Below the pieces are notes generated by a model. That model did not search any database. It saw only the letters and a program-made list of their open reading frames with translations, and was not told where the DNA came from. A stretch of DNA of 64,000 nt. It comes from an uncultured virus (IMG/VR IMGVR_UViG_3300017941_000006). Its lineage: Duplodnaviria > Heunggongvirae > Uroviricota > Caudoviricetes. Both the position numbers and the translations under genes were made by a program. Of this stretch, positions 1 through 64,000 are shown one piece after another; position 1 is the first letter of the stretch, and each line of letters starts with the position of its first letter. The DNA is taken from the IMG/VR virus record IMGVR_UViG_3300017941_000006; one strand, 5' to 3'.

Positions 1-131
1 ACTTTGATGGGGTGATTTTTATCTTTCAATTTTACAATGATAAATTGGCAGGCATACTGATTGGTGCCCCGGCCGTACCTCTTGAGCAGGAGAATAAAGC
101 CCCGCAGGAGAAAAGATACAGGGGGAAATAA
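1..131 (+). CDS. 3' end of an upstream CDS (partial, unknown function)
   Basis: Frame open from nt 3 (FDGVIFIFQFYND...RYRGK) to TAA at 129-131, 2 nt before the next ATG. Confidence 0.45.
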   Translation, partial: FDGVIFIFQFYNDKLAGILIGAPAVPLEQENKAPQEKRYRGK

Positions 132-133
132 CG

Positions 134-472
134 ATGAAAAAGAAACCAAAAAGTTTTTTAACCTTTGAAAGTTTTAGGGATAAGATAACTGTTATTTCAA
201 GCATCTTGCTTATATTTGGTATGCTATTTGCAGCATGGATGTTTCTCGATAATAGATATGCCCAAAAGAAAGTTGAACAGAAACTGGATTATGTAAAATA
301 TAGCCTGCAGTTTCAAATGAACAACGATAAGATTTCGACATTGATGTCTTTGTACCCAAAAATAGAAACTGCTGATCCAGTCGTAAAGCAGCAACTTCAA
401 ACTTATATGGATACAAAGTTAGAACTCGTCCGTAAGATGGAAGTTTTAGAAAAGTTGGGGATAGGTCTATAA
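134..472 (+). CDS. small membrane protein (single TM + helical C-terminus)
   Basis: Hydrophobic stretch ITVISSILLIFGMLFAAWMFL; stop overlaps the next start (TAATG). Confidence 0.6.
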   Translation: MKKKPKSFLTFESFRDKITVISSILLIFGMLFAAWMFLDNRYAQKKVEQKLDYVKYSLQFQMNNDKISTLMSLYPKIETADPVVKQQLQTYMDTKLELVRKMEVLEKLGIGL

Positions 473-3400
473 TGCCAAGGGTAAGGTTTGAACCTTTAAA
501 GATAACAACTCTCTACGAAGAGAAAGTTGCTCAAAGCGTTAAGGATCGCTATAAGAGTCACATTAATAGAGAATCCCTTCGTCTCGTAAGTAACATCACG
601 GATGACATGAGGGATAGGATTGCTGGATTAATGCACGAGGGTATTGACGAAGGTAGGTCAGTTAGTGCAACTGCCAGCACACTTCTTAAGACTGGTCTGG
701 ACAAAGGAGTTTTTAGATCGGCAAGACGAAGAGCCTATCTCATATCAAGAACTGAATTACATAGAGCAAGACAACAAGGAGCTTTTGATCTTTATAGAGC
801 AAATCATATTGATCTTGTTAAGTGGATTGCCATAGGAGATGAAAGAACATGCGATACGTGTGCACCCCGAAACAACCATGTTTATAGGCTTAGCGAGATA
901 GAGGGAGACTTACCGCCTATTCATCCAAGATGTAGGTGTAGAGTTGTGCCTTCAGATTTTCAACTCGAGATAAGTGTTAGACGTGATCGAAGAGGAAAGA
1001 TAATGGAAACAAGAATTTCTCCAACTCCTCAGAACTACAAATACTATGTGAGTCTTGACAGGAAGCCAAGAAGACGAGTTAAGAAGTCACTCGAGAAGGC
1101 TGTTTCAGTCAGAGCATTTACAAGGTACGTTCCAGGCAGAGGGTTTCAAAGATATAAACAGTTTCAAAGGGATGTAGCTGTTATTGATAAACCTGTTCCA
1201 AGGGATTTTTCATATGAGATAGCTAACTCTGGGGAAGATGTAGCAAATAAGATTGAGGAACGAAGAGAAGGAAAAGTTCGAGCTACTTATGCCGTTAATG
1301 CGGTTAGGGCTTGGAACATGGAAGCAAAAAATAAGTATCCTAACACTAATTATCTCGGTGACGTTGGCGTTAGAGAATGCTTACAAAATAGTTTGGATGC
1401 GGTCACAGAATCTTTAGAAAAAGGAGAGATAAAGAGGGGCAAGATCGAAATAGAACTTACTCCTCATAAAGAAAAGTACTCTGTCAAAGATAATGGAATA
1501 GGAATGTCCGATACAGACATTCGTGACAAGTTCCTTGCTCTTTACGGAACAGGGAAAGATATCAAAGGTAGATTCGGAGGATTTGGAATCGCTAAGGCTG
1601 TTATCTTGGCTCCTTCTGAAAGTTCACATTGGCAACTCAAAACAAGAGATAATTTCTTTGATGACAAGATGGCCTCTGCAAATGATCAGATTAAAGCCAT
1701 TCCAAAAATTCAAGGAACACAAATTGATGTTTGGGCAGGGGAGGATATTGTTAGCGAAGATGCCAAGAAATATGTGGAGACGACTGAAGTTCCTAAAAAT
1801 ATAGGTATAAGATTTAAGTGGGCACTTGATGATTGGGAAACTTTAAAGAATCCTTTTCTGAAATTAAAGAGTGAAGTAAGTCATACTACGGCAAAGGGTT
1901 CTGAAATAACAATGTCTTTCTTTCCAAGACCGCCATCGGAATACAGAAATCATATGATTTTGAGACTTGTTGACAAAAAGACCGGGGCTAAATTAACTCA
2001 GGCCATAAACCCTATATTTGGAGGTTTTAAAGGGGCTTTAGTTGTTGATATAGAAACAAGTGCAACCCCGGGCTCCGGTGGATATCCTCTTACCGATTCG
2101 AGAATGGGATTGAAGTGGGGAGAAGTTCAAGATTTTGTTAACACAGAAATAAGTCAAAGAACAAGAGAAAAGAAATCAGCTGAGCGAGTTGGTCAACAAG
2201 AGAAGTGGCTGGACTTACCGGAAGTTCCTGGCTGGAAAGATACTCTCGAGAGAATTAAAACAGATACAGGTTATGCATATCTTAAAGACACAATAGATAA
2301 AATTTGGCAAAAAGATTTTGTGTCGCAACATTTAAAAGGTATAGTATCAACAGATATAGGAGAACAACCTTTTACCTCTCTTGAAAATATAAAGATACTT
2401 AGGGATGTTGGCTTTAAAGGTTCGGATGGCGGGACTGTTGCTCAAGCAAAGTTGATGCTGGCATTTGAGTCTTTAGCTCAGATGTATTCACAAACTTTGC
2501 AAAAAGCTGGTATGCATTGTCCGTTGTTTGGATTTCATGCTCTGTTGTCTAAAGCTACATCGACCGGAGTGAGACTTGCACATTTTAGCAGACAAGAACA
2601 TACTTTAGGTTTGGATATTAAATCTTTTCCTAAGAGTGCTTTCGCAAGTCCGGTTAGTCTTGCCTTAGAAATGGTCAACACTATTCAGCATGAGTTCACT
2701 CATAATTGGAGGAGGGAACACGACGAAGGTTTCACTTCTCAACTTGGGCAAATACAAACGGTAACAGCGCCCTTATTTAATAGGGCTTTAGAGGTTGCAG
2801 GAGCGCTTCTCGGCAAGGATACCAGAATAACTATAGATACACCGCAAGGAATAGAAAAAATCAAGAGAAGCCATATTTGGACAATAGGAGAAAAACCAAA
2901 ACAGCCTGAATGGAGAGCAGAACTTTTTCAGTTGTACAAGGAGATAGGGGGAAAGTCAGGAGCGACTGCAGTTTACAAGATTGCTGAAAAATATAACATT
3001 CCAGAGAAACGTGTAAGAATGGTTCTTGCCGGATACAAAGCGGCACAAAGCCGAAAGGAGAAGAAAGATGTCACTAAATCCATTACAGAAAGCAGCGTTG
3101 GATTCCGAGGCCCCGAGAGAACAAGTCATCCAAGGTTTGTTATCCAACTTGATAAACGATTGCCTGATGAAAGCAGGGATCGATCCCAATGGGCCGATAG
3201 CAGGATCGATGCGGAAGCTGGGACAGGACGTTTGGGACTTGAGGGACGCTCTGGAAGAAGAGGGTTATTGGTAATAGAGAAAGCCAGATCTCACAAGTAT
3301 CTCAGAAAAATACCGAGAGGATCGGGAAGATATGAATATATCTATCAGAGACCAGATGTAGGTTTTCACGGAACCACTTCTAAGTTTTTAGAAACTATTC

Positions 3401-6400
3401 TTAAAGAAGGTTTAAGAAGTTCAAAAGATACCGGAGTTGCGTTGTATAGTGGAGAATCACAATTTGGCCCAAAAGCTAAGAGATATGGAGTTTATTTCGC
3501 AAAAACTCCGGAAAGAGCTTTTGGTATTGCTGAAGTGGCAACAAAAAAATTTGGTGGGAAGCCTGTAATTTTTATTGCTAAAGTTGATCCTAAAAAAGCA
3601 GAATCGGATGAAGATTTTGCAGTTGTCTTGGGTGATCTCTTTCGTGATATTTCTCGAGACAAACCTCCTCTTTTAACGGGTAATGAAATTAGGCAGCGTC
3701 TCAAGGATTATAAATTAAGCTATGGGGAGACCTATTATATACCGCAAGATACGCAATATAGATTGAATACGTTATCTGACGGAAAATTGGAACGTCTGTA
3801 CGATAATTGGCGGAAGGGAGGTTCTAAAGCGATAGATGAGGAGCTCACATCCAAAGATAGTTGGAAAATATTTGGGAGTGCTGCATTTCCTGGTGATAAG
3901 CCAGAAGATATCAGAGCTGCTATTTTTTGGGATTGGGCTGAACATAAATATACAAGAATAGGATCACCTTTTGAAAAGAAATTAGATAAAGCTTTAAGAA
4001 GGTTAAACTTAAGAGAAGTAACTAAACTTCCAGGGGCCCACGTTGTTGAAAATCCGGCCTTTATAAAAGCTTTAGAAGAGTTTGGATTCTTTGCGACATC
4101 TACCGGACTTTTGAAATCAGTTATGGGAGAAGATTTAAAGAAAGCCAGAAGCTATGTAAGATTCAGACATGGGAAGTATGAGCATGTTAAAGGATGGTCT
4201 GGAAAACCAAGATTATTTGATTTATCATCAGAGGACAAAATTCACCGTTATCTTCTTGACGCATCTTCCCCTGAAATAGAAAAAGCACTTCAAGTAGTTC
4301 AGGAAATACATGCTGTCGGTGGGCAAACTTTATTTATTGGAGGTTGCGTTAGAGATGCTTTGCTTGGCAAGAAGAGTAAAGATATCGATCTTGAAGTTTA
4401 CAATGTGAAACCGGAAGAAGTTCGAGCAATTCTTGACCGAGCCGGAAAAGTAGATCAGGTAGGAAAGAGTTTTGGAGTTTTTAAACTCTCTTTTCCCGGA
4501 ATGGAGGCTATTGATGTAGCCATTCCAAGAAGGGAAAGTAAAACTGGCAAAGGACATAAAGGATTTATGGTAGATCATGATCCTTCAATGACTTTCAAGG
4601 AAGCTGCGGGACGTAGAGATTTAACTATCAATGCTTTGGCATACAATCCTATAGAGGACAAGATAATTGATGAATATGGAGGCCTTCAGGACATTAAGGA
4701 CAAGATATTAAGAGCTACAAACCCAGAAACCTTTGGAGAAGATTCATTAAGAGTATTGCGAGTTATGAGATTCGCTGCCCAGTTAGAATTCTCTCCGGAT
4801 TTTAATCTTGCATGGCTTTGCAGGCAGATCGATCTGACCGATCTTCCAAAGGAGAGAATTTTTGGGGAAGTTGCTGGAATGCTTCTTAAAGCAAAGAGAC
4901 CAAGTATAGGATTAAGATTGATTCACATACTTGGAATTAATAAGATTCTCCCAGAGCTCGATGAACTTAAAGGAACAGAACAGGATGAGAAATGGCATCC
5001 TGAAGGGGATGTATGGGAGCACACATTATTGGCGGTAGACGAAGCCGCCAAGATGAAGAAGCAACTCGCAAATAATCAAGATAGACTGGTTTATATGCTT
5101 GGCGTCCTATGCCATGACATGGGAAAGCCAGAAACAACAGATGTTAATGAGGAGGGGAGAACAATCAGTCATGGGCATGACGAGATGGGAGCGAAGGTAG
5201 CTCAGGATTTTCTTGGAAGATTAACTGACGAGACAGATATTTTAGAAAGAGTTGAAGGTTTGGTAAGACATCACATGAGACCTACCTTCTTCTTTCATGA
5301 CAAGGTTCCGGATTCAGCTATTAGAAGACTTGCAAAGAAAGTCGATATTCCAATGCTCCTTATGGTATCGGCTGCCGATAAATCCGGTAGAGGGGATAAA
5401 GACATTGATCTAAGTGCCGAGAGATGGATGATGAGAAAGTTCAAGAATCTAAAACTCGCACATCCTGAAACTCTCGAGCCGAAAGTCATGGGAAGACATC
5501 TCATTCCATTAGGCATTAAACCTGGCCCGGAGATGGGAAGAATTCTAGACAAGATTTACAATGCTCAGCTGGAAGGTAAGTTTGAAACCACAGATGCTGG
5601 TTTGGAATATGCTAATCAGCAAGGATGGTTAAAGACAGAAGAAGATACTGTCATTAAAGCTGTTCCCGTTAAGAAACTTATAACAAGTAGAGGGAAAACT
5701 TTTCTCCATACTTACTATGAAAATAGAAGTGGCTTAGGCCCCGGATTTTTTGCAGGAGCCGAGCCTTTGGTTGTAAATAAAATGTCTTTCAAGCAAAGTG
5801 AGGATCAGAAAAGATGGGGAGAAGAAGTTGTTCTTGTTGATGTTTCTAAATTTGATGCTGAATGGAGTAAAGACGAAGGATTTTATATTTCTTCTTCTGG
5901 AAAGAATGAGATTAGCAATAGGAGAGAAAAATTCCAAGAGTTTCTCAAAACTGGAAAGCCTATTATAATGCCTTCGGTCTCTGTAAGAGATATCGGATCG
6001 AGGGGTCTTATAGGTTTTACAAATGGAAGACATAGATTTGCAGTTCTCAGAGATATGGGCTTTACAGAAATTCCTGTATCTGTGGATGCGAAATCTGCGA
6101 AGATGGCAAAGGAACTCTTTAAAGCCCCAAGTTTAAAGGAGAAACTGGAAGCGCAAAATTACTGGTGGAAAACCGTTGCCGGAGGAATCGAAAGCAAGTA
6201 TGAGGGGGTTAAAATAGTTTACGCAGGAAAGAAGACATCTGAAGGGTTTACCCATACTTATGCAGATGAGCAGTTCCAAGATGCAATAGATATGATTCCG
6301 GAAGAGCATAGGAAGCTTATTGATTCAGTGATTCTTGAGCCTGGGAGTGTATTGGGTGAAGATGGCAAAGCTGAATTTGGTCGTGTTTTTGAAGGAACAA

Positions 6401-7164
6401 GTTCTATTCACATATACCGTGGGGTTCAACTTCATGAGTATGGAACCAGTTTTGAAGAACAGTTTGCCCACGAAGTGGGACATTTGGTAGCACGAAAAGT
6501 GTTTGGAAGCATAGAAGCTGAGAAGTGGGGCGATGTTATTAAAGGAGAGAATCCTGTTTCTCATAGAGGTAGAGAAAATGCTGCAGAAGATTTTGCAGAA
6601 ACTTATTCTCTTTATCTTAATGATGAATTAAATAAGGATGATTATCCACAGAGATATAAAGCAATAAAGAATATAGTAGATAGGGCAAGGAAGCCCAGAA
6701 AAGTTTCAAAATTAAAATGGGAAGTCAAAGATTTGAAAGATGAGTTTGAAGAGAAGACTCCTTTGCTTCATACTACTTATGACAGATTAGCTGCAGGTGG
6801 GAAAGCTAAATATACTTCGAAGCCAAGTCCTGAAGCTGAAGCCGCTTTGAAAAAATTATTTGGGAAGGGTATGGTGATAGATATGGTAAAATCCAGAAAG
6901 AAGATAGTTGAAATGAAAAAATCCAGACTCGAGAATAAGTTTGTGCCTCACAAGATAGATGGAAAAGTTTCATGGGTTAAAGTTAAACATGGAGGCATGC
7001 TTGTTAAGAGTGCTAAACTTATCCAAGTCGGACAAGAGATTTTAGCCAAGTCTGGTTTAGCTACAATAACTGCGGTCGGGAAAGATGGAGTTACGGCAAG
7101 AACATCTAAAGGAGATAAAATACTTCTCCTTATGAAAGATGTTCTACCTTATGTAAGAGGATAA
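472..7164 (+). CDS. MuF (SPP1 gp7-like) head morphogenesis protein fused to multiple effector domains (polyvalent protein)
   Basis: MuF: RRAYLISRTELHRA, DERTCDTC, PPIHPRCRC. GHKL ATPase: ECLQNSLDA, DNGIGMS, GGFGIA, GTQI. Zincin HEFTH..EH. ART/Tpt1-like FHGT...ILKEGL...VYFA. Class II CCA/poly(A) nucleotidyltransferase GGCVRD, DIDLE, RRDLTINA, EDSLRVLR plus HD domain (HPEGDVWEHT, CHDMGKP). ParB/Srx-like NGRHR. Second zincin HEVGH...EDFAE. Confidence 0.9.
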   Translation: MPRVRFEPLKITTLYEEKVAQSVKDRYKSHINRESLRLVSNITDDMRDRIAGLMHEGIDEGRSVSATASTLLKTGLDKGVFRSARRRAYLISRTELHRARQQGAFDLYRANHIDLVKWIAIGDERTCDTCAPRNNHVYRLSEIEGDLPPIHPRCRCRVVPSDFQLEISVRRDRRGKIMETRISPTPQNYKYYVSLDRKPRRRVKKSLEKAVSVRAFTRYVPGRGFQRYKQFQRDVAVIDKPVPRDFSYEIANSGEDVANKIEERREGKVRATYAVNAVRAWNMEAKNKYPNTNYLGDVGVRECLQNSLDAVTESLEKGEIKRGKIEIELTPHKEKYSVKDNGIGMSDTDIRDKFLALYGTGKDIKGRFGGFGIAKAVILAPSESSHWQLKTRDNFFDDKMASANDQIKAIPKIQGTQIDVWAGEDIVSEDAKKYVETTEVPKNIGIRFKWALDDWETLKNPFLKLKSEVSHTTAKGSEITMSFFPRPPSEYRNHMILRLVDKKTGAKLTQAINPIFGGFKGALVVDIETSATPGSGGYPLTDSRMGLKWGEVQDFVNTEISQRTREKKSAERVGQQEKWLDLPEVPGWKDTLERIKTDTGYAYLKDTIDKIWQKDFVSQHLKGIVSTDIGEQPFTSLENIKILRDVGFKGSDGGTVAQAKLMLAFESLAQMYSQTLQKAGMHCPLFGFHALLSKATSTGVRLAHFSRQEHTLGLDIKSFPKSAFASPVSLALEMVNTIQHEFTHNWRREHDEGFTSQLGQIQTVTAPLFNRALEVAGALLGKDTRITIDTPQGIEKIKRSHIWTIGEKPKQPEWRAELFQLYKEIGGKSGATAVYKIAEKYNIPEKRVRMVLAGYKAAQSRKEKKDVTKSITESSVGFRGPERTSHPRFVIQLDKRLPDESRDRSQWADSRIDAEAGTGRLGLEGRSGRRGLLVIEKARSHKYLRKIPRGSGRYEYIYQRPDVGFHGTTSKFLETILKEGLRSSKDTGVALYSGESQFGPKAKRYGVYFAKTPERAFGIAEVATKKFGGKPVIFIAKVDPKKAESDEDFAVVLGDLFRDISRDKPPLLTGNEIRQRLKDYKLSYGETYYIPQDTQYRLNTLSDGKLERLYDNWRKGGSKAIDEELTSKDSWKIFGSAAFPGDKPEDIRAAIFWDWAEHKYTRIGSPFEKKLDKALRRLNLREVTKLPGAHVVENPAFIKALEEFGFFATSTGLLKSVMGEDLKKARSYVRFRHGKYEHVKGWSGKPRLFDLSSEDKIHRYLLDASSPEIEKALQVVQEIHAVGGQTLFIGGCVRDALLGKKSKDIDLEVYNVKPEEVRAILDRAGKVDQVGKSFGVFKLSFPGMEAIDVAIPRRESKTGKGHKGFMVDHDPSMTFKEAAGRRDLTINALAYNPIEDKIIDEYGGLQDIKDKILRATNPETFGEDSLRVLRVMRFAAQLEFSPDFNLAWLCRQIDLTDLPKERIFGEVAGMLLKAKRPSIGLRLIHILGINKILPELDELKGTEQDEKWHPEGDVWEHTLLAVDEAAKMKKQLANNQDRLVYMLGVLCHDMGKPETTDVNEEGRTISHGHDEMGAKVAQDFLGRLTDETDILERVEGLVRHHMRPTFFFHDKVPDSAIRRLAKKVDIPMLLMVSAADKSGRGDKDIDLSAERWMMRKFKNLKLAHPETLEPKVMGRHLIPLGIKPGPEMGRILDKIYNAQLEGKFETTDAGLEYANQQGWLKTEEDTVIKAVPVKKLITSRGKTFLHTYYENRSGLGPGFFAGAEPLVVNKMSFKQSEDQKRWGEEVVLVDVSKFDAEWSKDEGFYISSSGKNEISNRREKFQEFLKTGKPIIMPSVSVRDIGSRGLIGFTNGRHRFAVLRDMGFTEIPVSVDAKSAKMAKELFKAPSLKEKLEAQNYWWKTVAGGIESKYEGVKIVYAGKKTSEGFTHTYADEQFQDAIDMIPEEHRKLIDSVILEPGSVLGEDGKAEFGRVFEGTSSIHIYRGVQLHEYGTSFEEQFAHEVGHLVARKVFGSIEAEKWGDVIKGENPVSHRGRENAAEDFAETYSLYLNDELNKDDYPQRYKAIKNIVDRARKPRKVSKLKWEVKDLKDEFEEKTPLLHTTYDRLAAGGKAKYTSKPSPEAEAALKKLFGKGMVIDMVKSRKKIVEMKKSRLENKFVPHKIDGKVSWVKVKHGGMLVKSAKLIQVGQEILAKSGLATITAVGKDGVTARTSKGDKILLLMKDVLPYVRG

Positions 7165-7165
7165 A

Positions 7166-7378
7166 ATGGTAGACTGCCCAAAGTGCGGGAATACGATTGT
7201 AAAATCATATCCCGGCAATAAAGTAAAATTAAGGACTAACATAATTATATGGGAGTCTGGTGGAAAGGCCTTTTGCAAATGCAACAAGTGTCACGAGGAA
7301 GTTTGCATCCCTGTGTCTATTGAATTACCTACTGGAAAAAAATTAGGCCACGTAATTATTCAAGGAAAGAAAAAATAA
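7166..7378 (+). CDS. small zinc-ribbon protein
   Basis: CPKC...CKCNKC. Confidence 0.65.
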   Translation: MVDCPKCGNTIVKSYPGNKVKLRTNIIIWESGGKAFCKCNKCHEEVCIPVSIELPTGKKLGHVIIQGKKK

Positions 7379-7417
7379 TGATCATCATTGTGTTATATTT
7401 ATTAGAGATTTCATCTT

Positions 7418-7438
7418 GCCCTTTAAGTAGGGCTTTTT
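7418..7438 (+). terminator. possible intrinsic terminator
   Basis: gccct-ttaagt-agggc followed by ttttt. Confidence 0.4.
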
Positions 7439-7771
7439 GTGCTTATGAAAACAGAAATATTGAGAGGACGTAGATACAATATCTATCCCGATCGGCCTAA
7501 GAAGTGCCCGTTTTGTGGATATAGGATAGTATGGTCGAACGCAGATAGATGGAAATGTGGAAAATGCTATAAGAGCTGGGGCAAGAAAACTTTTCCAAGA
7601 CGCAAAGATTTAGGAGATCGTCCAAAGTGCTTATGCGGGGCTTCAAATCCTATATCGGAAGGAGTAAACTGGTTATGTACTGAATGCGGACGGCATTGGC
7701 TGAAGATTTATAGAATAGAAAAACAACTTACCCAAAGGGAGGTTTTAAGCGCTCAAGTTTTTGAAATATGA
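7439..7771 (+). CDS. tandem zinc-ribbon protein
   Basis: CPFC..CGKC and CLC..CTEC; each unit has a W-x-C motif. Confidence 0.65.
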   Translation: MLMKTEILRGRRYNIYPDRPKKCPFCGYRIVWSNADRWKCGKCYKSWGKKTFPRRKDLGDRPKCLCGASNPISEGVNWLCTECGRHWLKIYRIEKQLTQREVLSAQVFEI

Positions 7772-8103
7772 TTATCTACAAAGCTAAGAAGAAGTTATCC
7801 AAAGCTTTAAAAGGAAAGCCTAAATCTGAGGAGATGAAGAGAAAGATATCTGACTTTTTTAAGGGTAAATCTCTTTCGGAAGAGTTAAAGAAAAAGATGA
7901 GTGAAGCTCATATGGGCAAGCCTTGGAGTGAATTCAGAAAAGTTAGTTACTATCGTCATTCAGAAGCGACAAAGAAAAAGTTATCCGATGCCATTAAAGG
8001 AAAATGTTGTTCTGAAGGAGCAAAGAGAAAAGTGTCCGAATTTTGGGCAAAAAGGAGAAGAACCCAATGCGAAAATCGAAATCTGACAGTGGTTTGGAAA
8101 TGA
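7768..8103 (+). CDS. NUMOD3-motif DNA-binding protein (no nuclease domain seen)
   Basis: Repeated KGK-x-x-SEE-x-K-(R/K)K-(I/M)S units and HSEATKKKLS. Confidence 0.7.
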   Translation: MIIYKAKKKLSKALKGKPKSEEMKRKISDFFKGKSLSEELKKKMSEAHMGKPWSEFRKVSYYRHSEATKKKLSDAIKGKCCSEGAKRKVSEFWAKRRRTQCENRNLTVVWK

Positions 8104-8951
8104 TTAAAAGCTTTAAAATCAAGGAGTTACGAAAGTTTTTTGTAAGACGTATTGCAGCAGTTGGGGATTTACATTTGATGTCGAGGTATTCATTATTTCC
8201 TCCGGAGTTTGAGACAGAACAAGGAAATATATTTAAAGCAAGTCCGGGGCAACAACAAATATGGGAATCTTATCAAAACTTTCTTCATGTTTGTGATGAA
8301 TGGGAGGTCGATACAGTTCTTGTTGCATCTGATTTGGTTCATGGACAGAATGCAAAAGAAAGAGGAATGGGTCTGATAAGCACAAACATGAATGAACAAA
8401 TTCAGTTAGCAGAGCTAACTTTGAGGCCTCTCCTTAAAGGAAGGGAGTCTCACTGGGTTAGTGGATCGGGATACCATAACTCTGTTCAGGGAATGTATGT
8501 TGAAGAAGAACTTTGCACGAAGTTGGGAAAGGAGAAGGACATAACTACAAATTGGTATGGCACCGTAGCAAACTTAAAGGTTAAGCCTTTCGATAAGATA
8601 ATCAATTTAACTCACGGTGGTGGAAGAGCGATGTATTATCGAGAGACATTGGCTGCCAGAGAAATCATTTATGGTAAGGTAGCAGAAGTTAATCAAAAAC
8701 TTCCAAGAATTGATATGTATGTTCATGGTCACTTCCATTGGTATTGCTACATGCATCAAGGGAATGTCCATCATTTACAATTACCAGGATTTACTGCTTA
8801 TGAACCGGTTCCGATATTCACCCCTTCTTACACAAGGGCCCAGCCAGACATTGGGGGAGCTCTAATTATGTTTGATCAGAGCGGAAGAATCACGGTTTGG
8901 CACTTCTTGTATCCTCTTCCTCATATTAGCGATGAGGTGACAGGGATTTAA
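8043..8951 (+). CDS. calcineurin-like metallophosphoesterase
   Basis: GDLH, SDLVHG, GSGYH, THG, HGHFH motifs; real start may be ATG at 8100. Confidence 0.75.
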   Translation: MGKKEKNPMRKSKSDSGLEMIKSFKIKELRKFFVRRIAAVGDLHLMSRYSLFPPEFETEQGNIFKASPGQQQIWESYQNFLHVCDEWEVDTVLVASDLVHGQNAKERGMGLISTNMNEQIQLAELTLRPLLKGRESHWVSGSGYHNSVQGMYVEEELCTKLGKEKDITTNWYGTVANLKVKPFDKIINLTHGGGRAMYYRETLAAREIIYGKVAEVNQKLPRIDMYVHGHFHWYCYMHQGNVHHLQLPGFTAYEPVPIFTPSYTRAQPDIGGALIMFDQSGRITVWHFLYPLPHISDEVTGI

Positions 8952-8953
8952 AA

Positions 8954-9118
8954 ATGAAGATTACAGAAAAGCAAGCCGTAGTGATGTTTGATATTTTGAG
9001 GCACGCAATTCAGTTCGCAGGTGGATTTGCTGGATATCCCACAAAAACACTTATAGATGTCTACGATCAAATAATCAATCAACAGAGTAATGATCTTGTG
9101 GAGTTAGACAAGACATAG
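8954..9118 (+). CDS. hypothetical 54-aa protein (not in the ORF track)
   Basis: MKITEKQAVVMFDILRHAIQ...VELDKT*, starts 2 nt after the upstream stop. Confidence 0.5.
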   Translation: MKITEKQAVVMFDILRHAIQFAGGFAGYPTKTLIDVYDQIINQQSNDLVELDKT

Positions 9119-9135
9119 AGAGACACAAGGACATC

Positions 9136-9157
9136 CTTATATAATTAATAATGTAGA
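9136..9157 (+). promoter_or_regulatory. conserved intergenic motif CTTATATAATTAATAATGTAGA (candidate late promoter)
   Basis: 21/22 identical to 49170-49191; related copies at 9245, 31014 and 38930. Confidence 0.55.
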
Positions 9158-9188
9158 CTAAGAATACCTTAGAGAGACATAGAACCAG

Positions 9189-9222
9189 AAGCCAGGGGTT
9201 GTCTTGATCCTTGGCTTTTTCT
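9189..9222 (+). terminator. intrinsic terminator
   Basis: aagccagggg...tccttggctt hairpin followed by a T-run. Confidence 0.6.
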
Positions 9223-9273
9223 TCAAGGGACACATAAGCACATCATTATATAAATTAAAGTATAGGCAAATGT

Positions 9274-9579
9274 ATGTCAGTTGCTTTAGAGATAATCCGA
9301 AGGACAATTCAATCTGATCTGGATAGATTTAAAAAGGCAATCCAAGAAAAAGAATTAGAACATAAGAAACATCATGTCCATGATACGATAGATGATGTCA
9401 TGAAAAGAAACTTGGAAATGCAGGGCTATCCAGTAGACGATGTCATATCTCAAGATGAGGCTAAGTTCCAGTTAGATTATGATGCTCTTGAGAAGACGGA
9501 AGTGCCAAAGACTGAGTCTGGTGAACAACCCAAATCGGGAGCTGAAGTCTATGAAAAGTTCTTAGACTCAATGAAATAA
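9274..9579 (+). CDS. hypothetical head-associated protein
   Basis: 101-aa ORF directly upstream of the protease. Confidence 0.6.
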   Translation: MSVALEIIRRTIQSDLDRFKKAIQEKELEHKKHHVHDTIDDVMKRNLEMQGYPVDDVISQDEAKFQLDYDALEKTEVPKTESGEQPKSGAEVYEKFLDSMK

Positions 9580-9589
9580 AGGGAATTTT

Positions 9590-11137
9590 ATGGAAAAAGG
9601 CGGATGCGGAGCGATAGAGAGGGACTTTAGTTTTTGGATGCCTCTTGAAGTAGTTAAGGGGCAGAAGGGCGAAATGAGAATTGGAGGGATAGCTTCCGAT
9701 GAAGAGTCCCATGATCTCCAAGGTGAAAAAGTTTTTGTCGATGGTTTAGATACTTCATATTTGCTTCAAAGAGGTGCTTTTAATTGGGATCATCTAAAAG
9801 GCCCAGAAGATATACTTGGCGAGATTGATACTGTTCAAAAGCAAGAAAAGAAGCTTTATGTTGAAGGTTTTTTATATCCCAAAGTTAAGAAGGCCATTGA
9901 TGTATTCGATTTGATGCAATCTCTTAAAGAGTCTGGTAGTAATAGGAAGTTAGGGCTCTCCTTGGAAGGTAAAGTTAAAGAAAGAGATGAAAAAGATGCT
10001 AAGGTCATAAAAAAGGCCTGGATTAAGAACGTTGCCATAACATACAACCCAATTAATCAAGGTGCCTGGGTTGATATGATTAAATCGTTGGGAAACTTTA
10101 CTTTTGATAGTTGTGATAAAGACTGTTCCCGTTGTCCATTATGTGAAGCCAAAAAAGAAGTTAAATTGGAGCCGGTTAAGAAGGCAACAGCAACGCCTCC
10201 TTCTTTTATAGTTCAGGACGGTATCAAATACTATCCAAAAGATTTTGGTGAGTTAAAGAAAGCTGGCGAAGGTGGAACAAGTGGTTCCGGAGGAGCTGCT
10301 CCTGCACCGCCACAAAGTGGTGGTCTTGCTGCTGGACATGATAACCCGGCATCGTCCGGAGGGATTAGTGGTTCGGCTCTTAGGAGACAATCCTTAGATA
10401 AGAAAAAGAAAAAGACGACTTACGATGAAGAGCATGTAGGTCAGAAGGTTGAACCCGAGAAGTCCGAGACAGACAAGAAGAAAAAGAAAAAGATGACTAA
10501 GTCTGAAGTCTTTGAGTTTATTAAGTCTGAGGGAAATTCGGAGGATAGAGCTAATCTTCTTACTGATTTAGTATTTGCAATGATTGAAGTTGCACCGATC
10601 TTAGCAAAATCCAGCGAAGGAGCCAAGAAAGCTTGGATAACCAGACGTAAAGGTTTGATTTCTCTTGCTCAGCAAAAGAAAAAGAAGAAAGACCCAAGAG
10701 ATACCCCTGAATTTTGGGAAGAACGATACGGAAAGAAGAAAAAGGGTGCTGATGTTAGAACAACTGGAAAGGGAGTAACTCCAAGTCCTATTTTAAGTGT
10801 TAAAGAAAAGGAAGATTGGAAGAGGCATTCAAAGATGCCTAAGAAAGTACAGAAGGAAGCACCTAAAGAACTTGCTCCGACAGGGACAGCCAAACTTGTT
10901 GCTCATGAAATTCATAGAATAACTTCCATGTCTGATAAGGCCTTACTTAATCGAGCTACCAAGATTACCGATCCTAATAAAATGAAGAACTTTTATCTTG
11001 CTGCAAAGTTGAAAGGAAAAGGCGATTTAGCCGGAGCAATAATTACTGCCGGTGGGAGAATTGGTATTAACCCGCATGAATTTGGTACTAATGCCAAAGA
11101 AACTACTAAAGAATTCCGAAGACAACTGTCGGCGTAG
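9590..11137 (+). CDS. prohead (capsid maturation) protease with long basic C-terminal extension
   Basis: IGGIASDE..DLQGE, FNWDH, LYVEGFLY, LGLSLEG, NVAITYNPIN (HK97/SPO1-type protease motifs); position upstream of scaffold and MCP. Confidence 0.88.
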   Translation: MEKGGCGAIERDFSFWMPLEVVKGQKGEMRIGGIASDEESHDLQGEKVFVDGLDTSYLLQRGAFNWDHLKGPEDILGEIDTVQKQEKKLYVEGFLYPKVKKAIDVFDLMQSLKESGSNRKLGLSLEGKVKERDEKDAKVIKKAWIKNVAITYNPINQGAWVDMIKSLGNFTFDSCDKDCSRCPLCEAKKEVKLEPVKKATATPPSFIVQDGIKYYPKDFGELKKAGEGGTSGSGGAAPAPPQSGGLAAGHDNPASSGGISGSALRRQSLDKKKKKTTYDEEHVGQKVEPEKSETDKKKKKKMTKSEVFEFIKSEGNSEDRANLLTDLVFAMIEVAPILAKSSEGAKKAWITRRKGLISLAQQKKKKKDPRDTPEFWEERYGKKKKGADVRTTGKGVTPSPILSVKEKEDWKRHSKMPKKVQKEAPKELAPTGTAKLVAHEIHRITSMSDKALLNRATKITDPNKMKNFYLAAKLKGKGDLAGAIITAGGRIGINPHEFGTNAKETTKEFRRQLSA

Positions 11138-11146
11138 GAGATAACA

Positions 11147-11350
11147 ATGAAGCGAGACGAAGCAATAGCTTATTTAAGAGGCCAGAATTATTCAAGAAGA
11201 TTAAGTGCTAAGTTAGCTGATATTGCTTTGCTTCGTAAGACAAATAGTATTTTTGCTGATGCTATTAAGTCGGCACTTGAGAAGGCTAAGCCTAAGAAAA
11301 AAGGAAAAAAGATTAAAGGCCAGGATAAACAAGGTAATTTAGGATGTTAA
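11147..11350 (+). CDS. small basic protein, probable internal head protein
   Basis: Lys-rich; contains AIKS and LEKA motifs; SD aggag. Confidence 0.55.
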   Translation: MKRDEAIAYLRGQNYSRRLSAKLADIALLRKTNSIFADAIKSALEKAKPKKKGKKIKGQDKQGNLGC

Positions 11351-11616
11351 CCGAACAAGATAAGGTAAACATTGAATTTGTAAATAAGTATTTCGAGAAA
11401 GCTGGGGTTCCTAAAGGACTCAGAAAGTGGGTAGGGGAACATGGGTTTAATGAGTGCGTTGCTAAGCTCTCCGGCAAAAGAGGTATTGATAGTGCAAAGG
11501 CTGTTTGTGGTAGTTTGAAAGGCAAAGCAAGAGAAGCCGGAGAACTAAAACCCAAACATATGGGGCGGATCGAGAAGCAGAAATATTTAAAACGAAAAAA
11601 GACTAAAAAGAGTTAG
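11344..11616 (+). CDS. small basic protein, probable internal head protein
   Basis: FNECVAK...AKAVCGSLK; Lys-rich tail. Confidence 0.55.
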   Translation: MLTEQDKVNIEFVNKYFEKAGVPKGLRKWVGEHGFNECVAKLSGKRGIDSAKAVCGSLKGKAREAGELKPKHMGRIEKQKYLKRKKTKKS

Positions 11617-11668
11617 ACGTATATATAGACGTGAGGATACAGTCCAAAAAAGGCGGTGTTATAAAAGA

Positions 11669-12364
11669 ATGGCAAAAGAAGAAGAAAAGAAAGAAGAAAA
11701 AAAGGAAGATTTGAAAAAGGTCGATGAGAAGATTGAAAAGAAAGAGCCCGAGATCACTGAGGACGAACTTAAGAAATCTCTCAAAGACTTAACTGACATT
11801 ATCAAGGCTGGACGTGCTCCCGTAGTTACCGAAGAAGAGGAAGAGGACGAAGACGAGGAAGAACTTGAAGAATCCTTTACCGGAAACTTTGAAGAAAACG
11901 AGACCATTGCGAAAGCTATTGAAGTGTCTGACTTCCTTGCCGATCTCGTAGAACAGACAGAGACATCTCTGGAAGCTGTTGGAAAATTGGTTAAATCACT
12001 TCAAAAATCTGAGGAAGTTTTCGATCAGAAGTTCGTTGATGCCCTTGGAAATATTTCCAAGAAATTTGACGACATGGATGCTCGTCTAAAGAAAATTGAA
12101 GATACACCAGTTGCCGCAGGACCAAAGACAATTCAGAAGTCGGTTCAGAAGATCGAAAAATCATTTACGGCTTCCGGGAAAGAGGTTGAAGGAACAGATG
12201 AGTTAGCCGCTTTACCGAAGAGACAGGTCATGGCCCTTTTGGAGAAAGCAGTTGCAGATAACAAGATCAAAGATTCAACGTTATTTGCTTACGAAGGATC
12301 GCCTGGCGTGTTTAAATTTAATAGTGAGGACGAAGAAATCCTCAAGTCCTATATCAAGAAGTAA
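11669..12364 (+). CDS. capsid scaffolding protein
   Basis: Acidic coiled-coil protein between protease and MCP with many phi-x-K-(S/A) motifs. Confidence 0.75.
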   Translation: MAKEEEKKEEKKEDLKKVDEKIEKKEPEITEDELKKSLKDLTDIIKAGRAPVVTEEEEEDEDEEELEESFTGNFEENETIAKAIEVSDFLADLVEQTETSLEAVGKLVKSLQKSEEVFDQKFVDALGNISKKFDDMDARLKKIEDTPVAAGPKTIQKSVQKIEKSFTASGKEVEGTDELAALPKRQVMALLEKAVADNKIKDSTLFAYEGSPGVFKFNSEDEEILKSYIKK

Positions 12365-12377
12365 AATAGGATTCTCT

Positions 12378-12405
12378 CACAGGGTTTTAACAACCTGTGT
12401 TTTTT
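12378..12405 (+). terminator. hairpin + T-run between scaffold and MCP
   Basis: cacagg...cctgtg followed by tttttt. Confidence 0.45.
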
Positions 12406-12461
12406 AGATTCAAAATTTTTGAAATACGGATACTTCCAAAAAAGGCAGGTGTAATAAAATA

Positions 12462-13874
12462 ATGATCTCAATGAAGGACTACGAGCAGACTGATGGTTTT
12501 GGGATGGCTACCTGGGAAGAAGTTGCAGAGTTGAACAAGGCTCTTGCTGCGGGCTATGATATTCCTGCTACGTCAGGAGGTATCAGCGGTTCCGCTTTAA
12601 GGGTTGAGTCACTTGAATCTTCTTTGAAGGTGATCACTTACCAAATGCAACACATTAAGTTCTGGCAGAAGATCCCCAAATTGCCTGCTTATAGTACCGT
12701 TGAAGAGTACAACCAGTTGACTTCTTATGGTTCAGAAGCTGGTGCGTTTACTCCTGAAGGAGAACTTGGTGAATTCGATGATGCTACTTATCAAAGAAAG
12801 GTTTCATTAGTGAAATACCTCCAAACCGTTCGAAAAGTTACCCATCCGTTAACATTGGTTAGGGCAGCTCACGGCGACGTTGTAGGAAATGAAATCCGAA
12901 ATGGTATCATGTGGTTAATCGGAAAAATCGAGAACTACCTATTCTGGGGAAACAGCAAGCTGAGACCTACGGGTGCAGAGGGTTATGAGTGGGATGGAAT
13001 CAATATTTTGATTGATCCCTCTATGGTGATTGATGCTAAGGGAGAACCCCTTGGAGAAGACATCTTAGAAAGCGCTTCTAACACTATTGTTGAAAACTAC
13101 GGTTTTCCAACTGATATCTTTATAGGTACAAGGCCGTTGGCGGATTTAGCTAAAGTAATGTTCCCTAAAGAAAGGATAGTTGTTCCTTACAAGGAAGGTC
13201 AAGTTGGTGTGCCTTTAAATACCTTCGCTTCACAGGCTGGTATTTTGGCATTCAATCCTGACGTTTTCTTGAAGAAGAAGGCTTGTCCTGTTGCTGCCAC
13301 TTCAGGCAAAGCACCTACCGCACCCTCAAGTGTTACTATAGCACAGCGAGCAACTACAGGGCTGGGAGGCGATTGGACGAAGACTGGCAACGCTTATGGA
13401 ACTTACTACTATGTTGCAACATACGGAAACAGATTCGGAGAATCAGCTCCATGTGGTGTTCAGCACAATGCAAATGCTGCAATCACAGCCGATACTGATG
13501 AGATTACTGTAGCAGTTATGACAACTACCTATTCGATTGCTCCCGATTACGTGAACATCTATAGGTCAGTTGCCAATGATGCAACTGGTACAAGATATCT
13601 TGTTTATTCAGGCCCGGTTGATGATCCCGGAACAAGCACGACCGGTAAAGCATGGGTTGATGTGAACGCTATCTGTGCTAATTGCCATAAAGTATTCTTG
13701 GGCGAGTTAACTCCTCAAGTTATTGCTTTTAAACAGTTAGCCCCTATGATGAAGATGGATTTGGCGGTTGTTGAGCCAAGTGTCCGTTGGTTACAATTAC
13801 TCTATGGAGTACCTCAAATATATGCTCCTAAAAAGTGGATTATAATCAAGAACATTGGTGAAGCTTCTGTTTAA
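12462..13874 (+). CDS. major capsid protein (SPO1/Twort-like)
   Basis: ELNKA|LAAGY...GSALRVESL N-terminus, STVEEYNQ, IENYLFWG, EWDG, Ig-like insertion (YYYVATYGNRFGESAP), LAPMMKMDLA, WLQLLYG..APKKW..IKNI. Confidence 0.92.
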   Translation: MISMKDYEQTDGFGMATWEEVAELNKALAAGYDIPATSGGISGSALRVESLESSLKVITYQMQHIKFWQKIPKLPAYSTVEEYNQLTSYGSEAGAFTPEGELGEFDDATYQRKVSLVKYLQTVRKVTHPLTLVRAAHGDVVGNEIRNGIMWLIGKIENYLFWGNSKLRPTGAEGYEWDGINILIDPSMVIDAKGEPLGEDILESASNTIVENYGFPTDIFIGTRPLADLAKVMFPKERIVVPYKEGQVGVPLNTFASQAGILAFNPDVFLKKKACPVAATSGKAPTAPSSVTIAQRATTGLGGDWTKTGNAYGTYYYVATYGNRFGESAPCGVQHNANAAITADTDEITVAVMTTTYSIAPDYVNIYRSVANDATGTRYLVYSGPVDDPGTSTTGKAWVDVNAICANCHKVFLGELTPQVIAFKQLAPMMKMDLAVVEPSVRWLQLLYGVPQIYAPKKWIIIKNIGEASV

Positions 13875-13891
13875 TTCCAAAAGTGAATGAA

Positions 13892-13948
13892 AGAAGGGGG
13901 AATGATATCCCATCGGATCAATGTGTATTCCCCCTTCTATTTTTTTTT
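13892..13948 (+). terminator. intrinsic terminator after MCP
   Basis: Perfect 12-bp stem agaagggggaat/attcccccttct, then a 9-T run. Confidence 0.8.
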
Positions 13949-13999
13949 CTCAATAGAACCGAGAATTACTACTTGACTTAAAAGGAGGTTAGAAAAATT

Positions 14000-14557
14000 A
14001 TGGCAGCTATTACTTTTACCTTATTGGATGATTGGTTGATAGCAAATGGGTGGGCAGCAACACCTGCCGCAGCCGTTCAGGTAATGATCAATCGAATGAC
14101 CGCTGCATTTCCGACCGTTGCTCTTGATGTTGGTCTGATCCAGATGCTTTCTAAGACATTCACAGATCTTCAAGCGGTGGTTAAGGGAGTATATGAAGCA
14201 GGTGATGTAACTATTCCACCTTCAGTAGCTCATATCGATGCCTGGATTTTGGCAAACAGACCTGATTTGGTTGGGCTTGATGCGATGTTTGAAGGCCTAA
14301 TCCGAACAGATCTTTATGCTTTGATCCCAGCAATACCCGCTGCAGAGTCTTCTCCAAACGGAACTTCAACAACTTGGAGTTCAGAGCAGAGATACCTTGA
14401 AGTTGTGACATTGCTTCTGGAAAAGGTTATTTGGTACACGAGACATTTCGTGACAGTAGCTCAAACCTATCCAGCAGATAGCATGAACGCTGGATTGATG
14501 TTGACACCGCCATTCCCGCCATCAAGTATTCCGGGAGTGTCTGAATTTTATTGGTAA
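14000..14557 (+). CDS. hypothetical protein (possible virion protein)
   Basis: Strong SD aaggaggt; follows MCP. Confidence 0.65.
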   Translation: MAAITFTLLDDWLIANGWAATPAAAVQVMINRMTAAFPTVALDVGLIQMLSKTFTDLQAVVKGVYEAGDVTIPPSVAHIDAWILANRPDLVGLDAMFEGLIRTDLYALIPAIPAAESSPNGTSTTWSSEQRYLEVVTLLLEKVIWYTRHFVTVAQTYPADSMNAGLMLTPPFPPSSIPGVSEFYW

Positions 14558-14573
14558 CAGTTGGTTCTGAAAA

Positions 14574-14834
14574 ATGCCGATTTACGAATTCACGTGTTCA
14601 AAAGATAACTTGGTAAAGGAGGAGATACGAAGGCTCGGGGATGTTTCTCCTCCTAAGTGTCCTGTTTGTGCGTGTGATATGGAGAGGGTCATATCCGGAA
14701 CGATTGTTATAGATAAGACAAAAATTCCGGAGAAACTGAAAAAGCGATCTGAGGAACAAGGGAAGAAATTCTTTAGAAGGTATCCTCAATATCAACAGCT
14801 TGTAACTAAAACATTAAATACTGGAAGGAGATAA
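14574..14834 (+). CDS. FmdB-family zinc ribbon protein
   Basis: MPIYEFTC...CPVC...MERVIS. Confidence 0.7.
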   Translation: MPIYEFTCSKDNLVKEEIRRLGDVSPPKCPVCACDMERVISGTIVIDKTKIPEKLKKRSEEQGKKFFRRYPQYQQLVTKTLNTGRR

Positions 14835-14838
14835 AATC

Positions 14839-15120
14839 ATGGCAGAAGATGTGAAAATTAGACTATTAGGTGTTAAGAAAACGACTCCAACGGAGTTTTA
14901 CTTTCCTTGGATGAGAAAGAAAGTTTCGTTTGACAAAGACGGCTTTGCTCAAGTTCCTATTTTTGCGGCAGAGAGAATAAAAAAAGAAGCCCCAGATAAT
15001 TATGAGTATCCAGTAGTTCACGTGGATACTGCTCCGCAAAAGAAGCAAGCAAAGGAAGTTAAGGAAGTGCCTTTGGAAGATAAGACAAAGGAGCAAGCAT
15101 TTGTTGAAGCAATAAAATAA
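14839..15120 (+). CDS. hypothetical protein
   Basis: SD aaggag; 93 aa. Confidence 0.6.
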   Translation: MAEDVKIRLLGVKKTTPTEFYFPWMRKKVSFDKDGFAQVPIFAAERIKKEAPDNYEYPVVHVDTAPQKKQAKEVKEVPLEDKTKEQAFVEAIK

Positions 15121-15142
15121 TTTTTAGGAGGTCAAGATCGAC

Positions 15143-15838
15143 ATGATCACTAACGTATTAGAACGTTCAAGCGACTGTCCTCTCGGTGACGAGTTTAACA
15201 TTCCTGATATAGTTGGAGCTTTGCAGAAGAAACAATGGCTTTTCGGAGCCAGAGTAGCTGATGTTGGAGCTATAACTTATCTGACATTGTCCGGAGGTAT
15301 CGTTAAAAGACTTTATGGGAACGTCCAAATTTTAGCCCAAAAGCTAAATGTTGCCCCCAGTAATAAAACCTTTGCTTCCGCTAAGGGAACAAATGGTTTT
15401 ACCTTGAATGGGGATTCTGGTGGAGCTTACAGCATTGTTATTCTTGGAACAGAACCTGCTACTGATCCGCCAGGTGGAAAATGGGCTAAAGATTATTGCC
15501 CATTTTGTAAGTCTCAAGGGTATCCAGCTATTCTTGGATCGTCTCTCAAGGAACAGGTAGCATTTGCTTTTTTGCATACTTTAGGAAGTGGTGCAGATGT
15601 AATTAGCTTTGCTACAGATACAAAACCTTACACTATGTTAGGATTACCCAGAGGCCTTAAGAAAGCGTCTTTAGTTACTCAGATGGCCGATGATGATTAT
15701 CAGATTATCATTACCAAAGTCTCGGATGATGGAACAACTGCTCCGTATCCAACTTTGATAACACCAACTGGGTTTACCTTGAATGGAGATCAAAACTCAC
15801 TTTATGATATTTTCATTCTTGGGTCAATACTCTACTAA
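15143..15838 (+). CDS. putative virion decoration protein with two internal repeats
   Basis: GFTLNGD..Y.I.ILG occurs twice; paralogous to 15850-16215. Confidence 0.6.
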   Translation: MITNVLERSSDCPLGDEFNIPDIVGALQKKQWLFGARVADVGAITYLTLSGGIVKRLYGNVQILAQKLNVAPSNKTFASAKGTNGFTLNGDSGGAYSIVILGTEPATDPPGGKWAKDYCPFCKSQGYPAILGSSLKEQVAFAFLHTLGSGADVISFATDTKPYTMLGLPRGLKKASLVTQMADDDYQIIITKVSDDGTTAPYPTLITPTGFTLNGDQNSLYDIFILGSILY

Positions 15839-15849
15839 GGAGGATTCAA

Positions 15850-16215
15850 ATGCCGAACAAAAGATGGATTAAAGATTATTGTCCATTTGCCAAAGATCAG
15901 GGATTCATGTCCATAGTAGGAGACGTGGCCCCGGGTGAAACTGTTTTTGGTTTTACTATCCCGGCTGCTTTGATGACTGCTAATACAGGTATAGCGTTAA
16001 CATTTGCTCAATTAACATCCGGTTATGGAATGGGAAGCATCAGTAAAGTCACCCAGATGAAAGATGCAGTCTGGCGAGCAATGTGTTCTGCTGTAACTTC
16101 TGGTTCTGAAATCCTACTTCCAAAGATTTATGCTAAGACCAAAGTAGGATTTACCATCAAAGCAGATGCAAGCAAGGATTATGACGTTGTAATTATTGGA
16201 AGAATTCTCTACTAA
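15850..16215 (+). CDS. putative virion decoration protein, paralog of the upstream gene's C-terminal half
   Basis: Shares W.KDYCPF.K.QG, VTQM.D, GFT...YD..I.G.ILY. Confidence 0.6.
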   Translation: MPNKRWIKDYCPFAKDQGFMSIVGDVAPGETVFGFTIPAALMTANTGIALTFAQLTSGYGMGSISKVTQMKDAVWRAMCSAVTSGSEILLPKIYAKTKVGFTIKADASKDYDVVIIGRILY

Positions 16216-16224
16216 GGGGTTCCC

Positions 16225-16539
16225 ATGGCAAAAAAAATACGAATGGTTTATGATGCAATGGGCTCCCCTATTCAGGGAGCCCTTCATCCAGTTGGAACAG
16301 ATGTAAAAACTATATCCGCTTCACCAAATAAGACAACCGCTGGTTTTTTAGATGGTTATGAGGTTGTCGAACTTTTTGCTACAGTGGCTTGTTTCATTAG
16401 ATTCAGTACCGGGGAAGATGCCACAGTTAGCGATATGCCTTTCCCAGCTAATATTGTTAAAAGATATTCGCTTAAGGGAGCCACTTATATAGGCGTTATA
16501 GGTACGTCCGGTTCTCTTTATGTAACCAAGTTTGATTAA
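16225..16539 (+). CDS. hypothetical protein (possible virion protein)
   Basis: 104-aa beta-rich ORF in the same operon. Confidence 0.55.
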   Translation: MAKKIRMVYDAMGSPIQGALHPVGTDVKTISASPNKTTAGFLDGYEVVELFATVACFIRFSTGEDATVSDMPFPANIVKRYSLKGATYIGVIGTSGSLYVTKFD

Positions 16540-16580
16540 TTGTTGACAATTTGTTGTCGCTTGAAATTGAAAGGTGAAAC

Positions 16581-18620
16581 ATGAGAAGGCAAGCGAATCA
16601 CATTCCGTTTGCAAGTAAAAGTCTCTCTTCTTTTAAAAGCCAGCCTATTCAACAAAGAACTCCTAAAAATGTTATTCCAGCTATTCTTATAAGTCGTCAA
16701 ACCGGGGGCATAGGCGACATGCTTATGATCACCCCTTCAATCAAAGCAATCAAAGAAGCCAATCCAGATACCCCTATCATCCTTAGCACCTCTTCTGCAT
16801 ATGGTGGAGGAAGAGGTGTTCTCATCGACATCTTGAAATACAATCCCTATATTGATAAGGTCATATCTGTTGATAAGATTGAAGAATATGACTTTAAAAA
16901 GACCTATGATTTTGGATCGGGGCGAGAAGTTGCAATAGAAGCACGAACTAATGAGAATAGAATAGACATATTTGCCAGACTTGCTGAACTTGAGCTTAAA
17001 GATAAACAGACGATTTATGTTGTATCCGAAAGTGAAAAGCAATGGGCAAAGAAATGGATCACAGATCGAATTCCTCCGGAGAGAAGGAAACTTATAGGTA
17101 TCCAGGTTCATACAACAACAGCCAAGCGTAATTGGCCTGAAGAAAAATCTCTTCTTTTAGCTTTTCAGATTGCTAATACTTGGAAGGATACTTCTATTCT
17201 TCTTTTTTATGAGGGATTAACAGAAATCAAATCTTCGACCTATGTTAATATCTATCCGATAGTCAGATTGCCTATTCGATGGGTTGCAGCTTTAATTAAT
17301 GAATGTGAAATTTTTGTTTCCCCAGATAGCGGGTTATTGCATATAGCTGGGGCTCTTAAAAAGAAAACATTAGGAATATTTGGTTCTATCAAACCCGAGT
17401 CCAGGTTATCTTACTATCCAAACGCTCAGGGAGTGTATTTGTATTATCCATGCAGCCCTTGTTGGTATAAGACTTGTGAAAATCACTACGAATGTTTAAG
17501 AAATATAGATACGAATCTCGTTTTAAACCGTGTTGAGAAGTTTCTCGGCAAACCCATTGCTCAGGATAAAACAATAGTTCTTCCTAAAAAACTCAAAAAG
17601 ACTAAGAAAAGTAAGGAACGTGTTCTTGTTATAAGAATGGGAGGAATGGGGGACATTGCTTGTCTATCTTCTTCCCTTAAAACCTTCAAAAAAGAAAATA
17701 AGGATAGCATTGTTGACTTGGCAACAATGCCGGAGAATGTTCATATACTCAAAGGGGTTTCATTTCTCGATGATGTCTTTTCTTTAAATGATATCCCAAA
17801 GAAGGTTCCTTATGATAGGACATTTGATTTAAGATATGGTGCGGAGGGTGAAAGAATAGGGGAAGGTAAATTGCTTTGGAATATCTATATGACCCAAGAT
17901 CGATCAGACATTTTTGATAGTCTAATGGGTGTCAAAGGGGAAAAAGAATTTGAAGTTGTAGTAGATGCAGACGCCCTTAAAACAATGAAGAAAAGAATAA
18001 AATCATTGAAAGGGAGGATAGTTCTTATTAATCCGACAACAAAAGGAGACGTAAGAGCAATTCCGGTGGAGTACATCGAGCCTCTGTGCGAGATGATTTT
18101 AGGTATTCCCAGTGAGCAGGAAAAGTCTGGTGATCTTCCTCTAAGGGAAGAGCTTAAGAAACCACGTGAGAAACTTTCAATTATTATAGCTGGTACAGAT
18201 ATGGGATGGGGAGATTATATAAGAAACCAAGAGCTTAAAGAAGATAAACGAATTCTCAATCTTTTGGGAAAGACATCCGTTCAGGAAATTGTAGCTTTGG
18301 TAAACCTTTCGGATATTGTTATTTGCCCGGATGCTGGACTTATGCACATAGCCGGAGCTCTTAAAGTTAATTGCGTAGCGATTTTTGGTAACATCGATCC
18401 TCAAACCAGAGTTAAATACTATCCTTCCGTTTTTCCATTGTATCCCAAGGGTGAATTTCCTTGTATTCCTTGTGGTGACATTCCGGCTGTAGCCGCTGAT
18501 TGTAAAAAGAGAGTTAGACCAACACACACCCCCGGGGCTGCTTGCATGAAATTGATCACTCCTGGGAGAATTTACGAAGCTGCCAAGGAGGTTTTAAATA
18601 TCAAAGATGGAAGACGTTAA
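16581..18620 (+). CDS. tandem double GT9-family (heptosyltransferase-like) glycosyltransferase
   Basis: Two copies of GG(I/M)GD...PD(S/A)GL(L/M)HIAGAL....(G/A)IFG with C-terminal Cys clusters. Confidence 0.85.
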   Translation: MRRQANHIPFASKSLSSFKSQPIQQRTPKNVIPAILISRQTGGIGDMLMITPSIKAIKEANPDTPIILSTSSAYGGGRGVLIDILKYNPYIDKVISVDKIEEYDFKKTYDFGSGREVAIEARTNENRIDIFARLAELELKDKQTIYVVSESEKQWAKKWITDRIPPERRKLIGIQVHTTTAKRNWPEEKSLLLAFQIANTWKDTSILLFYEGLTEIKSSTYVNIYPIVRLPIRWVAALINECEIFVSPDSGLLHIAGALKKKTLGIFGSIKPESRLSYYPNAQGVYLYYPCSPCWYKTCENHYECLRNIDTNLVLNRVEKFLGKPIAQDKTIVLPKKLKKTKKSKERVLVIRMGGMGDIACLSSSLKTFKKENKDSIVDLATMPENVHILKGVSFLDDVFSLNDIPKKVPYDRTFDLRYGAEGERIGEGKLLWNIYMTQDRSDIFDSLMGVKGEKEFEVVVDADALKTMKKRIKSLKGRIVLINPTTKGDVRAIPVEYIEPLCEMILGIPSEQEKSGDLPLREELKKPREKLSIIIAGTDMGWGDYIRNQELKEDKRILNLLGKTSVQEIVALVNLSDIVICPDAGLMHIAGALKVNCVAIFGNIDPQTRVKYYPSVFPLYPKGEFPCIPCGDIPAVAADCKKRVRPTHTPGAACMKLITPGRIYEAAKEVLNIKDGRR

Positions 18621-19590
18621 AGTTATATTCATTGCTTATAACAGGCCGCAGTATTTCAAGCAAGAGTTGGAGTCTATCAAAGATCAGGTTATGGGTATGG
18701 ATGTTCATCTTATTCTTGACGGCCCTAAAGAGAAACAATTAAAAGGCGAAAGCACAGAATGGATGAGAGATAAATTTAAAGCATATCAGTTTGGATATGA
18801 GGAAGATGAGCGGAGAATTAATGAGTGTGAACAATTATTTAAAGAAGCTTTTAAGTCCTATCCAGATATAGATAGGAGAGTTCACAGAGAGAAGGAAAAT
18901 ATCGGCGGGGATAGAAATGTTGGCAAGGCTTATTACGTCGCTTTTGAAGAACTTGGGGCCAAGTATGCTTTTTTTATTGAAGATGATTTTGTTTTTGCCC
19001 CTGTCTATGTGGAGCAACTAAAGATTCTTTTTGACTTTTGTAAAGACGACAAAGATATCGTAATAATGACTTGTTTCGGGTATTTATCAAGGGAATGGCC
19101 TCCTGGAATATTGGATAAGCAGTATTGTAAACTTATAGAACAGTCGTGGCTTTGTGGTTCTTTGTGGAAAAGGGATGCATGGGAGATTCTTAAACCCCAT
19201 TTTGATATATATTTAGATTTAATCAAGAATAACCCTTGGGATGTGTTTGTTGAAAAACTAAAGGCGTATACAAAAAGCATTGGCATTCATTATCTTGATA
19301 GTGCCGGAGGCGAAGACTCTTTTCTTGCGAATGTTTTATCTATATATCAGAAATTAAGGGTAAGTACAGCTGGGGAATATCTTTATAACATAGGGAAAAC
19401 AGGCGCTCATTGTTATGAAGAGATGATAGGAAATCATCCTATGTTTATCAAAAATATTTATCCTAAAGTTGCCAGAGAACTTTACATCGACAAGCAACAC
19501 AGAGGTTTTCAACTTCAATTAACCGGAAGTCTATCGGAGGATTGGGAAGAGAAACGAAAAAAAATAATCGAAAACACTCTTCCTTATTAG
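18607..19590 (+). CDS. GT-A fold glycosyltransferase
   Basis: IAYNRPQYF, ILDGPK, FIEDDF, GED. Confidence 0.75.
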   Translation: MEDVKVIFIAYNRPQYFKQELESIKDQVMGMDVHLILDGPKEKQLKGESTEWMRDKFKAYQFGYEEDERRINECEQLFKEAFKSYPDIDRRVHREKENIGGDRNVGKAYYVAFEELGAKYAFFIEDDFVFAPVYVEQLKILFDFCKDDKDIVIMTCFGYLSREWPPGILDKQYCKLIEQSWLCGSLWKRDAWEILKPHFDIYLDLIKNNPWDVFVEKLKAYTKSIGIHYLDSAGGEDSFLANVLSIYQKLRVSTAGEYLYNIGKTGAHCYEEMIGNHPMFIKNIYPKVARELYIDKQHRGFQLQLTGSLSEDWEEKRKKIIENTLPY

Positions 19591-19593
19591 AAA

Positions 19594-20514
19594 ATGGAAA
19601 AACTTTACACCAGCACTACAGCTAAATTGCTTCACAATCTACATCGATTGATCGAGATAAAGAACGGAGTTTTCAGGCCTATATCTGTTCAATTTGCTCC
19701 GACTGATAAGTGCAATCTGGATTGCGATTTTTGCTCTGTTAAAAATCGGGAAGGTGATGAGATAGAAATTGGAGATGCTAAGAAAGCTGTTTTTGATTTT
19801 AAAAATTTAGGGGCCAAGACAATCGAATTTACAGGCGGAGGAGAACCCACTTTATATAAAGGGATTAATGAGCTCATTTTGTATTCTCACAATTTGATGT
19901 ATAGGATAGGATTTATAACTAATGGGATCAAACTTTCCAAGATTGTGGATGAGAATCTGGATAGGCTCGATTGGCTTAGAATTAGTTTGAACAGCCTGGA
20001 CTATGTCAAAGATATAGATGTCCCTAAAATAAAAGGCACTTTGGGATTTAGCTACGTCATAAATGATAGGACAACGGAAAAGACTTTCGAGAAGATCAAG
20101 CAATACAAAGAAAAATATGAAGCGACTTATGTTCGGATAGTTCCGAACTGTTTATCGGTAGACACAATAGAGGAGTCCAGGAAGAAAGCCGAGAACTTAT
20201 TGAATCAATCAAAGGGATTCTTTTTTCAGTCTAAAAAATATGATGTTCCGAAGAGATGCTGGATCGGATATCTGAAACCTTTTATAGCTCCGGATGGTTA
20301 TGTCTATGCGTGTTCTGCAAATCCGTTGATAGCAAGAAAGTTTGATCCAAGATTTAGAATAGGTCACATCTCTAATGTTAGGGAGATTTACGACCGTAAA
20401 GTTTTTATACCTTTCGATACTTCGGTATGCCAGAAAGGCAAATGTTTTTTCAAAGAGCATAATGATCTAATCGAAGACCTACTTTGCGAAATAGAACATG
20501 AGGATTTCATATAA
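19594..20514 (+). CDS. radical SAM protein with Twitch/SPASM-like C-terminus
   Basis: CNLDCDFC, TGGGEPTL, CWIG...DGYVYAC. Confidence 0.88.
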   Translation: MEKLYTSTTAKLLHNLHRLIEIKNGVFRPISVQFAPTDKCNLDCDFCSVKNREGDEIEIGDAKKAVFDFKNLGAKTIEFTGGGEPTLYKGINELILYSHNLMYRIGFITNGIKLSKIVDENLDRLDWLRISLNSLDYVKDIDVPKIKGTLGFSYVINDRTTEKTFEKIKQYKEKYEATYVRIVPNCLSVDTIEESRKKAENLLNQSKGFFFQSKKYDVPKRCWIGYLKPFIAPDGYVYACSANPLIARKFDPRFRIGHISNVREIYDRKVFIPFDTSVCQKGKCFFKEHNDLIEDLLCEIEHEDFI

Positions 20515-21164
20515 TGGATTATAGTGAGGAAGGAGCATTTTTAGTAAATTTCTTTAAAGAGCATCCTGCTAAATACAAGTTCTTGGTAGATGTCGGGGCT
20601 TTTACTACGGATGGTTCTAATACCCTTAATTTACTCGAGCTTGGATGGTCGGGACTTCTCATAGAACCTATGCCAATAGAAAAGTATTACAGACCCTTGG
20701 TTGAAGCTTTAAAAGGAAATGATAAAGTTAAATTTTGCAATTTAGCAATTTCGGATTTTTGCGGAACAGCTGAAGGTTTTGAATACTATGACGGTGAAGG
20801 CGCCCTGGCTGGTCATAGTTCGATGATGAATGAAACATATGATACAGGTGCTCAGAAGATGGTTGTTCGCATACCAAAGAAGAAGTTTTTGTTAACTGTT
20901 TCTACATTGCCTAAAGTTCTTGAAGACTATAATGTTCCCCTTGATTTTGATGTTCTTTCTGTGGATGCGGAGGGAATGGATTTTAGGATTCTTAAGCATC
21001 TTTTTTTAAAAAGCAGCTATCGTCCAAAGATTATAGTAGTTGAATGGGGGAAAGATTTTCCCCATCTTCAAGATTGGGAAACTCTGGAATCCGATGATTC
21101 AATTTTTGATGGATATGAACTTCTGCTTCAAACACAAGGCAATAGAATAATTTTGAGGAAGTAG
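20514..21164 (+). CDS. FkbM-family methyltransferase
   Basis: VDVGA..GSNT, GWSGLLIEP, DVLSVDAEGMD, RPKIIVVE. Confidence 0.85.
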   Translation: MDYSEEGAFLVNFFKEHPAKYKFLVDVGAFTTDGSNTLNLLELGWSGLLIEPMPIEKYYRPLVEALKGNDKVKFCNLAISDFCGTAEGFEYYDGEGALAGHSSMMNETYDTGAQKMVVRIPKKKFLLTVSTLPKVLEDYNVPLDFDVLSVDAEGMDFRILKHLFLKSSYRPKIIVVEWGKDFPHLQDWETLESDDSIFDGYELLLQTQGNRIILRK

Positions 21165-21171
21165 AGCCGGG

Positions 21172-21912
21172 ATGATTCCTCTTTTTTCGTCATTGCTTTT
21201 AGAAACATTTTCACTTTGTAACCGTCGGTGCACAACCTGTATTCGGAATTCTGATCCGGATCGTAAAGCATGGGAACCGTGGTTTGTTCCAAACGAACTT
21301 CCGATGGAGACAATAGTCTCTATTCTGCAGCAAGCTTTTGATCTGGGTTTCAGAGGAGAGGTATCTTTGATAGCAAATAATGAACCGCTTCTTGATAAAA
21401 GACTTCCAGAAATTGTTCGACTTGTAAAAGAAATGGGATTAATTCCCGAAGTTTTTTCAAATGGAGATTTCTTAACTAAAGAATTGGCGGCTAAATTGGA
21501 TGGAGTATTAAATCATTTTGGCATTGCCTTATATGACAAAAAAACCCGAGAGTCAAGAAAACAATGGATCAGTACCCTTTTCTCTAAAACACTTGTCTCT
21601 TTTAGCCATGGGCATGTAATTAATCATTTCCAAAGAGAAATGCCAAATCCAATAGATGCTCCATGTTCAGACTTGTTGGCAAGATGTATAATCAATCATC
21701 GTGGGGATGCAAATCTGTGCTGCGAAGATGGAATAGGCAGATTTAATTTAGGGAATATTTTTAACATGTCACTTTCTGATCTCTGGTTTTCTGAGAAACG
21801 AAAGGTTTTGTTTGAAATCCTCTCCAAACCAGGCGGACGTAAATTTCATCCGTATTGTGCGATACCACGAATGGAAAATATGGAGAGTATCGAAGAAGTA
21901 GAACACACATAA
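21172..21912 (+). CDS. radical SAM protein with Twitch/SPASM-like C-terminus
   Basis: CNRRCTTC, NEPLLD, SNGDFL, PC...GDANLCCED...LGNI. Confidence 0.85.
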   Translation: MIPLFSSLLLETFSLCNRRCTTCIRNSDPDRKAWEPWFVPNELPMETIVSILQQAFDLGFRGEVSLIANNEPLLDKRLPEIVRLVKEMGLIPEVFSNGDFLTKELAAKLDGVLNHFGIALYDKKTRESRKQWISTLFSKTLVSFSHGHVINHFQREMPNPIDAPCSDLLARCIINHRGDANLCCEDGIGRFNLGNIFNMSLSDLWFSEKRKVLFEILSKPGGRKFHPYCAIPRMENMESIEEVEHT

Positions 21913-21946
21913 ACTCGTGGTAATAGAATAGTTGCGAAGAAATAGT

Positions 21947-22534
21947 ATGAATTTTGAAAAAGATTATTTTGTAAATAGTAAGATAAGCAACTACAAGGAC
22001 TACCGAGCTAAGAAGTTCGAGAGCTTGGCTCAAGACCTTCTGGAATATCTTGCACCCAAAGTTATTGACTTCGGTTGTGCAACCGGTGGATTGATTTATG
22101 TTTTGAAGAAGCTTGGCGTTGATTGCGAAGGCACAGATATCAGCCATTGGGCAATCGAATACGGCAAGGAGTTTTATGGGCTCGAGAAAGAACTGAAGTA
22201 TTATACCAGGGACATTTTAACTACAGCAAAAGGATTGACAGTTCTTTTCCTTGATACTCTTGAACATATGCCTATTTATGAGATAGAATTCTTGCTTTCT
22301 ATTCTTAAAAAGGTTAAGCCTAAAAATGTGATTGTCAGAATTCCTGTGTCCGAGAAAGAGGGAGAAGATTTTGTTTTAGAAGTGAGTAGAAACGATAAGA
22401 CCCATATAAATGTTCACTCGAAAAAGTGGTGGGAAAAACTATTTAAAAAACATGGATTTATATGGAAGAGCAGTTTAAGAGGTAAAACAATTTACGATTC
22501 TGAGGGGGTTATGGCAGGAGTGTTTGTAATATGA
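21947..22534 (+). CDS. class I SAM-dependent methyltransferase
   Basis: VIDFGCATG, GTDIS, DTLEH, DKTHINV; start taken as ATG at 21947. Confidence 0.82.
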   Translation: MNFEKDYFVNSKISNYKDYRAKKFESLAQDLLEYLAPKVIDFGCATGGLIYVLKKLGVDCEGTDISHWAIEYGKEFYGLEKELKYYTRDILTTAKGLTVLFLDTLEHMPIYEIEFLLSILKKVKPKNVIVRIPVSEKEGEDFVLEVSRNDKTHINVHSKKWWEKLFKKHGFIWKSSLRGKTIYDSEGVMAGVFVI

Positions 22535-23571
22535 GAGATTTAAGAATCTTAGTTACGTCTGCGGGCGGCCCATCTTTTCCCGGTGCTTTAAAGGGTTTAA
22601 AGGAGAATGGCGAACGATCTATTGATGTCATTGCCGTAGATGCAAGTCCGGAATCTTCGGGCGGTAGAATGCCGGATGTTGAGAAGTTTTATACTGTCCC
22701 TTTAGCTAAAGATCGGTACTATCTTGATGAGCTTTTTAAAATAGTAGACAAGGAAAAAATCGATGCCATCATTCCTTTAAGTACAGCTGAGAGTATTGTA
22801 TTATCCGAGAATCAAGATCATGTTCCTGTTATGGTTTCTGATAGTCCTCAAATTAAGGATGTAACAGATAAATATTGGCTTTATTCTAAAATTCACCAAG
22901 AGTTAGGGATACAACCGATTGCTCATGCTCGGACAGATTTCAGACATTTGCCAGAGTATATAAAAGCTCTTGGCTATCCGGATAAAATTTTATGTGTAAA
23001 ACCTATTAATGGAGAAGGAACTCGGGGTTTCTATATTCTTGATAACCACGCCGATACCATTGTTCAATATTACCAAAGCAAACACGTTAATAGGATGACT
23101 TATGCACAGTTTATGGTTCTTTTCCCCGGAAGATCCCAACAAATTTTATTGATGGAATATATAGAAGGGATAGAATACTCTGTTGATGTTCTAATAAAAG
23201 ACTGCAACGTCATCGCAACACGTATCAGGCGTCGGGACAAAGTAGTAAATGGAGTTTCTATCATTGGAACTATTATAGATAGGCCTGATATTCATGAGAT
23301 GAGTATACGTCTCGCAGAGCATTTTAAATTGAACTTTTGTGTTGGAATTCAGTTTATTGAATCTCTTGGGAATTTATATCTGTTAGAAATTAACCCCAGG
23401 CTTCAAAGTGGAGTCACATTAGCCATTGAAGCAGGAGTCAATTTTCCATATTTAGGTCTTAAAATTTTACTAAAAGAACCTTTTGAATATTACGATTTTA
23501 ATTCTTCTATTAGAATTTTTGATGGTCTAAAGATGTATCGTTACTGGAAGGATGCCTATGTTCCAAGATAA
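22531..23571 (+). CDS. ATP-grasp domain protein
   Basis: ILVTSAGG, DKY, VKPINGEGTRG, MEYIEGIEYSVD, LLEINPR. Confidence 0.85.
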   Translation: MRDLRILVTSAGGPSFPGALKGLKENGERSIDVIAVDASPESSGGRMPDVEKFYTVPLAKDRYYLDELFKIVDKEKIDAIIPLSTAESIVLSENQDHVPVMVSDSPQIKDVTDKYWLYSKIHQELGIQPIAHARTDFRHLPEYIKALGYPDKILCVKPINGEGTRGFYILDNHADTIVQYYQSKHVNRMTYAQFMVLFPGRSQQILLMEYIEGIEYSVDVLIKDCNVIATRIRRRDKVVNGVSIIGTIIDRPDIHEMSIRLAEHFKLNFCVGIQFIESLGNLYLLEINPRLQSGVTLAIEAGVNFPYLGLKILLKEPFEYYDFNSSIRIFDGLKMYRYWKDAYVPR

Positions 23572-24178
23572 AAATATATTGGCTATCGGGGCCCATCCTG
23601 ATGACATAGAATGGGGGGCTCTGGGGACTTTGCTAAAGTACCGAAACGTAAGTAAAATATACTGTTTTATATCTTCGTTAGGAAGAGGCGGAGATCCGAT
23701 TGATCCGATACTAAGAAAAGAAGAGACAGAGAATACCTTTTCGGCCCTTTGTCCGGAGGAAATAATCTGGCAAGAGAAAAAGATTCCCGATCCTCCTTAT
23801 CATGAGAACGTAAAGCTTCTGGATGACTTGATAGGATATCGGAACATTGATGTGATTTTCACCCCGAGTCACCACGATGCTCATCAAGATCATAGATTAA
23901 TAAATGAGATCACTCTTACAGCTTGCAGACGTAGTTTAATAACTGTATTATGTTATGCTACCCCGGGTACTACTCTTGATTTTAATCCACGACTATTTTC
24001 TGATATAACAGATTTTTTTGAAGCTAAGTGTAGAGCCATGACAAACCATGCTTCGCAAAAGTATAAATTTTATCTTTCAAGAAATTGTTTAGAATCCATG
24101 CACTCTGATACTTACGCATTTATGTGTGGGAAGAAAGCATGGGTTGAAAGGTTTGAAATCGAGAAATGTTTTATTTAA
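23552..24178 (+). CDS. PIG-L/LmbE-family N-acetyl-sugar deacetylase
   Basis: AHPDDIE and DAHQDH motifs. Confidence 0.88.
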   Translation: MPMFQDKNILAIGAHPDDIEWGALGTLLKYRNVSKIYCFISSLGRGGDPIDPILRKEETENTFSALCPEEIIWQEKKIPDPPYHENVKLLDDLIGYRNIDVIFTPSHHDAHQDHRLINEITLTACRRSLITVLCYATPGTTLDFNPRLFSDITDFFEAKCRAMTNHASQKYKFYLSRNCLESMHSDTYAFMCGKKAWVERFEIEKCFI

Positions 24179-24205
24179 AACTTGAAGCAATAAGGAGACT
24201 GTATA

Positions 24206-24766
24206 ATGGGAAATGTTTTTGAGGTGCTTGGTGAGAGAACTATAAACGGAGAATCAGACTACTTTTCTAATAGGCTTGTTCTGGAACGATGTGAGAATAT
24301 CCATTTACATTACCGTAACGCCAGAATAGAGCTATCAAATAGGGAGTTTATAGAGTTGTTCTGTACTTTCACAGAGGCCTTCAGAACTTTTCAAAAATAT
24401 ATCTTAGCAAATTCTTTAATTGGATGTGTTAATCTTGAGGATATCGATCCCTTTGATGGCGGACACAAGCAGGAAGGAGATTATTTTGATTGTGGGAAGG
24501 AGCAAGATGATCATATAAAGGGAATTGATTATGCAAAAAGTATTATTTTAGAGGGTAAGGATATACTTCCTATTGCTGTCTATCGTTGTGAGGGGGATAA
24601 ATTTAAAAGACTCGATGGCTTCAAGCGCTATTGGGCGTACAAAGAATTAGGAAAGCCTAACATTATGTGTTATATTCTTCAGGAGTGGTTGCCAGGAATC
24701 CAACATGAGCTACCTATGTGGTTTGAAGCCGGAGTATCCAAAATAGCAGAAGGGCCGATGAAATGA
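24206..24766 (+). CDS. protein with C-terminal ParB/Srx-like domain
   Basis: ILPIAV...RLDGFKRYWAYKELG. Confidence 0.6.
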   Translation: MGNVFEVLGERTINGESDYFSNRLVLERCENIHLHYRNARIELSNREFIELFCTFTEAFRTFQKYILANSLIGCVNLEDIDPFDGGHKQEGDYFDCGKEQDDHIKGIDYAKSIILEGKDILPIAVYRCEGDKFKRLDGFKRYWAYKELGKPNIMCYILQEWLPGIQHELPMWFEAGVSKIAEGPMK

Positions 24767-25326
24767 CAGCCAGAAAAAAGTTGAAAATACAAGAGTTGGT
24801 AAAACAAAGAGCGGTAGAAGATCTTCCGATTAAACTTCATCTTGGATGCGGTGATCAACATTTGGATGGATGGATTAACTCTGATTACTACGATTTAAGA
24901 GTTGCCGATGTTCAAGTAGATGCTTCAAAGATACCACTTCCAGATAATAGTGTAGATGAAATTTATGCTTCTCACTTAATCGAACACTTTGATTTTCATC
25001 AAGGTTGGACGCTTTTGGGGGAATGGCATAGAGTGTTGAAGAAGAGTGGAAAATTAACTCTCGAGACCCCTGATCTTTTAGGATTATGTCAAGAGTTTCC
25101 AAAGGCAGATACGAATGGAAAAGTAATGCTTTATGGAGCTTTCTTTGGCTTCCCATGGTATGAGGGGAATGGGCATAAGTTTCTTTATACTGAAGTTCAA
25201 TTGTTTTGGACTTTATCGAAAGTTGGATTTACAAATATCCTAAGAGTTAAACCAGATTCAATTTATGCCAGGTCGGCTCCACAGTTCGAATCTACGTTTT
25301 TGAAAGTTGAGTCATATAAAAAATAA
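24763..25326 (+). CDS. class I SAM methyltransferase-like protein
   Basis: LHLGCG, DNSVDEIYASHLIEH, EWHRVLK..G..TPD. Confidence 0.82.
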   Translation: MTARKKLKIQELVKQRAVEDLPIKLHLGCGDQHLDGWINSDYYDLRVADVQVDASKIPLPDNSVDEIYASHLIEHFDFHQGWTLLGEWHRVLKKSGKLTLETPDLLGLCQEFPKADTNGKVMLYGAFFGFPWYEGNGHKFLYTEVQLFWTLSKVGFTNILRVKPDSIYARSAPQFESTFLKVESYKK

Positions 25327-25366
25327 GAACTATTTTTTGTTTAATAATATGAGAAGGGAGGATAAC

Positions 25367-26284
25367 ATGAAAACTTTAGAGGAACTTAAGAAAGATGGTT
25401 TAAAAATTCTTAGAAGTAAAGAAACAAAACTTAACAAAGAGGCTTCTTTATTGAAGTTTATTGATTCAGTCTACAATAATGGAGCTACTTTGGAAAGAAA
25501 CTTTCCCATCGGCGGCTATGAAAAGAAAGGGGAATACACACTTGGAAAAGCCCCGAAGAAAGAACTTCCGATTGTGGACGTAATAACACCTGTATTTAAT
25601 GCTGATTGGATTCTTCAAAAAACTTTAAATGCTCTTTTGGATCAGACATATGTAAATTGGCGTCTTTGGGTTGTTAATGACGGCTCTATTGATAAAAGTC
25701 TTGATATGATTTGGGCTTTTGCTCAGAATGCTGGACTTGATAGAGTTAAAATCTTTGATGGCCCTAACCAGGGAGTTAGTAGTGCCCGGAACTATGCCAG
25801 ACAGATGCTCTTTAGTGGGGTTGCAACACCAGGCGACTATGTGGCTTTCATGGATGCCGATGATGTCTGGGATCCAAAGCACCTTGAAGAGTCTGTTAAG
25901 CATCTTCAAGGCACACCACGTTTAAAGATAGATTTCATGTATAGTGATGTGGATTGTGTGTTTCCCGATGGTTCCCAAGCTTTCCCTTATGGCATAGCAT
26001 ACCATGAGGTCTTAGACATTACAAAACTTCCTGTTGAAAATCCTATCTATACATCCACGGTTGTATGCAAGATGGACGTTTTGAAAGAGGTAGGAGAATT
26101 CGATGGGAGAATTAACGGAAGAGAAGACCATGATTACTGGTGTCGTGTTGCCAAGGCCGGATTTAAGATGAGTCACTTAAGGAAGACACTTACCACATAT
26201 ACAGTTAATCCTGGAGGAGTGGCAGGGACATGGAATGAAGAGAAGGCTAAAATTTTTAAACAGAAGAGGGAAGATGAAGAATGA
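25367..26284 (+). CDS. GT2-family glycosyltransferase
   Basis: VITPVFN, VNDGSID, NQGVSSARN, FMDADD, EDHDYW; start taken as ATG at 25367 after SD ggagg. Confidence 0.88.
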   Translation: MKTLEELKKDGLKILRSKETKLNKEASLLKFIDSVYNNGATLERNFPIGGYEKKGEYTLGKAPKKELPIVDVITPVFNADWILQKTLNALLDQTYVNWRLWVVNDGSIDKSLDMIWAFAQNAGLDRVKIFDGPNQGVSSARNYARQMLFSGVATPGDYVAFMDADDVWDPKHLEESVKHLQGTPRLKIDFMYSDVDCVFPDGSQAFPYGIAYHEVLDITKLPVENPIYTSTVVCKMDVLKEVGEFDGRINGREDHDYWCRVAKAGFKMSHLRKTLTTYTVNPGGVAGTWNEEKAKIFKQKREDEE

Positions 26285-26463
26285 GATGTGATGATTGCCT
26301 ACAATTTATTACTCAATGGGATAGTCATGTTGTTCCCAAGAACTTCTTTTGCGAACGACCGAAAGGTCATAAGGGAAAACATCGTTACAAAGGGAAAGTA
26401 GGGATTTCATATGTTCAAGATCAGAGTTTTAGCATTGAATGGGAGAAAATAAAGAAGAGATGA
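26281..26463 (+). CDS. small Cys/His protein
   Basis: CDDC...CERPKGHKGKH; overlapping start/stop. Confidence 0.5.
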   Translation: MRCDDCLQFITQWDSHVVPKNFFCERPKGHKGKHRYKGKVGISYVQDQSFSIEWEKIKKR

Positions 26464-26942
26464 CGAAATCATGCGGATGTGATGCAGCTTGTTATGGATA
26501 CGGGGCTGACTATGCTCGAGATGAGAAAGACGAGAGGGAACAGAGTCATCAACGTTCGGGCGTTGCAGGGGTCTCTGGATTTACTGGCTTTTCCGGCTTT
26601 TCCGGAGTATACCCAGCAGAATTGGAAATCATGAACGCTCCTGAACCGAAGCCTCCGGAGATTGTCCTTGATACTTTAGTTCTTTGTAACCACAAGTTTG
26701 AGGACTTCCCTTGGGCTGGTCAACATCCTTTAAGTGGGAGAATTTATAAAGTTACTGCCGTTGACCAAGTCAGAGAGGGTAGCGTGTTGTTTCTTGGTCT
26801 TGAAGGTGTAAACAATGGAAGACCAGGATGGAATGCGGTTTACTTCATTCCTATTAAAGACACCCAGGAGAAACCTGAAGTTGAGAAGCCTTTACGAAGA
26901 GTTATAAGATGTGAGGAAGAAGACAATGGAAGTAATACCTAA
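26439..26942 (+). CDS. hypothetical protein with a short Gly-X-Ser tract
   Basis: SGVAGVSGFTGFSGFSGVY. Confidence 0.55.
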   Translation: MGENKEEMTKSCGCDAACYGYGADYARDEKDEREQSHQRSGVAGVSGFTGFSGFSGVYPAELEIMNAPEPKPPEIVLDTLVLCNHKFEDFPWAGQHPLSGRIYKVTAVDQVREGSVLFLGLEGVNNGRPGWNAVYFIPIKDTQEKPEVEKPLRRVIRCEEEDNGSNT

Positions 26943-27159
26943 TGGAATGGTAAATTGGGATGCCGATTGGAGTAACTGTTACCAAGTATTTCCCAAAAAA
27001 GGTAAGATGCGCTGGTGTCAAGCATGTTTTGAATATCATGATCTTGCTTGCTTCTTCCATTTCCGTGGGGGTATGATGGGTTGCATGTTGAATAAGTCTT
27101 GCAGAAGTAAAGCTATGGCAAAGATCAAAGGACAGGGAGGTATAGGTGCGAAGAAGTAA
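26911..27159 (+). CDS. small Cys-rich hypothetical protein
   Basis: CQAC...C...C...C. Confidence 0.45.
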   Translation: MRKKTMEVIPNGMVNWDADWSNCYQVFPKKGKMRWCQACFEYHDLACFFHFRGGMMGCMLNKSCRSKAMAKIKGQGGIGAKK

Positions 27160-27367
27160 GAGTAAATTCAGATGTAAGCTCTGTGGATTTTTTACTAAGG
27201 AACTTCATAATTGTGTCTTAACATATGAAGACATAGGGATAAATATACTCTTGTGTCATAGATGTTTACGAAGACTTGGGTGGAGAAGACTAAACAAAGG
27301 GGAAAGAGCAAGTGAATCCTTGGGGCATTTAGAGTCTCCCACAGGGCCTCACTTCGGAGCTCATTAA
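27146..27367 (+). CDS. small zinc-finger protein
   Basis: CKLC...CHRC; SD ggagg before GTG. Confidence 0.5.
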   Translation: MRRSKSKFRCKLCGFFTKELHNCVLTYEDIGINILLCHRCLRRLGWRRLNKGERASESLGHLESPTGPHFGAH

Positions 27368-27383
27368 TGAGAGGGGTTAAACT

Positions 27384-27779
27384 ATGGAAGAAAAATCAAA
27401 AACAAAAGTGATTGATCTATGCGAAAGTTGTCAACATTCTTGGATAGTAGAAGGCCCGGACTTTAAGAACAAAAGATGCATGCGTAGTGGTAACTGGCTT
27501 GGTATTAATGTCATAACAGACTGCAATCGCTATTTAAAAGAAGGAGCAAAAGGAAAAGTTACCTTTCATGATCCTACCTTTGTCGATTACGAAAAGGAGA
27601 TGTTAAAAGAAGAGAAAGACGAACTTGTCCCTGTTGAAGCAGTCGGGATTAAGAATCTGAAGTATTGCAAAAAACATAGGACTATTGTCCTCCCTTACAA
27701 TGGTGAAATGCCTTGTTGCATGAAGGCAGAGTTAGAAGAGTATCGGTTAGAAGCAATCGAAATACTTAAAATGATGTAG
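27384..27779 (+). CDS. Cys-rich hypothetical protein
   Basis: CESC..C..C and CKKH..CC. Confidence 0.55.
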   Translation: MEEKSKTKVIDLCESCQHSWIVEGPDFKNKRCMRSGNWLGINVITDCNRYLKEGAKGKVTFHDPTFVDYEKEMLKEEKDELVPVEAVGIKNLKYCKKHRTIVLPYNGEMPCCMKAELEEYRLEAIEILKMM

Positions 27780-27785
27780 CCTAAG

Positions 27786-27815
27786 ACGTAAAAACCATGT
27801 CTTAAAGACATCTTC
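27786..27815. promoter_or_regulatory. operator-like element, copy 1 (ATGTCT-N3-AGACAT palindrome)
   Basis: 28/30 identical to 52208-52237; both copies intergenic. Confidence 0.6.
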
Positions 27816-27865
27816 ATCCTCTTTTCATAAGAGGATAAGGAAAGATCGCTGCATAGGGTTAAAAG

Positions 27866-28708
27866 ATGAGAATTGAAGTCGGGATTGGAACCCTTGGAAG
27901 ATGGGAAAACTTAGCTGTAGTGTTAGGCTGCCTGTTGTCTCAAACATTTAAGGACTGGGACTTAACCATTATTGATGATTCCCCCGATCCTCGGGTCGAT
28001 ATTAGAACAAGAAGTGTTTTTGATAATTTGCTTAAGTTGTTAGAAGAAAAGGGCCATAGATGGAAGGTGCTTATTGGAAAACGCAAGGGCCCACAGTTTG
28101 TCCATTCTTTGATAACAGCTAATTCAGAGAACCCTCTTACATGGAAAATAGATGATGACCTTTATTTTGATCCCAAAATAATGAAAATCTTACACAACGT
28201 GTTTGCAGACAAGAAAGTTGGATGTGTTGGGTCTTTAGCGTTTATTCCAGGTTCCAAGAGAAACTTCTTGCCTGAATCATGGAAAAGTATTAAAGAGTTT
28301 AATGGAAAAGTTTTTACGGGATCAAATATAATGGGGGTAGGATACGGTTGTGCCCAACATTATGTTATTCATAAAGACCCAAAACCTAAAGAGGTAGAAC
28401 ATCTTGCCGGGGCAATAATGTTTCGGACTGAAATCGGACAAAAGTTTGGATGGAATCTAAATCTTAGTCGTTTAGGACATACCAGTGAAACAGAGTTCAC
28501 CTATCGGTTCTTCAAAGCTGGCTATAAGTGTTTACTTGTACCCGAAACTGTCGTGTATCATTTTTTAACTCCTGATGCGCTTTCACATAGAAGAAAGGAG
28601 ACGGATGAGTTAAGAAAGCAGGATTTGTCTCAATTCTTTGATCATGTAAGACAATGGGCTTTAGGAGCTGGTGCATATCCACGGAAAGATAGTGGAGGGG
28701 AAGGATGA
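27866..28708 (+). CDS. GT2-family glycosyltransferase
   Basis: WDLTIIDDS, KIDDD, ETEFTYRFFKAGYK; paralog of the N-half of 31563-33293. Confidence 0.82.
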   Translation: MRIEVGIGTLGRWENLAVVLGCLLSQTFKDWDLTIIDDSPDPRVDIRTRSVFDNLLKLLEEKGHRWKVLIGKRKGPQFVHSLITANSENPLTWKIDDDLYFDPKIMKILHNVFADKKVGCVGSLAFIPGSKRNFLPESWKSIKEFNGKVFTGSNIMGVGYGCAQHYVIHKDPKPKEVEHLAGAIMFRTEIGQKFGWNLNLSRLGHTSETEFTYRFFKAGYKCLLVPETVVYHFLTPDALSHRRKETDELRKQDLSQFFDHVRQWALGAGAYPRKDSGGEG

Positions 28709-28827
28709 GGGTTAAATTTACAATTTATCAGTCTATGAAAGATCGTTTTAATATCTTCTATGTCGGAAAGAGGTGTAAAAAATGTGGTGTAGTAATTACC
28801 TTAAAATGTAAGGTCGGGCAAAAATGA
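28705..28827 (+). CDS. 40-aa hypothetical protein (not in the ORF track)
   Basis: ATGA overlaps at both ends; CKKC. Confidence 0.4.
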   Translation: MRVKFTIYQSMKDRFNIFYVGKRCKKCGVVITLKCKVGQK

Positions 28828-29534
28828 AACGCATTCTCTTAATCATTATTTTTTCAGTAATCTTGCCACTTTCAGCAAACGCTGAAAATTACAGAATACC
28901 AATTTTAATGTATCATCACATCTTGGTAACAGATAAACTTACCGGGGTTTTAAAAGATTTATCGTGTTCGCCAGGACTTTTTAGAAGTCATCTCGATTAT
29001 CTACAAGAGAATGGCTATCATATTATTACGTTTAAAGATGTGATGAGTGGGAATACCCCGAATAAACCGGTCATCCTGACTTTCGACGATGGAAGTCTTT
29101 CTCAATGGCAGGCCTATGAGGAACTTTCCCGTAGAGGCATGAAGGGAGTGTTTTTTATAACTGTCCGATTCTTAGATGGACATGGCATGCTTTCCAGCAA
29201 GCAAATAGAAACTATGCTTAGCTCTTCGATGGAAATAGGAAGTCACACATTAACTCATCCTAACCTACCCAGAATCAAGTGGAGTGAAGCTGAGAAAGAA
29301 ATTAGACAAAGTAAGTCAGAACTTGAAAGCCGATTCAAAACAAATGTAGTGTCGTTTGCTTACCCTTACGGGGCTTATAGCGGAAGACTTATGGGAGTTG
29401 TTGAAAATGCTGGTTATCATTACGGAAGGACAACCAATGAGAGTGTAGCTTATTTCGGTAGGGAAAAGAATTTTAATTTGCCGATAGTTTATATCCACTG
29501 CAATACAAAGGATTTAGGGAGGCTATTAAAATAA
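28824..29534 (+). CDS. polysaccharide deacetylase (NodB/CE4) with signal peptide
   Basis: MKRILLIIIFSVILPLSANA|E, PILMYH, LTFDDG, GSHTLTH, FAYPYG. Confidence 0.9.
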   Translation: MKRILLIIIFSVILPLSANAENYRIPILMYHHILVTDKLTGVLKDLSCSPGLFRSHLDYLQENGYHIITFKDVMSGNTPNKPVILTFDDGSLSQWQAYEELSRRGMKGVFFITVRFLDGHGMLSSKQIETMLSSSMEIGSHTLTHPNLPRIKWSEAEKEIRQSKSELESRFKTNVVSFAYPYGAYSGRLMGVVENAGYHYGRTTNESVAYFGREKNFNLPIVYIHCNTKDLGRLLK

Positions 29535-29677
29535 TGTCTCTTATTTGCAGTCATTATTATGCTAATCCGTTTCGCAATCAATTTCCTGACAAAGAAGAAA
29601 TAAATAAATACAGACTTTATTGGTGCGATGAGTGTAAAAAGTGGTTTTCATTCTTGGAGGAGGAATATTGGAGATGA
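29534..29677 (+). CDS. 47-aa hypothetical protein (not in the ORF track)
   Basis: TAATG and ATGA overlaps; WCDECKKW. Confidence 0.4.
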   Translation: MSLICSHYYANPFRNQFPDKEEINKYRLYWCDECKKWFSFLEEEYWR

Positions 29678-30291
29678 GTATACATGAAGAAATGATTAAC
29701 TATTGTAGGGTATTAGCTGGAAACTCGGTATGCAAAAAGATGAAGGTCGGAGCTGTGGTTCTTAAAGATGGAACTATTGTATCGAGAGGGTGGAATTTCC
29801 CCTATGACAATCAGGTTTGTGAGCCATGTCTAAGAGAAGGTGTAAGAAGCGGAACTCAATTAGAGAGATGCCGTGGTGTCCATGCTGAACAATCTTGTAT
29901 TCTTTATGCTTTGCAAAATAAGATCGATCTAACAGGCGGTATAATGTATGTTGGTGCTGTATATCCTGATGGAGAGCCGCTTATCAAGCCTCTCAAAGAA
30001 TTCTCATGCACTTTTTGCTCGAGACTTCTTTATCAACTCGGCCTTGTCGGGGTTGCCGAACATACAATAAGAGGAGTTGAAATTTTGACTATGGATGAAG
30101 TTATGGAGACAAGCTATAAAGTAGCCTTGAAAGTTCCGGAATGTTATTATTGCACAAATAACTATCCTCTTAATTATTGGTCTGGCTTTGGCTGGTATCA
30201 TTATCTTCCCGATGGCGGCCCAGATAAAGAATGTGTAAATCCAGAAGTACAGAAAAGGCCCAATCCAGATGAGGAGCCAGATGAAGCCTGA
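29674..30291 (+). CDS. dCMP deaminase-family protein
   Basis: C.K.KVGAV, GWN, HAEQ, SCTFC; start taken as ATG at 29674. Confidence 0.85.
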   Translation: MSIHEEMINYCRVLAGNSVCKKMKVGAVVLKDGTIVSRGWNFPYDNQVCEPCLREGVRSGTQLERCRGVHAEQSCILYALQNKIDLTGGIMYVGAVYPDGEPLIKPLKEFSCTFCSRLLYQLGLVGVAEHTIRGVEILTMDEVMETSYKVALKVPECYYCTNNYPLNYWSGFGWYHYLPDGGPDKECVNPEVQKRPNPDEEPDEA

Positions 30292-30967
30292 AGTATCAAT
30301 TATAATCCCTGTTTACAATAAGTTTGAATGGACTAAGAAATGCATCGAGTCTATTTGGGATTATTCCCGGTATTACGACTACGAGATTATTGTGGTAGCC
30401 AATGGATGCACCGATGATACTGTAGAATGGGTAAAGTCCAGCTTACATCTTTGTCTGAGAGTTTTTAAGAAACCTTTGGGATACGGAAAAGCCGTAAACG
30501 CTGGGATTAAAGTTGCTTTAGGAAAGTATTTTATTTTGTTGAACAATGATACGCTAATACTTGGTGAGACTTGGATAAGGCAGCTAATACAACCTTTTGA
30601 TGATCCGAAAGTTGGAATTACCGGGCCTTTAATGTCATGGTCTCCGGACGTAAAAAGCCAGTTTCTTATTTTCTTTTGTGTTTGTATTCCAAGGTGGATG
30701 CCAAGCAAGATAGGTCTTCTTGATGGCAAAACATTTAAAGAGGGTTATGGAGAAGACATAGATTATTGTATGCGGATAATGAAAGCTGGATACACTCTTA
30801 TGCCAGTTCCAAATAGTCCTTTAAAGCAAGAAAGTGGAACTAATGTAGGTACTTTCCCTATATTTCATGAGGCAGAGATCACAGTTCATGATAAAAATCT
30901 TGTCCCAAGCTGGGGTAAAATAGTAGAGAGAAATCGAAAGATTTTAAGAGATAGATATTTAAGGTAG
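30281..30967 (+). CDS. GT2-family glycosyltransferase
   Basis: SIIIPVYN, NGCTD, LLNND, GYGEDIDYC; start taken as ATG at 30281. Confidence 0.88.
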   Translation: MKPEVSIIIPVYNKFEWTKKCIESIWDYSRYYDYEIIVVANGCTDDTVEWVKSSLHLCLRVFKKPLGYGKAVNAGIKVALGKYFILLNNDTLILGETWIRQLIQPFDDPKVGITGPLMSWSPDVKSQFLIFFCVCIPRWMPSKIGLLDGKTFKEGYGEDIDYCMRIMKAGYTLMPVPNSPLKQESGTNVGTFPIFHEAEITVHDKNLVPSWGKIVERNRKILRDRYLR

Positions 30968-31060
30968 ATGAACGAACCTACCATAGCTTATCTTAGATGA
31001 ACTAATCTTTTATCTTATATACCTTATTATGTAGGGAGTCATTCCGAAGGGAGTATTTTC

Positions 31061-31378
31061 ATGACTACATCAGAAGGGAAGATTTACGTGTCAGAGATCG
31101 GGATTCCGGTCGAGGTCAAAACAGGAATTGACCTTACTGGAGCCTCAACCCATGTTCTTCACATTTTCAAACCAAACGGCATAAAAAAAGATTGGATAGC
31201 CATCCCGGATTCTGATCTAAAAAGTGGAATACTTCATTATACCACGGTGCAAGGCGATTTAGATCAAGCTGGGAACTACAAGTTGCAGTCGGAAGTGAAG
31301 TGGATGAGCGGAAACACTATTACAAAATTGGTTAAGGGGGAAACTGCAATTTTTAAAATTTATGAGCTATGGGAGTAG
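31061..31378 (+). CDS. BppU-N-like virion adaptor domain protein
   Basis: IDLTGA...KPNG...GILHYTTVQGDLDQAGNYKLQ. Confidence 0.55.
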   Translation: MTTSEGKIYVSEIGIPVEVKTGIDLTGASTHVLHIFKPNGIKKDWIAIPDSDLKSGILHYTTVQGDLDQAGNYKLQSEVKWMSGNTITKLVKGETAIFKIYELWE

Positions 31379-31560
31379 AGATGGAACTAAGCTTAAATTC
31401 TCAAATTTGCGATGGTATTGATGTGTCGAGTCCGATGTATTTGTACTTGTTAGTCGAATCTTCAGTTGAAGGGAAGGGAATCTATCTTTCCTCATCTATT
31501 AAAACATCAATGTTAATAAGGTCTTCGGAGTATGCAGACGTAAACAGTTCGCCAGTTTAA
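31369..31560 (+). CDS. hypothetical protein
   Basis: 63-aa Ser-rich ORF. Confidence 0.4.
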   Translation: MGVEMELSLNSQICDGIDVSSPMYLYLLVESSVEGKGIYLSSSIKTSMLIRSSEYADVNSSPV

Positions 31561-31562
31561 AC

Positions 31563-33293
31563 ATGAAAGGATTAAAAATGAGAGTAGAGATTGTTGTACC
31601 AACAAAAGATAGATACGAAAATTTGGCACTTTTACTATGGTCTTTGTGTGAACAAACTCATAAAGAATGGGATGTCACAATAATTGATGATTCCGAAAAT
31701 ATACAAGATATAAGAAATATTCCGTTTATATACCCTATACTTAGAAGAATGGATGAAGGGCATTCCTGGCAAGTTAAATACGGCCTTAAAAGAGGTCCGC
31801 AACATTCTCACCAGATTGGCATTATTGAAGCACGAAGTCCTCATATTTTTCGAGTTGATGACGATTGTATTTTAGATAGCGAAGCTCTTGAGAAGTTGGT
31901 GTCCACTTGGGAGAAGATTGAAAAAGAAGGGACTAAACTTGGAGCTATTGCCCCGGTTGTTGTCGATCCTGTATCTCCTCCTGAGTATAAAATTCTTCCA
32001 TTGGGCTTTAGAAGTTTTAAGAAGTTTCAGGGCAAGATAGATGAATACGGGGTTGTTTATGGAGATCAGCAATGGCGAAAGCATCCCGATAAGTTGATTC
32101 AGCCTGTAGAACACTTATACAGTTCCTTCCTATATAGCCTTAAAGCTGCGAACGACATAGGGGGCTACGATTTAGATTACAATAAAGTTGGTCACAGGGA
32201 AGAGACAGATTTCACGTATCGAATGTTTCAAAGAGGATACAAGCTTTTTATTCAACCGGAATCTTTGGTTTGGCATCTTAGGAATCCGATTGGAGGTATT
32301 CGTTCTTTTACTCAGAAAGAACTTTGGGAGCAATGCGAAGATCGTTTTAGAAGAAAGTTTGGATTTAAGGCTGGGAAAAATCAAGATGCAGTTATAAAGA
32401 TATTCGGAGGTTTAGGTGATCATCTATGTGCCACTCCGATGATAAGAGCACTTAAAAAGAAAGCAGAAAAGGCAGCACATAAGATAGTGATTTCTTCTAT
32501 CTATCCTTATCTCTTTCAAGATAATGCAAATATCGATGAATTAATATATGCTCCGGAAGAGAACATGTATCAATGGGTTACTCAGCCAGATGTTTATAGG
32601 TGGGGGAATGATAACAAGTTCACTGATAAACTCTCGGAGGCCTGGTGCAGAGCTCTTGGTGTGGAATACGATGGAGACAAACTGGATTACGTTATTCATG
32701 ACAAGGAAAGAGAATGGGTTTGCGAGACAATTAAATTCTTTGGAACAGGTAAAACTGCAATTCCTAAAGACAAGTACGTGCTTATTTCTACAACCGCAGG
32801 AGTAACCCCTATCCAGTATGTTGATATCACTGCTCTTGCATCTTCGAAGAAAGACAAAACATCTCTCAAAGATTGGTCTAATCAAAAGTGGGAGAAGTTG
32901 GTTAAAGAGATAAAGAATTTAGATTTAAAGGTCTATCAAGTAGGAGGTAGTAATGATGAGAAAATTAAATCATGCGACCGTCAATTTTTAGGAATTGATT
33001 ATAGATTGAGTATTGCTTTACTTGAAAAGTGCGAATGCTTCGTAAGTGTCGATACGTTTTTACAACATGCCGGACACGCTATCGGAAAGAAGGGAGTGGT
33101 TCTTTTTGGCCCAACTGATCCGATAATTTTTGGTCATGAAACTAATCTGAATATTTGTTATAACAAATGTCCTCATCGAAAGTCCTGCCTCCGAGGAAGT
33201 CCATGGCTTACTCGGGCTCATTGTGATACCAGAGATTGTATGAAGGGTATCACAGTCAAAGAAGTCCTGAGTAAAGTCAAATCCTTAATTTAA
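31563..33293 (+). CDS. GT2-GT9 fusion glycosyltransferase
   Basis: N-half RVDDD, HREETDF; C-half GGLGDHL, VDTFLQHAGHA..VVLFGPT. Confidence 0.85.
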   Translation: MKGLKMRVEIVVPTKDRYENLALLLWSLCEQTHKEWDVTIIDDSENIQDIRNIPFIYPILRRMDEGHSWQVKYGLKRGPQHSHQIGIIEARSPHIFRVDDDCILDSEALEKLVSTWEKIEKEGTKLGAIAPVVVDPVSPPEYKILPLGFRSFKKFQGKIDEYGVVYGDQQWRKHPDKLIQPVEHLYSSFLYSLKAANDIGGYDLDYNKVGHREETDFTYRMFQRGYKLFIQPESLVWHLRNPIGGIRSFTQKELWEQCEDRFRRKFGFKAGKNQDAVIKIFGGLGDHLCATPMIRALKKKAEKAAHKIVISSIYPYLFQDNANIDELIYAPEENMYQWVTQPDVYRWGNDNKFTDKLSEAWCRALGVEYDGDKLDYVIHDKEREWVCETIKFFGTGKTAIPKDKYVLISTTAGVTPIQYVDITALASSKKDKTSLKDWSNQKWEKLVKEIKNLDLKVYQVGGSNDEKIKSCDRQFLGIDYRLSIALLEKCECFVSVDTFLQHAGHAIGKKGVVLFGPTDPIIFGHETNLNICYNKCPHRKSCLRGSPWLTRAHCDTRDCMKGITVKEVLSKVKSLI

Positions 33294-33316
33294 TACAAAA
33301 TCCGTAAGAGGTAGTT

Positions 33317-35629
33317 GTGATAGGTATCCGATATTCCGGAGGGATCGCTGGTTATAGCGGTTACTCTGGGCATAGCACATCTGGATTTTCAGGATACTCT
33401 GGATTTTCAGGTTATTCAGGCTTTTCCGGCTACTCAGGCCAAGGTCCACGAGGATTTCAAGGAGATTCTGGCTACTCTGGATACTCTGGGATAGGAACAT
33501 CAGGGTATTCAGGGCGAAGCGGATACTCAGGTTTTTCAGGCGGGCAAGGGATTCGTGGTCTTTCTGGATATAGTGGGATAGGAACATCTGGTTATTCTGG
33601 TATTTCAGGGTACTCTGGACTTTCAGGTTACTCGAGCGATTCAGGTTACTCTGGAATTTCTGGCTTCTCCGGTTCTGGATTTTCAGGATACTCAGGTATA
33701 GGAGCTTCAGGGTACTCAGGTTTTTCCGGAATTGGATCTTCAGGCTACTCTGGAACTTCAGGTTACTCGAGTGCTTCAGGTTATTCAGGGGAATCGGGAT
33801 ATTCTGGGATAGGAATATCAGGTTACTCTGGGTTAGGTGTATCAGGCTACTCTGGGAAGTCGGGCTACTCTGGATTAGGAACGTCAGGATATTCAGGCAT
33901 TTCTGGATACTCCGGTCTTTCGGGATACTCGAGTGCTTCAGGTTACTCCGGGATTTCAGGCTATTCAAGTGTATCGGGTTACTCTGGGATTAATGGATAC
34001 TCTGGATTCTCCGGAAGACAAGGCAATAAAGGAGATTCAGGAGCATCAGGTTATTCAGGATTAGGAACTTCAGGATACTCAGGTTATTCTGGAATTGGAA
34101 CATCAGGATTCTCAGGATATTCTTCAGACATATCAGGAGCTCAAGGACTTAGTGGAGTATCTGGTTATAGTGGGAAGTCTGGTAGATCGGGAACTTCGGG
34201 TTACTCAGGATTAGGAACTTCAGGCTACTCTGGATACTCCGGGCTTTCAGGATACTCGAGTATATCAGGTTACTCTGGGATTAGTGGATACTCTGGGATT
34301 TCAGGATACTCTGGGATTTCAGGTATATCCGGACAAGATGGAATTTGGGGTCTTGCTGGTGATTCAGGTTACTCTGGGGAATCAGGATACTCTGGGCTAC
34401 CAGGAGATAGTTCTTCATCAGGATATAGCGGCCAGTCGGGTTACTCTGGATTAGGAACGTCAGGATACTCTGGATTAGGAACGTCAGGCTATTCTGGAAT
34501 TTCAGGATACTCGAGTGCTTCAGGATACTCCGGGCTTTCAGGTTATTCAAGCATATCAGGTTACTCTGGGATTTCGGGTTACTCTGGTTTAGGATTTTCA
34601 GGTGGAGCAGGTGACTCTGGTATTTCAGGCTACTCTGGGCTTTCAGGATATTCAGGAATCGGAACTTCTGGATACTCTGGGATTTCAGGCTATTCATCTT
34701 CAGTAGCTGGGACATCAGGATACTCTGGGATTTCAGGATACTCTGGAATTTCAGGTTACTCTGGACTTTCTGGGTACTCTGGACTTTCTGGGTACTCAAG
34801 TGACTCTGGTTATTCTGGTATTTCAGGATATTCATCTTCAGTAGCTGGGACATCAGGATACTCTGGGATTTCAGGATACTCTGGTACTTCAGGTTATTCA
34901 TCTTCAGTAATTGGAACATCTGGATACTCAGGGATTAGTGGATACTCTGGGATAGGAACATCAGGGTATAGTGGTATCTCTGGTTACTCTGGGATTTCAG
35001 GTTACTCTGGTTATTCAAGCACATCAGGTTATTCTGGTATTTCAGGATACTCTGGTATTTCTGGATACTCTGGTTATTCTGGTATTTCCGGATACTCTGG
35101 TATTTCAGGGTATAGTGGTATCTCTGGTTACTCTGGGATTTCAGGTTACTCAAGTGATTCTGGTTACTCTGGCATCTCAGGTTATTCAAGCACTTCAGGA
35201 TACTCTGGGATTTCAGGATACTCTGGGATTTCAGGATGGTCTGGAGCAACAGGAGGAACTGGAACAGGAACTTCTGGATACTCAGCCCCTGCATCCCCAG
35301 GGCCTTTTGGAATTACCTTGGATGCCCAGGGCGGAGTAATTTCAACAGGTAGCAAGGGCTTTATTGTGATCCCTTATGCAGGGACGATAACTCACTGGTA
35401 TCTGATTGCAGATGTAACCACTGGGTCAATTCAATTTGATTTAAAAACTGGTGGATCTTCCATTATCGGGGGTGGAAACAAACCCATTCTCACTACACAA
35501 CAAAGGGCAGATGCAGCACAATCAGGTTGGAATAGTTCTGGTGTAATTACAGCAAATCAAGAGATAGAATTTAATGTGGATACAGCTTCAATACTTGGAA
35601 GAGTTAATTTGATAGTGGAGATGTCATAA
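33317..35629 (+). CDS. collagen-like (SGYSGX)n repeat fibre protein 1
   Basis: About 650 aa of Gly-X-Ser triplets, then a ~110-aa globular C-terminal domain. Confidence 0.8.
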   Translation: MIGIRYSGGIAGYSGYSGHSTSGFSGYSGFSGYSGFSGYSGQGPRGFQGDSGYSGYSGIGTSGYSGRSGYSGFSGGQGIRGLSGYSGIGTSGYSGISGYSGLSGYSSDSGYSGISGFSGSGFSGYSGIGASGYSGFSGIGSSGYSGTSGYSSASGYSGESGYSGIGISGYSGLGVSGYSGKSGYSGLGTSGYSGISGYSGLSGYSSASGYSGISGYSSVSGYSGINGYSGFSGRQGNKGDSGASGYSGLGTSGYSGYSGIGTSGFSGYSSDISGAQGLSGVSGYSGKSGRSGTSGYSGLGTSGYSGYSGLSGYSSISGYSGISGYSGISGYSGISGISGQDGIWGLAGDSGYSGESGYSGLPGDSSSSGYSGQSGYSGLGTSGYSGLGTSGYSGISGYSSASGYSGLSGYSSISGYSGISGYSGLGFSGGAGDSGISGYSGLSGYSGIGTSGYSGISGYSSSVAGTSGYSGISGYSGISGYSGLSGYSGLSGYSSDSGYSGISGYSSSVAGTSGYSGISGYSGTSGYSSSVIGTSGYSGISGYSGIGTSGYSGISGYSGISGYSGYSSTSGYSGISGYSGISGYSGYSGISGYSGISGYSGISGYSGISGYSSDSGYSGISGYSSTSGYSGISGYSGISGWSGATGGTGTGTSGYSAPASPGPFGITLDAQGGVISTGSKGFIVIPYAGTITHWYLIADVTTGSIQFDLKTGGSSIIGGGNKPILTTQQRADAAQSGWNSSGVITANQEIEFNVDTASILGRVNLIVEMS
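33340..35285 (+). repeat. degenerate 9/18-bp coding tandem repeat (tcaggatactctgggatt-like)
   Basis: Encodes SGYSGX; related tracts within 40375-42505 and 43303-43650. Confidence 0.85.
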
Positions 35630-35781
35630 TGAAAATTGATAGACCTTACTTTTGTAATCGTTGCCACAGAAGGATTGAAATTCCTGAGTGGTTGAAAAAT
35701 GCTAACTTTAAAGTTAGTGGTGCAGTTGTTATTAATTGCGGTAATTGCAAAAAGGGGAAAGTTAAAATAAATGGCAGCTAA
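35629..35781 (+). CDS. 50-aa zinc-finger protein (not in the ORF track)
   Basis: CNRC...CGNC; TAATG overlap. Confidence 0.5.
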   Translation: MKIDRPYFCNRCHRRIEIPEWLKNANFKVSGAVVINCGNCKKGKVKINGS

Positions 35782-37543
35782 AGTATTTTCTGATGCAGGT
35801 GGAAATTGGAGCAGTAATGGAGCTTGGGTTGGTGGTTCTCCAGCCGGTGCCATTGATACGGTTACTGCAACTGGAACATCTGGAAACATAACCATTGATG
35901 TACCAAGTGCTTGCACGAGTATTATCCTCACAAATTATGTGGGAATACTTACATTCAATGCTACACTTACAGTAGGTGGTACTGTGACTTTTGTTTCCGG
36001 GATGGGGACTATTGCCGGAACTTCAGATCTTATCTGCACAGTCGGAACGACCCTTACCTCTGGCACTAAGGTTTTAAGTGGAGGTCTTCAGCTTCAGGGA
36101 ACTAACCAGACATTCACCCTTGGAGATAATTGGTCTATTACTGGAGTACTAAATTTTAATGGGACAACCGGGACAGTTATAGGATGCACTGCTGTAAAAA
36201 CAATAACGGTTGCAGGTGGTCTCACAGTTGGGGTGACTGTTACAGTTAATAGCACTAACACGCCTGCAATTAGTATGACGGGAGGATCATGGACTGGGAC
36301 AGGTATTCTAAGAGTTAATTTAGAACTTAAAGGAACCATAACCCTTCTGAGTGGTACGCTATATTATGACACCAAAACACTGACCTATACAAGTGGTGTG
36401 ATAACCATTACTGGAAATACGATTTCAGTAGGGACAAACGTGACTTTTAACACATCTGGAATGAATTGGAATAACATTACGACTACTGGTGGTACTGGTT
36501 TTACTTTTACCCTTTCATCTGCTCTTAATGCGACAGGAACGTTTACTTGTACCACTACTGGAACAGTGACGATGTTTGGAAACTATGCGGTTTCTGTAGC
36601 TGCACTTACAATGATCTGCACTGGGTCTTTGCAACTCTATGGGAATTGGACGGTTTCTGGTGCTTTGACGATGAGCGATACGGGTGCCTGCGGAATATCT
36701 AACTATGCAGGGCAATCCCCTACTCTTCAGGCTGCATCGTGCACCTTCACCACCGGTACTGGTTATTATACCATTAGCATAGTAGCTATAACTATTACTG
36801 GTTCAACAACTGTATCTGCAAGTATAACTCTAAATGGAACTGGTACTTGGCATACTGCTGGAGCATCATGGGGTGCTTACACATTTGGTGGGTCTATAAG
36901 TTTCTATGTAACTGGTGGGACATTTTCTGGATCAGGGACGTTTGGGTCATATCTATACTTCGCTGGTGGAACTGTTACTTGTTCAGGAACGCTAACGGTT
37001 TCGGCAGCAACAATTAACTGGACTTCTGGTACTGTTGTAGCCCCTACTACACTTGTTTGTACCGCTAACCCACTCACATTAACTACCGATCCGATTCAAT
37101 GGAATAGTGTTACATTGCCTTCTGCAACAATTACCCTTAATTCTTTGCTTACGGCAACAGGAACTCTGACTCTTCCTAACAGCGGTAATGTTACCTTTGT
37201 TGGATCGTATGGTTTTACTTGTGGAACATTTACCAATACTGCACTAACTAATATTGCCAGGACATACACATTTGTTCATGGGGTAACGTATACAGTTACT
37301 GGTACTATAAGTGTTAGTGGAAACGCATCAGTTTCTCTAACACTTATTTCTGATCATGCCACACTAAAAGCAATTATTACCGTGCAAAGAGGAGCCACAC
37401 AAGACATTGGGTTTGTAACTGCAACACGGATTGATTCTTCTGCTGGGCAAGTAGTATATGACTATCACGGTACGGTTACTACATGTCTTAACTGGAATAC
37501 GGCAATTGGTGCACCGGCGACTGTGGCATTTACGTTTGCATAA
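35771..37543 (+). CDS. Thr/Gly-rich beta-solenoid-like virion or adhesin protein
   Basis: GGNWS..AWVGG start; repeating T-x-T-x-x-G strands; few charged residues. Confidence 0.65.
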   Translation: MAAKVFSDAGGNWSSNGAWVGGSPAGAIDTVTATGTSGNITIDVPSACTSIILTNYVGILTFNATLTVGGTVTFVSGMGTIAGTSDLICTVGTTLTSGTKVLSGGLQLQGTNQTFTLGDNWSITGVLNFNGTTGTVIGCTAVKTITVAGGLTVGVTVTVNSTNTPAISMTGGSWTGTGILRVNLELKGTITLLSGTLYYDTKTLTYTSGVITITGNTISVGTNVTFNTSGMNWNNITTTGGTGFTFTLSSALNATGTFTCTTTGTVTMFGNYAVSVAALTMICTGSLQLYGNWTVSGALTMSDTGACGISNYAGQSPTLQAASCTFTTGTGYYTISIVAITITGSTTVSASITLNGTGTWHTAGASWGAYTFGGSISFYVTGGTFSGSGTFGSYLYFAGGTVTCSGTLTVSAATINWTSGTVVAPTTLVCTANPLTLTTDPIQWNSVTLPSATITLNSLLTATGTLTLPNSGNVTFVGSYGFTCGTFTNTALTNIARTYTFVHGVTYTVTGTISVSGNASVSLTLISDHATLKAIITVQRGATQDIGFVTATRIDSSAGQVVYDYHGTVTTCLNWNTAIGAPATVAFTFA

Positions 37544-37557
37544 GAAAGGAGTAAATC

Positions 37558-38919
37558 GTGAATTTTCCCATAACAAATGCATCATTTAACTTGACCCAGG
37601 GTTGCAATTTGAATTGTTCCTATTGCTTTTCTTCTGGAAAGACAGCAAAGAGAATGCCCTTTGATGTAGCAAGACGGGGCGTGGACTTTCTTTTCCGGAA
37701 TGTTAGGGAGGCTGACATTACCGATCTTGCTCAAGGAAAGCGTCGGATCGAAGTAAGTTTTTGGGGAGGAGAACCACTTCTTGAGTGGAAACTTCTTAAA
37801 GAAGTTGTTCTTTATGCCGAGCAAAGAAGATATGATATAGGGGTTATGTTTGGGGGAACAACTAACGGAGTTCTTTTAACTGAAGATAAGTTCTCTTTTC
37901 TTGATGAACATAAAATTTACTTCATGGTTAGTCTCGATGGAACTCAGGAGACACATGATAAATTTAGAAAGATGCAAGGTGGGCTCGGATCTCAAGCAAT
38001 AATAATGAGAAACATGGAAAAGGTCATAAGAAAGTGGCCTTTTTATAAAGTTAGAATGTCTCCTTATGCGGAAGGCATTCACAGATTCTATCAAGATGTA
38101 AAGTACCTTGTAGATCATGGTATGTTTAACATAATGTTTAGTCCGGTTTATGAATCAGGCTGGACTGAAAGACATTGGAAAATCTGGGAGGCTGAATGTA
38201 TTAAGGTAGTTGATCTTATTGCTGAAAAGCGGGCCAAAGGAGTAAGAGTAGAGATTGAACATTTTAAATCTTACATGCAGGTTGATCGGTCTAATTGGCC
38301 GTGTGGAGCTGGGAGATTTTATGTTGGCATTGATGTTGACGGAGCTATTTATCCCTGCCATCGCTTTAATAAATTTAGTGATACTCGATCATGGAAGGAT
38401 AAAGAGGTATGTATAGGACACGTAGACCACGGCATAACAAGACCCGAATTCAGACAAAAGTTTACAGACTTTTCCCCTCTTTCAGGGTGTGAGTCTTGCG
38501 AGCTTTTTCTTAGCACTCCATGTCATGGGGGATGCTATGCTGTAAATTTTGATTTTAACCAGGATATTCAAAAAGCTCCTAAAGATTTATGTCGTTATGT
38601 CAAAATGCAAAAGATTGTTTCCGAATATTATAAGGAAAAGGTAGGTTTTGAAAAGCTGCCTGGGTCAAGACCTTGTGTTTGTCATAACATGTGTTATTTA
38701 GAAAATACACCAGACGAAGTAAAAGACATAGATGCTTCAGGCGTTCAATGCCAATGTAATTTTGCAAATTACATGGGGGCACTCAATTCTTCATTAGCGA
38801 GACCTCTTCAAATTAAACAGATAACATCACAGCAAGTTATGGAACTTCTAACAAAGATAGATAAAAGATTAGGGAAAGTTGAAGAGTACATTGTTTTAAA
38901 AGAGGGAAACAAGACATAA
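37558..38919 (+). CDS. radical SAM/SPASM protein (anSME/peptide-maturase-like)
   Basis: CNLNCSYC, FWGGEPLL, TTNG, SLDG...HDKFR, CGAG...GAIYPCH, CESC.....CHGGC...C; extra Cys-rich C-terminus. Confidence 0.9.
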   Translation: MNFPITNASFNLTQGCNLNCSYCFSSGKTAKRMPFDVARRGVDFLFRNVREADITDLAQGKRRIEVSFWGGEPLLEWKLLKEVVLYAEQRRYDIGVMFGGTTNGVLLTEDKFSFLDEHKIYFMVSLDGTQETHDKFRKMQGGLGSQAIIMRNMEKVIRKWPFYKVRMSPYAEGIHRFYQDVKYLVDHGMFNIMFSPVYESGWTERHWKIWEAECIKVVDLIAEKRAKGVRVEIEHFKSYMQVDRSNWPCGAGRFYVGIDVDGAIYPCHRFNKFSDTRSWKDKEVCIGHVDHGITRPEFRQKFTDFSPLSGCESCELFLSTPCHGGCYAVNFDFNQDIQKAPKDLCRYVKMQKIVSEYYKEKVGFEKLPGSRPCVCHNMCYLENTPDEVKDIDASGVQCQCNFANYMGALNSSLARPLQIKQITSQQVMELLTKIDKRLGKVEEYIVLKEGNKT

Positions 38920-38944
38920 GTTGTGCAAACTTATATAAATTAAT

Positions 38945-39448
38945 ATGAGGGATGTTGAGATGCCTAATGACAAAAAGGTTTTTCTACCATTCTATTACAC
39001 AGGGTACACTACCCTCTATGCAAGAGTTCTTCAAGTAGCAACGGGATGGTTTTTGGATAATGCGGGTTCTCCTCCTGGAATCTTTAGGCTAAGTCCAACT
39101 GATTCAAATATTCCCTTGTCAGAATATAGTGCACTACCCTCTATTTACCTTTTTATAGAGAATAGAAGTGTGTGGCCTAACGGGGAGTATAACGTTTTTG
39201 GTTATGATCCTGGCTCTGGTCTATTCGCTGGGGGCCCCTTATTTATTTTGGATGACGAAGAGGTTTCTCAGTCCGATCTTTTAGAATTCATGCAACTCAT
39301 TAAGAAAATCGAAAGCGGAAATTGGCAGCTGGCTGATAATCAATGGATTTACAAAGATGAATATGATAACGAGCTAATGCGTTTCAATGTTTTTGATGCA
39401 AGCGGAAGCCCCTCCACGTTTAATATTTTTAAGAGGATTAGAGTCTAA
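38945..39448 (+). CDS. hypothetical virion protein
   Basis: 167 aa, preceded by the TTATATA motif. Confidence 0.6.
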   Translation: MRDVEMPNDKKVFLPFYYTGYTTLYARVLQVATGWFLDNAGSPPGIFRLSPTDSNIPLSEYSALPSIYLFIENRSVWPNGEYNVFGYDPGSGLFAGGPLFILDDEEVSQSDLLEFMQLIKKIESGNWQLADNQWIYKDEYDNELMRFNVFDASGSPSTFNIFKRIRV

Positions 39449-39594
39449 TGAGTGTAATTGTTAAGGGGTTTGGTTACCGGCAAACTGTTCTTGCTAAAGG
39501 ATTTACTGCCCTGTGGCCGGAAATTGTCACAAAGGTTTTACATGTCATGAGTTTAGTAAACAATTTACTGTCACTTAAAAGCTTAAGAAAATAG
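39448..39594 (+). CDS. 48-aa hypothetical protein (not in the ORF track)
   Basis: MSVIVKGFG...KGF; TAATG overlap. Confidence 0.45.
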   Translation: MSVIVKGFGYRQTVLAKGFTALWPEIVTKVLHVMSLVNNLLSLKSLRK

Positions 39595-39607
39595 AAGGGA
39601 GACTTCG

Positions 39608-39892
39608 ATGAACCTCGCAAAAGAAATATGGGCCCTTGAATTGGGTATTATGAAGAATCAGTTGAAGATCGGAGAATTTCGGTTTGGCGGAAAAGATAAC
39701 GATTCATTCAAGTATTTTAAGGAACAGACGATGGATCACTTTTACGAAGCAACGAAGAAATTTTTCATTCAGAATTCCGGCCAAGGTGGAATCTTTGAAA
39801 GATGTAGTTGTTCGGCTAACTTAAGACACGGTTGGGATATAAATTGCTCGGATTGCTCTGGAAGTGGATTCAGAGATAAAAAGTCTGATTAA
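39608..39892 (+). CDS. hypothetical protein with C-terminal Cys cluster
   Basis: CSC...CSDCSGSG. Confidence 0.6.
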   Translation: MNLAKEIWALELGIMKNQLKIGEFRFGGKDNDSFKYFKEQTMDHFYEATKKFFIQNSGQGGIFERCSCSANLRHGWDINCSDCSGSGFRDKKSD

Positions 39893-39903
39893 AAGGAGTA
39901 ATT

Positions 39904-40278
39904 ATGGCAGCACGTTATGATCTTATGATTGAACAAGGGGCTACCTTCCCTTTACCTCTTGCTATACAAAATCCAGATGGAACTCCTTTTGATTTAACTC
40001 ATTGGATAGGAACAGCTCAGATACGAAAATTTCATCATTCTGATGATGTCATAAAAGATTTTACAGTAAGTATTCCTGGCGTTCCTCCTGATCCGACTGC
40101 TGGGCTTATACAGTTGGTCTTAACGGATGAAGATACAGGCAGTATTCTTGCAGGCGAAAACATTGCTGATCCAAGAAGTCAATATGTTTGGGACTTTATT
40201 ATAACAAATACGTTGACTACTGAGGTTAAAAGGTTGTTGGAAGGTTTCGTAATTATCAGTCCAAGGGTTACAAGATAA
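39904..40278 (+). CDS. fibre-attachment/adaptor-like virion protein
   Basis: IEQGATF...DLT....AQIRK...YVWD...LLEG....SPRVT, a pattern typically found before fibre genes. Confidence 0.6.
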   Translation: MAARYDLMIEQGATFPLPLAIQNPDGTPFDLTHWIGTAQIRKFHHSDDVIKDFTVSIPGVPPDPTAGLIQLVLTDEDTGSILAGENIADPRSQYVWDFIITNTLTTEVKRLLEGFVIISPRVTR

Positions 40279-42860
40279 TGGATGATCTTATCACTTTAGT
40301 TGTTCAAGAAGAAAATGTTCTTATTCAAATAACTCCTCCTGTTGAGTATCCTATAACTATCGGAGGATGGGGGGCTATGGGCTACTCCGGGTATTCTGGC
40401 TATGACGCCAGGGCTGGTTATACAGGCGTCTCTGGTTACTCTGGATATGATGCCAGGGCGGGTTACTCGGGGGACTCGGGAGAAAGTGGATACTCTGGAA
40501 TAGGAACTTCCGGCTATTCTGGGATTTCAGGACTTTCTGGGTACTCAAGTGACTCTGGTTACTCAGGTTACTCAAGTGTTTCTGGGTACTCTGGAAAGTC
40601 AGGTTACTCAGGTTACTCTGGAATCGGAACTTCAGGCTATTCTGGGATCGGAACCTCTGGATATTCCGGACAGAGTTTTGTCGGATCGTCTGGTTACTCT
40701 GGATATTCAAGTGACTCTGGTTACTCTGGGAAGTCAGGGTACTCAGGTTTTGTGAATGTAGCAGAATCATTAAGAGCCTATGCTACTACAGCACAGACTG
40801 TTAAAAAACTAATTTGGACTAAAGTAACTATTGATACAGTTTCATTTGGTCCTGTAGATTTTGTTGACGCTACTCACCACAGGATACAACCTACCATAGC
40901 CGGATATTATCAAATAAATGGACAAGTGACTTTTAATCCCGAGATTACAGGCAATACCATCATTGCTTTGTTTAAAGGACAGGCCGGTACTTGGGATGTC
41001 GTTCAAGGTTCAGATAATAATTATTATGTTTGTATCAAGGATCATACATCAAGCTCTGATAATGAACCAATAACAGGTCCGGAGTGGGCTTCTTACTGGG
41101 TGACCGCCGATGCTGGAGATACCGGAAGTGCTTGGCAATCTGGTGTAAGTTATATAGGCAATCCCGTTGTATACTCAAGGGGTATGCAGTTGTCTACCAG
41201 CGTTAACGGCTTGAATGTGTCAGATATTATTCACTGTAATGGAACCACGGATTATATAGAGCTTTGGATTTATCAGGGTTCGGATAGTGATACATATCTT
41301 TATGTTGGTTATCCAGAGTGTAACTTTTTATCATTAGGCGGTGTAGCAAGTCAAGGTTACTCTGGATTTTCAGGTTATTCAAGCACTTCAGGATACTCTG
41401 GGATTTCAGGCTATTCATCTTCAGTAATTGGTACATCAGGATACTCTGGGATTGGGACATCAGGATACTCTGGGATTGGAATATCTGGATACTCTGGGAT
41501 TGGAATATCTGGTTACTCTGGGAAGTTAGGGATTAGCGGTTACTCCGGTTACTCCGGTCTCTCAGGTTACTCAAGCGTTTCTGGGTACTCTGGAAAGTCG
41601 GGATACTCTGGAAAGTCAGGCTATTCCGGAATTGGGACTTCGGGTTACTCTGGGATTTCAGGATATTCAAGCACTTCAGGATACTCAGGGAAGTCTGGAT
41701 ATTCATCTTCAGTAGCTGGCATTTCAGGTTACTCAGGAATCGGAACTTCTGGATACTCTGGGATTTCAGGATATTCATCTTCAGTAGCTGGGACATCAGG
41801 TTACTCTGGAATAGGAACATCAGGTTACTCTGGAATAGGAACCTCAGGATACTCTGGGATTAGTGGGGCAACCGGAGCTAACTATGTTCATACACAATCC
41901 AGTCCTTCAGACACATGGATTGTTACACATAATCTTGGTCAGCAAGAAGTTCTTGTTGAGGTTTTCGATTTTGCCAATGCTCAAACAATTCCATCAACAG
42001 TGATATGGGATAGCTCAACTCAATGCACACTTACTTTTGAATCTGCTATAACAGGAAAAGCAGTTGTAACAAGCGGTGGAGGAACAAGTGGTTATAGTGG
42101 ATATTCATCTTCAGTAATTGGTATTTCAGGTTACTCTGGGATCGGAACATCAGGATACTCTGGTAGATCAGGTTATTCTGGAATTGGAACTTCAGGGTAC
42201 TCAGGGTTAGGCACTTCAGGCTATTCTGGGATTGGAACATCTGGTTACTCTGGAATCGGAACATCTGGTTATTCCGGAATTAGTGGTACAGATGCCCAAG
42301 CAGGATATTCAGGCCCAAGTGGTTACTCTGGTACTTCTGGAACGTCAGGTTATTCAGGGCTTTCAGGATACTCAAGCACTTCAGGCTACTCAGGGAAGTC
42401 AGGTTACTCTGGATACTCTGGGCTTTCAGGATACTCGAGTGCTTCAGGATACTCTGGTAAATCAGGCTATTCAGGAGTTGGGACTTCAGGTTACTCTGGT
42501 TCCGGTAGTATTCCGGGAGGTTCTGATGGGCAACTCCAATATAACAACGGTAGTGTGTTCGGAGGGATGCAATTTGCAACTTTCGATGATATAGCTGGAG
42601 TTTTAAGCATAAGTTACAATACTGAATTTCATGGTGGTTTTACAATTATTGATGGAACACTTAAAGTAGGTTACGATGTCCCTGGAAATTTATGGATTAT
42701 GGGAGGGCCAGATGGGACAGTAAATCTTAAATACAATTTGTTTACAGGTTCAAGTTTGCAAACTGCAAATTTACAATATATTCTTCCAGCAGCCCAAGCT
42801 GTTGGAATCTGTTATCTCAGAAATGATGGAACAGGGAAGCTTAGTTGGGTGCCCGTATAA
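40278..42860 (+). CDS. collagen-like (SGYSGX)n fibre protein 2 with C1q-like and CBM-like domains
   Basis: Three SGY tracts; RIQPTIAGYYQINGQV...DYIELW (C1q/BclA-CTD-like); YYVCIKDHTS..WASYW; YVHTQS..TW.VTHNLG. Confidence 0.78.
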   Translation: MDDLITLVVQEENVLIQITPPVEYPITIGGWGAMGYSGYSGYDARAGYTGVSGYSGYDARAGYSGDSGESGYSGIGTSGYSGISGLSGYSSDSGYSGYSSVSGYSGKSGYSGYSGIGTSGYSGIGTSGYSGQSFVGSSGYSGYSSDSGYSGKSGYSGFVNVAESLRAYATTAQTVKKLIWTKVTIDTVSFGPVDFVDATHHRIQPTIAGYYQINGQVTFNPEITGNTIIALFKGQAGTWDVVQGSDNNYYVCIKDHTSSSDNEPITGPEWASYWVTADAGDTGSAWQSGVSYIGNPVVYSRGMQLSTSVNGLNVSDIIHCNGTTDYIELWIYQGSDSDTYLYVGYPECNFLSLGGVASQGYSGFSGYSSTSGYSGISGYSSSVIGTSGYSGIGTSGYSGIGISGYSGIGISGYSGKLGISGYSGYSGLSGYSSVSGYSGKSGYSGKSGYSGIGTSGYSGISGYSSTSGYSGKSGYSSSVAGISGYSGIGTSGYSGISGYSSSVAGTSGYSGIGTSGYSGIGTSGYSGISGATGANYVHTQSSPSDTWIVTHNLGQQEVLVEVFDFANAQTIPSTVIWDSSTQCTLTFESAITGKAVVTSGGGTSGYSGYSSSVIGISGYSGIGTSGYSGRSGYSGIGTSGYSGLGTSGYSGIGTSGYSGIGTSGYSGISGTDAQAGYSGPSGYSGTSGTSGYSGLSGYSSTSGYSGKSGYSGYSGLSGYSSASGYSGKSGYSGVGTSGYSGSGSIPGGSDGQLQYNNGSVFGGMQFATFDDIAGVLSISYNTEFHGGFTIIDGTLKVGYDVPGNLWIMGGPDGTVNLKYNLFTGSSLQTANLQYILPAAQAVGICYLRNDGTGKLSWVPV

Positions 42861-42869
42861 GAGGTAAAC

Positions 42870-43220
42870 ATGAAAATTAAGAGAGGCAAGGTCATGAAAA
42901 TTAATCTGAATCAAGTTATAAAAAAGCCGAAGAAAACACACAAGGAAAAAGATGATCCGTTTCTCAAGCCGGGCTCAACAGAACCATTTTGCCTAAGAGA
43001 TGCTATTATTCAAGCATTATTATCTTGGGATCCAAATGATCGAAGTGTAACGGGAGATGATAAAGATAAACAGTTTAAACTATATAGGAAGGTTTTAGAC
43101 AATCCAGATGAGGTAGATTTTACTTCTGAGGAGATAGTAAGACTCAAAGAATTAATTGGAAAGGGATACGGGCCTTTGATAGTGGGGCAGACCTGGGAGA
43201 TGTTAGAGGGTAAAGAATGA
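42870..43220 (+). CDS. hypothetical protein (possible fibre chaperone)
   Basis: Lies between fibre genes; EVDFTSEEIVRLKELIGK.YGPLIVGQ. Confidence 0.55.
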   Translation: MKIKRGKVMKINLNQVIKKPKKTHKEKDDPFLKPGSTEPFCLRDAIIQALLSWDPNDRSVTGDDKDKQFKLYRKVLDNPDEVDFTSEEIVRLKELIGKGYGPLIVGQTWEMLEGKE

Positions 43221-44161
43221 AAATACATCGTCCTGTAATAACTGATTACAGTAATGCTCAGCATACGCATGAAACAGAAGATCAAGGCGGGCCGATATGG
43301 CCGGGATATTCTGGTTATTCCGGAGATAGCGGCTACTCTGGTTATTCTGGAATAGGTTACTCTGGTGCAGATGGAGCATCTGGATACTCAGGAGTAGGTT
43401 ACTCTGGTGCAGATGGAGCATCTGGATATTCCGGACAGAGTTTTGTCGGATCGTCTGGTTATTCAGGGTATTCAAGTGATTCGGGTTACTCTGGTCTTTC
43501 AGGATATTCAAGTTCTTCTGGGTACTCTGGGTACTCTGGTATAGGAACTTCAGGATACTCTGGGATAGGAACATCCGGATATTCAAGTAACTCTGGTTAC
43601 TCTGGTCTTTCAGGCTATTCAAGTGCTTCTGGGTACTCGGGATATAGCGGAACGAAGCCATCTGGTCAGATATTCCTAACTGCTGCCGGTGGATGGCCTT
43701 CAACAACACTTGGTTGCAAACCGAATGCTTTGTATGAGTCAGGGACATACAAGGAAAATGTATATACTTTAGATTTCGTAGATGGGTCTACCACTTATGC
43801 CGAGTGGACAGTTGCTATGCCGTCCGATTGGGATGGATTAACCGTGACTGCTGTATTTTACTGGATGGCTAATGATACTACAGCCAATGCCGTTGTTTGG
43901 GGTATACAAGGCGTATCCTATGGAGATGGAGATGCTTTAGATGTTACTTTTGGGACTGTCATTAATGTTACAGACGCTAATGCATCCACAGCATACCAAA
44001 TTAGAATAAGTGCAGCAACCGGAGCTGTAACAATAGGTGGAACTCCCGCAGCAGGAAAATTGGTTCAGTTTAGGGTTGAACGTGCTGGAGGGGATGGCAA
44101 CGATTCATTGACCGTAGATGCCAAGTTAATAGGTGTCATGATTACTTTTACGAGATCATAA
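43217..44161 (+). CDS. collagen-like (SGYSGX)n fibre protein 3
   Basis: About 115-aa SGY tract plus a beta-rich C-terminal domain (MPSDWDG). Confidence 0.75.
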   Translation: MKIHRPVITDYSNAQHTHETEDQGGPIWPGYSGYSGDSGYSGYSGIGYSGADGASGYSGVGYSGADGASGYSGQSFVGSSGYSGYSSDSGYSGLSGYSSSSGYSGYSGIGTSGYSGIGTSGYSSNSGYSGLSGYSSASGYSGYSGTKPSGQIFLTAAGGWPSTTLGCKPNALYESGTYKENVYTLDFVDGSTTYAEWTVAMPSDWDGLTVTAVFYWMANDTTANAVVWGIQGVSYGDGDALDVTFGTVINVTDANASTAYQIRISAATGAVTIGGTPAAGKLVQFRVERAGGDGNDSLTVDAKLIGVMITFTRS

Positions 44162-44163
44162 CT

Positions 44164-44703
44164 ATGTCTCTTCAAGGGCCAAATAGTGGAACCACATTTG
44201 TTAATGACTCGGGTGTTGGGTCTTATGATTGGTCAAATCCAGGAAATGCCCAATATTCTGATGATATATATGCAGTTGCTACTGGTAATGGTGATTCTCA
44301 TTATTTAAAGGCAACTGGATTCGGTTTTTCAATTCCTGTTGAAGCTAAGATAACTGGTATTGTGGTTGAGGTTGAAGGCCATATTGCCATCGGATGGCCC
44401 ACCAACCCTGACAACCTTGATTATATCAGACTGGTAAAGGGTGGAACTATACAGGGAACAAATGTTCGCAACACTTCATACTGGACACTCACCGACCAAT
44501 ATTTTAGTCAAGGCGGTTATACTAATTTATGGGGGTTGACTTTAACTCCAGCCGATGTTAATGCATCGAATTTTGGTGTCGCAGTGAGTATATCGATATA
44601 TGAAAACGATACAGCATACCTTGACCATATAAGGATGACAGTTTACTATAAACCTATTGCCCGTCACGGTTATGTTAACTTTCAAAACCCTGGGATAGCA
44701 TAA
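44164..44703 (+). CDS. hypothetical beta-sandwich virion protein
   Basis: WSNPGNA, FGFSIP..A.ITGI.VE, LWG..LTPADVN. Confidence 0.6.
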   Translation: MSLQGPNSGTTFVNDSGVGSYDWSNPGNAQYSDDIYAVATGNGDSHYLKATGFGFSIPVEAKITGIVVEVEGHIAIGWPTNPDNLDYIRLVKGGTIQGTNVRNTSYWTLTDQYFSQGGYTNLWGLTLTPADVNASNFGVAVSISIYENDTAYLDHIRMTVYYKPIARHGYVNFQNPGIA

Positions 44704-44714
44704 AGAGAGGAACT

Positions 44715-46043
44715 ATGAGAACAATTAAAATCCCATTTCCTGATATATCTTTCTATGAAAAGACAAGACTTGCTGGGAAAGACGCAAGACAAATCACAAT
44801 CAATAAAGGACAGTCAGAACTTATTTTTAGAAATCCGGCTGGATTCTCTGCTAACGATTATTTTGTTATAGAAGCTTTTGAAGGAGAGGACGCCGAAATT
44901 TGTCAGATTCATCAGTTAGATAAAGAATCCCATGTAATAGATTTGGAAGACCAGATATATCAAGACCATGACGTTGGTGTTATTATGACTCGAACCCCCT
45001 TTAACAAAGTCAAGGTTTTTAAAGGATCAGTGATGGATGATATGACTACTCATACCGAGATTGCCGGAAGTCCATTTGATCTAAGACCTGACAATGCCTA
45101 TACATTTATTGTTGATCCGGATGGGGTTTCTGCTGATTATTATTCTTATCGGTATTTGAATTCTTACTTGTTTAGTATAGGTGCAGGAACTCCTGTAGTC
45201 TATCCGAGTGGGACTTATGGAACTCAAACTCCCTACGGAGAATCGGATTACGAATCTATGCTAACAGTCAGACAACTCAAGGAGTGGTTCATGTTTGGGT
45301 TAGATTTGACAGATGATGATGGCTATCCTTTCCCTAACACGATGCTTGAGTTTGCGATTAGAGCAGCGGTCGATAGTCTTGAAAAGACCTTAAACATTAT
45401 GCTTAAACCCACTATAATCCTCCAAGAATTTCAAGATTTCCATGCTCAGGATTATCGAGATTTTGCCTTTCTCCAACTTAGTCATTGGCCTGTACTTAGT
45501 GTGGAGCAGATTGCTGTTTGGTATCCTACTGCTCAAGCTCCTGTAATATTCCCACTTGAATGGGTTCAACTACGAGCAGAGCATGGTCAAATTCACTTAG
45601 TTCCGACATCAGGTTCTTTAAGTACAATCTTGTTAGGAAAAGGTGGAGATTATCTAACTTTCGTATGGAGAGGATTTGATTTCATGCCGAATCTTTGGCG
45701 AATAGACTATACAGCAGGGATGACAACTCGTGATACTTATGTAAATTCTGCTGGTGTTATTAAAGCTTCGCCCGCAGGAAGTAAAATTCCAGCAGATATT
45801 TTAGGGGTCATTGGAAAGATGGCATGCTTCTATCCTTTGAACATTGCCGGTGATTTAGTTGGAGGTATTGCGATTGCAAGTAAGAGCATCGGAGTTGATG
45901 GGTTAAGTCAATCCATAAACACCACATCAAGCCCGGAAAATGCTGGTTATTCAGCGAGATTAAGACAATATGAACGGGAGCTGAAGATTGAAATCCCCAG
46001 ACTTAAAGCGTTTTATGCGGGATTGCAAATGGCAGTTATGTAA
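44715..46043 (+). CDS. head-tail adaptor/neck protein (N-terminally extended)
   Basis: MFGLDL.DDDG, IASKSIGVDGLSQSINTT.S.ENAGYSAR (SPO1-like adaptor pattern). Confidence 0.75.
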   Translation: MRTIKIPFPDISFYEKTRLAGKDARQITINKGQSELIFRNPAGFSANDYFVIEAFEGEDAEICQIHQLDKESHVIDLEDQIYQDHDVGVIMTRTPFNKVKVFKGSVMDDMTTHTEIAGSPFDLRPDNAYTFIVDPDGVSADYYSYRYLNSYLFSIGAGTPVVYPSGTYGTQTPYGESDYESMLTVRQLKEWFMFGLDLTDDDGYPFPNTMLEFAIRAAVDSLEKTLNIMLKPTIILQEFQDFHAQDYRDFAFLQLSHWPVLSVEQIAVWYPTAQAPVIFPLEWVQLRAEHGQIHLVPTSGSLSTILLGKGGDYLTFVWRGFDFMPNLWRIDYTAGMTTRDTYVNSAGVIKASPAGSKIPADILGVIGKMACFYPLNIAGDLVGGIAIASKSIGVDGLSQSINTTSSPENAGYSARLRQYERELKIEIPRLKAFYAGLQMAVM

Positions 46044-46062
46044 TTGAAAGGGAATTGAATAG

Positions 46063-46761
46063 ATGGCCTGGACACGACAAAGAACAGATTTTAAGATTGA
46101 TGAATTCATGCGAATCATCGTCCAGAAAGGGATGATCGTAACTTGGGAATCTGCATCTGATTGTCCTTGTATTAAAATAAACAGCGCTGGTCAGCCAGAT
46201 TTTAATTGTTCTTTATGCAAAGGAAAAGGAAGATATTGGTACAACCCAACTTTTATCCAGGGAATCATGACTAATATCAATACACAACTCAGATATGAGA
46301 ACCCAGGAGAGATTATAGCTGGGACAAATTATTTTACTACCCTTCCTAATTATCAATTAGGATTTTGGGATCGCATTACAAATGAACATAGCACTATCCG
46401 ATTTTCACAGATAATCGAGAAGGGAGACCCAGGTGGAAAAGACCCTTTAAGATTTCTTCCTTTAGAAGTTCTCTCACTTCGAACTGTTAGCACAGTATAT
46501 ACTGTAAATATTGATTTTGAAGTTGACCCTGAAGGATATATAAATTGGATACCTACCGGACTCGAGCCTAATCGTGGAGAACGTTATTCTGTGGATTACG
46601 TTATGCATCCACGATGGATTGTTATAGATTTAATTAATGTTCTTAGGGATACTTACGTTAAGGCGAAGAAACCTGGAATAACTTTTCAACCGTTACCCGT
46701 TAGAGCTCTTATACGTCTGGAATTTTATGTGGATTTTAAATCCGGGAGCATCCAAACCTAA
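46063..46761 (+). CDS. head closure/neck protein
   Basis: WESA..CPC...PDFNCSLCKGKG; synteny. Confidence 0.7.
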   Translation: MAWTRQRTDFKIDEFMRIIVQKGMIVTWESASDCPCIKINSAGQPDFNCSLCKGKGRYWYNPTFIQGIMTNINTQLRYENPGEIIAGTNYFTTLPNYQLGFWDRITNEHSTIRFSQIIEKGDPGGKDPLRFLPLEVLSLRTVSTVYTVNIDFEVDPEGYINWIPTGLEPNRGERYSVDYVMHPRWIVIDLINVLRDTYVKAKKPGITFQPLPVRALIRLEFYVDFKSGSIQT

Positions 46762-47522
46762 TGCCGATCAAATGGAATGTTTCAATTCAAACACGTGGAG
46801 CTTTACCTAATTTACGGGGTGCTGCAAAGGAGTTATTAATTATCGCAGCGGATGCAGCAAGATGTGAATGGGTCAAGGCTGCCAGGGATAGACTTCGATC
46901 TACGGCAAGAGTTTATGTTAGTGCCATAAGCGAGCCTGTAATAAAGGGCGGAACAGCAACTATTAAACTCAGAGGTTGGCTTCCTAACGCCTTAGAAGAA
47001 GGATGTCCACCTTTTGATATGAAAAAGGGATTACTTAAAGGGCCTCACGCTAAGAGAGATAAAAGAGGCAGGCCTTACAACATTGTCCCCATTCCTGTGA
47101 AAAGTTTTGGCTCTATTGGGGCTACCCCTCCTGTTATGCCACGACCGATCTATAAACTGGCCTCCCAGTTGAAATTCGGAGAAAGTTTATCTTTACCAAA
47201 AAAATATGAAAACTATTCCATACGTACAAGATTTTCACCGGATATAAGAAAGTGGGGTAGTTATACTTGGAAGTCTTCTCCTTTTCAGAACGTGACTCGT
47301 ATCTCAAAGTTCTCTGGTGATCCGATGTCTCGATCGATTGCTACCGGAGGGCCCCGAGCAACAAGAAAGCCAGGTTATGTGTCTTTTAGGATGGTGTCAA
47401 AAAATAGCGACCCAAATAGCTGGATACATCCTGGTTTTAGAAGGCATGATATTATGGAACGTGCCGTTGAAAATTATGAGAGGATAGTCCCTGACATTTT
47501 AAATAAAGTATTAGGAGCTTAG
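46761..47522 (+). CDS. neck/tail completion protein
   Basis: LEEGCPPFDMK, YVSFRMVSKNSDPNSWIHPG. Confidence 0.7.
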   Translation: MPIKWNVSIQTRGALPNLRGAAKELLIIAADAARCEWVKAARDRLRSTARVYVSAISEPVIKGGTATIKLRGWLPNALEEGCPPFDMKKGLLKGPHAKRDKRGRPYNIVPIPVKSFGSIGATPPVMPRPIYKLASQLKFGESLSLPKKYENYSIRTRFSPDIRKWGSYTWKSSPFQNVTRISKFSGDPMSRSIATGGPRATRKPGYVSFRMVSKNSDPNSWIHPGFRRHDIMERAVENYERIVPDILNKVLGA

Positions 47523-47524
47523 CC

Positions 47525-48781
47525 ATGACAGCCATAGATGACATATTGCACGACTTCATTGTAGACAAAATTTCTGAAATTAAATCTAACCCAGCGTTAC
47601 TTGATCAAATTTTTGTAGAGAAATCTACCGAACAGCGGGAACAAATAAAGCAATATTTTCTGAACAATGATATCCGTATAGTTAAACATCATCCAAGAGA
47701 CCCATCTGAATGGCCTTGTTATTCGGTAGTATTGGATAGTTCGACTGAAACTGATCAGACTATAGGTTCTTCCGGAGCTAATTACGATGAAATTGAAATT
47801 TCTCGGATGACAGATGGCTGGATAGGTTCGGATTCCGATATTTTTCAAGGTACTTGGTCTTCTCCTTCCCCATCTGGAATAGACTATCCTTGGATGGGAG
47901 CTTATGTTGGAACTATAGCATATTCAGTAAATGATTGCATTGGCTATAAAGGGTCTGTTTACGTTTGCATTAAAGCAGGCACAGGGCAAATACCAAATAT
48001 TTCACCCATGTATTGGAGTTTAGTAGTTCAAGGAAACCAAGGATCGGTAGACGTAAAGCAATTCTACACATCAGTGATCACAAAAGGTGAACGAAGACTT
48101 TGTCGGATGACCGGTAACAAAACTGCAAGTTTGAATAAAGGCATATGGATCGACCTTCAAAGGAGTGTTCTTGAAGGTGGGGCCATCTCTCTTATAAACA
48201 TGGATAATTTGATCGTTACGGTCAATAGCAACAGAGTAGGAACATTTTTAGAATTTGGGTTTGGTCAAAAGACGCACAGAGAACAAACCAAAAATTTTAC
48301 CGTAAGTGTCAAGAATCTTTGGGAGAAGGTAAAGGTTTCGCTTGAAGGAATCGCAAATAGGGATAAACAGGCTGTTCGTTTCATGAGCATCAAAATCATA
48401 GATGCCGATGCTTATACTGACATCTATATGGATACATTAAGAGCTGCATTGAACTTGGGAAATGTGATGGAAGAGGCCTTCATAAATAATAACTATCGTA
48501 TAGAATGTTGGTCTGAAAACGCAGATTTAACGCTCATAATGTATAACATTCTCATGTGGAACGTGCTTAGATATCGAACCTATTTTGAGACCACTTGGGG
48601 GCTTTTAGAACAACGCTTAGAAGGCGGAGATATATCACCTCAAACTGATCTTTACCCGGCTATTGTTTACGTCAGGGCACTTATGTATTCTTGCAAGACA
48701 ATAGAGATATACCCAAGAGAAGGCGATCTTTATGCTCTAGACATTAAAGTTGGAAGAGTTGATTGGAGCGGCGGAGTATAA
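47525..48781 (+). CDS. tail terminator-like protein with inserted CBM-like module
   Basis: Synteny before sheath; YSVNDCIGYKGSVYVCI...YW insert. Confidence 0.6.
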   Translation: MTAIDDILHDFIVDKISEIKSNPALLDQIFVEKSTEQREQIKQYFLNNDIRIVKHHPRDPSEWPCYSVVLDSSTETDQTIGSSGANYDEIEISRMTDGWIGSDSDIFQGTWSSPSPSGIDYPWMGAYVGTIAYSVNDCIGYKGSVYVCIKAGTGQIPNISPMYWSLVVQGNQGSVDVKQFYTSVITKGERRLCRMTGNKTASLNKGIWIDLQRSVLEGGAISLINMDNLIVTVNSNRVGTFLEFGFGQKTHREQTKNFTVSVKNLWEKVKVSLEGIANRDKQAVRFMSIKIIDADAYTDIYMDTLRAALNLGNVMEEAFINNNYRIECWSENADLTLIMYNILMWNVLRYRTYFETTWGLLEQRLEGGDISPQTDLYPAIVYVRALMYSCKTIEIYPREGDLYALDIKVGRVDWSGGV

Positions 48782-49168
48782 ATGAGAAAGTGGGACAAAG
48801 AACATCCCGAATATCATGAAAAATGGCGTAGAGATAATTCTTCGTACTGCATGATTAAAGCCAGGATTTGTACTGTAACACATAGGGAAGCATGGAGAGA
48901 GATACTTCATGGCTTAGATTTGGATAGATGCTTTAAATGTGGTTATGACAAATGTTTTTATGCTATTGATTATCATCATTCTAACCCTTTGGAAAAAACT
49001 TCCACGGCTTCTGTGATCTTTGCTCTTATGCCCACGGAAGAAAGAATAAATCAATTCAAAAAAGACGTAGAGAACGGAGATGTATTGCCGTTATGTGCTA
49101 ATTGTCATAGAGAAGAGCATTTTAGATTAGGTTGGATAGGAAGGAAGAAGAGAACATCTAAGAAGTAA
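48782..49168 (+). CDS. HNH endonuclease
   Basis: CFKCGY...IDYHH.NP..K...LCANCHREEH. Confidence 0.85.
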   Translation: MRKWDKEHPEYHEKWRRDNSSYCMIKARICTVTHREAWREILHGLDLDRCFKCGYDKCFYAIDYHHSNPLEKTSTASVIFALMPTEERINQFKKDVENGDVLPLCANCHREEHFRLGWIGRKKRTSKK

Positions 49169-49169
49169 T

Positions 49170-49191
49170 CTTATATAATTAATAGTGTAGA
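49170..49191 (+). promoter_or_regulatory. conserved intergenic motif (candidate late promoter) upstream of the sheath operon
   Basis: cttatataattaatagtgtaga, 21/22 identical to 9136-9157. Confidence 0.55.
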
Positions 49192-49194
49192 GTA

Positions 49195-49428
49195 ATGAAG
49201 TCGTATACACAACCTGTATCTTTGTCACATGGAGGCCATATGGTGAAAAATGTTGGAAATAATGCCATTAAGTTTGCAGAGTTTTTGGAATCTGTTAAGA
49301 AGGCCTATCTTATTGAGAATTTAGGTGGTTTTATTAGTTGGATGAAAAGAAACCATAGCATCTCATCCAAATTACCTTCAAGTGTGTGGCAAGGAAAACT
49401 TGACGAATATTTAAAAAGAAAGATTTAG
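49195..49428 (+). CDS. small protein preceding the sheath
   Basis: F..WMK...W...L.EY; start may be ATG at 49239 after SD ggagg. Confidence 0.6.
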   Translation: MKSYTQPVSLSHGGHMVKNVGNNAIKFAEFLESVKKAYLIENLGGFISWMKRNHSISSKLPSSVWQGKLDEYLKRKI

Positions 49429-49441
49429 TTAGGAGGAAAAA

Positions 49442-52021
49442 ATGGCGATAGGGATTTATTTTGATGGGCGAAGACTCATCAGACCTCAGGCTGTAACAAA
49501 GATCGATGATAGTGGGATGTATGGTAGAGGACTTGGCGGAGCTAACGTTCTTGCTCTTATTGGAGAATGTACAGGAGGTCAACCGCAGACACCGCAATGG
49601 TTTACAGACCCTTCTTATGCTAAGGCAATTCTAAGGTCCGGGCCTTTACTACAAGCTATTCAAAAAGCTTTTGATCCGAGTGCAGATGTGCCAGGAGCAT
49701 ATAATGTTGTAGCAATTCGTGTTAACCCCGCTCTTCAGGCATCCCTAATTTTAATTGATTCTTTTGGAGACCCTCTTGTTGATTTGACATCTGTTGACTA
49801 CGGTCAATGGAATAATCAAATCAAAGTTAGAATCCAAAACGGTAGTGTTCTTGATCCTCTAACAAATAAATATGGCAAATTGGTTACAATAACTTATGGT
49901 CAAGCCTTTGAGCAGGGGGACAATATTGCAAAAAAGTCAATATTCCTTGGACTTTCTGATCCTAAAGCCATTACAGGTTTGTACGCAATAGGCGATTCTG
50001 GATTGCTGGCCTCATCGGCTGCAACCGGGATTCGAGTTCTTCTTGCGGCTGTTACGTCCTATATGCAACGTGTCTTTTATCTTACCGAAGGCTCCACACC
50101 AACACCAACTGATGAGACAGATAATGCTGGCGAAGGTGGAAGCACTAAAGTTCCGGTTGGTTTGGTATCAGGTTCAGGAGTTGAAACAGATTCTGACTTC
50201 TTGTATGTCGGAAGCGATCAGCAATTTAAAAGCATTTATGTTACCCAAGATGGAACTGTACAGAGCGTTCCATCAACCATTAAAGGACAATACTGGGCTG
50301 GGACAGAATGGGTTGATCTTACGGGGTTTGTTGATGGAACAAAAGGGACAAACATACCATTCTCAGTATCTGGAACTATTTACTGGACAATCCCTGACGA
50401 TTGGATGATTAACAGTCCTACTTATCAGCCTGCAGGGTATGTAACAGATTTCCCATCTGGAATGTTTTGGATTAGGATTTTGGTTGATCCTAATGCTTCT
50501 CCGAATGCTTCACTTGCTTCTGGAGCTCAGATAAAAACAATAACACTATCCAGAGGGATCGGGGCGGGTTTACCAATACCTGCTATAGTATTGGCTGACT
50601 ATCCAACAATTCAGCACTTAGTTGATTATATTGATAGTTTACCTCATTACGAAGCCGGAGCAATCACTACAAAACCAGAGGTTGATCTTTCTGTTGACTT
50701 GGACGATGCGGATTCCGTTAGTTTATTGGGAGGAACAAATACTGTTTTAACCGGAGCTTATGATCCTGTAACAGACTTACTAAATATCCCTGCAAGTAAT
50801 TCAGGGTATGCAGTAGGGGATTATATTGTCATATCCCGAATCAGTGGGTCAATGGAAGAGGCAAGACGTGTTACGTCTGTGCTTACATCCGGTAAAATTA
50901 CGGTTGATAGTCCATTGTCAGAGACTTATGCTTCAGGTTCTAAAGTCCGAGAAGCTAACATTCTTAATTCCGATTTGCAAGCTTTGATTGATTGGTTTAA
51001 CAACGTATCCTCTTACATGACAGCTGCTTACCATTCAGGAGCTACCGTTAGAAATAATATTGCAAACATATCCGATACATATTTATCGGGAGGAGCTGAA
51101 TGTATCACAGATAGTAACCATCCCGATGGAGTAACAATTCAAAATGACTGGGATACAGCTATTGACCTTCTTCAAACAGAGGATACTCCATTGATTTCTT
51201 GCATTGCGGCTGATCCAGCAGTTTGGGCTGCTCTATCCGCCCACGTATCTTACATGAGTACAGTAGGGAAGAAAGAGAGAAGAGGGTTCTGTGGTGGATT
51301 TTATTCAGGAGACAACTATATCGATGGTCTTGGAAAATGGAATAGCGTAGTTCATATCAATAGCACTATCAATGCTATGATTGCCTATGCCATGCAGTTA
51401 AATACAGACAGGATGTGTTACGTCGGTCCTGGATTTACAGGATATGATGAAAATGGCATCCTAACCACATATAACGGAGCAATCGCTGCTGCCCTTGTAG
51501 CTGGTATGGCTGCAGGAGTTGATGTTGCAGAGCCTCTAACTCACAAGTCAATTAAGGTTGTAGGTTTAGAGTACAACTTTAAATGGTCTGACTTAGATAG
51601 ATTACTTGAGGCTGGTGTTCTTCCGTTATCTTATGATCCGGGACATGGTTATAGAGTTGAACAATCTATATCAACGTGGCTCCGAAACGATAAGTATAAT
51701 CGAAGAGAACTTAGTGTTGGGAGAACTGTAGACTACGTGGCACGTCAGGTTAGAGATAGATTGGAGACGGACTTTGTAGGAACAAAGGGAACCATGACCA
51801 CTCTAATTTCAATCAAGAATGCCACTATTTCTGTTTTGAATGCGTGTTACAAGTTGGGATTGCTGGCTGGGAATGCAGCAAATCCTCCGTTTAAGAATGT
51901 TCAAGTTACATTGGATGGCGATACTGCCTACGTAGAATTTGAGGCGTCGCCTGTAATACCAATCAACTATATCCCAATTACTATTCACTTAACTGTTTTT
52001 ACTACGACCCTTACCGCCTAA
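49442..52021 (+). CDS. contractile tail sheath protein
   Basis: RPQAVTKIDDS, LALIG...GG.P, AEPLTHKSI, RELSVGRTVDYVARQVR..L...FVG, PINYI. Confidence 0.92.
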   Translation: MAIGIYFDGRRLIRPQAVTKIDDSGMYGRGLGGANVLALIGECTGGQPQTPQWFTDPSYAKAILRSGPLLQAIQKAFDPSADVPGAYNVVAIRVNPALQASLILIDSFGDPLVDLTSVDYGQWNNQIKVRIQNGSVLDPLTNKYGKLVTITYGQAFEQGDNIAKKSIFLGLSDPKAITGLYAIGDSGLLASSAATGIRVLLAAVTSYMQRVFYLTEGSTPTPTDETDNAGEGGSTKVPVGLVSGSGVETDSDFLYVGSDQQFKSIYVTQDGTVQSVPSTIKGQYWAGTEWVDLTGFVDGTKGTNIPFSVSGTIYWTIPDDWMINSPTYQPAGYVTDFPSGMFWIRILVDPNASPNASLASGAQIKTITLSRGIGAGLPIPAIVLADYPTIQHLVDYIDSLPHYEAGAITTKPEVDLSVDLDDADSVSLLGGTNTVLTGAYDPVTDLLNIPASNSGYAVGDYIVISRISGSMEEARRVTSVLTSGKITVDSPLSETYASGSKVREANILNSDLQALIDWFNNVSSYMTAAYHSGATVRNNIANISDTYLSGGAECITDSNHPDGVTIQNDWDTAIDLLQTEDTPLISCIAADPAVWAALSAHVSYMSTVGKKERRGFCGGFYSGDNYIDGLGKWNSVVHINSTINAMIAYAMQLNTDRMCYVGPGFTGYDENGILTTYNGAIAAALVAGMAAGVDVAEPLTHKSIKVVGLEYNFKWSDLDRLLEAGVLPLSYDPGHGYRVEQSISTWLRNDKYNRRELSVGRTVDYVARQVRDRLETDFVGTKGTMTTLISIKNATISVLNACYKLGLLAGNAANPPFKNVQVTLDGDTAYVEFEASPVIPINYIPITIHLTVFTTTLTA

Positions 52022-52040
52022 AGGCGTAAGAATAGATAAA

Positions 52041-52132
52041 TAATCCGTCTTCAAATGCGACCACACTATTGGTTCATGGGCTATGTCTGAGCGAGTCGCC
52101 AAGCGTCTTGCCGGTAGCCCATGGATGGATTA
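52041..52132 (+). ncRNA. candidate structured RNA in the sheath-tube intergenic region
   Basis: Nested stems taatccgtc/gatggatta and catgggcta/tagcccatg; possible pseudoknot gcgac/gtcgc. Confidence 0.35.
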
Positions 52133-52207
52133 TCTTCCCCGTTTTAAAATCCTCTGTGGGTCGTCCTACCAAAAGACCTTAAAGTTAGTGTTTAATCCTA
52201 TCCATAA

Positions 52208-52237
52208 ACGTAAAAACAATGTCTAAAAGACATCTTC
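52208..52237. promoter_or_regulatory. operator-like element, copy 2
   Basis: acgtaaaaacaatgtctaaaagacatcttc; 28/30 identical to 27786-27815. Confidence 0.6.
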
Positions 52238-52277
52238 TGTATCAATCAATAATCCAACATAGGGAGGTGAAGTAGAA

Positions 52278-52682
52278 ATGCCTAAGACAACTTTAACTGG
52301 TAATCTCTGCATTTTAAAAATCGGAGGTCAGGAAGTAGGAAGAGCACAGAACGTGACGGCTGACACAGACTTCGGTCTTGAAGATGTTAGCGGGATCGGT
52401 GATGTTCTTGTTCAAGAACATGTCAATACTAAGGTTACCCATACGTTGACTATGGATAAGTTCATAATCAGCAAGAAGACACTTTTGGAACTTGGAATCA
52501 TTCCGGTTTCGGAAGATGTTCTTACGAAGGGAGTTATCGATATTGAAATTCTGACAAAGGACGGAACACTGATTAAAAAGTATGAGTCCTGTTCATGTGC
52601 TAATTATAGCTTAAGAGTTTCGGCCCATGCTATCGTGGGAGAAAACGCTACTTGGAGAGCTCTTGATGCCGCAATTAGTTAA
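52278..52682 (+). CDS. tail tube protein
   Basis: TGN...LKIGG..VGRAQ....DFG.E.V.GIG...QEHV, IVGENATW.AL; follows the sheath. Confidence 0.88.
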   Translation: MPKTTLTGNLCILKIGGQEVGRAQNVTADTDFGLEDVSGIGDVLVQEHVNTKVTHTLTMDKFIISKKTLLELGIIPVSEDVLTKGVIDIEILTKDGTLIKKYESCSCANYSLRVSAHAIVGENATWRALDAAIS

Positions 52683-52714
52683 AATTATTAATGAAATTTT
52701 GAAGGGAGAATGAT

Positions 52715-53080
52715 ATGGTGGAAAATAAAGACCTGGCAAACAGCTTTACATTTGAAATTGATTTGAAAGTTGCTTCAGGAGAAGAGTTCAAAGGAACTTT
52801 TACTATCCATAGGCCAACAATAGGAGAGCGAATCAGGATTGGTGTTACCGAAGCTGCTGAGCTTGGAGGAATGGTTAACATTGATCCTTATACATCCAGC
52901 ATAGCTCACATGATTGCGACCTTTGATGTTATTGTAGATAAAGCTCCTATTTGGTGGAAACCAAGAGACTTAAGAGATTTGGAGGTAGCTCAGGCAGTCT
53001 GGGACAAATACCAAGACTACCTGAAAGAGTTTCAGGGCAAGCCTCAATCTCAAGAAGCTGGCAAAGCAACAAGCGAATAG
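52715..53080 (+). CDS. tail assembly chaperone
   Basis: Lies between tube and tape measure; FKGTFTIHRP, AP.WW. Confidence 0.75.
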   Translation: MVENKDLANSFTFEIDLKVASGEEFKGTFTIHRPTIGERIRIGVTEAAELGGMVNIDPYTSSIAHMIATFDVIVDKAPIWWKPRDLRDLEVAQAVWDKYQDYLKEFQGKPQSQEAGKATSE

Positions 53081-53408
53081 TATTAACTATTGGTTTCGGA
53101 AGAAATATAAACTTTCGCCTAAAGACCCACGTTACTTGAATTGTGAAGATTGGGAATTAGAGCTCGAGCTCGAAACAGATAGCTACGCAGAAGAACTCGT
53201 CGAGAAGTTACAAACAATGTGTCCAAGATGCGGTCTTATGGTTCTTGGAAACAGATGTAAAAGATGCGGAGCAAATACAAAGGTAGAAAAATATTTTGAC
53301 CCTGATTTTGAAGATTACGAAAAAGAAATGGAAAAAGATTACCAAGAGTTTACAAATAAAGATAATTGGAAAGAAGTAAAAGACATAAAGGACTTGGACA
53401 TTGCCTAA
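53034..53408 (+). CDS. frameshift extension of the tail assembly chaperone
   Basis: +1 frame open from 53025: RASLNLKKLAKQQANSINYWFRKKYKLSPKDPRYLN..., with no ATG upstream of that motif. Confidence 0.65.
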   Translation, partial: RASLNLKKLAKQQANSINYWFRKKYKLSPKDPRYLNCEDWELELELETDSYAEELVEKLQTMCPRCGLMVLGNRCKRCGANTKVEKYFDPDFEDYEKEMEKDYQEFTNKDNWKEVKDIKDLDIA

Positions 53409-55092
53409 AACTATCGAATCAAAACTCGTAATTAAGTCAGAAACAGAACAGGCTGCCAAGGGTCTTAAGAGTTTGCAGGACGAACTCGGCAAGGTAGGCG
53501 AGAAGTTAGCTGCTCTTAAAGATATTGAAATGCCCGATTGGTTTGCTGGCCCAAGAGCCGGAGGTGGTAAACGAGCTTCGACTGGAGGGTCTCCACGTTC
53601 TCCTAATGCTCCAACGTTACATCGTCCTCCTTCTTTTCCAGATTTAAAACCACCACCACAAAAAGAGCCAAAAGAACCCTCAACTTTCAAAAAATTTCAA
53701 AGGGAAGCTGGGAGGTTTACCCGTGGGGCCGGATTAGCGATGGGGGCAGGGAGCGAAATTTTAGCAGGTGCCACTCAGCAAATTACACCTGCTGTAGCAG
53801 GTTTGTTGATGAGTGCAGGAGGAGCACTGTCGGCAGCCTTTGGAGGGTTAGGAGCCGTAGCCGGGATTCCAATGATGGCTGGTGGTGCTGTGATGACAGG
53901 TGCATCAATTTTGGCTCGTCCTGCTCTTCAACATTACGGACAATTTGCTGATACTTACCGTTTGTTAGGTGAAGGCATGCCTGAAAAAATTATGAGAGAA
54001 GCCGAAGGTGCTTTTACTCCGGATGAAGCTATGAGATATGCAGCGCAATTACATAGAGTAGGAGCAACTGAAGGTTTTGGAAGAATGGGGAAAATGAGAT
54101 ACGGAGAAGCCACCCCGGAAATGTTAGCTCAATATTTTACAACTGCCACTACGACTGGTGCTGCTGGCATGATGAAAAAGGGAGACTACGATTATTTAGC
54201 TAAAGTATTTGTTGGAGGCATTGCAAAAGACCGTGGGAAGGTTTCTATGGAACAATCTATAGATACTATGACAGGTTTAATGCAATCCAGTGTTGAACAT
54301 TTAGGAGATTTGTCCAAGGGTCAACTTAAAGAACTGGCTGTTATCACAGCTGGCATGGAGGGACAAAGAGCAAGTGCTTTACTTAGAGGGCCTCTTGGAG
54401 TTAGAACTATGGGCGGAATGATGGCTGTAACCGCTGGCGAAGGCGGAACTCCTCAAGAAATGTTTAAATGGCAGGCCTACATGAAAAGAAATCCAGGCGG
54501 AAACTACATGGGTTATTTAAGATGGAAAGCTGGGCCAGGGGCAGTTCTTGATTTGATGGAAGATTTTGAAACTATGGGCCCGGAAGGATCAATTGCAGGA
54601 ATGCGAATGTTTGGAAAGACATTACCAGCATTTGAAAGTATTGCTAAAGGATTTAGAGCTGGGAAAATTAGTAGGGCGAAAGCAGAAGAACTCATAGAGA
54701 AAGCAGAGAAAGAACCAGCTCCTGAATTTAAAGCCACAGAAAAATTGTTCGACACTTATACAAAACAAAGGGCTGCGGAACAGACGATACAATTAGAAAT
54801 CAGTAAAAACTATTTATCAGCGTATATGAAAATGGAGACATCGCTTTTAACGGGTTTAGATAGAGTCCTAAAAGCAGTTGATTTTAAAATTGCGGTAGAT
54901 AAATTTGCAAATGGTGTAGAGTATTTTGTAAAGAAACTCGGGGCCACAGGAGAAGGAGGCACACCTCCTGATGTCAGCAAAGGATTTATGGGCTTTTTGA
55001 ATAAAGTTCGTGTTGGCTTAGGAGGAGATCCTCTTCCTAACCCAGATATCGGCCTTGCCCAGTCTCATTCTCAAAGAGCAGTAAAGAGATAA
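53401..55092 (+). CDS. tape measure protein
   Basis: Ala/Gly/Met-rich helical protein after the chaperones. Confidence 0.75.
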   Translation: MPKTIESKLVIKSETEQAAKGLKSLQDELGKVGEKLAALKDIEMPDWFAGPRAGGGKRASTGGSPRSPNAPTLHRPPSFPDLKPPPQKEPKEPSTFKKFQREAGRFTRGAGLAMGAGSEILAGATQQITPAVAGLLMSAGGALSAAFGGLGAVAGIPMMAGGAVMTGASILARPALQHYGQFADTYRLLGEGMPEKIMREAEGAFTPDEAMRYAAQLHRVGATEGFGRMGKMRYGEATPEMLAQYFTTATTTGAAGMMKKGDYDYLAKVFVGGIAKDRGKVSMEQSIDTMTGLMQSSVEHLGDLSKGQLKELAVITAGMEGQRASALLRGPLGVRTMGGMMAVTAGEGGTPQEMFKWQAYMKRNPGGNYMGYLRWKAGPGAVLDLMEDFETMGPEGSIAGMRMFGKTLPAFESIAKGFRAGKISRAKAEELIEKAEKEPAPEFKATEKLFDTYTKQRAAEQTIQLEISKNYLSAYMKMETSLLTGLDRVLKAVDFKIAVDKFANGVEYFVKKLGATGEGGTPPDVSKGFMGFLNKVRVGLGGDPLPNPDIGLAQSHSQRAVKR

Positions 55093-55096
55093 AAAA

Positions 55097-56698
55097 ATGG
55101 ATATAAAAAAAGGAAGTCCGGTAGCTAAAGTTACAATTTGGACGGACGATTTAAAAATTGTCCTTACTTCGGCTTTGGGCGATCCTAATTCTGATATTTT
55201 GCAGATACAAACCAATAAAGATTTTTCAAATCCGTCAGGAACATTTAGCATAACATTAGTTCCTAAATTAGACAGTAATGGCAAAAGTTGGTTTGAAAAA
55301 TTAGATGCTTTTGATTATGTTGAGATAGAATTTTTAGGAATAAACGACACCGAAAGCACAGTTGTAATGAGAGGTCTTATTGACCAGGTTTCAAAGTCGG
55401 AGACGTGGGAGTCAGGAGTTCCGCAAAGAAGTATAGTTGTAACCGGGAGAGACCTTGGTTCCTTATTTGAGGATCATCAGATATACTTTATGCCAGAGTT
55501 AAGTCAAAGAAAAGCAGTCGAAGCTCAGATAGGAGTTATAAGTTGGGGAGGAGTTTTAAATTATAAAGAACAAGTGAATGCTTCAGAAGCATTTACTACG
55601 ATTATGCAAAAATTAGAATCTTGTTTGGATTTATCTTTTGGTAACGGGAAAATTCGTGTTTTAGGGCCTGTGGTCGGTTCTTTTAATATTAATGTTAAGG
55701 GTGCTGCCGGATATGAAGTTCCTGTTACTCAGAATAATATATTTAGTTATAAAGCCGTCACAACTTTTCCGGATGATGTTACAAGTTATGGTCATTTAAA
55801 GACTTACCAAGGAGATTTTTGGAATGCTTTGGCTTATTATCAGGATAAACCTTTTCATGAGATGTTTCTACAAGATTTTAAAGATCGAGCTTATCTTATT
55901 TTAAGACCAGCCCGGTTAAAAGATGCTTTTGGTAGGTATCATAAGTCCGTGAATGATAATTTGAATGATAAAGTAGTTTATCCGGATGATTTTACTTTTA
56001 CTGATGATGATTTGGTTTCTATTAATTTACAGAAAAGCCATGATGAAATTTTTAATTACTATCTTACTTTTTCTTCAACTACTTTACTCGAGAAGATAGA
56101 TCAGAGAGGAGTTTTTCTTGACAATGTCGGTGGAGATACATCAAAGTCAATTAACCCGTTTTTTCAAAGTAGTGACAAACTCCCAGCTTACATAGGAAAG
56201 TATGGTTTTAGAAAATTTGAAGCGTCCACAGTTTTTAAAGAAAGAGGCTATCAAGCTCCCGGTCAACTTGATGAGCCAGGAAGCACAAGAGGGCGACCTT
56301 TTGAAGATGTCATGTACAAGGGGTTTAAAGAAAGAGGTGTAGAAAGAAACCAAATGATGGTGACTTGGTTTCTCCATAATGAGCATCTGTTGAAAGGACA
56401 GATAGATATTGCAGGAACCAATCGAGCTATTATTGGGACTTATGCAAAAAATACTTCCGATGATATGGAATATTATGTCGAGGGAGTTTCACATAGTTTT
56501 GTTCAATTTGCCAGTTTTAGAACTACTTTGCGTGTTACAAGAGGACAGCTTTCTGAAGATAAAGGGGGATTGGTTGGGCTTATTGATAGCGAAGGGCTTA
56601 AATACGAAAGCGTAAATAGATTTTACTTTTCGGATATCGGCGTTAGGGATACAAAAGGCTATTCTTCTACTGCCCCAGTTGAAATGAGGATGCCATAG
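55097..56698 (+). CDS. baseplate hub protein
   Basis: SGTFSITL, VMRGLID.V, VTGRD, EYYVEGVSHSF....TTLRVTRG. Confidence 0.75.
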   Translation: MDIKKGSPVAKVTIWTDDLKIVLTSALGDPNSDILQIQTNKDFSNPSGTFSITLVPKLDSNGKSWFEKLDAFDYVEIEFLGINDTESTVVMRGLIDQVSKSETWESGVPQRSIVVTGRDLGSLFEDHQIYFMPELSQRKAVEAQIGVISWGGVLNYKEQVNASEAFTTIMQKLESCLDLSFGNGKIRVLGPVVGSFNINVKGAAGYEVPVTQNNIFSYKAVTTFPDDVTSYGHLKTYQGDFWNALAYYQDKPFHEMFLQDFKDRAYLILRPARLKDAFGRYHKSVNDNLNDKVVYPDDFTFTDDDLVSINLQKSHDEIFNYYLTFSSTTLLEKIDQRGVFLDNVGGDTSKSINPFFQSSDKLPAYIGKYGFRKFEASTVFKERGYQAPGQLDEPGSTRGRPFEDVMYKGFKERGVERNQMMVTWFLHNEHLLKGQIDIAGTNRAIIGTYAKNTSDDMEYYVEGVSHSFVQFASFRTTLRVTRGQLSEDKGGLVGLIDSEGLKYESVNRFYFSDIGVRDTKGYSSTAPVEMRMP

Positions 56699-57736
56699 AT
56701 GCAAGATATAATTCGTGAAACAGATTCCAAATCTACTTTTAATGGACTTTGTTTGGGAAAAGTTTATGGAGTTCACTCAGAAGGCCGTATGGTTGATGTT
56801 TTACTTTTTAACGGAACGCCATTGGAAAAGGTACAAGTTTTGACTCTATATGGAAGCTCACGGGTAGGATCGACTGGGCTTCCGATTCCTAAGTATATAA
56901 AGAATGATAAAGAAATACTTATGACAGAACGTGATGACCCTTTGCGCATGGCTCAGAAAGAGGAATCGGATATTTTTTGCGTTGTTGGTTATCTTGGAGG
57001 TTATCTTTTAAACCCAATAGTTTTAGGATTTTTATTTCCAGAGGAATGTGAACTTTTATGCGGCACAGATCAGATAGGTAACAAAGATGGTTCAATGTTT
57101 CTTTGGAAGCATGAGTCTAATGTTTACGCTCGTGTAGCAAAAGGTGATACCATTGATCAGTCTTCAGAAATTGAAGTAAGCCATCCAAGTGGATTGCTAA
57201 TAAAAATAGGAAGTTATGATACAGATAAGAAGCCGGATGAGCAAAGAACTCCTATTGTTAATTGGGATAGTCTAAATGACCTGAGAACTTTTAATCCTTT
57301 AAACCCTGATACCAAAAAAGTCGATCCAGCACCTTGGGTTCATCTTTATCATCCTTCTGGAACTTATCTGACGGTAGACAATAAGGGTAATGTCGATATA
57401 GTAGTTATAGGCGATGTAACCAAAACAGTTAAAAAAGATGATTCTGGCGATAGAGGTAATGTAACCGAAGTAATTGAAGGCGATGTGCATAGAACAATAC
57501 AAGGGAACGTTACCGAAGAGATTGATGGTACTCTCGACCAGACAATTAAGAAAAAGGTAACGCAAGTATTTGAGGATGATTTTGATAAGACTGTGCAGAA
57601 GGATGTAAAAGAAACTTTAGAAGGAAATGTTACTAAGGATGTATCGGGAACAGAGACCGATACAGTTACAGGTGCATGGCAAAGAAATTCAAGTGATTCC
57701 ATTAAAGATACCGCCCCAAGAATAGATCATGATTAA
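56699..57736 (+). CDS. baseplate spike (gpV/gp5-like)
   Basis: N-terminal OB-like region, HPSG motifs, C-terminal V-x-G-x-V beta-helix repeats; followed by PAAR. Confidence 0.8.
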   Translation: MQDIIRETDSKSTFNGLCLGKVYGVHSEGRMVDVLLFNGTPLEKVQVLTLYGSSRVGSTGLPIPKYIKNDKEILMTERDDPLRMAQKEESDIFCVVGYLGGYLLNPIVLGFLFPEECELLCGTDQIGNKDGSMFLWKHESNVYARVAKGDTIDQSSEIEVSHPSGLLIKIGSYDTDKKPDEQRTPIVNWDSLNDLRTFNPLNPDTKKVDPAPWVHLYHPSGTYLTVDNKGNVDIVVIGDVTKTVKKDDSGDRGNVTEVIEGDVHRTIQGNVTEEIDGTLDQTIKKKVTQVFEDDFDKTVQKDVKETLEGNVTKDVSGTETDTVTGAWQRNSSDSIKDTAPRIDHD

Positions 57737-57744
57737 GGAGAAGT

Positions 57745-58050
57745 ATGCCAGCAATAGCAAGACACGGTGACCAGTGTGCACAGTATTTACATCCTGCTAC
57801 AGCTTCCACAGTTGTGGCGTCGGGAACCAAAGTTTTTGCAGATGGTAAGGCAGTGGCAAAGGTAGGCGACCACCTTTCGCTTCATTACCATTACATAGGT
57901 TCCCATTGGTATCCAGAAACACCTCCATCTGTGTTTCTAATTGGTTCAGATAAAGATTTTGTGGAGGGAAAAGGAGTTCTGAGGGTAGGAGATGTAGCAA
58001 ACTGCGGTTGTCGAATTATAGCAGGTTCACCAGATACTAATTCAGAGTAG
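57745..58050 (+). CDS. PAAR-like spike tip protein
   Basis: PAIARHGD, DGKAVAKVGD, EGKGVLRVGD..CG..I.AGS. Confidence 0.85.
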   Translation: MPAIARHGDQCAQYLHPATASTVVASGTKVFADGKAVAKVGDHLSLHYHYIGSHWYPETPPSVFLIGSDKDFVEGKGVLRVGDVANCGCRIIAGSPDTNSE

Positions 58051-58058
58051 AGGATTTT

Positions 58059-60359
58059 ATGTCAATCTTTAATGTGCCCAGTTCGCCTCCTTTTGGTAAA
58101 GGAATACCAGAAACAGGAATGGCTGGTGGTGGGCCTAAGCCAAGAACTGATACTTTAAACAAAGCTCTTACGTTCAAATTTGAGAATATCAGTAAAGGTG
58201 TTACGTCAGGCTCTCAAATATATTTCATTTCTTTCTTTGTTAATCCTGAAGAATTTAATCAGACAGAGCCTGCAAGGACTAGCATCACTCAAACGAAGGG
58301 TGGAGCTTTTGTGGATTACTTTGGCCCCGGACTTCCGGTAATTACTATTCGTGGAAATACCGGTTTTGCACCACGAGACATGGGTTCTGGGCATAAGCCG
58401 ATAACTGGGCAACAAAATTTTCTTGAAGTGCGTGCGCTTTATAGAAAATATTTAGAAAAAGTCCAAAGTGATCCGGATAAAGTTAAAGTTACCTTTTACA
58501 ATCATGCAGATAACGAAGCCTGGGAAGTTTCTATAACTAACTTTGTATTGCTTAGAAATGTAAGCCGTCCCCTTCTATATCAGTATACCATAACAATGAC
58601 CTGTCTTCGTAATGTTGGAGCGAAGATATCAAGAGTCTCATCTGGATGGGTCGGAACTGATTATACATACGGGTCTGTTGCGAATCCAAGCGAAAGAATA
58701 CGTCTTGCAGTCAATCGTCTTACTAAGGAAACAGGATTTTTAGACAGTCTCCTCAACAAGATTGTTGATATTACTGGTCTTTCTTCTGGTTCGATTAACA
58801 TGATTGATTTAATTAACAAAGGGAAAGAATATTACAATACTGTTTCTAAAGCATATGATACGGTTCAATCTGCTATTTCTCAAGTTGAAGATTTAGCGAA
58901 AACTTTGAATATGTATGTTCAGGGAGCAACAGCTTTTATAACAAAACCTTTTGATCTTGTACAAGATGCTGCAAGTGCTTTAAGTGATGTAGCTTTCGAA
59001 ATGAGTTCTGTGGCAGATGTACCTCACGAACTTATTCGATCTTTTAGAGAGATGGCATGTGCAATTACTTCAATCCCTCAAGCTGCCTTTCAAGGTTTTG
59101 CAAATCCATATGTATTTGAAGGAGAGAGCAACTGTGGGGCGAGTTTAGGGGTTCCAGATGCTCCTGTTGCAGGTTCCCCAAATAGTTTTACTGCTACTGC
59201 AGATCTACCTCCTGAAAGATTAGTTTCCCAAGTTTTTGAAAATCCACAACTTACTTTAACCCTTAAGGAAGATCCATTATCTGTGACCGGAGTCTATTTG
59301 ACTACCGATGTGGCAAGAATTGGAAATAACTATTTAGATACATGGGTAGGGAAAGCAGTTAATCTTACCACAGTTCCAAACGCCCCTATTGTTGTAGATT
59401 ACAAAGGGTATCAAACTCCTTCTATTTTCCAAAAGATTATGCTTCATACAGCTCGTTCTCATATTGTTTTGGATGGTGATACTCTCGAGAGGATCTCATT
59501 AGAAGAATATGGTGATTCTTCAAGATGGAAAGAAATAGTTTTGTACAATAGTCTTGAATACCCTTTTACAGCCGGTACTAATTTTCAAACTAAGTATAAG
59601 TCTACAGGTTTTGTTAGATTTTATAGAAAATCAGACTTCACCAGTGTTATTCTTATTCCGAAAGATACTGTTGTATGGAGTCCTGCATATCAAGGGACTA
59701 ACCAAATAAATTTTGTGGTCACACAACCGACAGTTTTACCTATTTCAACATCTTATGTGGATGTTCCAATAGAAGCTCAGCAAGCCGGAGAGGCTGGCGA
59801 TGTTGGCCCTGGAAGAATTACTGGCTTTACAGGTTTTGTAACTTCTATACAGAAAATTTCAAACATCTCTGCTGTTATAGGTGGAAAAATTTGGAATGTT
59901 GCAAAACCCGGCGATGTTTTGCAAATTCCGGATACCTCTGCTCCCTCTTCTGACAATATCGTATCTTCTGGAAACACGTATGAAGCATTGTTTGGTATAG
60001 ATATATTGCTTAAAGATGGAGAGTTTGATTCCGGAATCGAAGGAAATCCAGATTTACAAAGAGTATATGGTGTTAAAAATTTAGAGCAGGCTTTAACGGA
60101 TCGATTACGAACATCTCTTGATTTTTATGTGTATCATCCCGAGTATGGCTCAAATATTCCCAAGTATATAGGACGCAAAAATATAAGTTATTGGGAAGAC
60201 ATAGTTAGTTGGGATATCCAAGATGTGTGTTTGCTAGACCCACGAATAAGCGAACTTCAAAATTTTATTCTGAATGCCGATGGAGATGCAATTCAGGTAG
60301 AATTTGATGCAATTCCGATTAATGAAAATACGTCATTACCATTAAACATTATTTTGTAA
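58059..60359 (+). CDS. fused baseplate protein (tube-initiator-like + LysM-like + gp25-like)
   Basis: VNPEE...QTKGG..VDYFG.GL..ITIRGNTG; HIVLDGDTLERIS..EYG...W.EI; GVKNLEQAL.DRL.T....HPEYGS. Confidence 0.72.
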   Translation: MSIFNVPSSPPFGKGIPETGMAGGGPKPRTDTLNKALTFKFENISKGVTSGSQIYFISFFVNPEEFNQTEPARTSITQTKGGAFVDYFGPGLPVITIRGNTGFAPRDMGSGHKPITGQQNFLEVRALYRKYLEKVQSDPDKVKVTFYNHADNEAWEVSITNFVLLRNVSRPLLYQYTITMTCLRNVGAKISRVSSGWVGTDYTYGSVANPSERIRLAVNRLTKETGFLDSLLNKIVDITGLSSGSINMIDLINKGKEYYNTVSKAYDTVQSAISQVEDLAKTLNMYVQGATAFITKPFDLVQDAASALSDVAFEMSSVADVPHELIRSFREMACAITSIPQAAFQGFANPYVFEGESNCGASLGVPDAPVAGSPNSFTATADLPPERLVSQVFENPQLTLTLKEDPLSVTGVYLTTDVARIGNNYLDTWVGKAVNLTTVPNAPIVVDYKGYQTPSIFQKIMLHTARSHIVLDGDTLERISLEEYGDSSRWKEIVLYNSLEYPFTAGTNFQTKYKSTGFVRFYRKSDFTSVILIPKDTVVWSPAYQGTNQINFVVTQPTVLPISTSYVDVPIEAQQAGEAGDVGPGRITGFTGFVTSIQKISNISAVIGGKIWNVAKPGDVLQIPDTSAPSSDNIVSSGNTYEALFGIDILLKDGEFDSGIEGNPDLQRVYGVKNLEQALTDRLRTSLDFYVYHPEYGSNIPKYIGRKNISYWEDIVSWDIQDVCLLDPRISELQNFILNADGDAIQVEFDAIPINENTSLPLNIIL

Positions 60360-60430
60360 GGACATAAGAGAATTGCATGCCGGATTATGGATTTTAGATG
60401 ATTTGATCCTTTTTAAGGTCGGAGGTTAAT

Positions 60431-62605
60431 ATGGCGTTTCAAGTCAAAAAGTTTAATTCAATAATAGCAAGCATGATTAATTGGCTAAGTAGTAACACAG
60501 CCAGGATCACAGATTTTAATGTGGGATCAACAAGCCGAACTCTTTTAGAGGCTGTGGCTATAGAGTTGGAAGAGCTCTACTACCAATTATTGATAGCTGT
60601 TCAGGAAGCTATTGAAGAAGCCATATACAGAGCTTTCAACTTTCAAAGAAATCCGGCTGAATCTTCCACAGGATTGGTTCGGTTTGAACGTTCGTCGGGA
60701 TCGGAACTCACTATTTCTGTACCAAGAGGAACTAATGTAGCTACAGACTCTGCACCGCCAATTTTATTTGAAACTCAATCTGATGATTCAATTCCTGTAG
60801 TTGCTGGTAGAGCTACAGGGGGAGGAGTAACAACTCTTATAGACTCTTCTAAGAATTGGGTCGATGAAGGAATAGGTATCGGAGCCAAAGTAAAAAATAT
60901 TACGGATAGTGGAGAGACCCCACCTTCCGGAGTGATTGCAATACAAACCACTATTAATACCAATGATACATTGCTTTTTGGAACTCTGTCAGGTCTTGCA
61001 TCTTTTGTTGTGAATAATGACTATTATATAGCTGTGTTTTACGATGATGACGGAGTTGTAACTGATATAACGACTGCGGCACATGGTGGGATACTCTTTC
61101 CAGTAGCCTTAGTTCTTAACGAGGACTACATTTATTTGGGGAGCGATGATTTATTCTTTGGTCTGGTATTTAATAAAGGAGGAGGCGCAGCTCAGAATGC
61201 TGCGGCTTCATTGATAGTAGAATATTGGAATGGTGTGGCTTGGGTTCTTGCTACAGATTTAGTTGATGGGACAGCTGGAGTAGGTGGAAAACCTTTTTCT
61301 TCCGCTGGGGATATTATCTGGAGACTTCCAAGCGATTGGATTAAGGCCGTTTATCAAAACCAAAATCTTTATTGGGCAAGAATTTCAGCGTCTGCTACAT
61401 TAACCCCAGGTTCTCAAGGAGATTACTTTAAATACAAAAGAGGGGATTCTTATAAAGTTGTCACCATGTTTAAAGACATTGATGTTCAAGCGATTCAGTC
61501 CGGGGTTGTTGGGAATGTTGCAGCCAATACAATCATAATTCTCTCAAGTAATATTCCAAATGTGGCGGATATTAAAAATTTAGCCGCATTCTCGGATGGG
61601 GAAGATGAAGAAACCTCTTCGGCTCGGAAAGCCCGCTTTGCTCTTTATATTCAGAGTTTAGCCCGAGCAACAAGAGGAGCTTTGGAATATGCAGCAAGAA
61701 CTGTTCCTCAAATTGTAGCAGCTAAAGCTATAGATGATGTTCGGCCAACTGTGCTCAAAGAACAGTACGGGAGTACTTCTGTTTTTACGGATATAACAAA
61801 TGCTATGCGGAATCCTTCAGATCCCGAAGTGAAGCTCTTTGAAGATACAACAAATGAGAATGATGCTTTGTATATCGGGGGAAATGAACTTTTTGATTAT
61901 TTGAATATGCATCTCATCCAAGCAGGTGTAGTTGCTACTGACAACTTGGTTTGGGAGTATTATAGTGCAGATGGCTGGCAGTCTTTAGCCGTTACGGATG
62001 GAACAGATCCGGGAGGAGCAACTCCGGGACCTTTGCAGCAGAGTGGAACTGTATCATGGACTATTCCAAATGATATAGTTGCGACAACTATCAATAATTT
62101 TCAAAAGTTGTGGATACGATTGAGAGTAACAGCAGGTGGGGTAACTTTTGCAACTATACCAACTGGCGATTATTGTTCTTTACCTCCTGGTTTTGGATAT
62201 GTTTATCTTTATTGCCATGATGGAAGCGGAGAACTTAATTCAAGTCTTATAACATCAGTAGAAAATGCTGTAGAACTCTATAGAGGATGTGGAATAATTG
62301 TAGAGGTGAAAGCCCCAACTAAGATTCAACCAACAATTACTGTTACCTTGTTTATTGCTTCTAACTATGATGCTACTGACATTGCCACTAAGGTTCGCCA
62401 AGCCCTTATTGATTACCTTTATACCAAGGTTTTAGGGGAAGATTTGTACATTGCAGAACTTTATAGGTTCATCATGGATAGCAATAATAAGGCTATTTTG
62501 AACGTCAATATAACTGCACCTATAAGTGATTTGATTGTGGCAAGCAGCGCAGTTTTAAGACCTAATCCACTTAACGTAACAGTGACTGGGATAATCTTAT
62601 CTTAG
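60431..62605 (+). CDS. baseplate J-like (wedge) protein with two inserted domains
   Basis: ITDFNVGS..RTLLEAVA, GVVGNVAANTI, DGEDEET....RF..YIQSLARAT..ALEYA. Confidence 0.88.
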   Translation: MAFQVKKFNSIIASMINWLSSNTARITDFNVGSTSRTLLEAVAIELEELYYQLLIAVQEAIEEAIYRAFNFQRNPAESSTGLVRFERSSGSELTISVPRGTNVATDSAPPILFETQSDDSIPVVAGRATGGGVTTLIDSSKNWVDEGIGIGAKVKNITDSGETPPSGVIAIQTTINTNDTLLFGTLSGLASFVVNNDYYIAVFYDDDGVVTDITTAAHGGILFPVALVLNEDYIYLGSDDLFFGLVFNKGGGAAQNAAASLIVEYWNGVAWVLATDLVDGTAGVGGKPFSSAGDIIWRLPSDWIKAVYQNQNLYWARISASATLTPGSQGDYFKYKRGDSYKVVTMFKDIDVQAIQSGVVGNVAANTIIILSSNIPNVADIKNLAAFSDGEDEETSSARKARFALYIQSLARATRGALEYAARTVPQIVAAKAIDDVRPTVLKEQYGSTSVFTDITNAMRNPSDPEVKLFEDTTNENDALYIGGNELFDYLNMHLIQAGVVATDNLVWEYYSADGWQSLAVTDGTDPGGATPGPLQQSGTVSWTIPNDIVATTINNFQKLWIRLRVTAGGVTFATIPTGDYCSLPPGFGYVYLYCHDGSGELNSSLITSVENAVELYRGCGIIVEVKAPTKIQPTITVTLFIASNYDATDIATKVRQALIDYLYTKVLGEDLYIAELYRFIMDSNNKAILNVNITAPISDLIVASSAVLRPNPLNVTVTGIILS

Positions 62606-62614
62606 GATGATTTA

Positions 62615-64000
62615 ATGATAAAGAACTTTCTTCAGAAACTTATTAGGAATTTGGCTCCGGATGTTTTTAAACCAGACCCTTATACCCCGGGCTTGTTATA
62701 TTTAACCCTGGATGCTATTCAAAGAGAGATAAGCGGTATATGTCCGTGGGATACAGGGGAAGAATGTTTAAAAGGCTATGATTCTTTTTGGTCTTCTCCG
62801 TGTAGGAACTTTAATTGTCCGGGATATCTTCATCCTCACGGTTTGATTGCATATACATCCAGAAGTTCCAGCGAAACAAGTGTTGACAATAGATTTGATT
62901 ATTCCAGCTTTAGGTATCTTGCCGGAGATGGCGATGATTGGATTCCTGCTGGAACTTTAGGAACAATGGTTCTTTTTAATTTTGGCTTTGCCGGAGACCC
63001 TGGCGGATATGGTGCTTACTACTATGGTGCTTTGTATTATGGTGATAATTCACGTCTGGGTTCAGGCGTTGGTGTAGCAGCAATCGGAGATAAATGGTAT
63101 ATCACCTGCCACACTGCAAGTATTGTAATAGGTACAGATGGGCTGAATTACAGATGCAAGCGTCAACATTTATCAGCTTCCAACAATAAGCCGATAACTG
63201 GTGATCCTCTTGTGTGGCCTCTCTATTGGGAACAGGGAGGTTTGGCTGGGGATACTTGGATAGCGGATGCTGTGTATGACATAGTTTCCATAGTTGGCCC
63301 GCCGATTGCCGATCCCGGTAACAGAGGCGGCTGGTGTGCTGTTGCTACTAAAGGGCCTTATAGCGGAGACCATGACACTATTTATACTGTAGAAATTATT
63401 GATTTTAGGGGATATATCCAAGACTTTCAGAATGCGTTATTGCAAATTTCTTTAGCTTCATGCACAGAATCTTGGCTTGACTACTGGGGAGCATACTTTG
63501 GAATTCCAAGACTTCTAACTGTAAGTGGTTATGAAGAAGATGAAATCTATAGAGCTCGGATAATGAAGGAAATCACCCGAGCCAAAGGGACAAGGTCTGT
63601 TTTACTTGAAGAAGCCCAAGCTTATTTTAAATCTGATTTGGTATCTATAGAAGAGTATCATCAGAAAGGGGCAGCGAGTGTTGTTTTAGGAACTGATGAC
63701 AAATATTATATCTGTATTTTAAATCATACTTCCGAACCGTCGAACCGTCCGATAACTGGTGACAACTGGGCTCTCTATTGGAAGCAAGGAGGCTTAGCTG
63801 GTGATACTTGGAAACCGGGACTTCCTTATGTGATAGAGACATCCCCAAGATGGGATGGGCCGGTCGCTCCGACTATAGATTGCCCTTCTTATGGAGTAGG
63901 AGACCCTGCTCAAGGATTGTGGCCCTGGGAATTTTATATTAACATTCCAGCCCAGCGTTCACTCTCTGGAAAGTTTATTAAAAGTGCAGAAGGAGATACT
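62615..64000 (+). CDS. baseplate wedge gpI-like protein (partial, runs off the window)
   Basis: MIKNFLQKLIRNL...; in-frame WLDYWGAYFGIPR...EEDEIYRARI..EI...KGT; two CBM-like repeats; absent from the ORF track, consistent with no stop before the edge. Confidence 0.72.
   Translation, partial: MIKNFLQKLIRNLAPDVFKPDPYTPGLLYLTLDAIQREISGICPWDTGEECLKGYDSFWSSPCRNFNCPGYLHPHGLIAYTSRSSSETSVDNRFDYSSFRYLAGDGDDWIPAGTLGTMVLFNFGFAGDPGGYGAYYYGALYYGDNSRLGSGVGVAAIGDKWYITCHTASIVIGTDGLNYRCKRQHLSASNNKPITGDPLVWPLYWEQGGLAGDTWIADAVYDIVSIVGPPIADPGNRGGWCAVATKGPYSGDHDTIYTVEIIDFRGYIQDFQNALLQISLASCTESWLDYWGAYFGIPRLLTVSGYEEDEIYRARIMKEITRAKGTRSVLLEEAQAYFKSDLVSIEEYHQKGAASVVLGTDDKYYICILNHTSEPSNRPITGDNWALYWKQGGLAGDTWKPGLPYVIETSPRWDGPVAPTIDCPSYGVGDPAQGLWPWEFYINIPAQRSLSGKFIKSAEGDT

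Follow-up and report, generated by a model that had tools for sequence, protein, structure and literature searches.

An uncultured Caudoviricetes genome (IMG/VR record IMGVR_UViG_3300017941_000006; the 64,000 nucleotides analysed are referred to here as the window) encodes near the start of the window, on the same strand as its head and tail genes, a 2230-residue protein that opens as a minor head protein and continues through a series of unrelated enzymatic domains. Why would a phage build such a chain, and what would it be for? The gene (Table 1) is a single uninterrupted ATG-to-stop frame for an intact chain of 252 kDa, and its G+C content (0.39-0.40) is similar to that of the flanking DNA. 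We searched for signs of an assembly chimera, a possibility raised in the preliminary description of this sequence, or of genes fused through sequencing errors, and found no support for either; the sole grounds for suspicion are the length of the frame and its metagenomic origin. In IMG/VR, two contigs of separate sample origin match each other exactly, show 2 mismatches to the window over 17161 bases and encode the same protein unchanged. Residues 1-169 are present at 100% identity on another contig, and the MuF domain, the CCA-type nucleotidyltransferase with its HD domain (CCA-HD) and the C-terminal tail recur in the same order in relatives. The frame is therefore real and not an assembly chimera, and an artefact of any kind is extremely improbable. 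All of the motifs listed in the preliminary description lie where it placed them (located here as HEFTH 2689, FHGTT 3364, GGCVRD 4339, NGRHR 6022, HEVGH 6469 and ENAAEDFAE 6574-6600).

Table 1 Features of the polyvalent protein and of two head genes in the window. Arrows mark predicted cuts.
Feature	Residues	Position	Strand	Basis
Polyvalent protein gene		472..7164	+	whole 2230-aa frame, stop codon included
MuF / SPP1 gp7-like minor head domain	1-206	472..1089	+	PF04233, TIGR01641, relatives
Tag 1, degenerate, LEK↓AVSVRAFTRY...	207-235	1090..1176	+	by eye; linker HMM weak, iE 1.4
GHKL ATPase + transducer (S5-like) domain	269-566	1276..2169	+	HATPase_c_3, conserved motifs, AF2
Wss1/WLM-like zincin	606-771	2287..2784	+	motif (HEFTHx5H at 740-750), AF2 fold, WLM
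Tag 2, variant B, VIEK↓ARSHKYLRKIPRGSGRYEYIY	935-960	3274..3351	+	same variant in L087, L088, P0004
ART-like domain, unproven	961-1219	3352..4128	+	FHGTT 965, GVYFA 1006, DEDF 1046; weak Tpt1
Tag 3, canonical, DLKK↓ARSYVRFRHGKYEHVKGW	1220-1249	4129..4218	+	linker HMM E = 9e-16
Class II CCA-type tRNA nucleotidyltransferase + HD phosphohydrolase	1250-1726	4219..5649	+	PolyA_pol, HD, PHROG 2244
Tag 4, degenerate, VIK↓AVPVKKLITSRGKTF	1727-1752	5650..5727	+	by eye
PFIN-like (ParB-like) domain with FTNGRHRF	1779-1884	5806..6123	+	PF22162 via relatives
Second zincin, ATLF-like		6349..6666	+	HEVGH 2000-2004, ENAAEDFAE 2035-2043; ATLF weak
C-terminal tail: tag 5 (MKK↓SRLENKFVPHKIDGKVSWVKV) + small TAVGKDGVTAR domain	2134-2230	6871..7161	+	conserved in relatives
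Prohead protease, candidate processing enzyme		9590..11137	+	phrog_1028 at 4.5e-39
Major capsid protein, predicted maturation cut ELNK26↓A27		12462..13874	+	phrog_752 at 8e-100

The assignment of the N-terminal domain to the MuF family, as first proposed, is well supported by profile matches: Phage_Mu_F (PF04233) aligns with residues 50-158 at 47.2 bits (curated cut-off 29.6) and SPP1_gp7 (TIGR01641) scores 47.9 bits (cut-off 39.65), and the N-termini of relatives align with this region at 44-57% identity. Downstream, the prohead protease shares 36% identity with the YungSlug protease and the major capsid protein 47% with capsid proteins of Bacillus Herelleviridae. The order polyprotein, orf7166, orf7439, metallophosphoesterase, protease, scaffold and major capsid protein is kept wholly or in part in all four related loci. 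The source phage is probably best explained as a Herelleviridae-like myophage. A MuF gene usually adjoins the portal gene; we found no portal gene within the window or in the 10 kb upstream of it, and a portal homologue (G002:C1:38166-39593) lies ~15.5 kb upstream of the polyvalent gene, not next to it.

The preliminary description did not recognise this combination of domains, in particular a CCA-adding enzyme on a MuF protein. An architecture search found MuF, PolyA_pol and HD together in 9 of 17 metagenomic relatives; the protein therefore belongs to a family and is not a unique combination. At least nine relatives have the MuF start, the CCA-HD core and the C-terminal tail in common, and differ in the cargo between these parts, which includes 2H/Acb1, ART-PolyVal, RadC and PBECR2 domains and inteins. 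We thus consider it probable that the protein is built from three family-conserved parts, namely MuF, CCA-HD and a C-terminal tail of ~90 residues, with variable cargo in the intervals. The cargo of this phage would comprise a module of a GHKL ATPase with a Wss1-like protease, an ART-like region, a PFIN (ParB-like) domain and an ATLF-like zincin.

Of the conserved parts, the CCA-HD core had been correctly named from its motifs, and its identity is well supported by family matches and invariant residues. PolyA_pol matches residues 1288-1414 (82.5 bits, cut-off 23), HD matches residues 1514-1605 (38.7 bits, cut-off 22) and HDIG scores 30.7 bits (cut-off 27.6). Across 13 sequences, residues G1290, G1291, R1294, D1295, D1304, D1306, R1381-D1383, D1424 and R1427 of the nucleotidyltransferase are invariant, as are H1517, H1548, D1549, H1601 and D1636 of the HD domain (H..HD..H..D); we take the former to represent the GGxVRD, DxD, RRD and EDxxR motifs of a class II CCA-adding enzyme. 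The module is 30-39% identical to phage tRNA nucleotidyltransferases and matches PHROG 2244 (2e-72), PDB entries of CCA-, CC- and A-adding enzymes (1e-22) and the NCBIfam models NF008137 (1e-51) and TIGR02692 (2.5e-50, over positions 19-453 of 466), scores that do not separate CCA-, CC-, A-adding and poly(A) activities. Since both models score below their equivalog cut-offs (176.1 bits vs 451 and 171.5 vs 438.8), the module is a diverged relative of CCA-adding enzymes by its sequence, not an equivalog.

Could it instead tail RNA, in the manner of a poly(A) polymerase or otherwise, to serve host shut-off, for example by tagging host RNAs for decay, with no part in tRNA repair? PcnB models do match (5.4e-32), and E. 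coli poly(A) polymerase structures score at about 2e-22, near the CCA enzymes. However, NF008137 and TIGR02692 outscore PcnB and cover a greater share of the model length, and the best PcnB matches end at about residue 1474, short of an HD domain that follows the nucleotidyltransferase intact, as in multifunctional Cca. The PHROG match and the company of 2H or AAA_33 domains in other phage giants also speak against a tailing role, which we regard as distinctly unlikely. Among those other viral giant frames, the CCA-type nucleotidyltransferase is joined to either a 2H phosphoesterase or AAA_33 plus HD, and the ten other giant CCA-bearing frames gave no MuF match at E <= 1e-4. There are no tRNA genes in the window; two phage tRNA genes on contig G002 already encode CCA, which neither requires nor excludes a repair role.

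The GHKL ATPase and the HEFTH zincin had been listed as separate effectors. Both folds are present, but they form one conserved ATPase-protease module of ~570 residues. HATPase_c_3 matches residues 300-378 (28.4 bits, cut-off 25); the motifs ExxxNxxD, DxGxG and GxxGxG are present and conserved, and E302, N306, D309, D340, G342, G344 and G369-G372 are nearly invariant across 51 sequences, as are H740, E741, H744 and H750 of the zincin (HExxHx5H). An AF2 model of the module reached a pLDDT of 85.3. Its GHKL part (model residues 25-322) gave VIA Z scores of 17.6 to GRP94, 16.2 to MutL, 15.9 to topo VI-B and 15.7 to MORC3, and a Foldseek match to Hsp90 at E about 1e-12; a GHKL ATPase with a transducer domain is well supported by motifs and model. 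The zincin superposes on Wss1 (5xbn_A, Z 7.9, rmsd 2.9, 115 of 128 residues aligned; 5ln5_A, Z 7.1), and Pfam WLM matches at E = 0.033 in the window protein (14.7 bits, cut-off 26) and at 3.3e-5 in relative P0032. Because the fold model is confident and the HExxHx5H motif is nearly invariant, we raise the assignment of this zincin as Wss1/WLM-like to well supported. The module shares its fold and its metal- and ATP-binding motifs with Wss1/SPRTN (WLM/SprT) metalloproteases and with Hsp90/MutL/MORC-type GHKL ATPases, the difference being that here both are fused into one unit; no family described so far is known to us to pair them. The module is found in hundreds of large metagenomic proteins; it occurs inside giant phage proteins and as stand-alone proteins of 470-900 residues. 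PADLOC returned no family for the polyvalent protein and weak GHKL-type matches for the short GHKL-WLM proteins.

Assignments of the remaining cargo are less firm. The HGT motif proposed for an ART/Tpt1-like domain is in place, with H966, Y1008 and E1047 as candidates for an H-Y-[E/D] triad, but ART identity itself is unproven and suggested by motif and weak matches. The Tpt1/PTS_2-RNA match in the window protein is below cut-off (E = 0.021), homologue P0171 (45% identity to the region) matches Tpt1 at 2.2e-4 and PARP at 1.3e-3, and atlas leads point to PARP and Arr. Against this, AF2 on a three-row alignment failed to predict a fold (pLDDT 45), an ART-PolyVal (PF18760) HMM built from seven relatives found no match in the region, and hhalign of a six-sequence against an eight-sequence alignment recovered the HGT strand alone, at a probability of 11%. 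A scan of viral contigs for ART-like relatives returned only this phage's own two contigs, and tblastn hit two jumbo Stenotrophomonas phages, over query residues 10-98 only; alignment A3, in which P0171 was misplaced, was discarded.

For the region described as ParB/Srx-like, the NGRHR motif and the ParB-like character stand, and the label is better given as PFIN-like, a placement supported through relatives. No ParB family in Pfam matched the window protein at E <= 1. PF22162 (PFIN) matched 32 of 43 related fragments at E <= 0.05, four of them above cut-off, with the window's own copy at 14.8 bits (cut-off 27, E = 0.039); the domain has 127 relatives in viral contigs, and G, R, H and R of its GRHR motif are invariant in six sequences. 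The C-terminal third of whole-protein alignment A6, where this region was misaligned, was discarded. PFIN, the plasmid fertility inhibition factor family, is presumably tied to the ParB/Srx fold via Osa. The ParB-like domain of Osa is named in the main text of PMC5512222. The second zincin carries the HEVGH and ENAAEDFAE motifs reported for it, but the family match is weak (Pfam ATLF, E = 0.018, 15.2 bits vs 27.4); language-model atlas neighbours are the ATLF, Mx1 and M90 clusters at 0.94, and tblastn against 50,697 phage records found no homologue. We therefore call it ATLF-like, on motif and weak matches only.

What organises these parts is a feature that the preliminary description missed, namely repeated tags between the modules, together with the conserved C-terminal tail. 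In relatives, with or without CCA-HD, the C-terminus shows 32-52% identity to this tail, which matched no known family. An iterated linker HMM found 28 tag copies in 10 of 20 proteins, 27 of them with a [LIVM]xK[AS] start; one of the five tags proposed in the window protein passes this HMM and the others were placed by eye, tags 1 and 4 among them carrying the same start. K1224 and A1225 of tag 3 are invariant in 13 proteins, and in relatives the tags flank Pfam domains, with six in P0003. The pattern occurs 19 times in the polyvalent protein compared to 6.2 +/- 2.5 times in 2000 shuffles, none of which reached 19; being loose, it also falls within folded domains (e.g., IAKA in GHKL motif III).

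The start of the tags, [LIVM]-x-K-[A/S], appears by alignment to match the predicted maturation site of the capsid protein. The papers searched by term gave no Herelleviridae capsid cut site, and we used the record of A511 cps instead, whose mat_peptide begins after DALK23 and aligns with ELNK26↓A27 of the window capsid protein; this is one annotated mat_peptide from a distant relative, at 37% identity over the aligned N-terminus. The polyvalent protein shares its cut-site-like tags with the capsid protein and with the C-terminal part of the prohead protease. Because each module is marked by a tag like the cutting site of the capsid, the modules are probably separated inside the capsid and enter the host along with the DNA.

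A protein with two HExxH domains might of course process itself, through the WLM-like zincin, the ATLF-like zincin or both, with the prohead protease uninvolved and the tags serving as spacers or recombination joints. The main text of PMC5512222 argues for such a role, with MPTase, which it unifies with lethal factor by HHpred, as a hub that cuts polyvalent proteins. However, the tags are kept in relatives without a Pfam zincin match (e.g., P0005, P0002 and P0003), their start coincides with the predicted capsid-protein cut site, and single-domain neighbours, in which no modules need separating, begin with the same signal. Self-processing is thus rather unlikely.

We favour, as the probable course, a MuF-anchored polyvalent protein that is packed in the head, undergoes cleavage by the prohead protease and is ejected along with the DNA. 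MuF would bring the precursor into the procapsid. Judging from the sequence, the protease would cleave after the lysine of [LIVM]-x-K↓[A/S] at every inter-module tag, releasing enzymes with a basic R-x-R-x-G-K-x-E-x-V-K-x-Y tag at the new N-terminus, and the pieces would leave the capsid together with the DNA. By the chemistry of its family, CCA-HD would then restore damaged tRNA 3′ ends ahead of phage gene expression, by re-adding CCA and removing 2′,3′-cyclic or other phosphates, and the remaining modules would act on proteins and nucleic acids of the host or of rival elements. The preliminary description had proposed a capsid-associated, injected toolkit; the MuF-anchored multi-enzyme reading is the best available and fits the polyvalent-protein concept (PMC5512222), with packaging and injection as its predicted steps.

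Alternatively, MuF may serve head assembly alone and the enzymes may act late in the producing cell, for instance by keeping tRNAs functional in late translation. In favour of this, packaging is itself a prediction, the portal gene is not adjacent to the MuF gene, and many phages encode a free-standing CCA enzyme (39 of 51 examined loci have frames below 1000 residues). Weighing against this are the conserved location in the head module, the recurrence of the MuF fusion in nine relatives, the tags shared with the capsid protein and the C-terminal part of the protease, and the published logic for MuF fusions, which in the main text of PMC5512222 favours cargo. We consider a protein without virion cargo quite improbable.

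By its domains and gene neighbourhood, the protein belongs to the polyvalent proteins of phages and conjugative elements, a class defined by Iyer, Burroughs, Anand, de Souza and Aravind in 2017 (PMC5512222) that includes a MuF-anchored subset. Both hold many unrelated enzymatic domains in one polypeptide encoded among late or virion genes, here MuF, GHKL, WLM-like zincin, nucleotidyltransferase and HD, and both are predicted to be injected together with the DNA. Counterparts in that class exist for the MuF, zincin, ART-like and ParB-like domains of the window protein and for 2H in its relatives, whereas the Pol-beta nucleotidyltransferases treated in the main text of PMC5512222 are minimal NTox45-like domains of conjugative elements. 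The terms CCA, GHKL, Hsp90, WLM, Wss1, SprT and 'linker' do not occur in that main text, and the CCA-HD core, the GHKL-WLM module, the tags and the C-terminal tail are therefore additions relative to it. As far as the account in the jumbo phage survey of Iyer et al. 2021 (PMC7824862) goes, free-standing phage CCA-adding enzymes have the same class II nucleotidyltransferase and the same proposed role in restoring tRNA 3′ ends; in the window protein that enzyme is one module of a MuF head protein, lies between cut-site tags and so, we propose, would be delivered ready-made and not made after infection. Our literature searches found no paper on a MuF-CCA fusion, or on CCA-HD or GHKL-WLM cargo.

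If the proposed packaging and delivery hold, a tRNA 3′-end repair enzyme would enter ready-made with the DNA and act against host systems that inactivate tRNAs ahead of phage gene expression; RNA repair would thereby join the counter-defence functions known to be injected. The tags and their cut site would moreover provide a simple, testable rule for recognising head-loaded phage proteins, and could be exploited to package enzymes of choice in capsids.

Internal proteins of T4 carry a capsid targeting sequence that the prohead protease removes, cutting after glutamate. The protein described here resembles these and, as reported, the ejection proteins of giant phage SPN3US, as predicted cargo with a short N-terminal signal that ends at a prohead-protease site, packed in the head and ejected. 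Here, however, the predicted site follows lysine and not glutamate, the signal, as predicted from sequence, is repeated inside a polyprotein, and a basic tag of ~25 residues would remain on the released module. A broader reading, which we put forward tentatively as a possibility, is that this phage clade addresses proteins to the capsid with a portable signal. It would consist of a short hydrophobic leader that closes with L-E/K-K↓A/S, in many cases with the basic tag behind it, would mark whole-protein N-termini as well as polyprotein modules, and would direct procapsid packing and release by the prohead protease. The ~24-kb stretch from portal to protease might then hold about a dozen injected enzymes as a cargo island (peptidases, GNAT, CCA-HD, GHKL-WLM and others), with genes that fuse and split at the tags. 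Observations that also favour the main reading come from neighbouring genes. Stand-alone frames near the polyvalent gene in locus L006 begin MNYVILEKS, MNYVVLEKA and MNFVILEKA, and others in this phage's own upstream DNA begin MYKFVILEKS and SYIILEKA; this signal hardly occurs elsewhere in the 64-kb window. In locus L087, CCA-HD and a ParB-like domain are encoded by a gene of their own immediately upstream of MuF, and in L089 the C-terminal tail is a frame of its own.

Analysis of the 2230-aa MuF-anchored polyvalent protein (hereafter the polyprotein) established its domain make-up, the conserved frame of its family, the tags between its modules and where they lie, and that the tag start resembles an inferred capsid cut site. 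The gene is a single plus-strand frame from an ATG at 472 to a stop codon at 7162-7164; its start codon and the stop codon of a small ORF upstream overlap, and its G+C content (0.39-0.40) equals that of its flanks. The motifs by which the preliminary description had recognized the domains were all located in the sequence where it had placed them. Profile matches exceeded the curated cut-offs for Phage_Mu_F, HATPase_c_3, PolyA_pol, HD, SPP1_gp7 and HDIG, and PHROG 2244 (tRNA nucleotidyltransferase) matched at 2e-72. The frame is not an assembly chimera, an outcome that the description had allowed for: two IMG/VR contigs from different samples, identical to each other, have 2 mismatches to the window in 17161 positions, and residues 1-169 are 100% identical on a further metagenome contig.

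A word-seeded search along the whole length of the polyprotein returned 17 other proteins (relatives). Nine (P0002-P0010, 1227-2281 aa) combine Phage_Mu_F, PolyA_pol and HD in Pfam, and three have PolyA_pol and HD without MuF. The combination of MuF with a CCA-type enzyme, initially not recognized, recurs and defines a family. In the literature searched we found no paper on a MuF-CCA fusion, nor any on MuF-linked cargo consisting of a CCA-type nucleotidyltransferase (NTase) plus HD domain (CCA-HD, residues 1250-1726), on a GHKL-Wss1-like module, or on a tag system tied to a capsid cut site. Polyvalent proteins as a class are already known (PMC5512222); the main text of that paper is without CCA, GHKL, Hsp90, WLM, Wss1, SprT or linker, and its supplementary architecture lists may bear on this point.

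Three parts are held in common with the relatives (BLASTP): the MuF N-terminus (residues 1 to ~230, 44-57% identity), the CCA-HD region (1221-1740, 48-68%) and a C-terminal tail (2134-2229, 32-52%). The cargo between them varies from relative to relative and includes 2H/Acb1-like phosphoesterase, ART-PolyVal, RadC/JAB, PBECR2 nuclease and inteins inside the NTase (Pfam). Two more members, at the metagenome loci L087 (1032 aa) and L088 (1293 aa), have MuF and the tail but no CCA-HD, and in L087 the CCA-HD and ParB-like part forms its own gene directly upstream. Insertions were also observed: inteins (LAGLIDADG or DUF559/Vsr-like) break the NTase-HD region of P0009 and P0010, and at L091 (9989-11707) the MuF domain itself is split by an insertion of ~380 aa.

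No cultured phage record covers 80% of the polyprotein; 524 such records gave matches, and among the 40 matches listed all were confined to the CCA-HD part. We examined 51 of the 78 IMG/VR loci returned for the CCA core. Besides the present phage and the related locus L006, the NTase lies within open frames of 1033-4072 aa at ten of the 51; a profile scan found MuF in none of these ten, and 2H/Acb1 in two. The 4072-aa viral frame (L014, 4562-16777) joins an SF1 helicase (AAA_30, UvrD_C_2) to AAA_33, PolyA_pol and HD; this is a second type of giant carrying a CCA-type enzyme, one that lacks MuF. Separately, the cultured Herelleviridae Bacillus phage YungSlug (L003, 6094-8703) encodes, in the position just upstream of the portal gene, an 869-aa protein annotated as 'PARP polymerase', with an ART-like end (YHGTS...GIYLA) visible by eye and no tag detected by the linker HMM.

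An iterated HMM seeded with residues 1219-1250 detected a ~30-aa element 28 times across 10 of 20 proteins, with consensus [DE]-L-x-K-A-x-x-(V)-+-x-[FYH]-x-R-x-R-+-G-K-x-E-x-V-+-x-[YH] and a second variant, LEKARSHKYI+R-x-G-x-P-G-x-Y-x-Y-x-Y. These tags sit between Pfam domains, six of them in P0003. The polyprotein has one canonical copy (residues 1220-1249) and four further copies recognized by eye near 207, 935, 1727 and 2148; the linker HMM matched the first of these weakly (iE 1.4) and the other three not at all. An [LIVM]-x-K-[A/S] start is present in 27 of the 28 copies, and K1224 and A1225 are invariant. This motif occurs 19 times in the polyprotein, some occurrences lying inside folds, against 6.2 +/- 2.5 in 2000 shuffles, none of which reached 19.

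Every large ORF of the window is on the plus strand, and together they form a myophage structural module.

Structural genes and other features located in the window
Feature	Position	Strand	Remark
NUMOD3 homing-endonuclease-like ORF	7768-8103		between polyprotein and protease
Prohead protease	9590-11137	+	515 aa
Scaffold	11669-12364	+	
Major capsid protein (MCP)	12462-13874	+	47% identical to Bacillus Herelleviridae capsid proteins
Sheath, baseplate, fibres	beyond MCP	+	
Large tail-fibre ORF	33317-35629		collagen-like repeats
Second of two radical SAM proteins	37558-38919		
Large tail-fibre ORF	40278-42860		collagen-like repeats
HNH endonuclease ORF	48782-49168		immediately before sheath gene

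The order polyprotein, orf7166, orf7439, metallophosphoesterase, protease, scaffold, MCP was found again in L006, L087, L088 and L089, within contig limits. The portal gene does not adjoin the polyprotein gene: a portal homologue, 46% identical to that of YungSlug, is located ~15.5 kb upstream (G002:C1:38166-39593, on an IMG/VR contig of the same phage), giving a portal-to-protease distance of ~24 kb. The 10 kb upstream of the polyprotein gene and window positions 7165-9589 encode C39, M14-like and papain-like peptidases, a GNAT protein, SAM-decarboxylase-like and sugar-isomerase-like ORFs, and a metallophosphoesterase.

In the GenBank record of Listeria phage A511, the cps mat_peptide starts 23 residues into the CDS, after DALK, and the lysine aligns with K26 of the window's MCP (ELNK/ALAAGYD, the slash marking the proposed cut); LNK/A is kept in the capsid proteins of L006 and YungSlug. 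Judged by sequence, the tag start resembles this predicted cut site. Between portal and protease, stand-alone ORFs also start with the tag leader. The leaders in L006 are MNYVILEKS, MNYVVLEKA and MNFVILEKA, with the basic tag after each of the first two, and the L006 protease carries a tag copy in its C-terminal part. The present phage has MYKFVILEKS and SYIILEKA, KSYVILEKA at an internal position ahead of the GNAT domain, and two small ORFs with the leader. A leader regular expression matched five plausible sites within 10 kb upstream of the polyprotein gene; across the 64-kb window its sole matches were the polyprotein's own site and two in ORFs of 15 and 19 aa. After ELKK/A, residues ~222-275 of the prohead protease ORF carry LAAGHDNPASSGGISGSALRRQSLD, which copies the MCP N-arm just past the predicted cut site; L006, L088 and L089 share this feature. 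We infer that the polyprotein would be packaged through MuF and cut by the prohead protease, and that its pieces would then be ejected. The predicted cuts are K209/A, K937/A, K1224/A, K1729/A and K2150/S in the polyprotein and K26/A in the MCP. Of the leads obtained, the cargo-tag rule, which can be tested, is the most valuable.

An alignment of 13 proteins shows the NTase motifs and HD residues of CCA-HD to be invariant. Among NCBIfam models, the multifunctional CCA addition/repair protein scores best (1e-51), alongside the actinobacterial CCA enzyme, which is matched over nearly its full length (2.5e-50); PcnB scores below them (5.4e-32), and all these scores are far under the equivalog cut-offs. 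The exact NTase product is not readable from sequence, because solved structures of poly(A) polymerase and of CCA-, CC- and A-adding enzymes match alike, at about 1e-22. CCA-HD would repair tRNA 3' ends early in infection, a reading that draws on the known chemistry of multifunctional Cca, on the partners of the NTase in other phage giants (2H phosphoesterase, or AAA_33 plus HD), and on a published view. That view, as put in PMC7824862, regards phage CCA enzymes as RNA repair enzymes. The 2H domains score equally well as Acb1-like, and degradation of nucleotide signals is therefore an alternative role for them. As to phage tRNAs, G002 encodes tRNA-Ile(UAU) and tRNA-Gln(UUG) (G002:C1:2715-2786 and 3539-3612), both with genome-encoded CCA, so maturation of CCA-less phage tRNAs is not the evident need.

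The GHKL ATPase and the first zincin (H740-H750) are one module. With residues 230-1220 as query, a full HMMER scan gave 586 proteins at E <= 0.001, of which 32 reached E <= 1e-30; the strong matches align over residues ~254-827. Among them are stand-alone proteins (603-903 aa) as well as giants as long as 4377 aa, some also with ART-PolyVal, or with phage lysozyme and M23. The ATP-binding motifs and H740, E741, H744 and H750 are nearly invariant in a 51-sequence alignment. For an AF2 model of residues 245-900 (mean pLDDT 85.3), Foldseek ranked Hsp90-family chains first (E about 1e-12, TM about 0.32), and viral structure library neighbours were viral Hsp90, rIIA and topoisomerase ATPases. A Foldseek-independent aligner placed model residues 25-322 on GRP94 (Z 17.6) and on SMCHD1, MutL, ParE, topo VI-B and MORC3 (Z 15.7-16.4). 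Model residues 362-527 aligned with Wss1 (5xbn_A: Z 7.9, rmsd 2.9, 115/128 residues; 5ln5_A: Z 7.1), values that are modest yet cover nearly the whole target and agree with the motif and the WLM profile matches.

The motif F[TIG][ND]GRHR[FY] identified 127 relatives of the ParB-like domain in viral contigs, some in small stand-alone ORFs (open frames from 123 aa) and others within large ORFs. PF22162 (PFIN, plasmid fertility inhibition factor), which we take to be the Osa family, matched 32 of 43 fragments scanned (of 59 distinct) at E <= 0.05, four above the 27-bit cut-off; the polyprotein's own copy gave E = 0.039. The fertility inhibitor Osa is described as having a ParB-like domain with ATPase and DNase activity (Iyer et al., PMC5512222). 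The identity of the ART-like domain is unproven, with FHGTT, GVYFA and DEDF forming a possible H-Y-E triad. The one close homologue, P0171, matches Tpt1 (2.2e-4) and PARP (1.3e-3) on the HGT strand, and Atlas leads were PARP (16% of one cluster) and Arr; an ART-PolyVal HMM built from the relatives did not match the domain, hhalign gave 11% probability, and the AF2 fold failed (pLDDT 45). For the putative second zincin, which has HEVGH and ENAAEDFAE, a weak ATLF match was obtained, and its language-model neighbours (0.94) belong to the ATLF, Mx1 and M90 clusters; no homologue was found, including by tblastn against 50,697 phage records.

The window also has a block at 16581-31000, separating head from tail genes, with a GT9 heptosyltransferase, GT2-like glycosyltransferases, two radical SAM proteins (the second at 37558-38919), methyltransferases and a dCMP deaminase-like ORF; this block may have a role in virion glycosylation or DNA modification.

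Follow-up and report, generated by a model that had tools for sequence, protein, structure and literature searches.

The 64,000-nucleotide stretch of DNA analysed here (the window; IMG/VR record IMGVR_UViG_3300017941_000006) comes from an SPO1 relative, an SPO1/Herelleviridae-like phage, and encodes a polyvalent protein of 2230 residues, which raises the question of whether its modules remain in one chain or are separated, and by which enzyme. The modules follow the order MuF head domain, GHKL-ATPase, zincin-like HEFTH region, PARP/Tpt1-like module, CCA-adding enzyme with HD, ParB-like module, zincin-like HEVGH module and a conserved C-terminal module (aa 2151-2230) common to the relatives L003, L025, L027 and L046. 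Pfam/PHROG searches matched MuF, HATPase (aa 300-378), PolyA_pol (aa 1288-1414) and HD (aa 1514-1605), and NCBIfam matched the CCA enzyme and SPP1 gp7. The best-supported reading, which we consider fairly probable, is that an S78-type prohead protease would cut this chain at inter-domain phi-x-K↓(A/S) motifs (↓, cut; Table 1).

Table 1. Positions of the polyprotein, its modules and candidate cleavage sites, and the head-maturation genes in the window
Feature	Position (nt)	Strand	Details
Polyvalent polyprotein	472..7164	+	single open frame, 2230 aa
MuF / SPP1 gp7-like minor head protein domain, aa 50-158	619..945	+	PF04233 E 4.3e-12; TIGR01641 E 1.4e-12
Junction 1, after MuF	1078..1101	+	VKK↓S (K205) 1078-1089 and LEK↓A (K209) 1090-1101, tandem
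HEFTH, possible zincin-like metallopeptidase motif, aa 740-744	2689..2703	+	regex; sub-threshold WLM match E 0.0092
VTK↓S (K869), candidate site	3070..3081	+	motif match alone; region without relative or Pfam domain
Junction before PARP/Tpt1-like module	3274..3357	+	IEK↓A (K937; 3274-3285) and 'ARSHKY...' hairpin variant aa 938-962
LDK↓A (K1173), candidate site ending PARP/Tpt1-like module	3982..3993	+	motif match alone
Junction before CCA-adding enzyme	4108..4221	+	LLK↓S (K1215) 4108-4119, LKK↓A (K1224) 4135-4146, basic hairpin aa 1225-1250
CCA-adding enzyme / HD phosphohydrolase module, aa 1288-1711	4333..5604	+	Pfam, NCBIfam matches
Junction after HD/CCA	5650..5736	+	VIK↓A (K1729; 5650-5661) and hairpin aa 1730-1755; hairpin match E 1.3e-5
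LFK↓A (K1884), candidate junction, ParB-like module / HEVGH module	6115..6126	+	motif match
HEVGH, possible zincin-like metallopeptidase motif, aa 2000-2004	6469..6483	+	regex; sub-threshold ATLF match E 0.0017
Site cluster and C-terminal module	6883..7161	+	MVK↓S (K2140) 6883-6894, MKK↓S (K2150) 6913-6924, LVK↓S (K2179), LAK↓S (K2193)
Further polyprotein sites			IAKA K375, LQKA K678, LSKA K694, IEKA K1271, VGKS K1332, LLKA K1473
Prohead protease, 515 aa	9590..11137	+	phrog_1028 E 4.5e-39; 7 motif sites
MIK↓S (K165↓S166), end of protease domain	10076..10087	+	both residues invariant in 24 homologs
Capsid protein N-arm copy within protease extension, aa 246-283	10325..10438	+	61% identity to capsid aa 28-65, E 1e-11
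Scaffolding protein, 231 aa	11669..12364	+	phrog_15087; 9 motif sites
Major capsid protein, SPO1 Gp6.1-like	12462..13874	+	phrog_752 E 8e-100; PDB 9vel Gp6.1 E 3.3e-107

We counted the motif as [LIVM]xK[AS], cut after K, against the expectation from composition-preserving shuffles of each protein. The polyprotein contained 19 sites vs. 6.3 in shuffles (z 5.1), the prohead protease 7 vs. 2.1 (z 3.5) and the scaffold 9 vs. 1.1 (z 8.3); the capsid protein had 1 vs. 1.0 expected. The 63 other mechanically called ORFs of the window showed no excess (29 vs. 30.4, z -0.3), and in the same shuffle test the head proteins were not enriched for six control motifs (reversed; R or E at P1; other P1' classes; shifted spacing). 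In an unbiased profile of every Lys in 11 scaffolds, P3 was enriched in L/I/M and P1' in S/A. The excess of [LIVM]xK[AS] is thus specific to head-module proteins. The motif-bearing proteins contain 10-16% K and the initial annotation had shown only 10 of the 19 polyprotein sites, so that a by-product of Lys-rich helical composition combined with selective listing had to be considered; a metallophosphoesterase with an apparent enrichment (3 vs. 0.5) pointed the same way, but this was an ORF-start artefact missing from 4 orthologs. Such an origin was tested and rejected, and we give it practically no weight: the reversed motif and the five substituted ones stayed flat, the other ORFs lay at expectation, the excess recurred in more than 10 relatives, metagenomic and cultured, and the positional tests on domain cores, borders and the CCA module, given below, speak against it. 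All sites that the initial annotation had placed in the polyprotein were found at their positions, with K2179 and K2193 only loosely counted there and K375, K678, K694, K1173, K1271, K1332, K1473 and K1884 missing from it; its scaffold list was exact (9/9), and the four protease sites it named are real, out of seven present.

The relatives' polyproteins showed the same excess (L003, 14 vs. 3.6 expected; L025, 9 vs. 3.5; L027, 11 vs. 3.5; L046, 19 vs. 7.0), as did ten scaffolds (7-11 sites vs. about 1, z 6.4-9.6) and the proteases (5-8 vs. 1.0-2.7). Among cultured phages, 812 has 7 sites vs. 1.0 in its scaffold and VVK↓S in its capsid protein, and CP-51 has 6 vs. 0.8 in the protease, 11 vs. 0.9 in the scaffold and LNK↓A in the capsid protein. 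The L005/L006/L007 lineage, with a protease 42% identical, was unenriched (scaffold 3 vs. 1.3, protease 1 vs. 0.6, MuF protein 2 vs. 2.4).

The protease consists of a protease domain (about aa 1-165) and a long C-terminal extension. A Pfam search with the window protease gave no match; it is 42% identical (E 8e-24) to CP-51 gp32, which Pfam Peptidase_S78 matches, and its residues H68 and S124 show no variation among 24 homologs. This S78-family kinship and the invariant His68/Ser124 are counted in support of a putatively competent enzyme. MIK↓S at the end of the protease domain, which aligns with VVK↓S of CP-51, is a likely self-cleavage site. The copy of the capsid N-arm within the extension is also present in phage 812, CP-51 and alignment A1. 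In the scaffold, all nine K[AS] dipeptides carry [LIVM] at P3. The single motif of the capsid protein, LNK↓A (nt 12531-12542, K26↓A27), closes the N-terminal propeptide and is conserved in 5/5 diverged relatives, L24 and K26 being invariant. The initial annotation had put ELNK↓A (aa 23-27) just before the predicted mature N-terminus, and this agrees with the structures of phage 812, in which the chain of PDB 9row/9rox/9roz comprises capsid residues 25-463, starting at Ser25 after V22-V23-K24, i.e. at the P1' residue homologous to the window site. The same chain start backs the annotation's remark that cleavage after K↓S is known from K-like capsid proteins; we found no paper in the literature stating the site.

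Within the polyproteins, the motif avoids domain cores and marks the borders at which modules have been shuffled. Of 78 sites in six polyproteins, only 4 lay inside Pfam envelopes where 24.7 were expected (binomial 9e-9), and 35 of 63 homology-block borders had a site no more than 10 aa away, whereas 2000 randomisations gave 10.5 +/- 3.4 and never reached 35; these statistics are partly dependent, since each block border was counted for either partner and several of the relatives are closely related. Border sites are conserved and in-domain sites are not. For example, after MuF (junction 1), orthologous sites are present in L003, L025 and L027, the homology blocks with L003 and L027 stop at aa 215 and 210, respectively, and a hairpin-like stretch (aa 210-235) directly follows LEK↓A. 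Before the CCA-adding enzyme, the site is kept in 4/4 aligned relatives, homology blocks begin at aa 1221-1222 in three comparisons, the hairpin matches the profile with E 1.6e-7, and AF2 predicted a two-strand hairpin at pLDDT <50. After HD/CCA, a border site occurs in 4/4 relatives, that of L046 lying a few residues upstream, and AF2 pLDDT is <50 from aa 1723 onward. In the C-terminal cluster, the K2150 and K2193 columns hold a site in 4/4 relatives and the K2140 column in 3/4. K1884 is isolated, with 154 aa upstream and 255 aa downstream free of any site. In contrast, the three copies inside the CCA module (K1271, K1332 and K1473) are probably due to chance: just 1-2 of 4 relatives retain them, and in the AF2 model K1271 and K1473 belong to helices predicted with confidence, K1332 to a short loop of low confidence. 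Probably about 6 of the 19 polyprotein sites, those within domains, arose by chance, matching the 6.3 expected. The claim that the sites lie between domains stood in general, but VTKS at 3070 had no independent border evidence; likewise, the IEKA said to precede an ADP-ribosyltransferase (ART) is correctly positioned, but the ART label rests on sub-threshold PARP/Tpt1 matches.

Many junctions have one cassette in common, consisting of a beta-strand leader, K↓[AS] and a basic hairpin, a larger element that the initial annotation had overlooked. The strict motif stands immediately upstream of 87 of 134 hairpins (80 proteins) and the leader 'YVIL' is also conserved, indicating that the tetrapeptide is embedded in a larger conserved element. 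Because a conserved strand precedes K↓[AS] and a conserved hairpin follows it, site conservation could be structural and not proteolytic; the cassette might serve folding, capsid loading or DNA binding and not be cut by the prohead protease, the polyprotein staying whole or being processed by its own HExxH modules before or after injection. By regex, HExxH occurs in every main polyprotein (two copies in the window, where the WLM and ATLF matches are sub-threshold, and one each in L003, L025, L027 and L046), so self-processing by zincins is conceivable; the initial annotation had left these two modules unconsidered as processing enzymes. The available parts of Iyer et al. 2017 (PMC5512222) have as their main proposal that embedded zincin peptidases (MPTase) process polyvalent proteins, and N4 vRNAP is there described as packaged unprocessed. 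The hairpins alone do not separate the two readings, since all 134 show the same motif context or none and hence no co-variation with protease type. However, the tetrapeptide exceeds expectation 6- to 10-fold in hairpin-free scaffolds and proteases and also closes the capsid propeptide, and of the distant relatives G005 and G006, in which hairpins are absent, G006 (L009) nevertheless has a motif-rich scaffold and protease. In addition, a second site lies 3-20 aa upstream in 8 of 22 junction cassettes (1.0-3.0 expected, P 0.0065), five junction sites have no cassette (K1215, K2140, K2150 and the candidates K869 and K1884), and the ORF upstream of the L027 polyprotein has 6 sites and no HExxH. 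We therefore regard a purely structural or self-processing role as unlikely, though worth keeping in view. The L027 polyprotein contains the 'ARSHKY...' element twice and that upstream ORF contains it once, and effector genes that stand alone elsewhere (ART, Tad6) start with the same cassette. Genes preceding the polyprotein in the L003 phage open with M-N-[YF]-V-[IV]-L-E-K↓[AS] and the hairpin, a case of fusion and fission that is counted for cleavage.

A further alternative is that cutting at these sites follows ejection and takes place in the host, through a host protease or another phage protease. The same motif is found, however, in three prohead substrates of HK97-type head maturation, namely scaffold, capsid propeptide and protease, and we consider cutting in the host quite improbable. 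Post-injection processing is mentioned as a possibility in the available text of Iyer et al. 2017 (PMC5512222); nothing else specific favours it.

Several known systems resemble the proposed cleavage of the polyprotein by the prohead protease. In T4, the single head protease gp21 likewise uses a short consensus, L/I-x-E↓, to cut the capsid protein, the scaffold and enzymes packaged for injection, and the internal proteins and Alt carry a short N-terminal leader ending in a cut site, the capsid targeting sequence (CTS), the reference for which, Mullaney & Black 1996, is listed in PMC10052503. However, P1 is Glu in T4 and Lys here, where the protease is of the S78/Herelleviridae type and a conserved basic hairpin comes after the leader, and the cargo is one chain of about eight modules with internal cut sites, whereas that of T4 consists of separate small proteins. 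RNA virus and retrovirus polyproteins, as an analogy only, are also single translation products whose functional units are separated by a viral protease at short consensus sites; the phage studied here, in contrast, is a tailed dsDNA virus whose protease is a separate enzyme of head maturation and would act within the capsid. Herelleviridae (SPO1 Gp6.1, PDB 9vel; 812 capsid, PDB 5lii and 9row) share the homologous capsid protein, the gene order protease-scaffold-capsid protein and phi-x-K↓[AS], both in scaffolds and where the propeptide ends. The two cultured loci differ in that no Pfam MuF match was found among the CP-51 ORFs upstream of the portal (including the 1086-aa gp28) or, in phage 812, in Gp90 and the portal, the only ORFs scanned there, and that the cassette was not seen by eye at either locus, neither of which entered the hairpin profile scan. 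The available parts of two reports on the phiKZ-like jumbo phage SPN3US (PMC10052503; PMC7411985) describe how gp245 cleaves numerous head proteins and ejected proteins at sites defined by a motif, with several motif copies in propeptides and substrates inferred from motif and mass spectrometry; there, removal of N-terminal propeptides was demonstrated by mass spectrometry, whereas the sites in the window lie between enzyme domains and are known from sequence alone. Polyvalent proteins of phages and conjugative elements, presumed to be injected, similarly fuse MuF to unrelated enzymatic domains (ART, Pol-beta NTase, ParB, MPTase) among head genes, but the borders in the window are marked by a prohead-protease motif and a junction cassette; in the available text of Iyer et al. 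2017 (PMC5512222), 'linker' occurs 0 times and a junction motif is not described.

That the prohead protease would cut the polyprotein, as first proposed, is supported by the head-specific enrichment, conservation, domain-core avoidance and coincidence with module borders, each computed directly, from which we infer the protease as the cutting enzyme, the prohead as the place of cutting and the ejection of the products. [LIVM]-x-K↓[A/S] would be the recognition motif of this serine protease, which in the prohead would take off the 26-residue propeptide of the capsid protein and cut the scaffold at 9 sites and itself after K165. The polyvalent protein would be brought into the prohead by its N-terminal MuF domain, presumed to be the anchor that carries the chain. 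Because the joints between its enzymes bear the head-protease motif, often as tandem copies and at several joints within the cassette, the chain is probably split inside the capsid into separate enzymes, the predicted products being MuF; the GHKL-ATPase with the zincin-like region; the PARP/Tpt1-like module; the CCA-adding enzyme with HD; the ParB-like module; the zincin-like module; and the C-terminal module. The separated enzymes would remain in the capsid and then be ejected along with the DNA.

The window represents the structural region of an SPO1- and Herelleviridae-related myophage. Its capsid protein, a Gp6.1 homologue whose N-terminal propeptide retains the conserved putative cleavage site, as fits a Herelleviridae SPO1-like head module, shares 41-47% identity with its counterparts in Bacillus Herelleviridae phages, and the gene order protease, scaffold, capsid protein is that of caudovirus prohead protease loci of the HK97 gp4 type. 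The window protease gave no Pfam match, Peptidase_S78 included, even at E <= 10. It shares 42% identity over 146 aa (E 8e-24) with gp32 of CP-51, which scores 32.7 bits against PF04586 (cut-off 21), and the proteases of CP-51 and phage 812, both cultured Herelleviridae, score above the Peptidase_S78 cut-off. Its predicted catalytic residues, H68 and S124, are invariant across 24 homologs and align with the His and Ser of CP-51 gp32.

Features of the window (nucleotide positions unless marked aa, which refer to the polyprotein)
Feature	Position	Evidence or content
Polyprotein	472..7164	single open frame, 2230 aa
MuF / SPP1 gp7 minor head domain	aa 50-158	N-terminal; Pfam and NCBIfam
GHKL ATPase	aa 300-378	HATPase_c_3 above Pfam cut-off
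Two HExxH motifs	aa 740 and aa 2000	sub-threshold zincin matches: WLM (E 0.0092), ATLF (E 0.0017)
PARP/Tpt1-like stretch	aa 959-1013	sub-threshold
CCA-adding enzyme with HD domain	aa 1288-1711	PolyA_pol/CCA and HD above Pfam cut-offs; NCBIfam CCA enzyme models match
Head-maturation protease, 515 aa	9590..11137	phrog_1028 'head maturation protease' (E 4.5e-39)
Scaffold	11669..12364	phrog_15087
Major capsid protein	12462..13874	match to PDB 9vel, SPO1 Gp6.1 (E 3.3e-107)
Small Lys-rich ORF	7768-8103	NUMOD3 motifs; between polyprotein and metallophosphoesterase
Enzyme block, ~17 kb	16581-33293	GT9 at 16581 and 31563; GT2 at 25307 and 31563; sub-threshold GT2 at 18607; radical SAM/SPASM enzyme at 19594; ATP-grasp enzyme at 22531
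Two large ORFs, probably fibres	33317-35629; 40278-42860	collagen triple-helix repeats; Lys 0.8% and 2.0%

NUMOD3 is a DNA-binding motif of homing endonucleases. The glycosyltransferases and two further enzymes of the ~17 kb block, which separates the head genes from the collagen-repeat genes, may modify virion proteins.

The initial annotation had proposed that a putative prohead protease cleavage motif, phi-x-K|(A/S), recurs in the head proteins and separates the domains of the polyprotein. Every coordinate it gave was correct and its list of scaffold motifs was exact, but the polyprotein listing was selective: of 19 [LIVM]xK|[AS] sites, it showed the ten that suited its reading. Against composition-preserving shuffles made protein by protein, the motif was in excess in the polyprotein (19 observed vs. 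6.3 expected, z 5.1), the protease (7 vs. 2.1, z 3.5) and the scaffold (9 vs. 1.1, z 8.3), with a single site in the capsid protein (1.0 expected). Non-head proteins showed no such excess: the negative control, which comprised only the 63 remaining ORFs called mechanically in the window (16,842 aa), had 29 sites vs. 30.4 expected (z -0.3). The possibility that the counts simply follow amino acid composition was rejected by these shuffles and by six control motifs (reversed, R or E in place of K, other P1' residue classes and shifted spacing), none of which was in excess in the head proteins. In the window scaffold, all nine K[AS] dipeptides have [LIVM] two residues ahead of the Lys, and an unbiased profile of all 381 Lys residues of 11 scaffolds showed enrichment of L (2.5x) and I/M (1.8x) at P3 and of S (2.6x) and A (2.2x) at P1'. 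The metallophosphoesterase (8043..8951), with 3 sites vs. 0.5 expected, was rejected as a substrate because two of the three lie in a doubtful TTG-start extension that overlaps the preceding ORF (an ATG at 8100 is the likely start) and four orthologs contain no site.

Searching with a protease alignment revealed 38 metagenomic loci, whereas a single-protease search gave identical contigs only; the 10 longest or most informative loci were scored and 28 short fragments or duplicates were left out. Polyproteins of the relatives were again rich in sites (L003, 14 vs. 3.6 expected; L025, 9 vs. 3.5; L027, 11 vs. 3.5; L046, 19 vs. 7.0), as was an ORF upstream of that of L027 (6 vs. 2.0). Ten scaffolds carried 7-11 sites each vs. 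about 1 expected (z 6.4-9.6), proteases had 5-8 vs. 1.0-2.7 (weaker in L035, 6 vs. 3.4), and each capsid protein had a single, N-terminal site, the propeptide site being kept in five of five diverged relatives. One lineage, L005/L006/L007, showed no excess (scaffold 3 vs. 1.3, protease 1 vs. 0.6, MuF protein 2 vs. 2.4), so relatives whose proteases are about 42% identical do not all share the motif. Among cultured phages, the phage 812 scaffold has 7 sites vs. 1.0 expected and its capsid protein VVK|S at aa 22-25, and CP-51 has 6 vs. 0.8 in the protease, 11 vs. 0.9 in the scaffold and LNK|A in the capsid protein. In PDB 9row/9rox/9roz, the 439-residue chain is identical to residues 25-463 of the phage 812 capsid protein and begins with the Ser that follows V-V-K; this chain start is the only experimental anchor found for the cut motif. 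Within the accessible portions of the open-access literature, including PMC3601020, PMC5923470, PMC6409932, PMC12282133 and PMC12886913, we found neither a stated Herelleviridae protease cleavage consensus nor a description of the junction cassette presented below.

Four tests agree that the motif sites lie at domain borders. First, when linkers were compared with domain cores, as few as 4 of the 78 sites of six polyproteins fell within Pfam envelopes, vs. 24.7 expected from coverage (binomial 9e-9); each annotated domain has flanking sites within 3-63 aa, the few exceptions lying in unannotated stretches. Second, the polyproteins are mosaics in which some modules are shared and others are not; when homology blocks of 60 aa or longer were delimited, 35 of their 63 non-redundant borders lay within 10 aa of a site, a number reached in none of 2000 randomisations placing the same number of sites (10.5 +/- 3.4), with the limit that borders were counted in both partners and are not fully independent. 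Third, a site precedes the CCA module in all four aligned polyproteins (LKKA/LEKA/LEKA/IIKA) and another follows it in all four (VIKA/INKA/LMKS, and LIKS a few residues upstream in L046), whereas the three internal CCA-module sites of the window are kept in only one or two of the four; the junction sites after MuF and within the C-terminal module are conserved too. Fourth, in an AlphaFold2 model of aa 1195-1775 (7-row alignment, mean pLDDT 71.8), K1215, K1224 and K1729 are located in flanks with pLDDT below 50, whereas K1271 and K1473 belong to helices modelled with confidence and K1332 to a short loop of low confidence. Six window sites are in-domain (K375, K678, K694, K1271, K1332 and K1473), as many as the roughly 6 expected by chance, and the remaining 13 are the excess.

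With several unrelated enzymatic domains in one polypeptide, an N-terminal MuF / SPP1 gp7 domain and a gene immediately upstream of the head module, the polyprotein is, by domains and context, a polyvalent protein as the term is used by Iyer et al. 2017 (PMC5512222). The module at aa 938-1173, labelled ART in the initial annotation, had PARP/Tpt1 matches below threshold only, and matched weakly an ORF of the L003 phage that stands alone and bears the cassette (29% identity over 76 aa, E 4e-5). We also observed that the C-terminal module of about 80 aa (aa 2151-2230, window 6922-7161) is conserved at the ends of the L003, L027 and L046 polyproteins, forms a small ORF directly after the polyprotein in L025, matches close to the start of the L027 upstream ORF and has an invariant site, ILAK|S, within it; it could act as a second element for capsid targeting.

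Downstream of many junction sites comes a basic segment of some 25 residues, K|[AS]-x-x-V-K-G-[FHY]-x-R-T-R-K-G-K-x-x-x-V-K-x-[YH]-x-R, which can be aligned across junctions and proteins and is predicted by AlphaFold2 to be a two-strand hairpin; a Y-V-[IV]-L-x-K strand often precedes it. A hairpin-only profile, from which the motif was excluded, matched the C-terminal extensions of related proteases; of its 14 significant non-seed matches, 13 had the strict motif directly upstream, 12 of the 14 being orthologous protease copies. Against 1.84 billion representative proteins, the profile found 134 hairpins in 80 proteins at E <= 1e-3, with the strict motif just upstream of 87 and a loose motif (F at P3, R at P1, G/T at P1') of 104. 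A second motif copy lies 3-20 aa upstream in 8 of 22 cassettes (1.0-3.0 expected, P 0.0065), which fits selection for cleavability. The distant relatives G005 and G006 have no hairpins, and as the scaffold and protease of G006 (L009) are still motif-rich, the motif is wider than the cassette. Small basic proteins with tandem hairpin-like repeats (P0064-P0066, P0078, P0090, P0092, P0095, P0120 and P0121; 73-203 aa; V-K-G-Y-T-R-x-x-K-S-G-K-x-V-x-V-K-G-Y-T-R-K), some with a signal-peptide-like start, lack the cut motif and were treated as a different family, possibly an unrelated one made of the same hairpin.

Many of the profile matches are standalone proteins that open with M-[KN]-[YF]-V-[IV]-L-[EQ]-K|A and the hairpin; such ORFs of the relatives, M-[KN]-[YF]-V-[IV]-L-[EQ]-K|[AS], thus have a short N-terminal leader ending in the motif, as in T4. 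Cargo recognised by Pfam included ART-PolyVal, Tad6 (a Thoeris inhibitor), ADP-ribosyl exoenzyme-like, NUDIX and PI3/4-kinase-like domains and the chains MuF-ART-CCA and MuF-InPase-CCA, and the relatives' polyproteins contain Acb1/2H phosphoesterase and PBECR nuclease modules. For example, the L003 contig has nine hairpins clustered at 35.6-53.4 kb, within and just upstream of the head module, with gene starts MNYVVLEK|A, MNYVILEK|S and MNFVILEK|A. A unit of one kind is thus a gene of its own with an N-terminal cassette in one phage and, in another, a module within the chain that follows a junction cassette. Neither the window nor the contigs nearly identical to it yielded a standalone cassette-led gene. 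We tentatively propose that the cassette may be a portable tag for capsid loading and subsequent cargo release, a functional counterpart, in one clade of SPO1-like phages, of the T4 capsid targeting sequence, marking proteins for packing into the prohead, trimming by the prohead protease and ejection with the DNA. On this reading, the tag is made up of a beta-strand leader [KN]-[YF]-V-[IV]-L-x-K, the cut |[A/S] and the basic hairpin V-K-G-F-x-R-T-R-K-G-K-x-x-x-V-K-x-Y-x-R, and its cargo would be either single genes (ART-PolyVal, Tad6 Thoeris inhibitor, NUDIX, ADP-ribosyl exotoxin-like) or a polyprotein behind MuF.

The main alternative, less likely but plausible, is that the conservation of K-[AS] where modules meet at a cassette reflects a small element with a folding or targeting role, the chain remaining whole or being cut by its own zincin modules. 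An HExxH motif is present in every main polyprotein, and self-processing by embedded zincin peptidases has been proposed for polyvalent proteins (Iyer et al. 2017, PMC5512222); the motif excess in hairpin-free scaffolds and the site at the capsid propeptide argue against this alternative as the full explanation. Cutting of the polyprotein only after ejection is a further alternative, in favour of which there is nothing specific.

Starting from the observed statistics and conservation, we infer the cutting enzyme, the place of cutting and the fate of the products as follows. The S78-type prohead protease would recognise [LIVM]-x-K|[A/S] and, within the prohead, would trim the capsid protein after K26, degrade the scaffold, cut itself after its invariant K165|S166 and divide the MuF-anchored polyprotein at the joints into MuF, about six enzymes and the small C-terminal module; more speculatively, the basic hairpin at each new N-terminus might retain the product on DNA or within the capsid up to ejection. 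Such a system would resemble T4 gp21 with its capsid-targeted internal proteins, and the phiKZ/SPN3US protease with its ejection proteins (PMC10052503), in using one head protease with a short motif for shell, core and cargo, but would differ from both in having Lys at P1, a cargo in the form of one multi-enzyme chain that bears internal sites, and a conserved leader-cut-hairpin cassette shared with standalone effectors.

The protease also contains, in its C-terminal extension (aa 246-283, window 10325-10438), a copy of the capsid protein N-arm (aa 28-65, window 12543-12656; 61% identity, E 1e-11). A copy that includes the cut site is present in the phage 812 protease (47% over 51 aa, E 6e-13), and copies were also found in CP-51 and all 24 aligned homologs; the copy might mimic the scaffold-bound capsid N-arm and so load the protease into the prohead. 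In some relatives (L035:110-3145 and L027:9473-12247), the protease genes encode 924-1011 aa, with DUF5661 and several hundred additional residues beyond the protease domain and N-arm copy, which may represent cargo carried on the protease itself.

Polyvalent proteins are chains of unrelated enzymes, packed into the capsid by phages and injected. The presence of the head-maturation protease's probable motif at the joints turns their disassembly into a concrete model with named scissile bonds, and provides a working cleavage consensus for the prohead proteases of the Herelleviridae, a group that includes therapeutic Staphylococcus and Listeria phages. As the cassette opens standalone ART, Tad6-like and NUDIX genes in related sequences, it may flag virion-delivered effectors of the first moment of infection, among them anti-defence enzymes of the type of Acb1-like 2H phosphoesterases and a CCA-adding tRNA repair enzyme. 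If the cassette is indeed a capsid-loading tag, the injected anti-defence effectors of this clade would be readable directly from sequence.

Follow-up and report, generated by a model that had tools for sequence, protein, structure and literature searches.

Among the polyvalent proteins of phages and conjugative elements, those with an N-terminal MuF domain, encoded in head-gene neighborhoods, were described by Iyer, Burroughs, Anand, de Souza, and Aravind in 2017 (PMC5512222) as carrying many unrelated enzyme domains, including ADP-ribosyltransferase (ART), zincin peptidase-like, and ParB-like modules that are swapped among relatives in a mosaic manner. Injection is predicted for polyvalent proteins, whose most common modifying domain is the ART (PMC5512222; PMC9503650). 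The Pol-beta nucleotidyltransferases that PMC5512222 describes come from conjugative elements of firmicutes and are minimal in form, and the term "CCA" is absent from the main text of that paper. Several recently reported defenses disable tRNA 3′ ends: Cas12a3 defends by cleaving tRNA tails (PMC12851939), and CapRel/toxSAS enzymes pyrophosphorylate the tRNA CCA end (PMC9712102; 10.1101/2021.04.30.441581). Free-standing CCA enzymes of phages have been read as tRNA-end repair enzymes (PMC7824862). A repair enzyme arriving with the DNA would precede phage gene expression and, if delivered, would represent a counter-defense logic distinct from that of encoding spare tRNAs.

A single open reading frame on the + strand (472..7164) of a window of 64,000 nucleotides, the whole stretch of uncultured virus DNA analyzed here (IMG/VR record IMGVR_UViG_3300017941_000006), encodes a 2230-residue protein (P0001) that resembles these polyvalent proteins in its N-terminal MuF domain, its many unrelated enzyme domains, its head-gene neighborhood, its ART, zincin peptidase-like, and possibly ParB-like modules, and the mosaic swapping seen among its relatives. 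Unlike the proteins described in the main text of PMC5512222, it carries a full class II CCA-type nucleotidyltransferase with an HD domain (CCA-HD) as a lineage-conserved module and an ART domain that lies outside the ART-PolyVal family.

Architecture and genomic setting of the head protein

The MuF/SPP1 gp7 minor-head domain occupies residues 50–158 (619..945). It matched Pfam Phage_Mu_F (E 4e-12; 47.2 bits against a cut-off of 29.6), TIGR01641 phageSPP1_gp7 (47.9 against 39.65 bits), and the minor head protein family phrog_115, and BLASTP found it to be 50–62% identical in 12 other proteins. The protease, scaffold, and major head protein genes are located just downstream of the reading frame, and the portal and terminase genes are located upstream, on an overlapping record (G002). 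With a MuF/gp7 head fused to at least two unrelated effector domains and encoded among head genes, P0001 is a MuF-anchored polyvalent head protein of an uncultured myovirus. Virion delivery, which a sequence-only reading of this DNA had proposed, can reasonably be inferred, since the protein begins with MuF/SPP1-gp7 and its gene is flanked by the portal gene on one side and by the protease, scaffold, and major head genes on the other. Alternatively, the modules may not be delivered, with MuF serving assembly only and the enzymes acting late in the producing cell or being trimmed away. The head-maturation protease encoded just downstream could remove them, and a search for a cultured relative found none, the MuF identity being at most 33% across 202 matching phage records. 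We nevertheless consider this alternative unlikely: among 15 proteins whose CCA-HD is 50–70% identical to that of P0001 (hereafter, the CCA-HD relatives), 11 have a MuF N-terminus that is 50–62% identical and 12 share the C-terminal domain, and the joint conservation of these three parts in 11–12 of 15 argues for one travelling unit. Injection of MuF-fused effectors has also been predicted (PMC9503650).

Approximately 10 modules, all on the + strand, are accommodated in this one polypeptide. A GHKL-type ATPase module (residues 300–378; 1369..1605) matched Pfam HATPase_c_3 with 28.4–31 bits against a cut-off of 25. An HEFTH motif (residues 740–744; 2689..2703) weakly suggests a zincin-type metallopeptidase module, with a sub-threshold WLM match (E 0.03–0.08), and a second zincin-type metallopeptidase-like module (residues ~1961–2062; 6352..6657), with an HEVGH motif at residue 2000, matched Pfam ATLF below its cut-off (E 6e-4; 20 bits against 27.4). 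Between them, downstream of the ART and CCA-HD modules, lies a module (residues 1755–1890; 5734..6141) with a GRHRF motif, which we take to be possibly ParB/Srx-like, an assignment that is not established; its Pfam PFIN match had an E value of 0.021, a search for solved relatives found none, and a 51% identical module is likewise located downstream of CCA-HD in P0073. The conserved C-terminal domain (residues 2075–2230; 6694..7161), to which no function is assigned, matched by BLASTP the C-termini of the 12 CCA-HD relatives mentioned above and of P0016.

A short basic motif recurs in the linkers. Copy 1 (residues 935–966, IEKARSHKYLRKIPRGSGRYEYIY; 3274..3369) directly precedes the ART domain and was modeled as a beta-hairpin with moderate pLDDT (52–62), copy 2 (residues 1218–1249; 4123..4218) directly precedes the CCA module, and copy 3 (residues 1726–1758; 5647..5745) follows it. 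Copies 1 and 3 were among the seeds of the linker HMM, so that the three copies in this protein match by construction. The motif was also found ahead of the CCA head in eight non-seed proteins (P0002, P0010, P0023, P0028, P0053, P0054, P0066, and P0071) and in P0067, which is itself a seed.

The CCA-type nucleotidyltransferase and HD module

The CCA-HD module spans residues 1286–1711 (4327..5604). Its head (residues 1288–1414) matched PolyA_pol (PF01743; E 4e-23, 82.5 bits against a cut-off of 23), its HD part (residues 1514–1605) matched HD (PF01966; 38.7 against 22 bits) and TIGR00277 HDIG (30.7 against 27.6), and its C-terminal part (residues 1659–1711) matched tRNA_NucTran2_2 at a sub-threshold level (20.9 bits against 27). 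The tRNA nucleotidyltransferase family phrog_2244 covered residues 1286–1695 (E 2e-72). The head motifs are intact (GGCVRD at 1290, DIDLEV at 1304, RRD at 1381, and EDSLR at 1423), as are the presumptive metal ligands of the HD part in the order H...HD...H...HH...D (H1509, CHD at 1547, HGHDE at 1567, RHH at 1599, and AADKSGR at 1634). We take RRD and EDxxR to be CCA-specific motifs and presume the roles of GGxVRD, DxD, RRD, and EDxxR. The Pfam and PHROG matches and the motif positions thus bear out the earlier assignment of a class II CCA-type enzyme with an HD domain and intact catalytic motifs. The module resembles the E. coli-type multifunctional CCA-adding enzyme (NF008137) in its GGxVRD, DxD, RRD, EDxxR, and HD/HDIG motifs and differs from it in being embedded in a large head protein and in scoring below every equivalog cut-off.

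Since the NCBIfam equivalog cut-offs for CCA enzymes were not reached (176 bits against 451 and 171.5 against 438.8), addition of CCA, of CC, of A only, or of poly(A) cannot be told apart by these models. The module might tail RNAs other than tRNA, adding poly(A) or CC marks that send host RNA to decay, or its HD domain might degrade nucleotide immune signals, as anti-CBASS proteins or anti-CRISPR ring nucleases do. The head domain is common to poly(A) polymerases (TIGR01942 pcnB, E 5e-32), and the best solved sequence match, 3wfo, which aligned over the full length including the HD domain, was deposited as a poly(A) polymerase. In addition, Acb1-like 2H phosphoesterases, which Iyer et al. read as signal-degrading enzymes (PMC5512222; PMC9503650), co-occur in 7–8 of 30 long CCA-bearing proteins. 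Conversely, the best NCBIfam models were those of CCA enzymes (NF008137, E 1e-51; TIGR02692, E 2.5e-50), well ahead of pcnB, RRD and EDxxR are intact, and the tRNA_NucTran2_2 region is present, albeit below threshold. We therefore regard a tailing or signal-degrading role as rather improbable. The DxD–RRD spacing, which is about as long as that in the solved CCA-adding enzyme 6ibp, does not discriminate between these activities. The two tRNA genes of the phage already encode CCA, suggesting a role for CCA-HD in repair rather than in maturation, and packaged tRNA 3′-end repair by this putative enzyme is plausible.

An ART domain resembling the NAD lobe of Tpt1/KptA

Upstream of CCA-HD, residues ~955–1160 (3334..3951) form an ART domain that lacks a family name. 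It opens with FHGT at residues 965–968 (3364..3375), followed by TSKFLETILKEGL. In a family alignment of 41 sequences, at least 90% of the rows keep the H, G, and T, the Y of GVYFA (residue 1008), and an acidic D-E-D motif (residues 1046–1048), and the P0001 copy has H966, Y1008, and D1046-E1047-D1048. The best solved sequences for the family profile were Tpt1 chains (6e3a, E 7.4e-6), over approximately 40 residues only. We generated AlphaFold models of the P0001 domain (pLDDT 72.5) and of a minimal family member, P0008 (pLDDT 88.6). Foldseek returned 34 matches at E ≤ 1e-3, of which all those listed were ARTs, and the matches of the wide search were nearly all ARTs. In the P0001 model, H966 lies in strand 23–30 and Y1008 in strand 67–71, as in an ART fold with a strand-1 His and a strand-2 Tyr; D-E-D, a candidate for the acidic catalytic residue that H-Y-[E/D/Q] ARTs have at the strand-5 position, follows strand 92–99 (94–96 in P0008), that is, the third or fourth strand, and precedes a helix; and a helical insert is found at residues ~1047–1125. 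The conservation across 41 sequences, the Tpt1 profile matches, and the ART-fold matches of both models indicate that FHGT opens a real ART domain, beyond chance resemblance.

The FHGT region had been likened to the NAD-binding lobe of Tpt1/KptA, and this likeness held up: the P0001 domain matched the Tpt1 NAD lobe (8tfi residues 88–177) best by VIA (Z 8.7, rmsd 2.3 Å over 83 residues; other ARTs, Z ≤ 6.7), and P0008 matched TkoKptA (9ld3_A residues 91–180) with Z 10.2 in an unbiased search of 48,161 chains, which also returned the rifampin ART Arr (Z 8.3), the Rhs toxin TreX (Z 8.0), and DarT1 (Z 7.2). Identity to these NAD lobes, the closest solved fold, was 19–26%, and the opening motif hYHGT...I.K.GL.P is common to both. 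The best Pfam match was PTS_2-RNA (PF01885), although it remained sub-threshold (15.3 and 17.1 bits against a cut-off of 26) and covered only profile positions 90–135 or 99–135 of 177. The Tpt1 structural alignments likewise covered only chain residues ~86–182, so that sequence and structure matches are both limited to the C-terminal lobe. The N-terminal RNA lobe is absent, because the ~20 residues preceding HGT are linker and the free-standing members start ~10–25 residues upstream of HGT. Three of the four residues of the catalytic Arg-His-Arg-Arg tetrad of Tpt1 are, we assume, in that RNA lobe. Unlike Tpt1/KptA, the domain has Y at the second position (GVYFA), and D-E-D and the helical insert are added. 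An acidic motif of this type is typical of acceptor-activating transferases, and we know of no Tpt1 with it. With no RNA lobe and a score under the Pfam cut-off, the domain is evidently not a Tpt1, contrary to what had been entertained; by alignment and modeling, it belongs to an unnamed H-Y-(D-E-D) family whose nearest fold is the KptA/Tpt1 NAD lobe.

Neither a Pfam match above cut-off nor a PHROG match was found for the ART domain. It is similar to the small H-Y-D ARTs Arr and TreX in its compact fold and size, but showed no significant sequence match to them; its language-model neighbors included Arr-ms and Tox-ART-HYD1 clusters (scores 0.91–0.92), which serve as leads only. Membership in ART-PolyVal (PF18760) was also considered and ruled out, as this model found nothing in P0001 with E ≤ 1, nor in the isolated ART domain with E ≤ 5, and hhalign of the family alignment against the ART-PolyVal–bearing P0011 gave a probability of 0.3. 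Separately, the closest fold being that of an RNA-end enzyme, a role of the ART at RNA ends is conceivable, which counts against the explanation favored below.

Module exchange among relatives and a proposed role

The sequence-only reading had placed the ART next to CCA-HD as a tRNA repair pair. Both are indeed present, but they are parts of one polypeptide rather than products of two adjacent genes, and ~130 residues that include linker copy 2 separate the end of the ART (near residue 1160) from the start of the CCA head (residue 1288). Among the CCA-HD relatives, the module just upstream of CCA was most commonly a 2H phosphoesterase (P0054, P0068, P0069, and P0070), and otherwise ART-PolyVal (P0002 and P0010), PBECR2 (P0071), InPase (P0023), or MuF itself (P0065, P0053, and P0028). 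The GHKL, both peptidase-like, and HTH segments of P0001 had no BLASTP match in the 15 relatives, and the ParB-like module matched P0073 only. CCA-HD is thus a lineage-conserved cargo, and the modules between the conserved parts are swapped.

If the ART were a Tpt1/KptA-like NAD-dependent phosphotransferase cleaning RNA-end phosphates, it could form a packaged tRNA-repair pair with CCA-HD, as its best structural, profile, and Pfam matches might suggest. Relatives also bear RNA-end enzymes next to CCA (2H phosphoesterases, PBECR RNases, and AAA_33 kinase-like modules), and P0003 combines the ART type with PBECR5, as P0016 does with 2H. However, besides the missing RNA lobe and the near-invariant D-E-D motif, the ART type adjoins CCA in P0001 alone; it occurs in only one of the 15 close relatives (P0002), where other modules separate it from CCA. 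Furthermore, 45 of 52 ART-type matches were proteins of at most 511 residues without a CCA module, and the free-standing homologues at 11 phage loci had replication and nucleotide genes as neighbors; the up to eight neighbors scanned at each locus included neither an RNA ligase gene nor a CCA gene. We consider this pairing unlikely. By these sequence comparisons, the ART would be an optional add-on rather than a conserved partner of CCA-HD, and the notion of a pair is unsupported.

The probable explanation, in our view, is an enzyme-studded MuF head protein that is injected with the DNA, in which CCA-HD heals tRNA ends and the ART is an independent accessory. Its enzyme modules, strung between short basic linker motifs, would be packed in the capsid via the MuF head and enter the cell alongside the DNA. 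CCA-HD would then heal and rebuild damaged tRNA 3′ ends before phage genes are expressed, the HD domain stripping end phosphates and the nucleotidyltransferase re-adding C, C, and A. The accessory ART would most likely carry out NAD+-dependent ADP-ribosylation of a host macromolecule, either a protein or a nucleic-acid end, acting on its own account rather than as the partner of the CCA enzyme. Since CCA-HD is conserved while its neighbors are swapped, it is the first part to examine, the idea of the ART as its partner having been corrected. In a bolder extension, which we think has a small chance of being correct, an entire lineage of uncultured myoviruses pre-loads its capsids with CCA-HD to counter, within the first minute, defenses directed at tRNA 3′ ends, and the ART founds a new family that derives from the KptA lobe, has lost the RNA lobe, and modifies in trans, by ADP-ribosylation, either phosphorylated ends of nucleic acids or a defense protein. 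The ART family itself, mostly phage-borne and with a KptA/Tpt1-like fold without the RNA lobe, represents an unassigned branch of NAD-using enzymes.

Anatomy of the polyvalent head protein and its CCA-type module

The stretch at 3361-5640 lay entirely within a single ORF (472..7164, plus strand) encoding P0001, a MuF-anchored polyvalent head protein of 2230 aa; the FHGT motif starts at aa 965, and nt 5640 falls slightly past the end of CCA-HD, the tRNA nucleotidyltransferase-plus-HD module at aa 1286-1711. Pfam placed a MuF domain at aa 50-158, a GHKL ATPase at aa 300-378, a PolyA_pol head at aa 1288-1414 (E 4e-23) and an HD domain at aa 1514-1605, together with sub-threshold matches to Tpt1 (aa 954-996, E 0.021) and tRNA_NucTran2_2 (aa 1659-1711); weak signals of a zincin type lay around HEFTH (aa 740) and HEVGH (aa 2000). 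In PHROGs, the N-terminus matched many minor-head and head-morphogenesis families and aa 1286-1695 matched a tRNA nucleotidyltransferase (E 2e-72), while in NCBIfam the SPP1 gp7 minor-capsid domain and HDIG each scored above their own cut-offs. No match was found between P0001 and the PADLOC defence models.

The nucleotidyltransferase head motifs (GGCVRD, DIDLEV, RRD and EDSLR) and the HD motifs were all intact, so that a class II CCA-type enzyme with an HD domain, as recognized in the sequence-only reading, was confirmed by motifs, Pfam and PHROGs. The top NCBIfam models were the multifunctional CCA addition/repair protein (E 1e-51) and an actinobacterial CCA enzyme (E 2.5e-50), both with scores far under the equivalog cut-offs. 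The closest solved sequence was 3wfo (E 1e-24), which aligned over the entire module including HD and whose entry is named a poly(A) polymerase, although we take it to be the Aquifex CC-adding enzyme; bona fide CCA enzymes came next in the list. Judged by its sequence, CCA-HD is a class II CCA-type enzyme compatible with CCA, CC, A or poly(A) specificity. Against the phage collection, the CCA part reached at most 38.5% identity; the best match fell within an ORF of 449 aa that stands alone, and those matches that carry an annotation were tRNA nucleotidyltransferase genes.

Polyvalent proteins were defined, and their injection predicted, by Iyer et al. (2017; PMC5512222), where ARTs are the commonest protein-modifying domain of these proteins and the nucleotidyltransferases are minimal firmicute versions; the terms 'CCA', 'Tpt1' and 'KptA' are absent from the main text of that paper. 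According to the 2021 and 2022 surveys by the same authors (PMC7824862, PMC9503650), free-standing phage CCA enzymes and KptA are RNA-repair genes, and MuF-fused 2H or ART domains are head-packaged. In the literature covered, with Iyer et al. taken at main-text level, no MuF polyvalent protein was described as containing a CCA enzyme.

The module directly after CCA-HD (window 5734-6141, aa 1755-1890) has a GRHRF motif that is possibly ParB/Srx-like. Its sole Pfam support was a sub-threshold match to PFIN, and a search of solved sequences returned no relative. Among the 15 closest CCA-HD relatives, P0073 was its only match, with a 51%-identical counterpart likewise downstream of CCA-HD.

Family and fold of the ART domain

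With aa 900-1280 of P0001, the region containing the ADP-ribosyltransferase (ART) domain, as the query, HMMER found 59 matches among 1.84 billion representative proteins, in which the best-aligned part was the ART in 52, the stretch directly before the CCA head in 6 and the linker in 1. Most of the ART-type matches (45/52) were proteins of at most 511 aa. A Pfam scan covering 39 of the 59 matches detected PARP at E≤0.01 in 17, only one of which passed the cut-off, and weak Tpt1 matches on the ART part in two (P0004 and P0029); in P0032, PTS_2-RNA passed its cut-off but on a separate C-terminal domain, and 14 of the 39 showed no Pfam family. In a 41-row alignment, the H, G, T, Y and D-E-D residues were kept in at least 90% of rows, and a variable helical insert lay after D-E-D and before the last strands.

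The sequence-only reading had likened the FHGT stretch to the NAD-binding lobe of Tpt1/KptA, and the structural comparisons supported this likeness. The model of the P0001 ART (pLDDT 72.5) gave weak Foldseek matches with Tpt1 first (best E 5.8e-3), and in a VIA comparison Tpt1/KptA NAD lobes scored Z 7.8-8.7 and other ARTs at most 6.7. The model of a minimal family member of 131 aa (pLDDT 88.6), compared with 48,161 chains without Foldseek, matched residues 91-180 of TkoKptA at Z 10.2, followed by Arr (8.3), TreX (8.0), Runella Tpt1 (7.2), DarT1 (7.2) and PARP13 (7.0); among the matches listed, nearly all were ARTs. Foldseek with the minimal member agreed, giving 34 matches at E≤1e-3. Language-model neighbours, which serve as leads only, were viral hypothetical proteins and the Tox-ART-HYD1 and Arr clusters, and a family profile search returned seven proteins, all without a name.

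Membership in Tpt1 itself did not hold, because the C lobe alone was matched, a linker precedes HGT, the free-standing relatives begin directly before HGT and the Pfam cut-off was missed. Assignment to ART-PolyVal was likewise rejected. Together, these results indicate that the domain belongs to an unnamed H-Y-(D-E-D) family, represented in P0001 by H966, Y1008 and D1046-E1047-D1048, that is distinct from Tpt1 although its fold comes closest to the KptA/Tpt1 NAD lobe; this identity is new here.

Relation between the ART and CCA-HD

A related CCA module was present in 30 long proteins of 1226-3903 aa, P0001 included, and in 15 proteins CCA-HD was 50-70% identical to that of P0001. The MuF head was common to 11 of these 15 relatives (50-62% identity) and the C-terminal domain to 12, and no match to the GHKL, peptidase-like or HTH segments of P0001 was found among the 15. 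The module directly upstream of CCA varied: it was a 2H phosphoesterase in P0054, P0068, P0069 and P0070, ART-PolyVal in P0002 and P0010, MuF itself in P0065, P0053 and P0028, PBECR2 in P0071 and InPase in P0023. The ART type of P0001 recurred in P0002 alone among the 15 (aa ~303-406), two modules from CCA, with a pairwise E of 0.002 over an alignment that takes in the linker and with the GVYFA tyrosine replaced; it was also present in P0016, which is without CCA. Since MuF, the C-terminal domain and CCA-HD were kept while the upstream module varied and the ART rarely recurred, CCA-HD is conserved cargo and the ART is an exchangeable accessory. The proposed virion-delivered Tpt1-like/CCA tRNA repair pair was thus sustained in its NAD-lobe likeness and not in its Tpt1 identity or its pairing, and the evidence against a conserved ART-CCA partnership is new here. 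The recurrent CCA partner, if any, is the 2H esterase.

Searching with a 12-row ART alignment yielded 13 relatives from 14 pattern matches, on large phage contigs; P0013, a relative used alone, gave 13 pattern matches and no relatives, and the window's own ART found only two copies (L002 and L003), both 100% identical. We scanned 89 ORFs at 11 of the 13 loci, omitting L013, which nearly duplicates L012, and L019, which the contig end truncates. At these 11 loci, no ART homologue had a PHROG, the homologues lay amid replication and nucleotide genes, and no recurrent partner or RNA-repair genes were found beside the homologues.

A short and strongly basic motif, (L)EKAR(P/S)Y(I/V)RxRRGK(F/Y)EHVKGY or KARSHKYIRR..G.Y.Y, precedes modules in these proteins. 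P0001 has copies at aa 935, 1218 and 1726 (window 3274-3369, 4123-4218 and 5647-5745), and the copy before the ART was modelled as a hairpin with moderate confidence. The motif lay directly before the CCA head in P0010, P0023, P0028, P0053, P0054, P0066 and P0071 (E 1e-8 to 1e-14), all outside the linker HMM seed set, and occurred in P0002 and P0067 too. No significant DNA repeats were found inside ORF 472..7164, so the likeness is confined to the protein level. The linker may mark module boundaries, be cut, or bind DNA as a hairpin.

CCA-HD was interrupted in P0068 (aa ~985-1303; sub-threshold Intein_splicing and DUF559) and in P0070 (aa ~804-845; LAGLIDADG_3), in both cases by an intein or homing-endonuclease insertion that separates the nucleotidyltransferase head from the HD domain. 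In the giant proteins P0080, P0082 and P0088, an AAA_33 P-loop kinase-like domain was fused straight onto the N-terminus of the CCA head, which makes AAA_33 another recurrent CCA neighbour and hints at RNA-end chemistry.

Genomic setting

The window represents the structural half of a myovirus: the big ORF is followed by genes for the head-maturation protease, the scaffold and the major head protein and, farther on, for sheath, tube chaperone and baseplate. No cultured phage was close, the top MuF identity being 33% among 202 matching records. The window itself contained no tRNA genes. In G002, an overlapping 76-kb viral record, the first 40 bases of the window lie at position 54,612, so that G002 reaches ~54.6 kb upstream. 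This upstream part carries a large terminase gene, a portal gene that precedes the big ORF by ~15 kb, and genes for two tRNAs (Ile-TAT and Gln-TTG). Both tRNA genes encode their own CCA, so the phage enzyme is unneeded for maturing the phage's own tRNAs. Published defences that target tRNA 3' ends include Cas12a3 (PMC12851939) and CapRel and toxSAS (PMC9712102, 10.1101/2021.04.30.441581).

The upstream part also has a PurZ-like gene (L006:1106-2323, ~53 kb upstream of the window; phrog_1211, E 3e-61), which suggests that adenine may be replaced by 2-aminoadenine in the phage DNA. Radical-SAM, methyltransferase, glycosyltransferase and dCMP-deaminase-like genes lie among the structural genes at 19594-30967 and 37558-38919 and may form a DNA- or virion-modification block. 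Shortly downstream of the polyvalent gene, a calcineurin-like metallophosphoesterase is encoded at 8043-8951 (Pfam Metallophos, 24.8 bits against a cut-off of 21.5), preceded at 7166-8103 by a homing-endonuclease-like fragment and a pair of small ORFs resembling zinc ribbons.
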